DNA of 47,170 nucleotides from positions 1 through 47,170 of the forward strand of contig JANXWH010000236.1 in NCBI GenBank assembly GCA_025351245.1, written 5' to 3'. Source of the DNA: Chloroflexota bacterium. GTDB lineage: Bacteria; Chloroflexota; Limnocylindria; Limnocylindrales; CSP1-4. How positions within the stretch are numbered: the stretch's first letter is position 1; every line of letters starts with the position of its first letter. Positions 1-47,170 of the stretch are shown one piece after another. Made by a program: the position numbers and the translations under genes. The notes under the pieces are model-generated. The model was not told where the DNA came from and ran no database searches. It worked only from the letters and a program-made list of their open reading frames with translations.

Positions 1-1
1 C

Positions 2-709
2 GTCAGCGCCCGCCATGCCGGCATCGAAGTCGTCCATCAGCTCGAAGCTGCCGCCGGACCGCCGGGCATTCTCCGCCGCCTGCGCGACGATGTCTGCGGG
101 GAGCTTGAATTCCGGCGGATGGACCAGCCGCACGTGCATCCCGTAGCGGGTCGTGAGGAGCGACAGGTCCACGGGAACGCTGATCGGCTTCTGATAGCTG
201 GCCGCGTAGGCCCAGCTGATCGCGATCGTGCGGCCCCGCGGGTCGCCCTTCTTCTCCTGGATGGTCAGGAGGTCGGCGAGCGACTGGTGGGGGTGGAACA
301 GGTCGCACTGCATGTTGAGGACGGGCACCCGGCTGGCGGCCGCCACATCCCGGATGTACTGGTTCCCCACGCCCCAGTCGACGTTCCGGATGGCGATCCC
401 GTCGTTGTAGCGGCCCAGGATCTCGCCGATCTCCGTGGCCGTGTCCCCGTGCGAGATCTGGGTCGTGCGGCTCTCGATGAACTGGGCGTGACCGCCCAGC
501 TGGGCCATCCCGGCCTCGAACGAGGCCCGGGTGCGGGTCGAGGAGAAGAAGAAGAGCATGGCGAGGACGCGGTCCCGCAGGAGCGGGTGCCCGATCCCGA
601 GGGCCCGCTCCCGCTTCAGCTGGAGGGCGACGTCGAGGACGGTGTCGATCTCCTCCTTCGTCCACTCCTGGAGGCTGATGAGGTCGCGGCCGCGCAGGTT
701 CGTCTGCAT
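2..709 (-). CDS. YgeW-like (knotted) carbamoyltransferase, 3' end outside window
   Basis: Manual translation from ATG 709: MQTNLRGRDLISLQEW...FFFSSTRTRASFE...NMQCDLFHPHQ...ISWAYAASYQKPISVP. It has the STRT and HPxQ carbamoyl-phosphate motifs and a WAYxxSYxKP loop as in YgeW. Not in the ORF track because it runs off the edge. Confidence 0.85.
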   Translation of the reverse strand, partial: MQTNLRGRDLISLQEWTKEEIDTVLDVALQLKRERALGIGHPLLRDRVLAMLFFFSSTRTRASFEAGMAQLGGHAQFIESRTTQISHGDTATEIGEILGRYNDGIAIRNVDWGVGNQYIRDVAAASRVPVLNMQCDLFHPHQSLADLLTIQEKKGDPRGRTIAISWAYAASYQKPISVPVDLSLLTTRYGMHVRLVHPPEFKLPADIVAQAAENARRSGGSFELMDDFDAGMAGAD

Positions 710-718
710 GGCGTCCCC

Positions 719-1672
719 TTACTCCGCCGCGCCGAGGACGAGCGAGAGGAGCGACATCCGGAGGCAGACCCCGTTGAACGCCTCGACCCAGTAGCGCTGG
801 TGGCGCGTGGCGTCGACGTCCTCCGGCAGCTCGTCCATCCGCGGCAGGGAGTGGAGGATGATCGAGCTCCGCTTCGCCTTCTCGCGCAGGAGCTGGCGGC
901 TGACGACGTACTCCGGCGGCGTGAGGCCGGTCTCGCCGGTGCGCTCGACGCGCGAAGCCGTGTAGTCGGCCTGGACGACCGGCTCCATGTAGATGACATC
1001 GGCCTCGCCGATCACGTCGCGGACGTCGCCGGCCTCGCGGTAGGCCACGTTCAGCTCGTCGAGCTCGGCCTTGAACTCGGGCAGGAGCGACATGTCCGGC
1101 GGCCCGACCACGATCGCCTCGGCGTCGAACTGCGAGAGGGCGTAGAGGATCGAGTGCATCGTCCGCATCCGCATGTCGCCGACGAGGAGGTAGGTCAACC
1201 CGTCGAGCGTGCCCTTCTCCCGCAGGATCGTGTAGAGGTCGGTCAGGACCTGGGTCGGGTGCTCGCCCCACCCGTCGCCGCAGTTGATGACCGGGACCGA
1301 CGCCCACTTCGCGGCCTCGTGCGGGGCGCCCTGCAGGAAGTGCCGGATGGCGATGACGTCGGCGTAGTACTCCAGCATGTGGAAGGTGTCCTTGATCGAC
1401 TCCTGGTAGAAGTCGCCGGCGCGCGTCATCTTCGAGTCGGAGAAGCCGAGGACGTGCCCGCCCAGGCGGTGCATGGCCGCCTCCGTGGAGAGCCGCGTCC
1501 GGGTGCTGGGCTGGTAGAACGCGGTCAGCAGCGATTTGTGCTTCAGCAGGTCCGTGTTCCGGCGGTCCCGGGCGAACGGGGCCAGGTCGTCGGCGACCTG
1601 GAAGACCCGGAAGAACTCGTCCCGGCTGAAGTCCTTCAGCGAGAGGATGTCGCGGCCTGCAAAACTACGCAT
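719..1672 (-). CDS. Aspartate carbamoyltransferase-like protein with altered substrate pocket
   Basis: FYQPSTRT, IRH, GDGWGEHPTQ, GDMRMRTMHS and HSLPR motifs. RBS AGGAAGG lies about 9 nt upstream of ATG 1672. Confidence 0.85.
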   Translation of the reverse strand: MRSFAGRDILSLKDFSRDEFFRVFQVADDLAPFARDRRNTDLLKHKSLLTAFYQPSTRTRLSTEAAMHRLGGHVLGFSDSKMTRAGDFYQESIKDTFHMLEYYADVIAIRHFLQGAPHEAAKWASVPVINCGDGWGEHPTQVLTDLYTILREKGTLDGLTYLLVGDMRMRTMHSILYALSQFDAEAIVVGPPDMSLLPEFKAELDELNVAYREAGDVRDVIGEADVIYMEPVVQADYTASRVERTGETGLTPPEYVVSRQLLREKAKRSSIILHSLPRMDELPEDVDATRHQRYWVEAFNGVCLRMSLLSLVLGAAE

Positions 1673-1761
1673 TACTGGCACCTTCCTGTGGGTTCAATTG
1701 ATACGCCGGAAGCAACATCTTCCGACCCTGTCCACGCTTCCAACAAATGCGCCGACTCGAT

Positions 1762-2580
1762 TCACACACGTGCATCGACTGGCACCGCCACCGCAAGACC
1801 AACCGCCCGCCCATGTGGCGCTGGACCCTCGGAGACCTGGGGAGAGAGTTGGTTAACGCGGCGAATGATGTGAAAGCGGAAGTGACCGGGACTGAAGTAG
1901 CTGACCGAGTAGTCCACGACGCGCCCAGTTGCCGCGTAGAGCTGTGCGGAGAACTTGAGAAGGGGATCTCCGACACGCAGATGAAGCCGGTGTGCCATGT
2001 CGGTATCCGCCGCCTCCGCGCCCAGTTCCGTATGGGAGTGCTTGAGCGGTGGATCGCCGCGCCGTAGCAGGAAGTCCAGCACCGAACCGTCAAAAGAGTC
2101 CCCCAGCTCCTTCGGGTCCAGGACGTCGGTCGGGACCACGTCGATGAGGAAGGCAATTGGACGCTCGCCTGACATCATCACGCGCTGGACAGCCAGAACT
2201 GTGCTCGCTGGGGACATCTGCAGAGACTCCGCCTCGCCCGGCGCGGCCGCTCGCTCCCGGATCTCGCATTCGCCCATATGGATCTCCACCCCGATGCTCT
2301 GAGCGAGGGTTTCGATGCTTTGGAGCTCCTCCAGCCCCGCGACGACGAGGGGATGACGTGGGCCGACAAAGGTTCCGATCCCGTGGCGACGGACGATCAG
2401 GCCGCCCTGCTCCAGCTGCGAGAGTGCCTCCCGAAGAGTCGCTCGGCTCACGCCGATGCGTTGACTGAGCGTGGCTTCCGAGGGCAGAAGTCCGTCGTCG
2501 CCTGCCAACGCCCCCGACTGGATCCCCTCGGCGACTTCCTGGGCCGCTTGCCGGGCCAAGGTCAGATTACGGCGAACCAT
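1762..2580 (-). CDS. GntR family (HutC/UTRA) transcriptional regulator
   Basis: LPSEATLSQRIGVSRATLREAL...RRHGIGTFV winged HTH, followed by a UTRA-like C-terminal domain. Confidence 0.92.
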   Translation of the reverse strand: MVRRNLTLARQAAQEVAEGIQSGALAGDDGLLPSEATLSQRIGVSRATLREALSQLEQGGLIVRRHGIGTFVGPRHPLVVAGLEELQSIETLAQSIGVEIHMGECEIRERAAAPGEAESLQMSPASTVLAVQRVMMSGERPIAFLIDVVPTDVLDPKELGDSFDGSVLDFLLRRGDPPLKHSHTELGAEAADTDMAHRLHLRVGDPLLKFSAQLYAATGRVVDYSVSYFSPGHFRFHIIRRVNQLSPQVSEGPAPHGRAVGLAVAVPVDARV

Positions 2581-2804
2581 TTCACCTGCTTCGCGTGTAC
2601 GTGTAGGTGTCCCGCGTGTGGCATGCCGTGGAGACGATGCCTCGGCGGCCGGGTGTACGTGCGCCGGAAGGACGGCGGCTCACAGCGACATCGCGAGCGG
2701 GGCGCACCATGTCGCCGATTCAGCCGTGGCAGGCCAGCCGTGACATCCCGATCCGGGACACGAGACTGGTGCTGGCGAGAGCCGTTGAATCACGAGCTGT
2801 CACT

Positions 2805-2877
2805 CCAGACATCAGACGCTAGTCATCCGACATCCTCTCCGAGCCCGCATTGTGCCAAGCCAAGCCGCCCTGTCCAA
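2805..2877 (-). promoter_or_regulatory. Candidate sigma70 promoter and downstream GntR-like operator repeats for the gntR operon
   Basis: Minus strand TGGACA-N16-CACAAT with a TG extension (2849-2876). Repeated CATC(A/C)GAC motifs lie at about 2805-2835. Confidence 0.35.
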
Positions 2878-3028
2878 AGTGCCATTCGGCCTGTTGACCG
2901 GTTGCCGACGATGCGTGTTCACCACACCGGAGATCGCCACACACTCCCGGCCGTCGAGCACTCCGGCACCGGCCATGCCGCACGCCGACCCGATGGGCGC
3001 GGAAGCGCGTCCTGGCAATGGCGGCCTC

Positions 3029-3304
3029 TCAAGTTCGGCGGTCCCGCCGTCGTGTCACGCTCTCGCGGCTACGCACGCGCCCACGTGCATCGGCGCAGTC
3101 ATGGCAGTACCGCTGAACCGGCGAGCGCCGCTCGACGACCTGCCTGCAGTCCTGACACTCGAGCGGCGCGACCTTCAGCCACGCGCGGGAGCGGCCCGGG
3201 CGGGGGAGCGTTACTGTGGCCCGCCCCTCTCTGCGGATCCGCCTCGCTCTTTCAGTAGGCGTTACCCCGCCCACAGGCGGGAGGGTCCGGCCCGCCGGAG
3301 CCAC
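3029..3304 (-). CDS. Small hypothetical zinc-ribbon protein
   Basis: CQDC-x11-YCHDC (two CxxC pairs) followed by an Arg-rich tail. Start codon uncertain. Confidence 0.45.
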   Translation of the reverse strand: MAPAGRTLPPVGGVTPTERARRIRREGRATVTLPRPGRSRAWLKVAPLECQDCRQVVERRSPVQRYCHDCADARGRVRSRESVTRRRDRRT

Positions 3305-3308
3305 TCAC

Positions 3309-3530
3309 TTACTGAATCCCGCCGGTTAACACCTTCTCGGTCGCGGCCTTCCAGACGATGACCGCGTGGCTCTCGCGACTGCCGACGTCGATTCGCTCGA
3401 AGAGGTCGCGGACCCAAGCCACGGCGCCTCCTCCGAGCCATGCTCGGCTGCCGGCCGACGCACGAGGCCGTTCTATGCGTCCACCGTGGACCCCCATTTC
3501 CCGCCGCCGAGTGGCGACTGACATGCCCAC
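3309..3530 (-). CDS. Small hypothetical protein
   Basis: Short ORF ending 4 nt before the zinc-ribbon ORF on the same strand. No recognisable motif. Confidence 0.3.
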   Translation of the reverse strand: MGMSVATRRREMGVHGGRIERPRASAGSRAWLGGGAVAWVRDLFERIDVGSRESHAVIVWKAATEKVLTGGIQ

Positions 3531-3636
3531 CGTCCCGCTGTCGGGCCTCCCGGCCGTTGCGCTGCGAGTAGCGCTACCCCCGCGGCCCTATCGGCCACGC
3601 AACCCACCAACATCGACCGTGAGCCGGCTGTCCAGC

Positions 3637-5259
3637 TCAGTGAGTCGCCTTGAGCGCGGCCAGAAGTGCGGCCCCGTCCGGCCGGCCCAGCCCGGTGCAG
3701 GCGTCCCAGCCGAGTCCCGCCCCGTAGGCCCCATTGCCGCCGGCCGTGATGTCCCGGAATACGCTCGATGGAGCCCCGTAGAGCAGCGGATTCAGGAAGC
3801 CGACGGGCTTGTTCAGCTGCTGGTTGAGCTGCGCGACGAGGGCAGCCAGGAGTGGTGCGACCGCACTGGTCCCACCGATGACCATCTGCTGCCCGTCCAC
3901 GCGGACCTCGTACCCGCTGACCGGGCTGGCGTCACCGGCGACATCGGGCACGCCGCGGCCGACCCGCCCGCCGGGGTTGGCCGACCTGGGCACCGCTGCG
4001 CTCGCCTGATACGCGGGCAGATCGAAGTAGTCGCTGATCCCTCCACCCGTCGAGCCACCCTGGGCCCCGTCGTTCCAGGCCAGCTCGTCGCTGATCGAGG
4101 CCGTCGAGGCGATCAGGTGAGTCCCGCCGCAGGCGACGACATGCGGGCTGGAGGCCGGGAAGTCCGCGTGGGCGAGGCCATCCCCGACGGCGTCGTCCGA
4201 CCCGTTGTCGCCGGACGCACAGAGAACGGTGACCCCCACGAGAGCGGCTTCCTGGAATGCCTGGTCCATCGCCTGCATCGCCTGGGCGGTCCAATGCTGC
4301 TCCGCCCCTCCCCAGCTGATGGAGATGACAGATGGCTTGTTGACGTTGTCCTGGACCGCGGCGGTCACCGCGTCCAGGAAGCCCCGGTCCGTGTTCGGGG
4401 CGAAGTAGACCGCGATCCTGGCGCCCGGGGCCACCGATCCGGCCACCTCGATGTCCAGCATGACCTCCCCGTCGGCGCTGTTCGGCGTGGTCGGTCGGCT
4501 CTTCGCTCCGTCGACGGAGACTGCGACGATCTTCGGCGCGGAGATGCCCAGTTGCGCGAAGTACGCCTTCAGGTCGCCCCTTCGAAGTCCCCCGCCCAGC
4601 TCGATGATGGCGATGCACTGCCCGCTCCCCGTGGCGGCGGGCACGAAGTCGTAGAGGCGAGCGACCTGCGGTGGTGTGAACGACGTCGCGGCGACGGCCG
4701 GCGCCGCACGTGGCTGCAACGAACCGGCAAGCGAGACGGCGGGCTTCCCCTCGATCGGGAGCGAGCGGAAATGCGGCTTCGCCTGCGGCCGGTCGTCAAG
4801 GCCGAACACTCCCTCGACGATGGCGTCGAGTTCGGTGGGAATCGTCACGGGACCGGTGCGCCCGCGATACGTCCCCTGGGCGGACTGGTACCGCTGAAGC
4901 GTCACCCCGAACGCCGCGCTGACATTCTGGGCGGGACCGGCCAGGACGAGCTTCCGCTGGGCCCGATCGGCCTCGATGACCTCCAGCCCATGCTCCGCCG
5001 CGAACGACCTGACGGCGGCAATGTCGGCTGGGTCTGCGCCCAGGGTGGTGCGCAGCTCGTCCCGCGTCAGGTAGCGGCGTTCTCCTATGCTCTGGGACGA
5101 CACGGCAGGCGCCGCCGGAATCGTGGCCGAGGGGCGCGGTCGGACCCGCACCGTGACCTCGATGCGCTCGTCAGGATGGACATCGCCGATGACCTGAGCT
5201 CCCGGCATCGCCTCGCGGCCGCTGCCAGGAACCTGAACTCTCGCCTTCTCGGAAGTCAC
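3637..5259 (-). CDS. S53 family (sedolisin/kumamolisin-like) serine-carboxyl peptidase with prodomain
   Basis: GEVMLDIE (Glu/Asp), ASGDNG oxyanion Asp, GRGVPDVA, GGTSAVAP catalytic Ser and GWDACTGLG. GTG 5259 follows a G-rich RBS. Confidence 0.95.
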   Translation of the reverse strand: MTSEKARVQVPGSGREAMPGAQVIGDVHPDERIEVTVRVRPRPSATIPAAPAVSSQSIGERRYLTRDELRTTLGADPADIAAVRSFAAEHGLEVIEADRAQRKLVLAGPAQNVSAAFGVTLQRYQSAQGTYRGRTGPVTIPTELDAIVEGVFGLDDRPQAKPHFRSLPIEGKPAVSLAGSLQPRAAPAVAATSFTPPQVARLYDFVPAATGSGQCIAIIELGGGLRRGDLKAYFAQLGISAPKIVAVSVDGAKSRPTTPNSADGEVMLDIEVAGSVAPGARIAVYFAPNTDRGFLDAVTAAVQDNVNKPSVISISWGGAEQHWTAQAMQAMDQAFQEAALVGVTVLCASGDNGSDDAVGDGLAHADFPASSPHVVACGGTHLIASTASISDELAWNDGAQGGSTGGGISDYFDLPAYQASAAVPRSANPGGRVGRGVPDVAGDASPVSGYEVRVDGQQMVIGGTSAVAPLLAALVAQLNQQLNKPVGFLNPLLYGAPSSVFRDITAGGNGAYGAGLGWDACTGLGRPDGAALLAALKATH

Positions 5260-5471
5260 AATGGTCCCCCCTTCCAGGACTATCCAGCACGTTCGCCACG
5301 GCTCCAACCCCGCAGGGTCCCACCGTCAGGTCCTTCGCCTCGTCACTGCCCGCGCATGCACCGGGCAAGGGCCGGCTCGCGGTGAGGGTGTTGCATCCTG
5401 GGCGACCGATCGGTCGCCGCTTGTCGGGTTGCGACCGACCTCGTGGCCGGCCGCAACCCGATCTCCAGGCG

Positions 5472-7478
5472 TTACCGCTTGCAGAACGCCATGTGGTCGG
5501 AGAAGGTGCCGAAGACCCCTCCGTAGCCAGAGGTGAGATTCAGCGTCGCCTCGAGCCACACGATATAGGCGCATGGCGTCAGGGCGGCGATGTTGAAGTC
5601 ATGCCCACCGCCCGGTGAGACCGCCTGACCATCCACCGAGATGGCCGGGTTGACCGGAGCAGGTGGCGGGATCCCCGGGCCCTCGAGCCGGACATCCAGG
5701 CTGGCGAGGTACGGGTGGTAGGCCGTGAAGACGACGTGGACGTGGGTGCTCAGCGGGACGCAGCCGCCGCCGCTGGCCTCTTCGACGATATCGACGGCGA
5801 GCACAGGGATCGTGCTCACGGGACCGCCAGCCCACTCCGGGTGCCGGATGTAGGTGTACAGGGTGTTGCTGAGGGCGATTTTGACGCGCTCGTTGGAGCT
5901 CACCGCCGCGCCGCCCACGACCTTGCGTGCGTCGAAGTAGATCTTGAAGTGCGGCTTCTCCGACTTCTGTCCGGCGGGCACGCTGTCGCCGGCCTTGAGG
6001 GGCAGCGGCGGTGCGTTGACCGAGAGGTCGAAGACTTCGCTCGTCAGCTTCGTCGTGTCAAGGTTGGCCAGGCCACCGGTCGGGATGAACCGCCCGAGCC
6101 CGCCGAAGGTCAGGCTGTTGTCGCGGGGGACCTCGATCCAGCCACCCGGCTTGACGTCCTTGTTGACCGGGACGGGCGTGGAGGCGCCAGGTCCGGTGTT
6201 GACCGTGGCGATCGCGCCTGGGTTGTTGACATAGTAGTTGGCCGACCGGAGCGTGTAGCTGAGCCCGTTCCAGTCCCAGTATTCGAGCTGGCCGATCACC
6301 GTGGCCGGGATCATCGCCGCGGTCACATCCTGGCGACCGCCGCCGAGTGGGTACTTCTCAGTCTGGAACCGATACTCCTCGGCCTCGGGCGCCGTGCCGT
6401 CGGGCAGGATGCCGATGAGCGGGATGGTCCCGGTGAAGGCGAGACCCCCGGCGGTCGTCGTGCCGTCGGCGGTGAAGTCGTTCCAAATCGGATCAACGCG
6501 ATACGAACCGACGTGGGTGAAGAGCGGGATCGTTGTCGGCGGTCGGCAGATGCAGAAGCAGAACCGCTCGCAGCTCTCGTAGCAGATCCAGTGGCAGAGC
6601 TGGTGGCAGAAGCGGGTGAGTTCGAGTTCCTTTACGAGCGCCGAGAACGCGGGCTCGTTTTGGGAGAGGACCGCCTCGGCGAGACGTTCGAATGCGCCCT
6701 CAACCTTGGCGACCCGAGCGACCGCCTGCGCGAAGGCGCGCATCTCCTCGATGGGTGATTCGATCGCCCGGGGCAGGTCGCCGCACAGACGGCGGCAGAC
6801 GAGCACGCAGCGCCAGCTGCAGAGCCACAGGCAGATATACTCGCAATCGCCTCGGTCGCCGACCAGATTCGCAACGCGCTCACAGTCGAGCTCGAGCGCC
6901 CCCTTGATCAGTTCGCCGAGCGAGTCGCGACTCTCAAGCAGGCGCCGAACGGCGGATCCGGCGACGCTCAGCTCCGCGACGAAGTTCCTCGGCTCGATCG
7001 GCCTGGGCGAGCAGACAATCCCGCAGCGGAGGCGACACCGCACCTGGCAGGCCCAGTGACACAGCAGGTGCGCGAAGCGTTCGCCTTCGACCTGCTTGAG
7101 TAGCCCAGAGAACGCATGCTGGTCGCGGTCCTCGACCGCATCCGCGAGACGCTCGACGAGTTCCTCGTCCTGGGTGATCTTGACCAGGATCTCGGCGAAC
7201 CTGGGCAGCTCGTCGACCGTTACCGGCTGCTCCGGCCAGGGCCCGGCGAGCTCCAGGCAGAGCAGCACGCACTCCTTGGCGCAGAACCAGTGGGATATCC
7301 CCTCGCAGTCGGCCGCCAGGCCGAACTGTCCGAGAAGGCGCTGGAAAGACTCGCCGTCCTCGCCCCGAAAGGCATCCAGGGCGGCCCTGAAGACCGTCTC
7401 GTCCTCCGCGATCCGGCCCATCGCCTCGCCAGATCGCCGGAGATCGTCGAACAACTGCTGCTTGTCTTCCAGAGGCAT
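5472..7478 (-). CDS. Hypothetical protein with four helical Cys-ladder repeats and a beta-rich C-terminal domain
   Basis: 668-aa ORF with a GGAGGAG RBS and natural amino-acid composition. Four ~75-85 aa repeats each end in a C-x3-C-x3-C series. Confidence 0.88.
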   Translation of the reverse strand: MPLEDKQQLFDDLRRSGEAMGRIAEDETVFRAALDAFRGEDGESFQRLLGQFGLAADCEGISHWFCAKECVLLCLELAGPWPEQPVTVDELPRFAEILVKITQDEELVERLADAVEDRDQHAFSGLLKQVEGERFAHLLCHWACQVRCRLRCGIVCSPRPIEPRNFVAELSVAGSAVRRLLESRDSLGELIKGALELDCERVANLVGDRGDCEYICLWLCSWRCVLVCRRLCGDLPRAIESPIEEMRAFAQAVARVAKVEGAFERLAEAVLSQNEPAFSALVKELELTRFCHQLCHWICYESCERFCFCICRPPTTIPLFTHVGSYRVDPIWNDFTADGTTTAGGLAFTGTIPLIGILPDGTAPEAEEYRFQTEKYPLGGGRQDVTAAMIPATVIGQLEYWDWNGLSYTLRSANYYVNNPGAIATVNTGPGASTPVPVNKDVKPGGWIEVPRDNSLTFGGLGRFIPTGGLANLDTTKLTSEVFDLSVNAPPLPLKAGDSVPAGQKSEKPHFKIYFDARKVVGGAAVSSNERVKIALSNTLYTYIRHPEWAGGPVSTIPVLAVDIVEEASGGGCVPLSTHVHVVFTAYHPYLASLDVRLEGPGIPPPAPVNPAISVDGQAVSPGGGHDFNIAALTPCAYIVWLEATLNLTSGYGGVFGTFSDHMAFCKR

Positions 7479-7914
7479 GGGACGCTCCTCCGCTGCGGCT
7501 GTCGCCGAGATCGCATCACCTGGACGGGCCTTGGCCGCTCCATGGCTGCCCGGGCCTCACGTCTCGCTGGTAGATCGCGAGAGCCGAGCCGGGCGCAGCC
7601 GCAACCCTCACCGACGGGTGGGCCAGAGTCGCGCGAGCGATGCATTCCGGTCGGGTCTTCGGGTCACAGGCGAAACCCGGAATCACTCGACCTCGCCCGG
7701 CTCCATCGCTTGCGGTTCGACCACGAGTCGGCCATCAGGTAGATGCCGTGTCGCTCACGTCATCTCTGGCGTGGCGAGATCTCGGTCCGAATTGGGCGTA
7801 GTGGGGCGCGCCGGACTGGCGGCCAGCGTATCGACGTTCGGGCAGGTCGTCAAGCGATGTGAACCGCCGTGTCACCGACGACAGGGTGCTCGAACCGGCG
7901 CTCAAACAGGGGGG

Positions 7915-7943
7915 TTGAAGTCTTGGGATCGTCGTCCTATCGT
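7915..7943 (+). promoter_or_regulatory. Candidate sigma70 promoter for the M64 peptidase gene
   Basis: TTGAAG-N17-TATCGT, 28 nt upstream of ATG 7972. Confidence 0.45.
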
Positions 7944-7971
7944 ATGGTTTCGGAGTGGACGGGGGGTACAC

Positions 7972-10044
7972 ATGCCGGACAGCGTTACTCAGATTCGGGC
8001 GGCCGGGCCGGTTGGCTCGAAGCGCAACCTCGTGGTCCTCGGGGATGGCTTCGGCAGCGCTGACCAGACGGCGTACAACAACTGGGTCCAGACAGCGCTG
8101 ATCGACGGCGTCTTCGGTCACGATTACTTCTACGAAGACGCGTCGGCGTGGAACATCTTCCGCGTCAACCTGGTCTCCACGGACTCCGGCGTGAACGTCC
8201 GCGTCTACGACGAACACGGAACCCCGGCCGACTCCAGCGACGACACCATCACCAGCACCACGACGCGCAACACGGCGCTCGACATGATCTTCAGCGGCTC
8301 GTGGTCGCACTGCTGGATGGAGTACGGCGCAAACACGGAGACCCGCATCCAGGCAGCGTTGAAGAAGTGGGTGCCGGACTATAACTTCGTCCTGATCGTC
8401 CTCAACTCCCCGGACTACGGCGGCTGTGGCGGAGGTGGTCGGGCCCACGTCACGCTCGGTGACGACTGGACGGTGATTGCCCACGAGTTCGGCCATGGCC
8501 TGGGCGGACTGGCCGACGAGTATTGCGTCGCGGGCAACTACACGGGCGGCGAGTCCGGTTCGGTGGATCTGACCATCAACACGGACCGAGCGACTCTCAA
8601 ATGGGGCAATTTCGTCAATCCCGGTACGCCGGTGCCCACCGGCAGCGGGACCTGTGCCGGCTTCAATCAGGGCACGAAACCCGCCACCTGGGACGACAAC
8701 CAGGACGTCGGCCTGTTCGAGGGCGGCGGCACGATGAACACCGGCATCTTCCGCCCGGTGATCAACTGCCGGATGCGCAGCAACAGTCCCGCCTACTGCC
8801 CGGTCTGCTACACGTCGTTCAAGCGCCAATACGACGGCTGGACGGGCCATGCCTTCATCAAGAGCTACGCCGGTGACTTCAACGGCGACGGCAAGAGCGA
8901 CGTGCTCGTTCACAGTGGTAACTCGATCCAGGTCTTTCGCTCGACCGGCACGCAGGCCGACCTGGTGTTCAGCGCCGTCGAGCGCGTGCCCGGATCGTGG
9001 CAGTTCCAGCCGAACGACAAGTTCTACATTGGCGACTTCAACGGCGACGGCAAAGACGAGGTCGCGGTCTTCAACGGCGTCGACTGGGTGATGCCGTACC
9101 TGGGTTTGCTCGCCGACGACGGCGCTGGCGGCCTTCGACTCATCGCTCGGTACGATGGTGACATTCCCGGCTGGGGCGGCCTCGCGAGGAACGACCAGTT
9201 CTACGTGGGCGACTTCACCGGCGATCATAAGCAGGATCTGTTCGTCTTCAACGGCGCCGACTGGTCGATGACCTACGTTGCCATGCTCCGCTCCACGGGC
9301 ACCGGCTTCGAGCTCGTGCACCGCTTCGATGGCGACATCCCCGGCTGGGGCGGTCTGGCCCGCAACGACCAGCTGTTCGTCGGCGACTTCAGCGGAGACG
9401 GAAAGGCCGACCTCTACATCTTCAACGGCGCCGATTGGGCCATGAGCTACGTGGGCATGTTCCGTTCGACGGCCACCAACCTGCAGATGACCTCGCGGTT
9501 CGACGGTGACATCCCAGGTTGGGGCGGCCTCGCCAGGAATGACCGCCTCTATGTCGGCGACTTCAACGGCGACCACAAGGCCGATCTCTACATCTTCAAT
9601 GGCGTCGACTGGAGCATGAGCTATCTCGGGATGTTCCGATCCACGGGAACCGGCCTCCAGATGGCCAACCGCTTTGACGGTGATGTGCCCGGATGGGGCG
9701 GGCTCGCCCGCAACGACCAGTTCCTCCCCGCCGATTTCAGCGGAGATGGCAAGACCGACCTCTTCGTCTACAACACCCAGGATTGGGCCACGGAATACCT
9801 CGGCCGCATGAGATCGACCGGGAGCGCCCTCACGGCCGACTTCGTCGGCGACTGGGTCGGGGAGTGGAACCTGAGCGGCGCAGACCGGTATGAGGTCTGC
9901 AACTTCGAGGGCCTGACGGGACAGCCGGACCTCTTCGTCCACAATCAGGACTGGTTTGGGATGATCCGTGGACGGAGATCACTCTCGCTCAACAAGATCT
10001 ACTCGCGCTGGATCCACAACTATCGCTATGGCCGTAACTGGTGA
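7972..10044 (+). CDS. M64 family (IgA peptidase-like) zinc metallopeptidase with C-terminal FG-GAP/VCBS-like repeats
   Basis: NLVVLGDGF, HEFGHGLGGLADEY zinc motif, GLFEGG...IFRP...CRMRS...YCPVC, then repeated GDFxGDxKxD motifs. ATG 7972 follows a G-rich RBS. Confidence 0.92.
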   Translation: MPDSVTQIRAAGPVGSKRNLVVLGDGFGSADQTAYNNWVQTALIDGVFGHDYFYEDASAWNIFRVNLVSTDSGVNVRVYDEHGTPADSSDDTITSTTTRNTALDMIFSGSWSHCWMEYGANTETRIQAALKKWVPDYNFVLIVLNSPDYGGCGGGGRAHVTLGDDWTVIAHEFGHGLGGLADEYCVAGNYTGGESGSVDLTINTDRATLKWGNFVNPGTPVPTGSGTCAGFNQGTKPATWDDNQDVGLFEGGGTMNTGIFRPVINCRMRSNSPAYCPVCYTSFKRQYDGWTGHAFIKSYAGDFNGDGKSDVLVHSGNSIQVFRSTGTQADLVFSAVERVPGSWQFQPNDKFYIGDFNGDGKDEVAVFNGVDWVMPYLGLLADDGAGGLRLIARYDGDIPGWGGLARNDQFYVGDFTGDHKQDLFVFNGADWSMTYVAMLRSTGTGFELVHRFDGDIPGWGGLARNDQLFVGDFSGDGKADLYIFNGADWAMSYVGMFRSTATNLQMTSRFDGDIPGWGGLARNDRLYVGDFNGDHKADLYIFNGVDWSMSYLGMFRSTGTGLQMANRFDGDVPGWGGLARNDQFLPADFSGDGKTDLFVYNTQDWATEYLGRMRSTGSALTADFVGDWVGEWNLSGADRYEVCNFEGLTGQPDLFVHNQDWFGMIRGRRSLSLNKIYSRWIHNYRYGRNW
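9031..9800 (+). repeat. In-frame 174-nt (58-aa) tandem repeats within the M64 gene
   Basis: GDF/ADF codons start at 9031, 9208, 9382, 9556 and 9730 (periods 177, 174, 174, 174). The DGD(I/V)PGWGGLARND segment is conserved. Confidence 0.9.
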
Positions 10045-10056
10045 GGCGGGTGACGT

Positions 10057-10890
10057 ATGGCTGACAAGGCACTGCCATCGAAGCCAGAGCGGGGCACGCC
10101 GCTTGCGCCGTCGAGGGCCATGGGGTCGGTCAAGGGAGAAGCAGCCGGTTCGCGGCCACGTGCGCGGGGGCGGCTGAAGCTCAAGGCAGCGGCCACCAGT
10201 GATGAGCGGGTCGAACTGCGGATAGGCAAGGGTCCCGTCAAGGCTGAGGGTCGTGAGCCCCGGCCTCGTTCGGCGAGTCATGGGAAAGCCAAGCCGACCG
10301 ATAGCGGGGCTGCCGCGTCGACCAAGCAGACGTCGGGCCGGCGCGGTGGGCAGGACGACATGCCAGACCAGGTTGCTGTCCGACGACGTCGGGACCCTGG
10401 AGAGGGGCCGGGCCGCTACGTGCGGTTCCGCGTCCGGGTCGAAGACGGTGAGATGTCCATCGTCGACAGCCAGGTCGTGGATAGCGCCCTGGTGATGCCG
10501 CCGACTCTGCACGGCGACTACGCCTACGAGGTCACCGACGGCACCAGGCTCCTGCACGCCGACAGTCTTCCGGATCTTGGCGTCGTTCGATCGTTCAGTG
10601 ACCCGAACGGGACGCGTGAACAGCTGCGGCACCATACGTACCGGGAGTCGACCTACGAATTCGACGTCCGCGTCCCGGCGGAGGAGCTGACGCGAGCGGC
10701 CCTGTCGAAGATTGCGGTTGTCCTGTACCGCGTCAAAGAGCACGCACCCACCCGCAATCTGACGACCGCCCTGCCCCTCGGCGTCCAGTTCGAGCGCGAG
10801 CTCCGAGAGGTGACGCGAGTCTCACGGATTCCGCCCGACGCGCTCCCCAGTTCGCTGCGAAGGACACCTCGGGCTCGGTCGACGACGTAG
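10057..10890 (+). CDS. Hypothetical protein co-transcribed with the M64 peptidase
   Basis: Starts 12 nt after the M64 stop. Basic, disordered N-terminus, then a globular-looking region (YVRFRVRVEDGEMSIVDS...). Alternative start at 10360. Confidence 0.75.
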   Translation: MADKALPSKPERGTPLAPSRAMGSVKGEAAGSRPRARGRLKLKAAATSDERVELRIGKGPVKAEGREPRPRSASHGKAKPTDSGAAASTKQTSGRRGGQDDMPDQVAVRRRRDPGEGPGRYVRFRVRVEDGEMSIVDSQVVDSALVMPPTLHGDYAYEVTDGTRLLHADSLPDLGVVRSFSDPNGTREQLRHHTYRESTYEFDVRVPAEELTRAALSKIAVVLYRVKEHAPTRNLTTALPLGVQFERELREVTRVSRIPPDALPSSLRRTPRARSTT

Positions 10891-11048
10891 GCCAGGCCAC
10901 GTCTCAGGCTCCCACGCTGATTTCGTCCGACCCGTTGCCCCGGCCCGAAGTGGTCCGGCGGACGGCCCGTGCGACTGGGTGACCGTGGCTGGCCGGGTCG
11001 CGACGAGCCACGGTCGACGTCTCTCCGGCTGGCAGCCGGGAGCCGGCG

Positions 11049-11804
11049 TCAGAGGCGCCTGAGGTTGATGCGCACCGGCGCGGCCGGGCCGATCGCGCGG
11101 TGCACGGTCGTCCAGTTGATGGGGCCGGTGAAGCAGTGGCCGAGCGCCACGCAGAGCCCGCCGGAAAGATCCCAGACCCGGCCCGCGACGTACGGCCCGC
11201 GGTCGATCACCGGCGCGATCACGGTCCGGCCGCGGTAGGTGAATGCCACGAGCGAGCCGCATGGGAGCGTTCTGTGGGCGACGCCGACGACGGTGCGAGT
11301 GAACAGGACCCCGCAGGCCGTCAGCCTGGCCCGCGCGGACCGCCCGCGCTGCGGGAGGCACGCCTTCACGCGGTTCGAGACGCAGTAGAAGCCCGGGCCG
11401 TAGAACGAGACGCGAGACGCCTGCCATGCGCCAAGGCCAACGAATGCCGGCAGCTGGTATGGCTGCCCCTTCAGCGTCGCTACAGCGACGGCGCCCGGCG
11501 GCGGCGTGGGGCTCGGGGTTGATATCGGCGAGAGGGCCACAGGCGGTTCGGGCGACGCCGGCGCGGATGGTTCGGGCGAAGGGCTCGGGCTCGCCGCTGG
11601 CGCGCCGGACGCGCTCGGCACAGGGGAGGCGCTCGGCGCGCCGGACGCGCTCGGCGCAGGGGATGCGGCCAGGTCGGACGCGGCGGCGACGGCCAGCGTC
11701 GGCACGCCGGCGCTCGCCAGGACAACGACGCCGAGGAGCGTGATGGCCAGCCCCTTGAGGCGGCCGACGCGTTTCGAGGTCGGGGGATGGAAATGTGCAG
11801 GCAT
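11049..11804 (-). CDS. Secreted RlpA-like (double-psi beta-barrel) protein
   Basis: Signal/TM segment, Pro/Ser/Ala linker, and SFYGPG...TACG...GVAHRTLPCG...VIDRGPYVAGRVWDLS motifs. RBS AAGGGAG. Confidence 0.85.
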   Translation of the reverse strand: MPAHFHPPTSKRVGRLKGLAITLLGVVVLASAGVPTLAVAAASDLAASPAPSASGAPSASPVPSASGAPAASPSPSPEPSAPASPEPPVALSPISTPSPTPPPGAVAVATLKGQPYQLPAFVGLGAWQASRVSFYGPGFYCVSNRVKACLPQRGRSARARLTACGVLFTRTVVGVAHRTLPCGSLVAFTYRGRTVIAPVIDRGPYVAGRVWDLSGGLCVALGHCFTGPINWTTVHRAIGPAAPVRINLRRL

Positions 11805-12215
11805 GGACAGCTCCCTTCGAGCAGATGCGGAACGCTGCCCGGGAGGCCGCGCCGGCAGAGCGACGCGGGGATTGGAACGCGGCGGGCACCGGGAGGGCCA
11901 GGGACGCCGCAAGCCCGATGAGAGCGGCGCCCGGCGACCGGGCAGCGAGCGATTCGGTTCGACTCCACGTGCCCCCGCGGCATTGCGGGGATGGGTCTGC
12001 GACGGGTCGGCGCTCGGCCGTTCGAGACGGCACCGGCCCGTGCAGGCGTCCCCGTGGGGCGGGGACGAGGATTGCAGGCTCACCACCACGGGACCCGGTC
12101 CGCCAGTCGGCGACCGGTCGGTTCGCCCGTCATGGGGCGTCGCGGCGCGAGACCTGGGGCGCACCCGCCTGATGTGCAGGCACGTCCGACGGCGGAGTCT
12201 AGCCGACCTTTCGGA

Positions 12216-12270
12216 ATGGCGCTCGTGGCGCGGCCGACGCTGATGGCGCTGATGGCGCTCGTGGCGCGGC
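12216..12270. repeat. 19-bp direct repeat with intervening 9-bp tandem units
   Basis: ATGGCGCTCGTGGCGCGGC at 12216 and 12252, with tandem GCTGATGGC units between them. Confidence 0.7.
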
Positions 12271-12396
12271 GCGGGCCCGACCCCGCCAGCACGAACGAGC
12301 CGCCGAACGGCACGGCCGCCGGACCTGGAGGCTGGCCGGCCCCTCATGACCCTCAGCGTGCGGCCCCGCGCTACCCTGTGCGCGGAGGTCGATGCA

Positions 12397-14781
12397 ATGA
12401 CAGACCAGGGACGGACCAAGGTCGAGCCAATCGGGCCGCTCGCGGAGGCGGAGCTGGAGCAGATCGACGCCTACTGGCGCGCCGCGAACTACCTCTCGGT
12501 CGGCCAGATCTACCTGCTGGACAACCCGCTGCTCCGCGAGCCGCTTGCCCCCCGGCACTGCAAGCCGCGCCTGCTGGGCCACTGGGGCACCACACCGGGC
12601 CTGAACTTCATCTACGCGCACATGAACCGTGTCATCCGGAACTGGGACCTCGATGCGATCTACGTCATCGGGCCCGGGCACGGCGGCCCGGCGATCGTGG
12701 CGAACGCGTACCTGGAGGGAACCTACAGCGAGGTCTACCCGAGCATCACCCGGGACGCGGACGGCCTGCGCCAGCTCTTCCGGCAGTTCTCGTTCCCGGG
12801 CGGGATCCCCAGCCATGTCGCGCCGGAGACCCCCGGCTCGATCCACGAAGGCGGCGAGCTGGGCTACGCGCTCTCCCATGCCTACGGTGCCGCGTTCGAC
12901 AACCCGGACCTCATCGTCTGCTGCGTCGTCGGCGACGGCGAGGCGGAGACCGGGCCCCTTGCCACCAGCTGGCACTCGAACAAGTTCCTCGACCCCGTCC
13001 GCGACGGCGTCGTCCTCCCGATCCTCCACCTCAACGGCTACAAGATCGCCAATCCCACGGTCCTCGCCCGGATCCCGGAGGACGAGTTGCGGGCCCTCAT
13101 GGAGGGCTACGGGCATCACCCGTACTTCGTCGAGGGGGACGATCCGGCCCTCATGCATCAGCAGATGGCGGCCGTGATGGACGCCGTGGTCGCCGAGATC
13201 CAGGAGATCCAGCGCGCGGCCCGCGGCGGCGATGCCACCGAGCGCCCGCGCTGGCCGATGATCGTGCTCCGAAGCCCGAAGGGCTGGACCGGCCCGAAGG
13301 AGGTCGACGGACTGCCCGCGGAGGGCTCCTGGCGCTCGCACCAGGTCCCGTTCGGGGAGGTCCGCACGAACCCCGAGCACCTCGCCCTCCTCGAGACCTG
13401 GCTCCGGAGCTACCGGCCGGAGGAGCTCTTCGATGCCGACGGCGCGCTCATCTCGGAGCTCGCCGAGCTGCCCCCCAGGAGCTACCGGCGGATGAGCGCC
13501 AACCCGCACGCGAACGGAGGGCTCCTGCTGCGCGACCTTGCGCTGCCCGACTTCCGCGACTACGCCGTGGACGTGCCCACGCCGGGCGCCACCACGGCCG
13601 AAGCGACGCGCGTGCTCGGCACGTTCCTCCGCGACGTCATCGATCGAAACCGCGAGACCTTCCGGATCTTCGGTCCAGACGAGACGTCGTCGAACCGGCT
13701 GGGCGCCGTGTTCGAGGTGACGGACCGCCAGTTCGACGCCCAGATCCTGCCGACGGACGAGCACCAGGCGCCGGAGGGCCGGGTGATGGAGGTCCTCTCA
13801 GAGCACCAGTGCGAGGGCTGGCTGGAGGGGTACCTCCTCACCGGCCGGCACGGCCTCTTCAACTGCTACGAAGCCTTCATCCACATCATCGACTCGATGT
13901 TCAACCAGCACGCCAAGTGGCTGAAGGTGACGAACGGCATCCCGTGGCGGCGACCGATCGCCTCGCTCAACTACGTCCTCAGCTCGCTCGTCTGGCGCCA
14001 GGACCACAACGGCTTCAGCCACCAGGACCCGGGCTTCATCGACCACGTGGTGAACAAGAAGTCCGAGGTCATCCGGGTGTACCTGCCGCCGGACGCGAAC
14101 ACGCTGCTGTCCGTGGCCGATCACTGCCTGCGCAGCCGCCAGTACGTCAACGTCATCGTGGCGGGCAAGCAACCCGCCCCGAACTGGCTCTCGATGGACC
14201 AGGCCGTGCTCCACTGCACCCGTGGCATCGGCATCTGGGACTGGGCCAGCAACGACCAGGGCGGCGAGCCCGACGTCGTCATGGCCTGCTGCGGCGACAC
14301 GCCGACGCTGGAGACGCTGGCCGCCGTCGACATGATCCGCCAGCACCTGCCGGACCTGAAAGTGCGGCTTGTCAATGTCGTCGACCTGATGCGCCTCCAG
14401 CCGGCGACGGAGCACCCCCACGGGATGTCGGAGACCGAGTTCGATTCGCTGTTCACCCGCGACAAGCCGGTCATCTTTGCCTATCACGGCTACCCGTGGC
14501 TGATCCACCGCCTCACCTACCGCCGGGCGAACCACGTCAACATCCACGTCCGCGGCTACAAGGAAGAGGGCACGACGACCACGCCGTTCGACATGGTCAT
14601 GCTCAACGACCTCGACCGGTTCCACCTCGTGATGGACGTGATCGACCGCGTGCCGGGCCTGGGGCCACGGGCCGCGCACGTCCGCCAGCTGATGGTCGAC
14701 CGGCGCCTGGTCGCGCGGGCGCACACGCGCCTGGAGGGCGAGGACGCGCCCGAGATCCGGGCCTGGTCCTGGCCGCACTGA
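12397..14781 (+). CDS. xfp: Phosphoketolase (xylulose-5-P/fructose-6-P)
   Basis: [25 protein letters not shown]...NGYKI TPP motif, LSEH and [20 protein letters not shown]. Confidence 0.97.
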
Positions 14782-14794
14782 CCCCAACCATCCG

Positions 14795-15907
14795 ATGCGC
14801 ATCCTCGTTGTCAATGCCGGGTCCAGCAGCCTGAAGCTCCGGGTGCTCGACCCGGACGATCGGATCGTGGGGGCCCAGGACCTGCCCGCGCCCCGCGGGA
14901 AGGCCGACATCGTCGCGGTTGCGCGTGCCATCGAGGGGTTCGGGGCCGTTGACGCGGTCGGCCACCGGATCGTCCACGGCGGGACGCTCTACACGCAGCC
15001 GGTCCGCATCGACCGCGAGGTGGTGGAGCACCTCCGGGCGCTCACTGATCTCGCCCCGCTCCACCAGCCGAAGTCCCTCGCCGCCCTCGAGGTGGTCGAG
15101 GCGGCCCTCCCGGACGTGCCGGCAGTCGCCTGCTTCGACACGGCCTTCCATGCCGCCATGCCCGCGGCGGCGTCCACGTACGCGATCCCACCCGAGTGGC
15201 GGAAGCGTTGGGACCTTCGCAAGTACGGCTTCCACGGCCTGTCGCATGCGTATGCGTCGCGGCGCGCGGCGGAGCTCCTCGGACGTGCCCTCGATGGCGT
15301 TCGGCTCGTCAGCTGCCACCTGGGCGCGGGGGCGTCGCTGGCCGCCGTGCGCGACGGCCGCTCCGTGGACACGACGATGGGGTTCACGCCGCTCGACGGG
15401 CTGGTGATGGCGACCCGGTCCGGGAGCATCGATCCCGGCCTGGTCCTCTGGCTGGCCGAGCACGTGCGGATGCCGCCGGCCGAGCTCGCCGCAACGCTGG
15501 AGCACCGTTCGGGCCTGCTGGGCCTGGCGGGCACGGCCGACATGCGGGCGATTCTTGACGCGGCCGGCGCCGGCGAGCCGGACGCCGTGCTTGCGCTGGA
15601 CGTCTACCACCACCGGCTGCGGGGGGCGGTCGCCGCGATGGCGGCGGCGCTGAGTGGCCTCGACGTCCTCGTCTTCACCGGCGGAGTGGGGGAGAACGCG
15701 CCGGCCGTCCGCGAGCGCGTCGCGCGCGATCTCGCCTTCCTCGGCGTCGAGGTCGATCAGGCGCGCAACCGGGCGGGCGGCGACGATCGCGAGATCGGCT
15801 CGCCCGGCGCCGCGGTTCGCACGTTCGTCATCGCGGCCCGCGAGGATGTCCAGATCGCCCACGAGGTCCGGGACGTGCTCGCGGTCACTGGCTCGCCGGC
15901 GTCGTGA
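14795..15907 (+). CDS. ackA: Acetate/propionate kinase
   Basis: VVNAGSSSLK, GHRIVHGG, FDTAFH, YGFHG, HLGAGAS, DTTMGFTPLDG and FTGGVGEN. Confidence 0.96.
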   Translation: MRILVVNAGSSSLKLRVLDPDDRIVGAQDLPAPRGKADIVAVARAIEGFGAVDAVGHRIVHGGTLYTQPVRIDREVVEHLRALTDLAPLHQPKSLAALEVVEAALPDVPAVACFDTAFHAAMPAAASTYAIPPEWRKRWDLRKYGFHGLSHAYASRRAAELLGRALDGVRLVSCHLGAGASLAAVRDGRSVDTTMGFTPLDGLVMATRSGSIDPGLVLWLAEHVRMPPAELAATLEHRSGLLGLAGTADMRAILDAAGAGEPDAVLALDVYHHRLRGAVAAMAAALSGLDVLVFTGGVGENAPAVRERVARDLAFLGVEVDQARNRAGGDDREIGSPGAAVRTFVIAAREDVQIAHEVRDVLAVTGSPAS

Positions 15908-16754
15908 AGACCACCTCCGCGAACTGGCGGATGGCCGCATTGAAGGCCTCCGGCTGCTCGCTGTTGACCAGGTGCCCGGCGCCCTCGATGACGCGCAGCC
16001 GCCCCTCGCGGCAGGCAGCCAGGAACGTGCGCTCGCTGCGCCGGAAGAGCGGGTCGTCGGCGCCGTTCACCAGCAATACCGGGCCCGGGTACGCCGCCAG
16101 CCGGGGCAGGAACGAGGTTCGGAGCGCCGTCACCACCGCTCGGTAGCCGCCCTTGAAGAGCCAGCCGTTGGTCGCGCGGGGCGCCGGCCCGGAGGTGGGC
16201 CCGCCGGCGTGCACCGGAGCGCCGCGCCCCAGGTATCGCTCGCCGACTCGGTCGGCAAGGTAGACGCCCACGGTCCGCGGGGCGCGCCGCGCGACGGTTC
16301 GCGGCTCCGCGCTGGAGTTGCAGAGGACCAGCCCCGCCACGTGCCCGGGGTGGGCGGCGGCGAGCTCCATGGCGACGTATCCGCCCAGCGATTGCCCGAC
16401 CACGATCGCGCGACCGCCGTTTCGGTCGATGACGGACCGCGTGATGGCGACCGCGCGCGGCATCCGGAAGGGCATGTCGGCGAAGACGCCGTGGCCGGGC
16501 AGGTCCACGGTCACGACGCGGTACCGGTCGGTCAGGGCGGCCACCTGCGGATCCCACATCGCGCGCGTGACGCGCGTGCCGTGAAGGAAGACGAGCGTCG
16601 GTGCGTCCTCGGGGCCGGCCACGTCGAAGGCTGCCGAGACGTCGAGACGGTCGGCCGGCTCGGCAGCGGCGGCAGGCTCGGCCACGGCGACCGTCTCGGC
16701 CGCGGTGGCCGCAGCGGAAGGCAGCCCGTCACCGCCGGACGCGGTCGTCTCCAT
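15885..16754 (-). CDS. Alpha/beta fold hydrolase
   Basis: FLHG, DLPGHG, GQSLGG nucleophile elbow and GAGH catalytic His. Confidence 0.92.
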   Translation of the reverse strand: METTASGGDGLPSAAATAAETVAVAEPAAAAEPADRLDVSAAFDVAGPEDAPTLVFLHGTRVTRAMWDPQVAALTDRYRVVTVDLPGHGVFADMPFRMPRAVAITRSVIDRNGGRAIVVGQSLGGYVAMELAAAHPGHVAGLVLCNSSAEPRTVARRAPRTVGVYLADRVGERYLGRGAPVHAGGPTSGPAPRATNGWLFKGGYRAVVTALRTSFLPRLAAYPGPVLLVNGADDPLFRRSERTFLAACREGRLRVIEGAGHLVNSEQPEAFNAAIRQFAEVVFTTPASQ

Positions 16755-16808
16755 CGCTCCCTCTCCCTCGTCGATGCCGATCCCGGTCGGCGCCACGTGC
16801 CCGCCAGT

Positions 16809-17112
16809 CTACCGAGCCGTGTCTCCCCCGTTCGGGCGCGGGTTCTCCGGGGCCCGCAGCTCGATCGAAGGGCGCTGCTCGGCGGCCGGTTCGGCGTCGA
16901 AGAAGGCACGCGGCATCCAGCCAAGGAGCCGCGCCAGGACCACCGCCGGGACCTGCGCGATGGTCGCGTTGTACCGGTAGACCTGGTCGTTGTAGAGCTC
17001 GCGCCGGTCGGCGATCTGCTGCTCGAGCCGCTCGATCTCACCCTGGAGGCGCATGGCGTTCTCCTGCGAGCGTACCTGCCGCCACGATGACGACGGCCGG
17101 GGCGTTCGTCAC
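16809..17112 (-). pseudogene. lemA: lemA remnant with internal deletion and frameshift
   Basis: A GTG overlapping the pspC stop gives VTNAPAVVIVAA. An out-of-frame jump then leads to VRSQENAMRLQGEIERLEQQIADRRELYNDQVYRYN (LemA C-terminal half). Span is 304 nt, not a multiple of 3. Confidence 0.8.
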
Positions 17113-17771
17113 CCGGAGCGGGGTCGGACTGCGGCGATGAGAACGACGACGCCGAACGAGATGACGGCGACCGGCCAGACGACCGCCCAATCGATGTCGA
17201 AGGTGTTGCGCAGGAGAAAGAACGCCCCCAGGGCCACGAGGAAGAGGCCAGCGATGATCGCGGGGATCGGGTCGCTGCGCCGATCCGCTCGACGCGCCGC
17301 CCGCTCGGCATGCCGGGCCGCGCGGTCCGCGCTGCGCTGGTCGCGCCAGCTCCCGGCATCCCAGCCTCCGGGCACCCCGGGAGGGATCCAGCCGGGGACG
17401 GCGCCGGGGGCGGTTGGCATCGTCGGGGTGGGTGCCGCGGCCGTCGGTGCGGCGGCATCGCCGGGCATCCCCGCGGCCGGGGCCGCGGCGTCCGCGGGCG
17501 TGCTGGCGTTCGCGGGCGTGCCGGCAACCGTCCAGCCCGGGCCCGTGGGTTGCGGGCCAACGGGCCGCACGCCCGTCCAGCTCGGCCCTTCCGGGATCAC
17601 GACGACCATGACGACGTAGAGGACCAGCAGCGGGAAGATGCCGCTCAGCAGCGCGAGGATCGCGTACCCGATCCGGACAAGTGCCGGGTCCAGGTCGAGT
17701 CGATCAGCCAGGCCCGCGCAGACGCCGGCGAGAACCCGGTCGTCGGCCGAGCGGTACAGACGGTCGTTCAC
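17109..17771 (-). CDS. PspC domain membrane protein with C-terminal LiaF/DUF5668-like TM hairpin
   Basis: RLYRSADDRVLAGVCAGLADRLDLDPALVRI PspC motif. GTG overlaps the upstream stop; an alternative ATG is at 17777. Confidence 0.9.
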   Translation of the reverse strand: MNDRLYRSADDRVLAGVCAGLADRLDLDPALVRIGYAILALLSGIFPLLVLYVVMVVVIPEGPSWTGVRPVGPQPTGPGWTVAGTPANASTPADAAAPAAGMPGDAAAPTAAAPTPTMPTAPGAVPGWIPPGVPGGWDAGSWRDQRSADRAARHAERAARRADRRSDPIPAIIAGLFLVALGAFFLLRNTFDIDWAVVWPVAVISFGVVVLIAAVRPRSG

Positions 17772-18754
17772 CGACATCCCTCCGAAGGATTGAGCGTGAA
17801 GTTGGCGGCCGCGCCGTCGAGGGTGAGATCGATGACGTGCGCTGCCGAGCCGATGCCCGGCGACTCCCATGTCGTACCGGAGCGGACCAGTCCGGCAGCG
17901 GCGAAGTTGTCGCCCGTCACGGCCGACGTGTTCCGCAGCCGAAGCCCGGTGCCGGGATCGGCGCACAGCGTGACGGAGGCCGCGTTGGCCTGGATCCGGC
18001 CCATGAAACCGGCCGTCGCGGGCAGCGCGATCTTCAGGTCACCGGCGTTGACCTGCACGTCGAGGCGGCCGACGGTCGCGTCGTGCAGGAGCAGCCGCGA
18101 GTTGCCGACGGCATTGCCCTGTGCGGTGAGCGTCTCGACCCGGAGGCCCGCCAGATCGATGTTCGCCTCGCCGGCGTTGAGGTTGACGTCGAGCACATAG
18201 GCGACGTCGGTCCCGAGCGTGACATTCCACTGGGAGCGCCGTCCGTCCGCGAACGGGAGGACGACCGCCGCGTCGGGCGACTGAACCTCCAGGCGTTCCG
18301 CCGCCCGGTCCAGATATGGTCGCGCGTCGGCCTTCCCGGCGACCGTGACGCCCCAGGCGGCGCCCGAGACCGGCACGACCGACAGGCTCGCGCAGGTCGC
18401 GCGCAGGACGACGCTGGTGGTTCCACCCACGAAGGTGCCATGCTCGTCGAGGATCAACGGGTCGGTGGCCGCGTCCGCGTTCCCGCAGCCCACGGCGCCC
18501 AGGCTGAGGCCGCCCGCGAGGAGCGCGCCGAACATGGTCCCGAACGTCGCGGCGACCAGGAGGCCTCCCACGAAGTGGAACGGCGTGCGCCGCAGGATCA
18601 GCCCGATCCCGATGCCGATGAGGATGAGCGGCCACAGCTCCCACGCGTGCGAGATGGTCTCGCGTGCGATCCAGCCCTGGCTGTCCGCCAGCGGGATGGC
18701 GCCCAGGATCAGCAGGAAGACGCCCAGGTTGACGAGGCGACGATCGACGGACAT
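17768..18754 (-). CDS. LiaF-like membrane protein (DUF5668-type TM region plus beta-solenoid C-terminus)
   Basis: GVFLLILG...WELWPLILIGIGIGLIL N-terminus and repeated LDVxxNAG-type strands. Confidence 0.8.
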   Translation of the reverse strand: MSVDRRLVNLGVFLLILGAIPLADSQGWIARETISHAWELWPLILIGIGIGLILRRTPFHFVGGLLVAATFGTMFGALLAGGLSLGAVGCGNADAATDPLILDEHGTFVGGTTSVVLRATCASLSVVPVSGAAWGVTVAGKADARPYLDRAAERLEVQSPDAAVVLPFADGRRSQWNVTLGTDVAYVLDVNLNAGEANIDLAGLRVETLTAQGNAVGNSRLLLHDATVGRLDVQVNAGDLKIALPATAGFMGRIQANAASVTLCADPGTGLRLRNTSAVTGDNFAAAGLVRSGTTWESPGIGSAAHVIDLTLDGAAANFTLNPSEGCR

Positions 18755-18903
18755 ACCAGAACAGACCTCCCCAGGCAGGCGAGGATACGGTTTGGCCGGG
18801 CCGGTTGTGAACGGCCGGACGGCCCCTCCAGTGGGGGCCCGTGGTAGCCTTCGGACCGTCCACGCGCCACGCGCGTTCGAGCAGCGGGAGGAGCGGCCCA
18901 CCA

Positions 18904-19362
18904 ATGCGGCTCAGCGAATGGAGCGCCGTGGCGCCGACCCGGGAAGCGGCCGGGCCCAGGGTTCTCGCCGTTGCTGAGGCGGTGCTCGCGACGCTGGGAG
19001 CGACTCCCGATTCGGACTGCTGGGTCAGCTGGGGCGACGACCCCGGGGTTCGCTGGGCGGTCCTCGTCCCCACTCCAGCCGGCCTCGTCATGGCCCATGT
19101 CCGGGTCAACGTGCCACAGGAGGGTCCGCGGGCAGCCGGGAAGCTGGTCCGCTGGAGTCGCGTCCAGCTCGGCGAGATCGCGGCGGAGGTCCAGGGCGGG
19201 CGCCGGATCATCAGCTCCACCGTGGAGGGCGTGGTCCTGCGCGGCACGGACGCGGATGCCGACGCTGTCGGTGCCTTCCTCCAGGTGGTCCTTGCGGCGA
19301 TCGACGGGCGCCCGCTGCCCGCCCGCGTGGCGTCTCCTCCGTCCGTCACCGCAGAGGCATGA
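18904..19362 (+). CDS. Hypothetical protein
   Basis: RBS GGAGGAG. The stop overlaps the HAD gene start (ATGA). Confidence 0.75.
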   Translation: MRLSEWSAVAPTREAAGPRVLAVAEAVLATLGATPDSDCWVSWGDDPGVRWAVLVPTPAGLVMAHVRVNVPQEGPRAAGKLVRWSRVQLGEIAAEVQGGRRIISSTVEGVVLRGTDADADAVGAFLQVVLAAIDGRPLPARVASPPSVTAEA

Positions 19363-20036
19363 CGCCTGACGCCGAGCGGCCGTCCGCGATCGAGGCGGTG
19401 CTCTTCGACCTCGACGGTGTCATCGTCGACTCCGAGCCGTGGTGGCATGCCGTCCGCGTCGATTGGGCGGCCGCGCGCGGCCTGACCTGGACCGAGGCCG
19501 ACACTCGCGCGTGCATGGGACGCAACTCGCGGGATTGGGCCGGGATCATGCAGGAGCGTCTGCGCCTGGACCTCGCGACCCCGGAGATCGAGCGTGCCGT
19601 GGTGGACGCGCTCGTCGAGAAGTACGCCCGCGAACCGGTGCCGCGCGTGCTTGGCGCGGTAGCGGCCGTCAGACGGATCGTGGCCGCGTTTCCCTGCGCG
19701 ATCGCATCGTCGGCCCACCCGGCCGTGATCGAGGCCGCGCTGCGCGCCGTCGGGCTGGTCGGGTGCTTCGGCGCGGTGGTCTCGTCGGACGACGTCGCGG
19801 TTGGGAAGCCCGCGCCAGACGTCTACCTGGAGGCGGCACGCCGCCTGGGCGTCCCCGGCGACCACTGCCTCGTCGTAGAGGACTCGCTCAACGGCGTACT
19901 GGCCGGACGTGCGGCGGGGATGACGGTGATCCTCGTCCCGAACGCGAGCTTCCCGCCGGGGGAGGGAGCGGCGGAGGCCGCGGACCACGTGATCGCGCGA
20001 CTCGCTGACCTCGACCCGCAGCGGCTGCCCGGCTGA
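19359..20036 (+). CDS. HAD family phosphatase
   Basis: FDLDGVIVDS motif I, ASS motif II, and GKPAPD...EDSLNG motifs III/IV. Confidence 0.95.
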   Translation: MTPDAERPSAIEAVLFDLDGVIVDSEPWWHAVRVDWAAARGLTWTEADTRACMGRNSRDWAGIMQERLRLDLATPEIERAVVDALVEKYAREPVPRVLGAVAAVRRIVAAFPCAIASSAHPAVIEAALRAVGLVGCFGAVVSSDDVAVGKPAPDVYLEAARRLGVPGDHCLVVEDSLNGVLAGRAAGMTVILVPNASFPPGEGAAEAADHVIARLADLDPQRLPG

Positions 20037-20773
20037 TGGCCGCGTCGGTGGCGATCCGGCGGCCGGGCCGCGTGCCCTACTGGTTCACGACGCTCGGGAT
20101 CCGCGTGCTCGTTGGTGCGTACCTCCGCGTCCGCGTCGAGGGCCAGCCGTTGCCGCCGGGCCCGGCGATCCTCTGCTTCAGCCACCAGAGTTGGGCGGAC
20201 CCGTTCGTCGCGGTCGCGGCCCTGCCGGCACGCCCGGATCTCTGGTTCTTCGGCCCGAAGGAGGCCCACATGTCCGCTGGCATGCGCAACCGGTTGATCA
20301 CCTGGTCCGGTCGGGCCGTGCCCTTCAATCCCGAGCGAACCAACCTCCTGGAGACGACCCGCCGGGTGGAGGCCGTGCTCGCGAGCGGCGCGCACCTCGC
20401 GATCGCGCCGGAGGGCCGGATCCACGTCGGCGAGCGCGCGCTCCTGCCGATCAACGAGGGCGTGGCGTTCTTCGCGCTGCGCGCGGGCGTCCCGATCGTC
20501 CCGGTTGGCCTCACGGGAACCGGTTGGCTGCGCCTCGGCAAGACGATCCGGGTCCGGGTGGGCGCGCCGATCGCCCCGGCCGGCCGGCCGACCCGCGACG
20601 CTGTCGACGCGCTCACCGAGGAGGTCCGGACCGCGCTGCTCGCCCTCGTATCGGACGGGCGCGACGAGGCGCCGCCGGGACCGGTGGGTCGGTGGGTGAC
20701 GGAGCTGTTCAACGATTGGCCCGAGGGCCGTCGGCCAGCCCTGCCCGGGGTTGCGGGAGAGGCGGAGCGATAG
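20036..20773 (+). CDS. Lysophospholipid acyltransferase (PlsC-like)
   Basis: SHQSWAD (HxxxxD), APEG and VPIVPVG motifs. Confidence 0.9.
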   Translation: MAASVAIRRPGRVPYWFTTLGIRVLVGAYLRVRVEGQPLPPGPAILCFSHQSWADPFVAVAALPARPDLWFFGPKEAHMSAGMRNRLITWSGRAVPFNPERTNLLETTRRVEAVLASGAHLAIAPEGRIHVGERALLPINEGVAFFALRAGVPIVPVGLTGTGWLRLGKTIRVRVGAPIAPAGRPTRDAVDALTEEVRTALLALVSDGRDEAPPGPVGRWVTELFNDWPEGRRPALPGVAGEAER

Positions 20774-20785
20774 AACAGGTGTTCG
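20772..20785. promoter_or_regulatory. LexA-type SOS box (GAAC-N4-GTTC)
   Basis: AGAACAGGTGTTCG matches the Gram-positive-type consensus CGAACRNRYGTTCG at 13/14 positions. It sits at the start of an intergenic gap, overlapping the upstream stop codon. Confidence 0.6.
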
Positions 20786-20867
20786 GTAACGCTCGCCATG
20801 GCGAGGCCGCGGTCCGTTCTGCGATACTCGCGCCGACGAACGCACGCCGACAGGAGGCAGGCCAGAC

Positions 20868-21233
20868 GTGGGAGCCACGGGACTCGCGGCGAACCAGGAC
20901 GAGTACCGCTCTCGGCTGGGCGAGCAGCCGGATGCCCAGATCGACGCCTGGGCCGCGGAGGCCATGCGGGACATCTCGATCCGCCGGGGCGTCCTCGCGG
21001 TGCTCCACGACTACCGCGCCGCGACCGGCGCCGATGACCGCCTCATCGGGAAAGTGTTCGCGGCCGGCGGCGGTCCGCCCGCGGTGGTCGGGCGCGACGA
21101 GCAGGGCCGGCTCCTCGTCCCGGCGATCGCGCTCCATTGCCTCGTGGCCGGCACGCGGGCCGTGCTCCCGGAGCCGCGCGAGAAGCTCATCGAGTACCTC
21201 GTGGAGAACTTCGAGGAGCTCGTCTACCTCTGA
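20868..21233 (+). CDS. Hypothetical protein
   Basis: RBS AGGAGG and natural composition. Ends 6 nt before the ubiA-like gene. Confidence 0.78.
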   Translation: MGATGLAANQDEYRSRLGEQPDAQIDAWAAEAMRDISIRRGVLAVLHDYRAATGADDRLIGKVFAAGGGPPAVVGRDEQGRLLVPAIALHCLVAGTRAVLPEPREKLIEYLVENFEELVYL

Positions 21234-21239
21234 TCCGGC

Positions 21240-22076
21240 ATGAACCGAATGCTCTCCGGGGTGGTCCGGCTCGTCCATCCCTTCCCGTCTGCGCTCGACG
21301 CCGCGGTCACGTTCGCGCTTGCGCTCGTCGCCGGCGCGACGGCCGGCCGGGCCGCGCTCCTGGGGGTGGCGATGCTCACCATCCAGTTCTCGATCGGGAC
21401 CTTCAACGACGTCCTCGACGCGCCGGCAGACGCGGTTGCTGGCCGATCCAAGCCCCTGGTGGACGGCCGCATCCCGGCCCGAGTGGCCCTCGGGGTCGCG
21501 GCTGTGGCGGGGACGGCGGGGCTGATCCTCGCCGCGCTGGCCGGCCCGGCTGCCGCGCTCGTCGCCCTGGCGGGCTACGGCATCGGGCTCGTGTATGACC
21601 TTCGACTCAAGGCTTCGCCGTGGTCATGGCTCCCATATGCGATGGGCATCCCCCTCTTGCCGGTCTTCGCGTGGGTGGGTGCGGCCGGGGACCTGCCGGT
21701 GCCGATCCTCGCGCTCGCTGGCCTGGGCGTGCTCGCCGGCACGGCCCTCGCGATCGCGAACTCGCTGGCCGACGCGGAGCGAGACACGGCCAGCCGGACG
21801 GCGACGGTTGCGAGGACGCTCGGCCGCGCGCGATCGATCCGGCTGGGTGCGCTGCTGAGCTTCGTCGTGGCCGGCATCGCGACGACCTCCGCGGTCGTGC
21901 TGGCCGGGTCGATCCCCGGGACCTGGTTGACCTGTGCCGGTGCCGCGACGCTGGCTGCGGGCGTCGGGATGGGGGTTCTCGGCCACCTCCAGCGCGCATG
22001 GGAGGTCCAGGCGATCGGGCTCGGGATCCTCGCGGCCGGCTGGGTGGCCTCGCTCGCCGCGGCCCGCCTCCTTTGA
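21240..22076 (+). CDS. UbiA family prenyltransferase
   Basis: FNDVLDAPAD...SKPL and ANSLADAERD Asp-rich motifs, with multiple TM helices. Confidence 0.88.
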   Translation: MNRMLSGVVRLVHPFPSALDAAVTFALALVAGATAGRAALLGVAMLTIQFSIGTFNDVLDAPADAVAGRSKPLVDGRIPARVALGVAAVAGTAGLILAALAGPAAALVALAGYGIGLVYDLRLKASPWSWLPYAMGIPLLPVFAWVGAAGDLPVPILALAGLGVLAGTALAIANSLADAERDTASRTATVARTLGRARSIRLGALLSFVVAGIATTSAVVLAGSIPGTWLTCAGAATLAAGVGMGVLGHLQRAWEVQAIGLGILAAGWVASLAAARLL

Positions 22077-22204
22077 CCGGGCCGGACGAAGGTACCCGCC
22101 CAGCGCGTGCCGGAAGTTCGGGCCCGACCCCTAACGGAAGACGGTGCCGCGTCGTTCCCCTTGGTACGCGGCGAAAAGCCGCCCGCACCCGGAGATCATG
22201 ACCC

Positions 22205-22645
22205 ATGCATCGAGCCAAGAGCATCCTGGCGGCCCTCGCCGCTGTCGCCCTGTCCGCCACGGCCGTCTTCGCGGCCGCCGGGACGGCGCCCGCCGACGCC
22301 GCAAAGGACGGGCTCGCACGGGCCGCCACTGCGTCAACGCCGATCGCCCCCGTACGAGCGGACAGCGCGGACACGGCCGCGACACACGAGCGGAACAAGG
22401 CGCCGGAGGCCGGCGAGTCGCCGGACCCCGGCGAGTCGCCCGATGTCGCCACGACGAAGGCGGCGGACACCGTGCACCCCGACAACCATGGAGCGCTCGT
22501 CTCCGCCGCGGCAAAGGCCGTGACCCCGGTCGCGTTCGCGAATCACGGCGCCTACGTCAGCTCGATCGCGATTCAGAACCACGGCCACGGGGCGGCGTCG
22601 GCGAAGACGCACGGCAAGTCCGGCGAGACGCACCCCGCGAACTGA
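22205..22645 (+). CDS. Secreted low-complexity hypothetical protein
   Basis: Signal peptide MHRAKSILAALAAVALSATAVFA and repeated NHGAxVS motifs. Confidence 0.75.
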   Translation: MHRAKSILAALAAVALSATAVFAAAGTAPADAAKDGLARAATASTPIAPVRADSADTAATHERNKAPEAGESPDPGESPDVATTKAADTVHPDNHGALVSAAAKAVTPVAFANHGAYVSSIAIQNHGHGAASAKTHGKSGETHPAN

Positions 22646-22697
22646 CGCGCGTCGCTCGACCGCCGGGGCACGCCCCCGCCGTCGACCCGATTCAAGC

Positions 22698-22728
22698 AAG
22701 AAGCCGGCGCCAGGGCGCCGGCCTCTTT
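22698..22728. terminator. Probable bidirectional intrinsic terminator
   Basis: GCCGGCGC-cagg-GCGCCGGC hairpin flanked by AAGAA and CTCTTT, between convergent genes. Confidence 0.65.
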
Positions 22729-22782
22729 GCGTTGCGGGGTGGGGGAGGGGATCCCCGGCCGTGGCCCGGAACGCCCCGGTCG

Positions 22783-23769
22783 TCAGTCGCGCACCCCGGG
22801 TCCGCGGACAACGGTGATCACGTTCTCGAGCGTGAGCTTCGAGATCGTCAGGTACTTGGCCAGGTTCTGGCGATCGACCGGCGAGGCGGCCGCGGTGAAC
22901 TCCTGGCTCCGGAGCACGGCGATGAGGCTTGCGAGGGCGTCGTGGAACTGGGCCTTCGCGACGATGAGGGCATCGTCGCCCGTCGGGGCCGCAGGAGATC
23001 CGGCGGGGTCCTGCGCGTCTACCTCGCCTGCGATGGCGCGTCCCTGCCCATCGTCCATCGCCGCCGCCCGCGCGGGCCGGCCCTCGATCTTCTCGCGCAG
23101 CTTGACGAGCGATAGCTCCCCGCGGGCAACCTGGCCGGCCAGGCGCCGGCGCTTCTTCGGATCCTCGATCTTCATCAGCTCGTAGGCGTGCGACAGGGTG
23201 TCTTTGCGCACAGACACCAGGTCCCGGATCTCCTCGGGCGCGTCCGCGAGCCGAAGCCGGTTCTCCAGGTACCCCTTGTCCTTGCCGAGCTTCTGGGCAA
23301 GCTTGCGGACGCTGTAACCATGGTCCTTGATCATTCGGTCGTACATCGAGGCTTCCTCCAGCGGCGAGAGATCCTCGCGCTGCAGGTTCTCGATGATTGC
23401 GATCTCGAGCGCGACGTCGTCGTCGAGCTCTTCGATGATCGCGGGGACTGCGGCGAGCCCGGCGATCCGCGCCGCCCGCCAGCGACGCTCACCGGCAACA
23501 AGCTGGAACTGGTTCGGCCCATGCGGCCGGACGAGGACCGGCTGGAGGATGCCGTGCTCGCGGATCGAGGCGGCAAGCTCCTCGAGGGCGGACGGTTCGA
23601 AGACAAGGCGCGGGTTCTCCGGGTTGGCCTCGATCCGGTCGATCGGGACATTGCGAATACCTGTCGTCCGGCCACCCTCGGCGGAGAGGAGGCTGACGAT
23701 GGACGGCGAGAGCTCGCGCTCCTCGGAGAGGCGACGCGCCGCGTACGCGCGGAAGTCAGGCCTGGCCAA
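22783..23769 (-). CDS. parB: ParB/Spo0J partition protein
   Basis: NPENPR, LAASIREHGILQP, AGERRWRA, IENLQREDLSPLEEA and an HTH. Confidence 0.95.
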   Translation of the reverse strand: MARPDFRAYAARRLSEERELSPSIVSLLSAEGGRTTGIRNVPIDRIEANPENPRLVFEPSALEELAASIREHGILQPVLVRPHGPNQFQLVAGERRWRAARIAGLAAVPAIIEELDDDVALEIAIIENLQREDLSPLEEASMYDRMIKDHGYSVRKLAQKLGKDKGYLENRLRLADAPEEIRDLVSVRKDTLSHAYELMKIEDPKKRRRLAGQVARGELSLVKLREKIEGRPARAAAMDDGQGRAIAGEVDAQDPAGSPAAPTGDDALIVAKAQFHDALASLIAVLRSQEFTAAASPVDRQNLAKYLTISKLTLENVITVVRGPGVRD

Positions 23770-24529
23770 GTTCGACGACCTCCTTCGCGAGTTCTCGGAA
23801 TTCCCGGGCGGCCTCGGAGCTGCCCGCGTAGGCGGTGATCGGGCGACCGGTGAGTGGCGCCTCGCCGAGCTTCACGGTGCTCCGGATGATCGTGTGAAAA
23901 ACGTGATGCTCGCCGAGCTCTCGCAGCTCGTCGAGCATTTCACGTCCGAGGATGGTGCGCCCGTCGTAGAACGTGGGGAGCAGGCCGAGAATTCGAAGAT
24001 CGCGGTTCAGCTTCGTCCGGATCGTGTTGATGACTTTCACCAGCGCCGTCAGGCCCTTCAGCGCGTAGTACTGCGTCTGCACCGGGATGATCACGCTGCC
24101 TGCCGCGACGAGGCCGTTGATGGTCAACAGGCCAAGTGTCGGCGGGCAGTCGATAAGGACGTAGTCGTAACGCTCCCGGACCCCGTGGTCCAGCGCCTCC
24201 CGGAGCGCGTACTCGCGGCCGATCGCGGAAAAGAGCTCGACTTCCGTGGATGCGAGCTCGAGCGTCGATGGGACAACGTCGATCCGCTCCGTCTGGCTCG
24301 CCAGGATGACGCTCTCGACGTTCGAGTCCCCGTCGTCGAGGATGTGGGCGATGGATCGCTCGACCTGGCCCAGGTTGATCCCGAGGCCGACCGTCAGGTT
24401 GGCCTGGGGATCCATGTCCACGGCGAGGACTCGATAACCCAGCTCGGCCAGCGCGCCCGCCAGGTTGATCGCTGTGGTCGTCTTGCCGACGCCGCCCTTC
24501 TGGTTCGCGATCGCGATGACCTGTGCCAC
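23756..24529 (-). CDS. parA: ParA/Soj ATPase
   Basis: NQKGGVGKTT deviant Walker A, DMDPQAN and IDCPP. Confidence 0.96.
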   Translation of the reverse strand: MAQVIAIANQKGGVGKTTTAINLAGALAELGYRVLAVDMDPQANLTVGLGINLGQVERSIAHILDDGDSNVESVILASQTERIDVVPSTLELASTEVELFSAIGREYALREALDHGVRERYDYVLIDCPPTLGLLTINGLVAAGSVIIPVQTQYYALKGLTALVKVINTIRTKLNRDLRILGLLPTFYDGRTILGREMLDELRELGEHHVFHTIIRSTVKLGEAPLTGRPITAYAGSSEAAREFRELAKEVVELGQA

Positions 24530-24623
24530 CAGGAATCACCTCTCCGTGTCAGCCGGCCGCGTATCTCGTGGCGTGGCGCGGACCATGAATGCTACCCCAC
24601 CATCGCCGGTCCGCGGGCGCGCA

Positions 24624-24665
24624 TTGTCCACACTTCCGCCGAGATATTCACCATTGTGTGGATAA
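24624..24665. promoter_or_regulatory. Pair of oppositely oriented DnaA boxes
   Basis: TTGTCCACA (24624-24632) and TGTGGATAA, the reverse complement of TTATCCACA (24657-24665), in a locally less GC-rich intergenic stretch. Confidence 0.7.
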
Positions 24666-24762
24666 CAGCCCTGTCACTCGCTCCCTGATTGCGTCTCGCT
24701 GCGTATGATGTCGCCCCTGCGCGCCCGATGGCGCGAGGTCGAGGCGCCGCGAGGAGGTCGAC

Positions 24763-26316
24763 GTGCCCACGAGCGACGAACGGCTCGAGCAACTCAAGCG
24801 AATGCGAAGCGAGGCGCTCATCGGCGGGGGACCCGTCCGGATCGAGCGACAGCATACGTTCGGCAAGCTGACGGCGAGGGAGCGCCTGGACCTGTTGCTG
24901 GACCCGGGGTCGTTTGTCGAGCTGGATGCGTTCGTGACGCACCGGGCGACGGAGTTCGGCCTGGATCGCCAGCACGTCCTCGGCGACGGCGTGGTCACCG
25001 GGCACGGCACCATCGACGGGCGCCTCGTCTTCGTCTTCAGCCAGGACTTCACCGTCTTCGGCGGCTCGCTCTCGGAAGCCTATGCCGAGAAGATCTGCAA
25101 GATCATGGACCTCGCGATGAAGGTTGGCGCCCCGGTTGTCGGGCTCAACGATTCGGGTGGTGCGCGGATCCAGGAGGGCGTCGCCTCGCTTGGCGGCTAT
25201 GCCGAGATCTTCCTGCGCAACGTCCTCGCCTCGGGCGTCGTGCCGCAGGTCAGCGTGATCATGGGGCCGTGCGCGGGCGGCGCCGTCTACTCGCCGGCGA
25301 TGACCGACTTCACGATCATGGTCGAAGGCACGAGCTACATGTTCGTGACCGGGCCGAACGTCGTGAAGACCGTGACGCACGAGGAGGTCGATTCGGAGTA
25401 CCTCGGTGGCGCCGCGACACACACGACGATCTCCGGGGTCGCCCATCTAGCCGCGGCGGACGAGGCAACCGCCATGGACCATGTCCGGCGCCTCCTGGCG
25501 CACCTTCCGCAGAACAACCTGGGCGAGCCGCCCCGGATCCCATCGCACGACCCGGTGGATCGGCGAGACCCGGAGCTGGACCACGTCGTGCCCGACGATT
25601 CGCAGAAGCCGTACAACATGCACGACGTGATCCGGCATGTCGTGGACGATGCCGACTTCTTCGAGATCCAGCCCGGCTGGGCGCCGAACATCCTGATCGG
25701 CTTCGCGCGCCTGGGGGGACGAAGCGTGGGCATCGTGGCGCAGCAGCCCGCCGTCCTCGCAGGCGCGCTGGACATCGACGCGTCGATCAAAGCCGCGCGC
25801 TTCGTGCGGACCTGCGACTGCTTCAACGTCCCGCTCGTCACGTTCGTTGACGTTCCGGGCTTCCTGCCCGGCGTTGGCCAGGAGCACGGCGGCATCATCA
25901 AACACGGGGCAAAGCTGCTCTACGCCTACTGCGAGGCGACCGTCCCGAAATTGACGGTGATCACGCGGAAGGCCTATGGGGGCGCCTACGACGTCATGAG
26001 CAGCAAGCACATCCGCGGCGACATGAATTTCGCGTGGCCAACCGCGGAGATCGCGGTCATGGGCGCCGCCGGAGCGGTCAACATCATCTTCAAGGCGGAG
26101 ATCGCGGCATCGACCGATCCGGTCGCGGAGCAGCGTCGCCTTGTGGCCGAGTACGAGGCGGAGTTCAACAACCCGTACGTCGCGGCCGCCCGCGGCTACA
26201 TCGACGATGTCATCGCCCCGTCTGACACGCGTCCGCGACTGATCCGCGCCCTGGAGATGCTGGCCGACAAGCGCGACACGAACCCCCGCAAGAAGCACGG
26301 CAACATCCCGCTGTGA
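24763..26316 (+). CDS. pccB: Acyl-CoA (propionyl-CoA) carboxylase carboxyltransferase subunit
   Basis: [46 protein letters not shown] and KKHGNIPL. Confidence 0.95.
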
Positions 26317-26413
26317 GAAGTGGGGGAGACGAGGGCGCCCGGGATCGCCGGCGTGTCTTTGCGCAAAGACGTGCCGGCACGACTCCGGCTTTCGGGCCGC
26401 GATCAGGCAGGCC

Positions 26414-28009
26414 GTGACCCCGCCGTTCAACCGGATCCTCGTCGCGAACCGCGGCGAGATTGCGCTCCGTATCATCCGGGCCGCTCACGAGATGGGGATG
26501 CAGGCGGTCGCGGTCTACTCCGACGCGGACGCGACCGCCGCGCACGTCCGAGCTGCGGATGCGGCGGTCCGACTGGGACCGGCGGCGCCCGCGGAGAGCT
26601 ACCTGCGGATCGACGCGGTGGTATCGGCAGCCCTGGAATCCGGCGCCCAGGCAGTCCACCCCGGGTACGGCTTCCTGTCCGAACGGGCGGGGTTCGCCCG
26701 GGCGGTCGAGGACGCGGGGCTCGTCTTCGTGGGTCCGTCAGCGGCCACGATCTCGGCGCTCGGCGACAAGCTCGCGGCCCGACGGACGGCACGCGCCGTC
26801 GACGTCCCGCACGTGCCCGGTACGCTCGCGCCCGCTCCCGTCGACCGACCCGATCAGCTGGAGGCGGTGCTCGCCGCCGCGGAGGCCGTCGGTTTCCCGC
26901 TCCTCGTCAAGGCGGCTGCCGGCGGCGGCGGTCGAGGGATGCGGCGCGTCATGGCGGCGAACGAGCTGCCCGCGGCGCTGATCGCCGGCTCGCGCGAGGC
27001 TGCCGCTGCCTTCGGCGACGGCACCGTCTACCTGGAGCGCGAGATCATGCCCGCGCGCCACATCGAGGTCCAACTCCTCGGCGACTCAACCGGGCAGGTG
27101 GTCGCGCTGGGCGAGCGGGACTGCTCGACGCAGCGACGCCACCAGAAGCTCATCGAGGAAGCGCCCGCGCCGGGCCTGACGGAGACCGAGCGGCGCCGAC
27201 TCCACGCGATGGCCGTTCGCCTGGGCATCGCGGCCGGGCTGCAGAACGCGGCGACCGCCGAGTTCCTGTACGACCGGGACGGCCGCTTCTGGTTCCTCGA
27301 GGTGAACACGCGGCTCCAGGTGGAGCACCCCGTGACGGAGCTGGTGGCGGGCCTCGACATCGTCCAAGAGCAGTTCCGTCTTGCCGGCGGGGCGCCGCTC
27401 TCGCCCGGTGCCCTCGCGGCGGCGGACCGCGCGGCCCGCCCGACGAGCCACGCGATCGAGCTCCGGATCTCTGCGGAGGATCCGGCCCGCGTTTTCGCGC
27501 CGACGCCTGGGCGGATCACCCGCTGGGTGATGCCGGCCGGGCCCGGCGTTCGGGTCGACACGGCCGTTGAAGCGGGCGACCGAATCCCCGCGGAGTACGA
27601 CCCGCTCATCTGCAAGCTCATCGTCCACGCCGCGGATCGGCCGGCAGCACTCGGACGCCTCCGCCGAGCGCTCGACGAGACGGAGATCGGCGGCATCCAG
27701 ACCACCCTGCCGTTCCATCGGGCGATGCTCGCACAGCCCGGTTTTCTCGACGCGACTGGGCTCTCCACGACCTGGGTCGATGCACACTGGGACGGCCCGG
27801 CCTCCCGCGCGAGGGCCGTTCGCGTTGCGTCGCTGGCCGCCGGCCTCGCGGAGCTCGGGGAGGCGGCAACGGGCGAACAGGGTGGCAGTCTCTCGCTGGC
27901 CGGGCCGGACGGGCCCCACCACGCGGCGGATCCTGCGAATCGGGACGGCAGCGTCCCAGCCTGGCGAACCGCCGGCCGCGCGCTCGCCACGGACCGGTGG
28001 CCGGGATGA
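26414..28009 (+). CDS. accC: Biotin carboxylase subunit
   Basis: ANRGEIA, HPGYGFLSE, GGGGRGMR, ERDCSTQRRHQK and EVNTRLQVEH. Confidence 0.95.
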   Translation: MTPPFNRILVANRGEIALRIIRAAHEMGMQAVAVYSDADATAAHVRAADAAVRLGPAAPAESYLRIDAVVSAALESGAQAVHPGYGFLSERAGFARAVEDAGLVFVGPSAATISALGDKLAARRTARAVDVPHVPGTLAPAPVDRPDQLEAVLAAAEAVGFPLLVKAAAGGGGRGMRRVMAANELPAALIAGSREAAAAFGDGTVYLEREIMPARHIEVQLLGDSTGQVVALGERDCSTQRRHQKLIEEAPAPGLTETERRRLHAMAVRLGIAAGLQNAATAEFLYDRDGRFWFLEVNTRLQVEHPVTELVAGLDIVQEQFRLAGGAPLSPGALAAADRAARPTSHAIELRISAEDPARVFAPTPGRITRWVMPAGPGVRVDTAVEAGDRIPAEYDPLICKLIVHAADRPAALGRLRRALDETEIGGIQTTLPFHRAMLAQPGFLDATGLSTTWVDAHWDGPASRARAVRVASLAAGLAELGEAATGEQGGSLSLAGPDGPHHAADPANRDGSVPAWRTAGRALATDRWPG

Positions 28010-28710
28010 GCAAGGAACGTCGACTCGCACCTCCGACGATGATCGCCGGACCAACGCGGGAGGCCGGCGAGCCGGCCGTGCCCGACCTCCGGATCGACCC
28101 GCGCGCCGTCCGGGTCGGGGTTGCCGCGTCATCAGGACTCGAGGGTGACCCGGCGATCACCCTGTCGCCGGCGCCCGATCCGGCGACCCGATTGCCGCAG
28201 TATGGTGTCGCCGGTCCCGATCTCCCGCTCATCGATGGCGTCGCGACCGCGGTCAGCCTCGAGCGGTTCGGCGACGTCCGTGCCCGCCTCATCGAGCCGG
28301 CGGTCGCTGGCTCCACCGGGCCGGCCGTCCGGACGAATCTCCTCCTGGGCCCGGTCCGCATCGACCGCGCCCACGGTACGCGCCTCCGCGAGGTGGTCGT
28401 GGACGGGTGGCGGATCGACGTGGAGCTGGAGTTCGAGCGCCGCGCCGCCCTCCGCGAGCGGGCGCGCCGCGGTTCCGGCACGGCCTCGCGGGGTGGGCCC
28501 GTCGAGGTCCGGGCGATCATCCCCGGTCGCGTCGTGGCCGTCCTGGTGGCTGCGGGTGACAGCGTCGAGGCCGGCCAACAGGTCCTCGTCGTCGAGGCGA
28601 TGAAGATGCAGAACGAGCTGCGGGCGCCCCGCGAGGGCTCGGTGGAGCGCGTTGGGGTTGCCGTTGGCGATACGATCGAGGTCGGCGATCTCCTGATCGT
28701 GATCCACTGA
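28006..28710 (+). CDS. Biotin carboxyl carrier protein with N-terminal extension
   Basis: EAMKM biotinylation motif. ATGA overlap with the upstream gene. Confidence 0.9.
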
Positions 28711-28721
28711 GCGGAGCATCC

Positions 28722-30410
<1,689 letters not shown>

Positions 30411-30462
30411 AGGCGAGCAGCGACGAAGCACGCAGCGTCCTTGTCCGCGGGCCCCTGCCTGG

Positions 30463-30504
30463 GTCGGCGGCACAAGATCTGGAGTCGGCGGCACAAGATC
30501 TGGA
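30463..30504. repeat. Perfect 21-bp tandem duplication, each copy containing an NrdR-box-like motif
   Basis: GTCGGCGGCACAAGATCTGGA twice, overlapping the mce RBS. Confidence 0.85.
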
Positions 30505-30514
30505 GGAACCCCCG

Positions 30515-31012
30515 ATGCCCGAGCCGCTTGCCGGTCTGCCGACGACGATCCATCGGGTTGGCCGTATCCACCACGTCGCCGTCGTCGTCCGCGAGATGAA
30601 CGCAGGGCTCGGCTTCTACCGGGACATCCTGGGGCTCGCGCCCGGCCCGGTGGTCCCCATCCCCGCGGACCGCGTCAACATCGCGTTCCTCCACGTCGGG
30701 GAGGTCAGGATCGAGCTGGTGGAGCCGACCGACCTCACGACCGGCGTCGCACGCTTCCTGGCGACCCGCGGTGAGGGTTTCCACCACGTCTGCTTCGAGG
30801 TCGCGGACGTCTCGGCGACCCTGACCCGGCTGGCGGTCGACGGCGTGGAGCTCATCGACACGGCGCCGCGCGCCGGCGCCGAGGGGCCCGTCGCGTTTCT
30901 CCACCCGCGGAGCTGCCACGGCGTGCTCGTGGAGCTCATCGAAGCGCCCGGCGGGCCGGCGTGGGCCTCGCTCTATCCGGCGGGGTTCCGGGCGCCCGGC
31001 GCGGCCGGCTGA
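30515..31012 (+). CDS. mce: Methylmalonyl-CoA epimerase (VOC family)
   Basis: IHHVAVVV, IELVEP, GEGFHHVCFEV and AFLHPRSCHGVLVEL, plus operon context. RBS GGAGG. Confidence 0.92.
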   Translation: MPEPLAGLPTTIHRVGRIHHVAVVVREMNAGLGFYRDILGLAPGPVVPIPADRVNIAFLHVGEVRIELVEPTDLTTGVARFLATRGEGFHHVCFEVADVSATLTRLAVDGVELIDTAPRAGAEGPVAFLHPRSCHGVLVELIEAPGGPAWASLYPAGFRAPGAAG

Positions 31013-31015
31013 CGG

Positions 31016-31490
31016 TCAGCCGCCGGCACCCGCCTGCGCCTCCGCGAAGAAGATCAGGTCGGGATCGCCCGGCGAGTGGCCCGCGGCGGTGAGGAGCGCG
31101 CCAGCCTCGCTGCGGTCCTGCGTGCCGTGGTTCACGACGTGGGCCAGCATCTGCCACATCGGGACGCCCTCGTCGGTCGTGGCGCGCCACCCGTCGTCGA
31201 CGCTCGCCAGCCAGGCATCGAGGGCGGTCCGCTCGGCCTCCCAGGCGGCGGCCGGCGCGGCCACGGTCGGCAGCGGCTCGTGCTCAGGCCGCGGCTGATC
31301 TTCGCTGCCGGACAGCCCGTGGCGCCTGCTCTGGTGCGCCCCGAGGGCGTAGACCAGGATCTCCCGAGATGACGCGGACCGATCGCCTCGCCAGCCGGCC
31401 ACTGCTCCTGGGTGACACCGCAGCCTTCAGGACCTTCCGGGTGGCCCACCGGTCGTAGACGAAGAGGAAGCGGATGTCGTCGACCAGCAT
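31016..31490 (-). pseudogene. DinB/YfiT-family pseudogene with two frameshifts
   Basis: MLVDDIRFLFVYDRWATRKVLKAA, GVTQEQWPAGEAIGPRHLG and EILVYALGAH...HVVNHGTQDRSE lie in three different frames. Confidence 0.8.
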
Positions 31491-31557
31491 CGCCGGATGG
31501 TAGCGGCTGGATGGGCTCCGGACGAGGGGGAGCAGTGTCCGGGGTGGCGCTGCGGCC

Positions 31558-31590
31558 GGATCCCGGCCACGGATCCCGGCCACGGATCCC
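31558..31590. repeat. 13-bp tandem repeat (about 2.5 copies)
   Basis: GGATCCCGGCCAC twice, then GGATCCC. Confidence 0.85.
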
Positions 31591-31650
31591 GTCAGATGCT
31601 CGCCTGGCAAACACACAAGCGATCCATTCGCGGCCCGGGGTCTGATCGGG

Positions 31651-31802
31651 GCCTGATCATCGCGGGATATCGGGTGAGCCGATCAGATACGGGAGCCACG
31701 AGCGTGCAAACGCGGCGAAACCCGAGGTTGGCCGCGTTGCGGAGCGTGGACCGGGCGATCCTGATCGGCTGAGCCGACTTCTCTCGCCGTCCGGATCGAG
31801 GC
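31651..31802. ncRNA. Rod-like hairpin with internal bubble: candidate 6S-like RNA or palindromic element
   Basis: Nested stems AGCCGATCAG/CTGATCGGCT, CCACG/CGTGG, GCAA(A)CGCGGC/GCCGCGTTGC and GCGGGA/TCTCGC. Confidence 0.35.
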
Positions 31803-31828
31803 GAACAGCGGGCGACAGCGCACGTCGC

Positions 31829-32713
31829 TCATCCCCGGTAGCCCGCCTCCCGGAGGAGCGCCGGCAGCTCGGTCGGGGAGCCCGCGACGCGGATCCCGGC
31901 CGCTTCGAGCGCCGTCACCTTCTCCGCGGCCGTCCCGCGGCCGCCCGAGATGATCGCGCCTGCGTGGCCCATGCGCTTGCCCTCGGGCGCGGTCCGGCCG
32001 GCGATGAAGGCGGCCATCGGCACGCCCCGCAGGTGCTCCGCCGCCCAGGCTGCCGCCTCCTCCTCGGCCGATCCGCCGATCTCACCGATCAGGACGATCG
32101 CCTCGGTCTCGGGGTCCGCGGCGAAGAGCTGCAGGACGTCGAGGAACGTGGTCCCGATGATCGGGTCGCCGCCGATCCCGACGCAGGTGGACTGGCCGAT
32201 CCCCGCGTCGGTCATCGCCTGGACCGCCTCGTAGGTGAGCGTGCCCGACCGCGACACCACGCCCACGTGCCCCTCGCGATGGATGGAGCCTGGGATGATC
32301 CCGACCTTCGCTTGGCCCGGCGACGTGGCGCCCGGACAGTTCGGGCCGATGAGCCGGGCGCCGGCCGCTCGGACGACCTCCACGACGGGGAGCATGTCCA
32401 GGGCCGGGATCCCTTCCGTGATGCAGAAGACGGTCCCGATGCCAGCCCCAATGGCCTCCAGAACGGCGTCCGGAGCCCCAGCGGCAGGGACGAAGATGCA
32501 GGATGTGTTCGCGCCCGTCTGGCGCACGGCCTCGGCGACCGTGTTGAAGACGGGGACCCGGTTCTCCAGCGCGTGGAGGCCGCCCTTGCCCGGCGTCATG
32601 CCCGCCACGATGCGGGTGCCGTACTCCAGCATCTGGCGTGAGTGGAACTCGCCCTCGCGGCCGGTGATGCCCTGGACCACCAGCCGTGTCTCCCGACCGA
32701 TCAGGATGCTCAC
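31829..32713 (-). CDS. sucD: Succinyl-CoA synthetase alpha subunit
   Basis: [30 protein letters not shown] and RMGHAGAI. Confidence 0.97.
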
Positions 32714-33894
32714 GCTGCGCCTCCCGTCGCCTGCCCGGCCGCGGCGACCGCCTTCGCGGCCGCCTCGTCGAGCGTTGCGGCCGTCTCGAAGGCCGCCTCC
32801 CGCAGGAGGCGCGCCGCCTCTTCTGCGTTCGTGCCGACGATCCGGACGACCATCGGCACCTCGCGCTCCTGGCGAGCCCGGGCGTCGATCAGGCCGCGGG
32901 CGACCTCGTCGCCGCGCGTGATCCCGCCGAAGATGTTGACGAGGATCGCGCGCACCTTCGGGTCCGCGAGGATCAGGCGCATCGCCGCGGAGACGCGGTC
33001 CGCCTTGGCGCCGCCGCCGATGTCGAGGAAGTTGGCCGGCGCGCCGCCCGCCCGGTTCACGAGGTCCATCGTCGTCATCGCCAGGCCCGCCCCGTTGACC
33101 ATGCAGCCGATCGAGCCGTCGAGGTGGATGAAGCTGATGTCGTAGTGCCGCGCCTCGGCGTCGGCCGGGTCCTCCTCGTCGAGGTCGCGCAGCTTCTCCA
33201 GGTCGGGATGGCGGGGGAGCGCGGAGTCGTCCAGGGTCACCTTCGCGTCGAGGCAGGCGAGGCGCTCCACGTGGCCCTCTGGACCGCTCTCGCGGATGAT
33301 CGCGAGCGGGTTCACCTCCACGAGGTCCGCGTCGTTGGCCCGCATCGTGGCGACGAGGCCCTTGGCGATCTTCACGAAGTCGCGCAGGTGCGGCCCGGCC
33401 AGGCCCACGGCGAAGGCGAGCTCGCGTGCCTGCCAGTCCAGCAGCCCGAGGAGCGGATGCGCCTCCACGCGGTGGATCGCCTCCGGGGTCGCCTTCGCGA
33501 CCTCCTCGATCTCCACGCCGCCCTCGGCCGAGGCCATCAGCACGATCCGTCGCGACGCGCGGTCCAGGATGGCGCCGAGGTAGAACTCCTTGACGATCAC
33601 GGCCGCCGGCCCGACGAGCACCTTGCGGACGGGGATCCCCTTGATCTCCATGCCGAGAATTCGACCGGCGACCTCCTCCGCCTCGGCCGGCGAGCCCGCG
33701 AGCTTCACGCCGCCGGCCTTGCCGCGTCCGCCGACGAGGACCTGTGCCTTGATCACGACCCGGCCCGCGCCGTGGGCGAGGAATCGCTCAGCCGCCGCGC
33801 GCGCCTCGGCGGGGGTCCGGGCGACGGCCCACGGAGGGACAGGCAGGCCCTGCGCGGCGAGCAGCGACTTCGCGTCGGCTTCCTGGATCTTCAC
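32710..33894 (-). CDS. sucC: Succinyl-CoA synthetase beta subunit
   Basis: [39 protein letters not shown] and NIFGGI. Confidence 0.97.
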
Positions 33895-33978
33895 GGCGGC
33901 TCCTGCGTCTGGGTGGGCGTGGCGCGAGCCGATGGTACCCCGCGGCGTGTCCTCGGCGACGGGCGCCGACGACGCCCA

Positions 33979-34014
33979 CCGCGCGGTCCGCGCCCGCCGC
34001 GCGGTCCGCGCCCG
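33979..34014. repeat. Perfect 18-bp tandem duplication in the sucC/sdhC divergent promoter region
   Basis: CCGCGCGGTCCGCGCCCG twice, just upstream of a TACAAT -10-like hexamer at 34025-34030. Confidence 0.85.
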
Positions 34015-34106
34015 CCCGACCCCCTACAATGCGGAGGTCCACCCGGACGAGCCCGGCCACCGCGTGTCGGCTGCGTCCCCGGCCCACCACGGAGGCGAGT
34101 CTCCCG

Positions 34107-34478
34107 GTGCGATACCTGCAGTACCGAGGCGGCGAAGGAATGCTCGCGTGGGCATTCCACCGGATCTCCGGCGTCGCCATCTGGGCGTTCGTCCTCCTCC
34201 ACGTCCTGGACATCTGGCTGGTGGGCGCGAACCGGGGCCTCTACGACGACGTCCTGAAGTTCTACGCCAGCCCGGTCGGCCGGGTGGGGGAGACGCTTCT
34301 GGGCGCGGCGCTCCTCTACCACGCGCTCAACGGCCTGCGGATCATCGTGATGGACTTCTGGCCCGCCACGACCGTCTTCCACAAGCAGCTCTGGTACGCG
34401 AGCTGGGTGGTGTTCGTGGTCGTCGGCCTGCCCGGCGCGTACATCATCCTTCGCCCCATCTGGGCGGGAGCGTCGTGA
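34107..34478 (+). CDS. sdhC: Succinate dehydrogenase cytochrome b subunit
   Basis: YRGGEGMLAWAFHRISG and HALNGLRI heme His motifs. GTG 34107 follows GGAGG. Confidence 0.92.
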   Translation: MRYLQYRGGEGMLAWAFHRISGVAIWAFVLLHVLDIWLVGANRGLYDDVLKFYASPVGRVGETLLGAALLYHALNGLRIIVMDFWPATTVFHKQLWYASWVVFVVVGLPGAYIILRPIWAGAS

Positions 34479-34867
34479 TGGCGGTCTACACCCGGTCCGG
34501 CCGGGCGCGCCCGCATGGCAGTGGGTTCGAGCTGGGCATCTGGTACCTGATGCGCCTGTCGGGGCTCGCCCTGTTCGTGCTCGCGCTGGGCCACTTCTCG
34601 ATCACGCATTTCGTCTTCGACCCGGCCACCCAGACGGCCCAGTGGATCGTCGACGAGCGGTGGGGGAATGTCCTGTGGCGGACTGTCGACTGGCTGATGC
34701 TCACGATGGTGGTCCTCCACAGCTTCATGGGCGTCCGGACGGTGGTCCAGGACTACACCCACGGCGGGGCTCGAACCGCCCTGACGATGCTGCTCTACCT
34801 GACCGGGATCGTGCTCTTCCTGATGGGGACGATGGCGGTCATGACCCTCCCGTTCCCGGTCAAGTAG
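34478..34867 (+). CDS. sdhD: Succinate dehydrogenase membrane anchor
   Basis: WYLMRLSG...GH...HSFMGVRTVVQDY. TGATG coupling with sdhC. Confidence 0.9.
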   Translation: MAVYTRSGRARPHGSGFELGIWYLMRLSGLALFVLALGHFSITHFVFDPATQTAQWIVDERWGNVLWRTVDWLMLTMVVLHSFMGVRTVVQDYTHGGARTALTMLLYLTGIVLFLMGTMAVMTLPFPVK

Positions 34868-34879
34868 GAAGGCCGCTGG

Positions 34880-36628
<1,749 letters not shown>

Positions 36629-36641
36629 GTCCGGGAGCCGC

Positions 36642-37343
36642 GTGATGCAGGTCGACCTCCGCATCCTCCGCTTTGATCCCGAGCGCGACACTGCGCCGCA
36701 CTGGGAGTCCTACCGCGTCGAGGCGGAGCCGATGGACCGCGTCCTCAACCTCCTGACCACGGTCAAGGCGGAGCAGGACGGCACGCTCACCTTCCGGCGT
36801 TCATGCGCCCACGGCATCTGCGGCTCTGACGCCATGCTCATCAATGGCCGCAATCGGCTGGCCTGCAAGATCCGCGTGGACCAGCTGGGGAAGAAGATCA
36901 CCGTCGCGCCGCTGACCGGCCTCCGGGTCGTGAAGGACCTCGTCGTCGACATGGACACCTTCTTCTCGAAGTACCGCAGCGTCATGCCCTTCCTGATGAC
37001 AGACTCGCCCGCCCCCGAGCGCGAGCGGCGCCAGAGCCAGGCCGACCGTGCGCGCTACGACGACACCACGAAGTGCATCCTGTGCGCGGCCTGCACCACC
37101 GCGTGCCCGTCCTTCTGGGCGCAGCCCTCGTACGTCGGCCCGGCCGCGATCGTGAACGCCCACCGTTTCATCTTTGACTCGCGCGACGACGCGGGCGATG
37201 AGCGGCTGGAGATCCTGGCCGACAAGGACGGCGTCTGGCGCTGCCGGACCATCTTCAATTGTGTCGACGCGTGCCCGCGCGGCATCAACATCACCCGCGC
37301 GATCCTGGAGGTCTCGCGCGCGGTGGTGGAGCGCTCGGTCTGA
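36642..37343 (+). CDS. sdhB: Succinate dehydrogenase iron-sulfur subunit
   Basis: RSCAHGICGSD, CILCAACTTACP and CRTIFNCVDACP. Confidence 0.97.
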   Translation: MMQVDLRILRFDPERDTAPHWESYRVEAEPMDRVLNLLTTVKAEQDGTLTFRRSCAHGICGSDAMLINGRNRLACKIRVDQLGKKITVAPLTGLRVVKDLVVDMDTFFSKYRSVMPFLMTDSPAPERERRQSQADRARYDDTTKCILCAACTTACPSFWAQPSYVGPAAIVNAHRFIFDSRDDAGDERLEILADKDGVWRCRTIFNCVDACPRGINITRAILEVSRAVVERSV

Positions 37344-38722
37344 GCGGAGCCGCGGCCGGCGGCGTCCGCCGGCTGATCATCCGGACCGACGGCGCGGCGC
37401 GGGGGAACCCGGGCCCGGCGTCCGCGGGGGCGGCCCTCATCGACGCGGACCGGCCCGGCGCCGAGCGGCCCGACGCGCCGCCCCTCGCCACGATCTCCGA
37501 GGCGTTGGGACGGCAGACCAACAACGTTGCCGAGTGGACGGCCGTGGTCCGCGCGCTCGACCTCGCCGCCGAGCTCGGCGCGGAGGAGGTGCTCCTCCTG
37601 CTCGACTCGATGCTCGTCGTCGAGCAGCTTCGCGGGCGCTGGCGGGTGAAGGACGCGAAGCTCGCCCCGCTCCATGACGAGGCGATCGCCGGGCTGCGGC
37701 GATTCCGGCGCTGGAGCGCCCGGCACGTTCCGCGCAGCGAGAACGCGACGGCAGACGCGCTGGCGAACGAGGCGCTGGACCGGGTCGCGGCCGGCGGGCC
37801 TGCGCTCGTCGTGCGGCGGCCGCCGACGGGATCGGGCGGCGCGGCCGCCTCGTCCACGCAGCTGGGCATGGAGCTCGGTACCGGCGACGCGCCGGGAGGG
37901 ACGATCGCGCTGGAGGCGGGCTTCGATCCCGGTGACGCGGGGCCCGACCCGGGCCGCCTCATCGTTCGCTTCCTGGGCAGCGGCACGAGCCAGGGGATCC
38001 CGCGGATCGCCTGCGACTGCGCCGTCTGCACCTCCACCGACCCGCGCGATCGCCGCTACCGGGCGTCGGCGCTGCTCGCGTTCGGGGAGCGGCGGGTCCT
38101 GGTGGACTGCGGCCCGGACATCAAGTGGCAGGCGCTCGCGGCGGACCTGCGGCGGCTGGACGCGGTGCTCCTGACCCACGAGCACCAGGACGCGATCGGG
38201 GGCCTTGACGAGCTCCGTCGCTTCAACGAGCTGCACGGCGAATATCTGCCGGTCCACGCACGGCCGGAGGACCTGGACGTCATCGTGGGTCGGTTCGAGT
38301 ACGCCTTCCGCCCCGGCCAACGGGCGTTCGTCGGGGTCCCGCAGCTTCGGCCGGTTGGGCTGGACGGGCCGTTCCTCGTCGGCGGGAGGCGCTTCATTCC
38401 CGTCCCGGTGATCCATGCCGACCGGGTGATCACCGGCTATCGCACCGGCGGCTTCGCGTACTGCTCGGACGTGCAGCGGATCGACGCGGACGGCCGGGCG
38501 CTCCTCCGCGACCTCGACGTCCTGGTGATCTCCGCCCTGCGCGACCTCCCGCACCCGACCCACCAGACGGTCGCGGAAGCTCTTGCGGTCATCGAGGCGC
38601 TGCGACCGAGGCGCGCCTACCTAACCCATCTCGACCACGAGCTGGGCCACGCCGCGCTCACGGCGCGCCTTCCCGCCGGCGTCGAGGTGGCCTGGGACGG
38701 GCTCGAGCTCGAGGTGCCGTGA
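37340..38722 (+). CDS. Fusion of RNase HI and a PhnP-like metallo-beta-lactamase-fold phosphodiesterase
   Basis: TDGAARGNPG, TNNVAE, DS and NATADALAN (RNase HI) are in frame with FLGSGTSQGIP..CDCAVC, DCGPD, THEHQD, YCSD, HPTH and THLDH (MBL fold). Start inferred at a CTG overlapping the sdhB stop. Confidence 0.88.
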   Translation: MSGAAAGGVRRLIIRTDGAARGNPGPASAGAALIDADRPGAERPDAPPLATISEALGRQTNNVAEWTAVVRALDLAAELGAEEVLLLLDSMLVVEQLRGRWRVKDAKLAPLHDEAIAGLRRFRRWSARHVPRSENATADALANEALDRVAAGGPALVVRRPPTGSGGAAASSTQLGMELGTGDAPGGTIALEAGFDPGDAGPDPGRLIVRFLGSGTSQGIPRIACDCAVCTSTDPRDRRYRASALLAFGERRVLVDCGPDIKWQALAADLRRLDAVLLTHEHQDAIGGLDELRRFNELHGEYLPVHARPEDLDVIVGRFEYAFRPGQRAFVGVPQLRPVGLDGPFLVGGRRFIPVPVIHADRVITGYRTGGFAYCSDVQRIDADGRALLRDLDVLVISALRDLPHPTHQTVAEALAVIEALRPRRAYLTHLDHELGHAALTARLPAGVEVAWDGLELEVP

Positions 38723-38819
38723 GCACGGACCCGCCGACGATCGTCAGGACCGGCGAGCTGCCCTCGTGCGGGGCCGACTCCGCGACGGCCCGGTCCGACC
38801 GCGCGGGGTAGACTTCGTT

Positions 38820-39173
38820 CGCCAGCGAGGCGGCTGGACGGTCGCGCGTCGGCGGGCAACCGCCGGCGTGAGGAACGTCCGGGCTCCCAGGCGCAGGGTA
38901 GCGGGTAACGCCCGTCCGCCGCGAGGCGAGGACCAGCGCCACAGAGACGAGTCCGCCGCCGGGCAACCGGCGGCGGGGTGAAACGCGGCAAGCTCTACCC
39001 GGAGCAAGGCCAAGTAGGAGGGCATGTCCCGGTTCGCCGGGGCAGCGGCGCGCCGCCGCGGTCCCTCGGGTCGGCCGCATGAGCCGTCGGGCAACCGGCG
39101 GCCCCAGATGGATGACCGTCGCCGTGCCCTCGGGCGCGGTACAGAACCCGGCGTACAGGCCGCCTCGCTGGCG
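38820..39173 (+). ncRNA. rnpB: RNase P RNA (type A)
   Basis: GAGGAACGTCCGGGCTCC, GTGAAACG, GAGCAAGGCCAA, AGATGGATGACCG and ACAGAACCCGGCGTAC. P1 stem CGCCAGCGAGGCGGC/GCCGCCTCGCTGGCG. A TAGACT -10 element lies at 38809. Confidence 0.97.
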
Positions 39174-39205
39174 CCCTCGCCGGGCCCGCTCGCAGGTTCG
39201 GTCCG

Positions 39206-39478
39206 TCAGTCCTCGTCGGCCCGGAAGATGTGCGATCCCGTGCAGGCGTTGCAGATGGGCGTCGCCGCCTCCAGGTCTCCGAGCGGGAGCGGGATTGCCC
39301 GGTCCGGGTAGAGGCAGTCCACGTCATAGACGCGTCCGCTGGCCCGATCCACGGCGATCAGCCGACGGAAGGTGCAGCGGCGGATCCGCACGGCAGCCAA
39401 CGGCTGCGACCGCGTCCCTGGATCTCCCCCGGGAGACGGCGAGAAGCCGAGATCTGCGGTTCGCGGCAGGGCGGTCAT
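39206..39478 (-). CDS. Small hypothetical protein with four Cys
   Basis: RCTFRR...DCLYP...ICNAC motif with an AGGA RBS. Fills the gap between rnpB and mraZ. Confidence 0.65.
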   Translation of the reverse strand: MTALPRTADLGFSPSPGGDPGTRSQPLAAVRIRRCTFRRLIAVDRASGRVYDVDCLYPDRAIPLPLGDLEAATPICNACTGSHIFRADED

Positions 39479-39667
39479 CTGCGGGTGCTGTCCTCGGGAG
39501 TCTGGACGACCTTGTTCGGCGGCGGAGCCTACACCCGGCTGCAGGACGCCCGCAAGTCGCCACTCGTACTACCACGCTGGTCGCTCTCCGCCGGACGGGC
39601 CCCGCGACGGCGGCGGAGGGCAGCCTGATCGTCGGCCCGATCACCCCACCGCGTGGCGAAATCGGCG

Positions 39668-39730
39668 TTGACGCGCGCTCGGCCCGGTGTATGATGCCCA
39701 TCTAGTCCCACGAAGTGGGGATAGGTGGTG
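39668..39730 (+). promoter_or_regulatory. dcw/mraZ promoter with MraZ-binding repeats
   Basis: TTGACG-N16-TATGAT, then GTGGGG (39715) and GTGGTG (39725) at a 10-bp period. Confidence 0.7.
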
Positions 39731-39849
39731 AATCCCGGCGGCGGACGAAGGGCACTCGACTGCCGCCGGGGGCACCGGGCCACGCACAGGCGGATCCACG
39801 GGCACAAGGCCCGCGGACAGCGCACATGAAACACAGGGAGCCCGGGTAG

Positions 39850-40281
39850 GTGTTCACCGGCGAGTACCGGCACACGGTGGACGCGAAGGGACGGCTTGCC
39901 GTGCCTTCGAAGTTCCGGGCGCAGCTTTCCGGCGGCGCGGTCGTTTCGCGCTGGCTGGACCTCTGCCTGGCGATCTGGCCCCGGGATGGATGGGAGCGCC
40001 TCGCGAGCAAGGTCGCGGCGCTGCCGATCGTCGAGAACGCCGGAGCCCGTGCCTTCAGCCGGTTCGTCTTCGCGAGCGCCGTAGAGATCGAGTTCGACGC
40101 CCAGGGTCGCTTCGTCCTTCCGGGCTACCTCCGCGAGGCGGCCGGGCTGGAGGGCGAGGCGGCGGTCGTCGGCTCGCTCGACCACGCAGAGATCTGGACG
40201 CCCGTCCGGTGGGACGACTACCGGAAGGCGCTCGAGGCGCCGGATGCGCTCGCGCAGCACCTGGCTGGGCTGGGTATCTAG
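39850..40281 (+). CDS. mraZ: Division/cell wall cluster repressor MraZ
   Basis: FTGEYRHTVDAKGRLAVP, DAQGRFVLP and EIW. Confidence 0.96.
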   Translation: MFTGEYRHTVDAKGRLAVPSKFRAQLSGGAVVSRWLDLCLAIWPRDGWERLASKVAALPIVENAGARAFSRFVFASAVEIEFDAQGRFVLPGYLREAAGLEGEAAVVGSLDHAEIWTPVRWDDYRKALEAPDALAQHLAGLGI

Positions 40282-40339
40282 GCCACCACATGCGCTTCCA
40301 GGGTCCGCTCGGGATCCGCTCGTCGTCGGTGAGGTAGAC

Positions 40340-41284
40340 ATGGAGCTTGGGCACCTGCCGGTGCTCGCGGAGGAGGTCATGCAGATGCTCGCCCCGCGCC
40401 CCGGCAGCCTTCATGTCGACGGAACCGTTGGCGGCGGTGGGCACACCGAGCGGATCCTGGAGGCCGCCAGCCCGGACGGCCGCGTCCTCGGGCTTGACGC
40501 CGACCCCGCCGCGATCGCGCGGGTGGGGGAGCGGCTCGCCCGGTTCGGCGATCGGCTGGTCCTCCGGCAGGCGAACTTCCAGGATCTCGCGACCGTCGCA
40601 CCAGAGGCCGGGTTCCCGGCGGTTGACGGCATCCTGCTGGACCTCGGCCTGAGCTCGTTCCAGCTCGCCGACCCGGCGCGCGGGTTCAGCTTCCGCGCCG
40701 GCGGCCGGCTCGACATGCGCTTCGACCCGGGCACGGGCCGGCCCGCCGCGGAGCTGCTCGCGGAACTCGACGAAGGGGAGCTCGGAGACCTCTTCCGGCG
40801 CTACGGAGAGGAGCCGCATGCCCGACGCATCGCGCGCGCCGTCGTCGAGGCGCGCCGAGCGGCCCCGGTCACCACGGCCGAGGCATTCGCCTCGCTCGTC
40901 GAACGGGTCGTCCCGCGCCGTCCCGGCCGGGCTGGGCGGATCCATCCCGCCACCCGCGTCTTCCAGGCGCTCCGGATCGCGGTCAACGGCGAGCTCGATG
41001 CGCTCGAGGTCGCCCTCGACGCGGCGGTCGCGCTGCTTCGTCCGGGCGGTCGACTGGTCGTGCTGGCCTACCACTCGCTCGAGGATCGACTCGTCAAGCG
41101 CTTCGTCGCGGCCGAGCGCCGCGGCTGCACCTGCCCACCCAGCTTTCCCGTCTGTGTCTGCGGCCGGGCCCCCCGTCTCCGCCCCGTCGGCCCCCAGCCG
41201 GCAATGCCCACGGAGGCGGAGGTCGCCGCGAATCCCCGCGCCCGGAGCGCCCGGCTCCGGACCGCGGAACGGCTCGCCGCATGA
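40340..41284 (+). CDS. rsmH: 16S rRNA m4C1402 methyltransferase
   Basis: HLPVL, DGTVGGGGH, DLGLSSFQL, LDMR, FQALRIAVN, HSLEDR and NPRARSA. Confidence 0.97.
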   Translation: MELGHLPVLAEEVMQMLAPRPGSLHVDGTVGGGGHTERILEAASPDGRVLGLDADPAAIARVGERLARFGDRLVLRQANFQDLATVAPEAGFPAVDGILLDLGLSSFQLADPARGFSFRAGGRLDMRFDPGTGRPAAELLAELDEGELGDLFRRYGEEPHARRIARAVVEARRAAPVTTAEAFASLVERVVPRRPGRAGRIHPATRVFQALRIAVNGELDALEVALDAAVALLRPGGRLVVLAYHSLEDRLVKRFVAAERRGCTCPPSFPVCVCGRAPRLRPVGPQPAMPTEAEVAANPRARSARLRTAERLAA

Positions 41285-41321
41285 GCCGTCCGGGCGTCGA
41301 CGCGACGGAGGCTTCGCACCG

Positions 41322-41519
41322 ATGAGCAAGCGCCACCAGACCCAGCGGCGGAGGTCGTACGGTCGCCGGGAGCACGAGATTCGCGAGCGGCGCGACCGGA
41401 CCTGGTCCGGGCTCGACGAGGTGCGCGAGCTGGGCGAGGAGTCGTTCGCCGGGATGGACGTTGCCGTTCGAGAGCTGGGCCTGCCCGCCTACGGCAGCGC
41501 CTATCTCGGGGCGGACTGA
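41322..41519 (+). CDS. Small Arg-rich hypothetical protein in the dcw cluster
   Basis: GGAGG RBS, MSKRHQTQRRRSYGRREHE..., and TGATG coupling to the ftsL-like gene. Confidence 0.65.
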   Translation: MSKRHQTQRRRSYGRREHEIRERRDRTWSGLDEVRELGEESFAGMDVAVRELGLPAYGSAYLGAD

Positions 41520-41941
41520 TGGCGGGCTATGCCGGGGCGCGGCCGCGGTCCGGCATCCTGGCGCCGCGCCGCCGCGCAGAGACGGCCGTGGAGCGGCACG
41601 GCACCCCCCGATCGGACCGGGCCGCCGACCTCCCGCGCCGCAGCGTCCGGGGCGCTTCGGCGGTCCGTTCTCGTCGCCGCCAGGGCCGGGTCGGCCTCGC
41701 GATCGTGGGCATCGTGGTCATCTTCCTGCTCGGGCTCTTCTCGCTCTCCCAGACGGTCAGGGTCTCCGCAACCGACTTCGACGTCGACCGCCTGATCGCG
41801 GCCCGCGCTGAACTCCTCGCGAACGAGCGCAACATGGTTGCCGACCTGTCGCGCCTGGGCCGCGAGCCGGCCATCCGGAAGCTGGCCCTCGACGCTGGCC
41901 TGGGCCAGCTCATTGATCCGCTCGTGGTCCCCGCGCGCTAG
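41519..41941 (+). CDS. ftsL: FtsL-like cell division protein
   Basis: Basic N-terminus, single TM, coiled coil and IRKLALDAGL. Located between rsmH and ftsI. Confidence 0.72.
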   Translation: MAGYAGARPRSGILAPRRRAETAVERHGTPRSDRAADLPRRSVRGASAVRSRRRQGRVGLAIVGIVVIFLLGLFSLSQTVRVSATDFDVDRLIAARAELLANERNMVADLSRLGREPAIRKLALDAGLGQLIDPLVVPAR

Positions 41942-41985
41942 CCCGCCCGATCGCCCGATCGCCCGACAAGGAGGAACCACGTCTG

Positions 41986-43833
41986 ATGCTCGGCCGGACC
42001 GACAGCCGCCCGCGGAGCCTGCTCGTGCTCGCGCTGCTCGCCACCTTCGGCATCGCGTGCATCGGGCGGCTGGGCTACTGGCAGTTCGTGCGCCACGATG
42101 AGCTGGTGGCGCGTGCGCGCGCACAGGTGACCGCGCGGATCGAGGTCCCGCCGGTCCGGGGGACCATCTACGACCGGAGCGGGACGGTCGTGCTCGCCAC
42201 GTCCGTGGAGCGTGACCGCCTCAGCGCGTTCCCGGCCCAGATGACCGGGCCGACCGACGCCGTCACGGCGGCCCTGCGCGAGCGTGTGGCCGCGAAGCTC
42301 GTCGAGATCCTGGGCCTGGTCCCGACCGAGGCCGACGCCCTTCGAGCGAAGATCAGCGACGGGAAGGCGTTCGTGGTCCTGGCCCACGACCTGACGCCGG
42401 TCCAGTCGAGCGCGATCAAGGCCGGCCTTGCCGACCGGTCGCTCGTGCAGGTGCGCCTCGAGCCGGAGCCGGTCCGGGTCTACCCGCTGGCGGGGGGTGC
42501 CACCGGCACGACCCTCGCCGCGCACCTGCTCGGGTTCGTCAACCGCGACGGGGCCGGCCAGTACGGGGTCGAGGGCCGCTGGCAGGACCTGCTCGGCGGC
42601 AGCCCGCAGGTGCTCCTGGCCGAGCGCGACGGGTCGGGGCGCCCGATCCTGGAGAACGCGCAGACGGTTGAGCCGGGCTCGCCGGGCACCTCGCTCACGT
42701 TGACCCTCAATGCGAGCCTCCAGCTCAAGCTGGAGCAGGAGGTCTACGGGGCGTGGGTCGCGAACCATGCGAAGAGCGTCTCGGGCCTGGTGATGGACCC
42801 GAAGACCGGCGAGATCCTCGCGTCCGCGACCTACCCCAGCTACGACGGCAACGACTACCGCGCCATCGCCGCGAACGATCCCTCGCGCTTCATCGACCCG
42901 GTCGTCTCGAGCGTCTACGAGCCGGGCTCGGTCTTCAAGCTGCTGACCGCGACCGCCGCCCTGGAGGCCGGGGTCGTCACGCGCACGACGATGCTCCGCG
43001 ACCAGGCTGTCCTCACGCTCGACGGTGGGCGGTCGAGCGTCCGGAACGCCGATCGAGGAAGCAAGGGCGCGCTCACCTTCCAGGACGCCGTGGCGTGGTC
43101 CCGCAACGTCGTCATGTCGAAGGTCGCCCTCATGCTCGGCCCGACCACCAGCCAGGCCGCTGCCGTCCTCCACGGGGCGTGGACCCGCCTGGGCTTCGGC
43201 GCCCGGACGGGCATCGACGTGGCGGGAGAGGTGCCCGGCCTCGTCCGCGACCCGGCAGTGCAGCCGTGGAAGCAGATCGACCTGGCGAACGGCGCGTTCG
43301 GCCAGGGGATCGCCGTGACGCTCCTCCAGCTGGCGACCGCGTTCAGCGCGATGGTGAACGGCGGGACGCTCCCGACGCCCCACGTCGTGAAGGCAACCGG
43401 CGACTCGCCCACGACGACGGCCGACCGTGGCCGCGTCATGACGCCCGCCCTCTCGGCCAACCTCACCGCGATCATGGAGCGGGTGGTGAACGTCGTGCCG
43501 TTCTACCGGGATCGCACGCTCATCCCGGGGTACCTGGTGGGGGGCAAAACCGGCACGGCCCAGATCTGGGATGCCAAGGCCAGGCGCTTCCGGACCGACG
43601 TCTACAACTTCTCGTTCGTCGGGTTCGTCGGCCGGACCGCGCCGGAGCTGGTGGTTGCCGTCAGCGTCAACGAGGGCAAGCCGCTCGTGAACAGGCCCGG
43701 CAACCTGGCGATGGCGGTCGAGTCATTCGAGCTCTTCCGGCGGATCGCGACCGACGCCATGGCGACCCTCGACCTGCCGCCCGTCCGCCCGGCTGCCTCG
43801 GCGTCGGCGCAGGCCGCGTCGGCGCACCCGTGA
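41986..43833 (+). CDS. ftsI: Class B penicillin-binding protein
   Basis: RGTIYDR, RVYP, GQYGVE, YEPGSVFK (SxxK), SRN (SxN) and KTGT. Confidence 0.93.
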   Translation: MLGRTDSRPRSLLVLALLATFGIACIGRLGYWQFVRHDELVARARAQVTARIEVPPVRGTIYDRSGTVVLATSVERDRLSAFPAQMTGPTDAVTAALRERVAAKLVEILGLVPTEADALRAKISDGKAFVVLAHDLTPVQSSAIKAGLADRSLVQVRLEPEPVRVYPLAGGATGTTLAAHLLGFVNRDGAGQYGVEGRWQDLLGGSPQVLLAERDGSGRPILENAQTVEPGSPGTSLTLTLNASLQLKLEQEVYGAWVANHAKSVSGLVMDPKTGEILASATYPSYDGNDYRAIAANDPSRFIDPVVSSVYEPGSVFKLLTATAALEAGVVTRTTMLRDQAVLTLDGGRSSVRNADRGSKGALTFQDAVAWSRNVVMSKVALMLGPTTSQAAAVLHGAWTRLGFGARTGIDVAGEVPGLVRDPAVQPWKQIDLANGAFGQGIAVTLLQLATAFSAMVNGGTLPTPHVVKATGDSPTTTADRGRVMTPALSANLTAIMERVVNVVPFYRDRTLIPGYLVGGKTGTAQIWDAKARRFRTDVYNFSFVGFVGRTAPELVVAVSVNEGKPLVNRPGNLAMAVESFELFRRIATDAMATLDLPPVRPAASASAQAASAHP

Positions 43834-45317
43834 GCGCAGCCTGTGCGACACTCCCCGGCGTGACGACCGTGCCGGCGCCCGGCCAGGGCGGCGATCCGAC
43901 CAGGCTGGCTGCCGCCCCCGCGCTGCGTGCCGCCGACCTAGTCGCGGCGACCCGTGGAACGCTGCTCCGCGACGCCGACCGTCCCATTCGCGGCGGGGCC
44001 GTCGACTCGCGCGCCGTGGAGCCGGGCAACCTGTTCGTGGCCCTGTCCGGGGAGCGGACCGACGGGCACCGTTTCCTCGAAGCTGCGGTGGCCGCCGGGG
44101 CGGCGGCCCTGCTCGTGAGTCGCCCGCTGGACGCAGCGGCGCTCGAAGCCCTCGGCAGCGTTACCGTCGTCCAGGTGCCCGACGCGCTCCTCGGCCTCCA
44201 GGCCATCGGGGCCGCCTGGCGTGCCCGATTCGACCCGCTGGTGGTCGGGATCACCGGCAGCGTCGCGAAGACGTCAACCAAGGACGCGACAGCCGCCGTC
44301 CTCGCCATTGCGCTCCCGACGCTGAAGAGCGAGGGCAACGCGAACAACGAGATCGGCCTCCCGCTCACGCTGCTGCGCCTGGGGCCGGAACACCGCGCCG
44401 CGGTCCTCGAGATGGGGATGTACGTCGGGGGCGAGATTGCGACGCTTGCCCGGCTCGGCCGGCCGGAGATCGGCGTCGTGACCGCGGTCGCGCCCGTGCA
44501 CCTGGAACGGGCCGGCAGCCTGGCGGCGATCGAGAACGCGAAGGCCGAGCTGGTCGAGGCCCTGCCGCCCGACGGCACTGCGGTCCTCAACGCGGACGAC
44601 GCCCGGGTGCGCACGTTCGGGTCGCGCACGCGGGCCTCCGTGATCCGCTACGGCTTCGCGGCCGATGCCGACGTGACCGCAGAGCGCGTCGTCAGCCGCG
44701 GCGTCGCCGGGATGACATTCGAGGTGGTGGCGCGCGCCCCGCGGCGGACGCGGTTCGGGGCCGAGATCGTCGCGCTGGGTCGCCACAGTGTCCAGAACGC
44801 GTTGGCCGCCGCGGCCGTCGGGCTCCTGGCGGGGCTCCCTGACGAGGCGATCGCGGCCGGCCTGGCGACCGACTGGGCGGCCGCGTCCGCGCATCGGGGC
44901 GCCATCGTGGAGGCGCCGGGCCTCACGATCCTCGACGACACGTACAACGCCTCGCCACCGGCGGTCCTCGCGGCGCTCGACCTGCTCGTGTCGCTGCCCG
45001 GCCGGCCCGTGGCGGTCCTCGGCGAGATGCTCGAGCTGGGCGACGCGCACGCGGCGAGCCACCGCACCGTCGGCGAAGCCGCCGGCCGGGCCGTAGCCGA
45101 GCTGGTCGTGGTCGGGCGTGGCGCTGCGGGCATCGCCGAGGGCGCCCTGGCTGCCGGGCTGGCGGCCTCGCACGTGTACCACGTCCGCGACCGCGCGACC
45201 GCGATCGAGCTTCTCGCGTCGGTGCTCCGCCCGGGAGACGTCGTTCTCGTCAAGGCCTCGCGGGGCGCCGCCCTCGAGGCGATCGTGGATGCTCTCCGGG
45301 CGGGGATCCCGGCGTGA
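43830..45317 (+). CDS. murF: UDP-MurNAc-tripeptide:D-Ala-D-Ala ligase
   Basis: DSR, GITGSVAKTSTK, NNEIGLP, EMGM, DDTYNASP, GEMLELG and KASRG. Start is GTG 43830 or 43860. Confidence 0.95.
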   Translation: MSAACATLPGVTTVPAPGQGGDPTRLAAAPALRAADLVAATRGTLLRDADRPIRGGAVDSRAVEPGNLFVALSGERTDGHRFLEAAVAAGAAALLVSRPLDAAALEALGSVTVVQVPDALLGLQAIGAAWRARFDPLVVGITGSVAKTSTKDATAAVLAIALPTLKSEGNANNEIGLPLTLLRLGPEHRAAVLEMGMYVGGEIATLARLGRPEIGVVTAVAPVHLERAGSLAAIENAKAELVEALPPDGTAVLNADDARVRTFGSRTRASVIRYGFAADADVTAERVVSRGVAGMTFEVVARAPRRTRFGAEIVALGRHSVQNALAAAAVGLLAGLPDEAIAAGLATDWAAASAHRGAIVEAPGLTILDDTYNASPPAVLAALDLLVSLPGRPVAVLGEMLELGDAHAASHRTVGEAAGRAVAELVVVGRGAAGIAEGALAAGLAASHVYHVRDRATAIELLASVLRPGDVVLVKASRGAALEAIVDALRAGIPA

Positions 45318-46291
45318 CCGTCCAGCTGATCCAGGCGATCCTGCTGGCCTTCGCCGTCGTCGTGATCCTCATGCCCGGGTACATCCGGCTCATCCGCTGG
45401 GCCGGCTTCGCCAAGCGGATCCGGATCGAGGGACCGGAGACGCACCAGGTCAAGGGCGGCACGCCCACCGCCGGGGGAGCGCTCCTGATCGGGGTCGTCG
45501 GTGCGCTGGCGCTCGTTTTCAACCTGGTGGACGCCTCCACCTTTGCCCCACTCGCGGCGCTGGGGCTCGTGGGCGCCCTTGGCTTCGCCGACGACTGGCT
45601 CAACGCGAGCACGGGCGACGGGATCCGCGCCCGCCAGAAACTCCTGTGGCAGACGGCCGTCGCGGTATTCGCGGCCTGGCAGATCCAGCGCACCTACGAC
45701 ATCGTCGCGGTGGGCGTCCCGTTCGTGGGTGCCGTGCGCATCGAGCCGTGGCTCTACATCGCGTTCGCGGCCTTCGCGATCGTGGCGATGAGCAACGGCG
45801 TCAACCTGACGGATGGCCTGGACGGGCTGGCGGGGGGCACCCTCATCTTCGCCTTCGTCGCGTTCCTGATCATCGCCCTGCTCAACAGCCCCGCTCAGCC
45901 GAACCTCGCGATCCTGTGCTCGCTCCTCATCGGCGCGCTGCTGGGCTTCCTCTGGTTCAACGTCCACCCGGCCCAGGTGTTCATGGGCGACTCGGGCTCG
46001 CTGAGCCTGGGGGCGACGCTGGCTGTCGTCTCGCTCATCACGGGCCAGATCCTGATCCTCCCCCTGATCGGGATCATCTTCGTCGTGGAGGCGGGCTCGG
46101 TCCTGCTCCAGGTCGCCTATTTCAAGGCCACGGGCGGCAGGCGGATCTTCCGGATGAGCCCGCTTCATCACCACTTCGAGCTGGGCGGCTGGCCGGAGAC
46201 GAAGATCACGCTCCGCTTCTGGATCGTCGCCGCGCTCGCCGGCCTGATGGGCGTGACGCTCTTCCTCGCCACCCTGCAGCGGCTGGTCTGA
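45314..46291 (+). CDS. mraY: Phospho-N-acetylmuramoyl-pentapeptide transferase
   Basis: KGGTPTAGG, GFADD, NLTDGLDGL, FMGDSGS and PLHHHFE. Confidence 0.97.
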   Translation: MTVQLIQAILLAFAVVVILMPGYIRLIRWAGFAKRIRIEGPETHQVKGGTPTAGGALLIGVVGALALVFNLVDASTFAPLAALGLVGALGFADDWLNASTGDGIRARQKLLWQTAVAVFAAWQIQRTYDIVAVGVPFVGAVRIEPWLYIAFAAFAIVAMSNGVNLTDGLDGLAGGTLIFAFVAFLIIALLNSPAQPNLAILCSLLIGALLGFLWFNVHPAQVFMGDSGSLSLGATLAVVSLITGQILILPLIGIIFVVEAGSVLLQVAYFKATGGRRIFRMSPLHHHFELGGWPETKITLRFWIVAALAGLMGVTLFLATLQRLV

Positions 46292-46293
46292 GG

Positions 46294-47170
46294 ATGCCGA
46301 ATCCCGTCGACCTCGATGCCCTGACGGTGGATGCGGTCCGCGCCGGGGCTCTGGCCGGCGTCCCGGTGACGGTCCTGGGGCTGGCTCGAACGGGGGTCGC
46401 GCTGGCCCGATTCTTCGACGACGCCGGCGCCGTCGTCACGATCTACGACGGCAAGCCGGTGGCCGCGCTCGCCGACCGGCTGGCGGAGTTGGGCGGCCGG
46501 TCGATCCGGCTTCGCGCCGGGCCGGAGGTGGACCCGGCGTCCGCGTGGGCGGATGCGGCCCTGGTCGCGTTCTCGCCATCGATCACGCCCGGCTTCCCGA
46601 CCACGGAGCCCCGACTCCGCGCCGCGCTCGATAGCCTCGCGGCCCGACGGGCGAGCGGCGACCCGGACGCGCCGGCGCTCGTCTCCGAGCCGGACCTGAC
46701 GCTTCGCCTGTGCTCCGCGCCGACGATCGGCGTCACCGGGACGAAAGGGAAGACGACCACCGCGTCACTCATCGCACATCTCCTTGCCGTGGACCCGGCT
46801 CACCCGGTGGTGCTGGGCGGGAACATCGGCCTGCCGCTCATCGACCGGGTGACCGAGCTGACCCGGGCCCACCGGGTCGTCCTGGAACTCTCCGAGCTGC
46901 AGCTGCCCAGCCTGACCCGCGGGACGACCGTGGCGGTCTACACGAACGTCACCGCCGACCATCTCGATCGCCACGGGTCGGTGGCGGCGTACCGTGCGGT
47001 GAAGGGACGGCTGGCCGAGCTGGTGGATCCGGCGGGAGCGCTCGTCCTCAATCTCGACGATCCGGTCGTGGGCGGCTACCCTGGCCTCGGGACCGCGCCC
47101 TCGGTCTGGTACCGGCTGGACCGGCCGATTCCCGGCGGGGTCGGGATCGTGGACGGCTGGGTGGTCGCGG
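46294..47170 (+). CDS. murD: UDP-MurNAc-L-Ala:D-Glu ligase, 3' end outside window
   Basis: Manual translation: VLGLARTG, FSP, GVTGTKGKTTT, GGNIGLP, LELS and NVTADHLDRH. Confidence 0.93.
   Translation, partial: MPNPVDLDALTVDAVRAGALAGVPVTVLGLARTGVALARFFDDAGAVVTIYDGKPVAALADRLAELGGRSIRLRAGPEVDPASAWADAALVAFSPSITPGFPTTEPRLRAALDSLAARRASGDPDAPALVSEPDLTLRLCSAPTIGVTGTKGKTTTASLIAHLLAVDPAHPVVLGGNIGLPLIDRVTELTRAHRVVLELSELQLPSLTRGTTVAVYTNVTADHLDRHGSVAAYRAVKGRLAELVDPAGALVLNLDDPVVGGYPGLGTAPSVWYRLDRPIPGGVGIVDGWVVA

Follow-up and report, generated by a model that had tools for sequence, protein, structure and literature searches.

Background

The described systems that come closest to the protein reported here are the copper-storage proteins (Csps) and the small Tims. 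A Csp is a single bundle of 108-136 aa whose 16-19 Cys residues are all directed into one core, and the Csp3 forms are cytosolic (both as given in PMC10155185); in MtCsp3, Cys97/101 combine with Cys114/118 in a Cu4(S-Cys)4 cluster (as described in PMC5519932). In the oxidised small Tims two antiparallel helices are joined through twin CX3C motifs by the disulfides C1-C4 and C2-C3, the reduced forms bind Zn, and their redox state varies with the compartment (as described in PMC3759932). As far as these three sources go, antiparallel CX3C helix pairing is known only as a two-rung device, with disulfides or Zn in the small Tims and Cu4 in Csp3. The small Tims are ~10-kDa helix-loop-helix proteins with two rungs, located in the intermembrane space of eukaryotic mitochondria. 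The same two-rung motif is present in plant alpha-hairpinins. Parallel Cys-Cys rungs joining two antiparallel backbone segments are also seen in the theta-defensins, where three rungs connect beta-strands of an 18-residue cyclic peptide, whereas the rungs of the protein described below connect alpha-helices of a folded domain. The "cystine ladder" of the theta-defensins was the only use of that term that we found in a literature search, which returned no description of a Cys ladder with several rungs between helices, the CX3C results being mostly chemokine papers. Metallothioneins, finally, are short, low-complexity Cys-rich chains without a stable fold when metal-free.

Here we analyse a gene in a 47,170-nucleotide stretch of DNA from a Chloroflexota bacterium (the window; contig JANXWH010000236.1, assembly GCA_025351245.1). 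The initial annotation of the gene had proposed either a thiolate-lined helical bundle for metal storage or sensing, or a multicore precursor released by proteolysis. We report that the repeats of the encoded protein pair two by two into ladders of co-evolving cysteines, and we discuss what these rungs might be.

Results and discussion

The gene, its signals and its surroundings

The gene lies at 5472..7478 on the (-) strand and encodes 668 amino acids, with the stop codon at 5472-5474 (ORF list and translation). A Shine-Dalgarno sequence, GGAGGAG, can be read directly from the DNA at 7485..7491 (-), 6 nt 5' of the ATG. Just 3' of the stop codon, a repeat search identified a hairpin at 5424..5461 (no strand assigned; arms of 17 nt that are 88% complementary, loop of 4 nt), which is a possible candidate terminator, so that the gene is probably monocistronic; a consensus scan recognised neither a sigma-70-type promoter nor an intrinsic terminator at the gene. 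Its GC3 is 0.86, and it lies within a region of lower GC3. As to hallmarks of mobile elements, there is no tRNA gene within positions 1-16000 and there are no convincing flanking repeats. Peptidase genes of the S53 and M64 families (Pfam) adjoin the gene in the window, with a protease gene downstream of it.

The initial annotation noted that the protein has no signal peptide, and the same applies to the family: 213 database homologs have matches that include the start of the model, and in none of them was an export signal detected. Of these, 193 begin within three residues of that start, and among nine homologs with more than 20 extra N-terminal residues none has an extension resembling a Sec or Tat signal. 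Judged from these N-termini, the protein is predicted to be cytoplasmic.

Four sediment DNA runs, all from one study, were the only ones to hold the stretch in full, and this study is possibly its own source. A 3173-nt contig from a soil metatranscriptome assembly spans 5480-7478 with 180 differences, i.e. it represents a relative; DNA carry-over is possible in this case and the contig does not count as proof of expression.

Four homologous repeats with conserved cysteines

The protein contains 26 Cys residues (58, 66, 70, 74, 140, 144, 148, 152, 156, 199, 212, 216, 220, 224, 228, 232, 291, 295, 299, 303, 307, 309, 311, 573, 636 and 666), mostly spaced by exactly four residues, and 23 of them lie within residues 1-312, in keeping with the count of about 23 first given for the repeats. 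The N-domain (residues 1-316; 6531..7478, (-) strand) is predicted by AF2 to consist of 16 helices in four homologous repeats of ~78 aa, each with three short helices and one Cys helix of 21-24 residues. All four are encoded on the (-) strand: repeat 1, residues 1-82, at 7233..7478 (Cys helix 55-78, nt 7245-7316; HHalign and DSSP of the model); repeat 2, residues 83-160, at 6999..7232 (Cys helix 133-156, nt 7011-7082; DCA, contingency and contrasts, see below); repeat 3, residues 161-236, at 6771..6998 (Cys helix 212-232, nt 6783-6845, and C199 in the third helix); and repeat 4, residues 237-314, at 6537..6770 (Cys helix 288-311, nt 6546-6617; DCA and contingency). The four Cys strings are apparent in the translation, and profile-profile comparison with HHalign relates the repeats in all six pairs with probabilities of 99.0-99.8% (E 2.6e-18 to 6.6e-29). 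The AF2 model of the full-length protein has a pLDDT of 93.9, and that of the N-domain alone a pLDDT of 94.6 and a pTM of 0.92.

Poor conservation of the Cys residues among homologs had been named as a result that would speak against the initial proposal, and we find the opposite: all 120 homologs among the matches listed have 22-33 Cys, and the N-domains taken from genome loci have 20-26 in 58 of 58 cases, at identities down to 29%. Each repeat has its conserved Trp, as was first noted; W64, W142, W222 and W297, together with most ladder Cys, are invariant or at least 90% conserved in 105 sequences, and the N-domain is 29-88% conserved along its full length. The best-conserved Cys group as four-Cys blocks (58, 62 / 152, 156 and 70, 74 / 140, 144). 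The Cys pattern is not due to chance. A metallothionein was considered and rejected, given the regular repeats, the confidently predicted helices and the invariant Trp core residues.

Searches for a known family or fold

No family with such an architecture was recognised in the initial annotation, and our searches bear this out. With the whole protein, Pfam returned no family at its cut-off (E<=1), NCBIfam returned 0 families, and a sequence search of the PDB, which does hold Csp structures (PMC5519932, PMC10155185), returned 0 chains at E<=10. Alignment of the N-domain with VIA against 48,161 chains gave a best Z of 4.9, none reaching 5, with no Csp chain among the best 50 rows, and Foldseek gave no match to the N-domain at E<=1e-3. 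For the full model, the best Foldseek match in the PDB had an E of 5.3e-4 and a TM of 0.09. Foldseek gave no match in BFVD at E<=1e-3; one ESM Atlas search was without a usable match and the other gave only generic Ig-like clusters (<=0.86). The N-domain is therefore best described, on the basis of its model, as a predicted new fold. Membership of the Csp family finds no support in sequence (Pfam, NCBIfam and PDB all empty), and the same holds for homology to Tim9/10, with no Pfam match and a protein of 668 aa from bacteria and archaea.

PADLOC and PHROGs, applied to five family members, yielded nothing useful (best PHROG E 0.021), and a scan of viral contigs gave 24 pattern matches, none of which was confirmed. 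We considered and dropped a Cry/colicin-like pore-forming bundle of helices as well as a phage tail or receptor-binding protein. Fold matches to Vip3/Cry were low-probability rows only (TM ~0.1).

Covariation reveals two paired-cysteine ladders

Covariation was computed by mean-field DCA on an alignment of 201 non-redundant N-domains (49,141 residue pairs, Neff 159). Cys-Cys pairs take seven of the first 13 places, namely six ladder rungs and C199-C309; rungs between repeats 1 and 2 rank 1, 2, 3 and 13, and those between repeats 3 and 4 rank 6, 9 and 81. The covarying Cys pairs have constant residue sums, 214 for repeats 1 and 2 (58-156, 62-152, 66-148, 70-144, 74-140 and 78-136) and 523 for repeats 3 and 4 (212-311, 216-307, 220-303, 224-299, 228-295 and 232-291). 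By this measure the Cys helices run antiparallel and in register, repeat 1 with repeat 2 and repeat 3 with repeat 4, with a capacity of up to 12 rungs (six per helix pair) plus the extra pair C199-C309. Contacts between repeats 2 and 3 involve non-Cys faces, and repeats 1 and 4 as well as 2 and 4 gave no DCA signal. The arrangement, as read from covariation, is two two-helix ladders. The thiolate-lined four-helix bundle of the initial annotation thus survives in part: the Cys residues are conserved, sit on helices, face other Cys residues and have a Csp3-like local geometry, but the covariation does not show them lining one four-helix core, which the two ladders may yet share.

The rungs are gained and lost as pairs. 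Over all 13 rungs (2583 cells) both positions are Cys in 2235 cells, both are non-Cys in 303 and only 45 are half-occupied. Given in the order both Cys / Cys in the first only / Cys in the second only / both non-Cys, the counts are 56/0/5/139 for rung 66/148, 176/0/6/19 for 70/144, 167/7/0/27 for 78/136, 156/3/1/38 for 224/299, 178/3/0/17 for 232/291 and 139/0/1/56 for the pair 199/309. Phi is 0.86-1.0 for partners as against -0.28 to 0.54 for non-partners, and ~0 between adjacent rungs, which means that the loss of a rung is independent of its neighbours; 104 of the 201 sequences have 11 occupied rungs and 23 have 13. In phylogenetically independent contrasts the partner changed in the same way in 12.5 of 14 cases for 66/148, 7.8 of 8 for 78/136, 6.5 of 7 for 199/309, 6.7 of 11 for 70/144 and 4.5 of 5 for 232/291, with no opposite-way change in the tested pairs, and 20 non-partner control contrasts reached at most 3.0 of 7-14. 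Since the independent contrasts agree and the non-partner controls are low, the rung covariation does not stem from shared ancestry. It is thus observed that the protein has repeats, that these are conserved and pair antiparallel, and that the Cys co-evolve pair by pair. The pairing is not complete: with an odd number of Cys in the consensus (10+14+3), one or more must lack a partner, and in the window protein S62/C152 is a half rung.

The same ladder is present within one chain in two-repeat relatives (n=14), which have a natural length of ~150 aa; their middle rung is Cys-Cys in seven, non-Cys at both positions in six and mismatched in one, and L/R and L/V co-losses are found at two other rungs. 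In sister proteins with a beta-rich N-half (n=36), two distant Cys, 10 and 138, show perfect covariation (Cys-Cys in 31, both lost in five). Vacated rungs in the main set hold mostly R, A, S, Y or L, the residue pairs being RY (58), SS (25), RW (19), AY (18), AL (14), AA (12) and TV (11), and of the 606 replacement residues only 9 are H, M, D or E. In 107 of 201 sequences, the place of the middle rung is taken by Arg/Tyr, Arg/Trp, Ala/Tyr or Ala/Phe. The replacements read as packing or pairing residues.

Comparing these features with the described systems, the ladder protein is helical and very Cys-rich like Csp1 and Csp3, and its residue sums place CXXXC motifs of neighbouring antiparallel helices face to face as in Csp3. 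It differs from the Csps in having a 316-aa, 16-helix domain with two separate two-helix ladders and strict i+4 spacing, in that its rungs are pairwise dispensable and in the attached 350-aa beta domain. With the small Tims it shares antiparallel helices paired in register via CX3C, with an outer and an inner pair, but there are 5-6 rungs per helix pair and two such pairs within a repeat domain, and the paired helices are ~60 residues apart in sequence.

The C-terminal half

The beta-rich domain of ~350 aa that was said to follow the repeats is also seen in the AF2 model: the C-domain (residues 317-668; 5475..6530, (-) strand) is predicted to form two Ig/FN3-like beta-sandwiches, with the beta-rich part at 319-666. 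It has no Pfam match. VIA aligned it at Z 7-8.3 to domains of the FN3, Ig and MG types, among them FN3, PECAM Ig, RbmA and alpha2-macroglobulin MG domains at Z 7.2-8.3; these scores lie in the range that VIA calls common among unrelated sandwiches, and we regard the likeness as generic. Residues 316-668 align as two sandwich domains to the Ig, FN3 and macroglobulin folds, but the C-domain is set apart from these by unusually conserved polar residues, many of them invariant, and by the three invariant Cys C573, C636 and C666; this combination suggests a specific site. A sulfur carrier like SoxY, which at Z 7.7 was level with dozens of FN3 rows, and an alpha2-macroglobulin-like protease trap, which the MG-like sandwiches and the peptidase neighbours had brought to mind, were dropped, the latter as the thioester motif is lacking.

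The C-domain is also found behind a different N-half (52-57% identity), and the N-domain is joined elsewhere to at least three other C-terminal beta domains; of the two, the C-terminal beta-sandwich module is shared more widely within the family. A search for C-domain fusions longer than 1170 aa, which counts as weak evidence, found none.

Family size, spread and genomic neighbours

The family has 302 representatives among 1.84 billion proteins, with 277 homologs at E<=1e-3, scattered over 12 phyla of which two are archaeal, and identities between phyla are 45-60%. Relatives of the gene are present in none of 36 same-genus and none of 24 same-order genomes searched. This is an uncharacterised, horizontally scattered family, and the gene neighbourhoods of 73 family loci are unconserved.

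The neighbourhood survey proposed in the initial annotation bears on the multicore precursor, in which every repeat would be a leader with a Cys-rich core that is modified and then excised. Four repeats with a Cys-rich stretch at the end of each, the downstream protease gene in the window and an MbnB/TglH/ChrH-family gene 542 bp downstream at one locus (L060) agree with this proposal. That gene is, however, the only RiPP-type enzyme among 130 immediate-neighbour ORFs (from crude gene calls), and the surroundings of the 73 loci are not conserved. Moreover, the four repeats form one confident compact domain, Cys residues of different repeats co-evolve as contacts, and conservation covers all 668 aa including the beta domain. 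The proposal is not supported, and we see next to no chance of its being correct.

Genes for peptidases recur at a few loci. A papain C1 gene without a signal peptide is present near the family gene at L017, L034 and L065, and an M23 gene at L015, in addition to the S53 and M64 genes of the window. These neighbours, the swapping of modules as in bacteriocins and toxins (other C-terminal beta domains, another N-half), the very patchy spread and the lower-GC3 region might point to a toxin-like or binding protein that is stored, set free by lysis or activated by a protease. The ladder would then mainly provide stability outside the cell, with the acidic helices shielding the hydrophobic Cys helices until the protein is released and a target being bound by the variable beta-sandwich end. 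The missing signal peptide would fit as well; many toxin-like proteins likewise have none. Yet toxin, defence and phage families gave no match beyond the low-probability Vip3/Cry rows, the protein was not found in viral contigs, the identity across phyla is unusually high for host-specific weapons, and the peptidase neighbours are few and of differing families in otherwise unconserved surroundings. We give this explanation only a slim chance.

One neighbour recurs more often. A gene for a small DUF1360 membrane protein adjoins the family gene at 11 of the 73 loci, from four phyla, and has an invariant DCFxC motif and a third Cys, which would be compatible with thiol chemistry at the membrane. 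DUF1360 is absent from the window's own genome (94% complete), and our literature search found no description of its function.

What the rungs might be

We favour, while giving it about an even chance, the interpretation that the rungs are disulfide or dithiol staples in an extended twin-CX3C geometry, maybe redox-switched. Each rung would be a self-contained Cys-Cys unit, i.e. a disulfide staple or its reduced dithiol, and the N-domain a stretched-out version of the helix pair of the small Tims. Pairwise, neighbour-independent rung loss together with the replacement pairs is what disulfide partners classically show, and a continuous metal core fits it less well; the off-ladder pair 199-309 looks like a lone staple. 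Disulfide chemistry, redox switching and any cellular role are what we infer from these patterns. The protein, made without a signal peptide, would be reduced in the cytoplasm and possibly metal-occupied, and under oxidising conditions, whether through oxidative stress, through release from the cell or through the action of a dedicated oxidase, the ladder would become covalently locked. The conserved beta-sandwich module at the C-terminus might in this way have the ladder domain as its scaffold or switch, set by redox state.

Several observations run counter to staples. With no export signal in the 213 homologs, synthesis would take place in the cytoplasm, a reducing compartment in which stable disulfides are an exception, and this is the main argument for a metal-binding ladder. 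The two-rung geometry of Csp3 binds Cu4 and Csp Cys residues form no disulfides, as stated in PMC5519932 and PMC10155185, and two-coordinate S-metal-S sites would also give pairwise co-loss. In a C-beta-only Crick model, which is crude (constrained and without steric terms), six consecutive rungs at disulfide distance require an unusual, tight right-handed helix pair with a crossing angle of 24-34 degrees and axes 7.2 A apart, the lower edge of the radius grid. The odd consensus Cys count, the half rung S62/C152 and the lack of DUF1360 in the window's genome are further points of this kind.

A thiolate ladder for the storage or sequestration of a soft metal (Cu(I), or Ag, Hg or Cd), unrelated to Csp3 but working like it, is accordingly the alternative that we take most seriously, although we consider it less probable than staples. 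Rungs would be two-coordinate S-M-S sites, or two adjacent rungs would make a Cu4(S-Cys)4 cluster, with each protein carrying two linear arrays. Targeting or delivery of the load would fall to the beta-sandwich, and the handing over of metal to the DUF1360 membrane protein with its CxxC. The predicted cytoplasmic location, the 11-13 Cys pairs per ~310 residues and the four-Cys blocks into which the most conserved Cys group are consistent with this, as is the DUF1360 gene at 11 of 73 loci. The antiparallel CXXXC-CXXXC arrangement is the unit of the tetranuclear cluster in Csp3 and Cu(I) prefers CXXXC (according to PMC5519932), and Csp Cys residues remain reduced (according to PMC10155185). In the same crude C-beta-only model, a straight helix pair places the rungs at 6.0-7.4 A, which is the metal-bridging range. 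Against a soft metal, each ladder receives ligands from two helices only and its rungs are dispensable singly; a metal chain would be interrupted in the 107 sequences in which the middle rung is non-Cys, and the potential ligands His, Met, Asp and Glu are the rare residues at vacated rungs. Copper-handling or metal-sensor families are represented by none of the 130 immediate-neighbour ORFs from the crude gene calls, and the covarying Cys pair of the sister proteins lies in a beta-rich N-half, as is typical of disulfides. The Csp-like store of the initial annotation has consequently lost ground: there is no homology or fold match to Csp, and pairwise rung loss agrees better with disulfides.

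With slightly more reserve, one may picture a second, independently evolved cytosolic metal-thiolate store of high capacity, in which two linear ladders of 5-6 Cys pairs each hold Cu(I) or another soft metal, oxidation to disulfides expels the load, the beta-sandwich delivers or targets it and, in some lineages, DUF1360 feeds or empties the store.

Adjacent rung pairs might instead hold Zn(Cys)4 or [4Fe-4S], resulting in a zinc-stabilised scaffold or an electron-transfer wire. Reduced Tim9 and Tim10 bind one Zn via all four Cys of the twin CX3C motifs (as described in PMC3759932), and both the four-Cys blocks and the predicted cytoplasmic location would suit such a cofactor. Occupancy nevertheless differs rung by rung and not by block, as the phi values of adjacent rungs indicate, odd rung numbers are common, 199-309 is a lone pair, and genes for Fe-S assembly or redox partners do not recur near the family loci. 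Most known helical [4Fe-4S] sites are, to our knowledge, those of designed proteins. We judge a cofactor of this type to be improbable.

Conclusions

The family stretches two-rung CX3C pairing to 11-13 co-evolving rungs in a repeat domain for which our PDB search gave no structural neighbour, and it is rare, spread over 12 phyla and wholly unannotated. The combination of i+4 Cys on both helices with Arg-Tyr as an alternative rung could serve protein engineering. If the rungs are thiolate sites, the protein would represent a new kind of metal store. If they are disulfides, as in the staples that we favour, we have found no longer natural helical disulfide zipper described, and the synthesis of this one in the cytoplasm would raise the question of where and how oxidation takes place.

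The ladder gene and its family

The ladder gene (positions 5472-7478, minus strand) is an ORF encoding 668 aa, preceded by a Shine-Dalgarno sequence (GGAGGAG) 6 nt 5' of the ATG and followed directly 3' of the stop codon by a hairpin with 17-nt arms. Of the 26 Cys, 23 are located in residues 58-311, mostly spaced by exactly four residues. Profile-profile comparison revealed four homologous repeats, R1 to R4 (residues 1-82, 83-160, 161-236 and 237-314), with 6/6 pairs matching at 99.0-99.8% probability (E 2.6e-18 to 6.6e-29). The full-length AlphaFold2 model (105-sequence alignment) is confident (pLDDT 93.9, pTM 0.77); here each repeat has three short helices and then a Cys helix of 21-24 residues, with a beta-rich part at residues 319-666. 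The initial annotation, which had described four Cys-rich helical repeats and a beta-rich end, was thus correct on these points. It had also recognised no known family, and our searches of Pfam, NCBIfam and the sequences of all PDB chains were likewise empty.

A word-indexed search gave 277 relatives; among the best 120 nearly all are full length (~670 aa; 44-88% identity) and every named one is "hypothetical". Using the N-domain (residues 1-316), an exhaustive profile search of 1.84 billion proteins returned only 302 representatives (E≤1e-3), and the family is therefore rare. In one-genome-per-species contigs we detected 73 loci (Actinomycetota 26, Acidobacteriota 23, Pseudomonadota 12, Chloroflexota 4, and a single locus in each of eight more phyla, Bathyarchaeota and Nitrososphaerota among them). 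The distribution is very patchy: the gene is single copy in the window's genome and had no match in the 36 same-genus and 24 same-order genomes searched, many of which are incomplete.

Conservation of the cysteines, the lack of which would have spoken against the initial annotation, is strong, with 22-33 Cys in 120/120 homologs among the matches listed and 20-26 in 58/58 N-domains from genome loci, including those at 29-35% identity. In 105 full-length sequences C212, C216, C220, C228, C295, C303, C307 and C311 are invariant, as are W64, W142, W222 and W297, and C58, C62, C70, C74, C140, C144, C152 and C156 are ≥90% conserved. Judged by these comparisons, the ladder protein is a member of a real, unannotated and rare family.

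Fold and sister architecture

Modelled alone, the N-domain forms one compact domain (pLDDT 94.6, pTM 0.92). Foldseek gave nothing at E≤1e-3, and no chain reached Z 5 when the model was compared all-against-all with the structures of 48,161 PDB representatives; the best, globin domains (123 residues, rmsd 4.5), gave Z 4.9 compared with the Z of ~14 usual for helical models in the same comparison. The fold is therefore without a solved neighbour in the libraries searched, and the conserved four-repeat Cys-helix domain has a predicted new fold. The C-terminal half (C-domain, residues 317-668) resembles two Ig/FN3/macroglobulin-type sandwiches (Z 7-8.3), which is a generic likeness.

The C-domain is also present, at 52-57% identity, behind a quite different beta-rich, Cys-containing N-half with transthyretin/CarboxypepD_reg-like signatures (loci L054, L056, L057, L058, L061, L063, L067, L068 and L073; proteins P0272-P0313). 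This sister architecture, also without signal peptide, shares the junction motif CxCxxxC-PP...IPLFT(H/K)VG with the ladder family. Across 36 sister proteins there are 14 conserved Cys columns, and a single distant Cys pair shows perfect covariation (31 CC, 5 both lost).

Pairing of the Cys helices

N-domains of all proteins and loci were collected and aligned to the profile; those with ≥85% coverage (223) were filtered at ≤95% identity, which left 201 (Neff 159) for mean-field DCA. Cys-Cys pairs (66-148, 78-136, 70-144, 232-291, 199-309, 224-299 and 58-156) hold ranks 1, 2, 3, 6, 7, 9 and 13 of 49,141 pairs; positions 78 and 136 are both Ala in the window protein and Cys in most homologs. Residue sums are constant, 214 for all R1:R2 pairs and 523 for all R3:R4 pairs, and the Cys helices of R1:R2 and R3:R4 are therefore antiparallel and in register. 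The rungs, i.e. paired Cys positions across two Cys helices, are 58-156, 62-152, 66-148, 70-144, 74-140 and 78-136 in R1:R2, and 212-311, 216-307, 220-303, 224-299, 228-295 and 232-291 in R3:R4, with C199 in the third helix of R3 forming an extra pair with C309. Among the top 300 DCA pairs, contacts between Cys helices number 11 for R1-R2, 4 for R3-R4, 4 for R2-R3, 2 for R1-R3 and none for R1-R4 or R2-R4; the R2-R3 contacts (antiparallel sums 364-369) involve non-Cys positions, and the lower-ranked signals are weak. The data thus point to two two-helix ladders rather than to the single thiolate-lined four-helix bundle suggested initially.

Direct counts in the 201 N-domains agree with this pairing (CC / Cys first only / Cys second only / both non-Cys): 56/0/5/139 for 66/148, 176/0/6/19 for 70/144, 167/7/0/27 for 78/136, 156/3/1/38 for 224/299, 178/3/0/17 for 232/291, 139/0/1/56 for 199/309 and 197/0/0/3 for 58/156. 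Partners have phi values of 0.86-1.00 and every other combination -0.28 to 0.54, the highest non-partner values being those between the two equivalent end rungs. Over all 13 rungs (2583 cells) 2235 are CC, 303 both non-Cys and 45 half-occupied, and most sequences have 11 (104), 12 (45) or 13 (23) occupied rungs. The window protein has one half-occupied rung, Ser62 opposite Cys152; codon 62 (7293-7295, TCC) is one base from TGC, and Cys is present here in P0002 and P0005, the nearest relatives of the window protein. Exactly one half rung is present in 13/105 full-length relatives, and more than one in 0/105.

As a control for relatedness, phylogenetically independent contrasts were counted; the underlying tree (FastTree) was built from these N-domains with the 26 Cys columns left out. 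The partner changed the same way in 12.5/14 contrasts for 66/148 (median p 2.4e-4), 7.8/8 for 78/136 (0.0078), 6.5/7 for 199/309 (0.0156) and 6.7/11 for 70/144 (p 0.0156; 7.8/8 in the reverse direction, p 0.0078); for 232/291 (4.5/5, median p 0.0625) and 224/299 (2/3, 0.5) contrasts are too few for significance. No partner changed the opposite way at these six rungs, and 20 non-partner controls reached at most 3.0 of 7-14 contrasts (p≥0.25).

Profile searching also identified two-repeat relatives in nature. Seven are stand-alone proteins of 151-164 aa, others are fusions with different beta domains, and in 14 of these relatives the same Cys-helix pairing occurs within one chain. At the middle rung seven of the 14 have CC, six have a non-Cys residue at both positions (SR, YR, GW, LV, SS, RS), and one, which also lacks the last two rungs, is mismatched; at two further rungs there are co-losses to L/R and L/V. 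The two-repeat relatives and the beta-rich sister proteins are two independent replicates. As read from covariation, the N-domain has two antiparallel Cys ladders and one staple, with Cys pairs co-evolving strictly pairwise.

Genomic context

Carbamoyltransferase genes on one side and a phosphoketolase/acetate kinase pair on the other border the stretch that contains the ladder gene, and GC and GC3 are lower within it; neither a tRNA nor flanking repeats were found to mark this stretch. The ladder gene, an S53 sedolisin/pro-kumamolisin-type peptidase gene downstream (3637-5307, minus) and a divergent upstream gene (7972-10044, plus), whose product has an M64 (IgA-peptidase-like) domain and, after it, FG-GAP repeats, have a GC3 of 0.82-0.86, below the 0.94-0.97 of the surrounding core genes. 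Families of the S53 and M64/FG-GAP kind are usually extracellular; both ORFs apparently begin at their domains, without signal peptides. Five to six direct DNA repeats (8859-9944, period 174-177 nt) correspond to the FG-GAP units. Further features are two tandem aspartate/ornithine carbamoyltransferase-like genes (1-1681, minus; the first cut by the window edge), two direct-repeat pairs of 33 nt (11599-11667, 94% identity) and 19 nt (12216-12270, 100%), both with 36-nt spacing and located upstream of the phosphoketolase gene in apparently non-coding DNA, and, downstream of the S53 gene (3029-3304, minus), an ORF of 91 aa with zinc-ribbon-like CxxC...CxxC spacing, which has no Pfam match and may not be a real gene.

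Clustering of 4304 ORFs from the 73 loci and the window identified one positionally conserved neighbour, a small DUF1360 membrane protein gene directly adjacent in 11 loci (L010, L011, L014, L016, L025, L026, L027, L045, L046, L053 and L059) from Acidobacteriota, Gammaproteobacteria, Actinomycetota and Chloroflexota, often overlapping the stop codon of the ladder gene; it is absent from the window's genome (94% complete). DUF1360 has an invariant DCFxC and a third invariant Cys in its last hydrophobic segment, which would fit a membrane role in either thiol-disulfide exchange or the hand-over of metal; the literature found gives no function for it. A BTAD regulator is near the ladder gene in 5 loci. 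Papain C1 peptidases without signal peptides adjoin homologs in three different phyla (L017:8732-9640, L034:2711-3517, L065:11626-12813), and M23 and M36 peptidases are neighbours in L015 and L002, respectively; since the families differ and the greedy ORF choice can take the wrong strand, we draw no conclusion from these. A gene of the RiPP Cys-modifying MbnB/TglH/ChrH family (L060:12522-13454) is located 542 bp downstream of a Verrucomicrobiota homolog, a single case. Overall, the context provides little information.

Disulfides or metal

Rungs are gained and lost as pairs, without dependence on the adjacent rung. Vacated 66/148 holds RY 58, RW 19, AY 18 and AF 12 times, 224/299 SS 25, 78/136 AA 12, 232/291 TV 11, and 199/309 AL 14 and AI 10; these are packing or pairing residues, and His, Met, Asp and Glu add up to only 9/606 residues at vacated rungs. 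Such pairwise loss, neighbour independence and packing replacements are the behaviour expected of disulfide partners, and the off-ladder pair 199-309 and the covarying sister-family pair likewise point to disulfides.

A soft-metal thiolate ladder, Csp-like yet unrelated to Csp, is the main rival reading, less probable but with several observations that lend it weight. Nothing points to export: of 213 homologs, 193 begin no more than three residues from the domain, and none of the longer N-termini resembles a signal peptide. Synthesis therefore takes place in a reducing compartment. Csp cysteines are reported to stay reduced (PMC10155185), Cu(I) to favour CXXXC motifs, and Csp3 to build Cu4(S-Cys)4 clusters from Cys97/101 and Cys114/118 on different helices (97+118 = 101+114; PMC5519932), exactly a two-rung unit. 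Pairwise co-loss would also follow from two-coordinate S-metal-S rungs; on the other side, none of 130 crudely called immediate-neighbour ORFs scanned belongs to a copper-handling family. In a crude Crick model of the helix pair (C-beta only, without sterics), six consecutive rungs at disulfide distance need a right-handed pair that is tightly packed (supercoil of +5 to +7 degrees/residue or more, helices crossing at 24-34 degrees, and an axis separation of 7.2 A, which is the edge of the grid), and straight helices keep all six at 6.0-7.4 A; both geometries are possible. The multicore RiPP precursor put forward initially is essentially excluded: the repeats are predicted to fold as one compact domain, Cys of different repeats co-evolve, and in the 130 immediate-neighbour ORFs scanned an MbnB/TglH-family gene adjoins a single locus.

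For the disulfide reading there is a known precedent in twin CX3C. As outlined in PMC3759932, oxidised small Tims consist of an antiparallel helix pair linked by the disulfides C1-C4 and C2-C3, and in the reduced proteins these four Cys together bind one Zn; the ladder protein similarly has antiparallel helices paired through CX3C. That its rungs hold Zn or Fe-S blocks, or that it is a stored toxin-like protein, are minor possibilities. The most likely reading, at about even odds, is that the rungs are disulfide/dithiol units which lock or switch the domain, and that the family would represent an extended twin-CX3C device in a cytoplasm-made protein.
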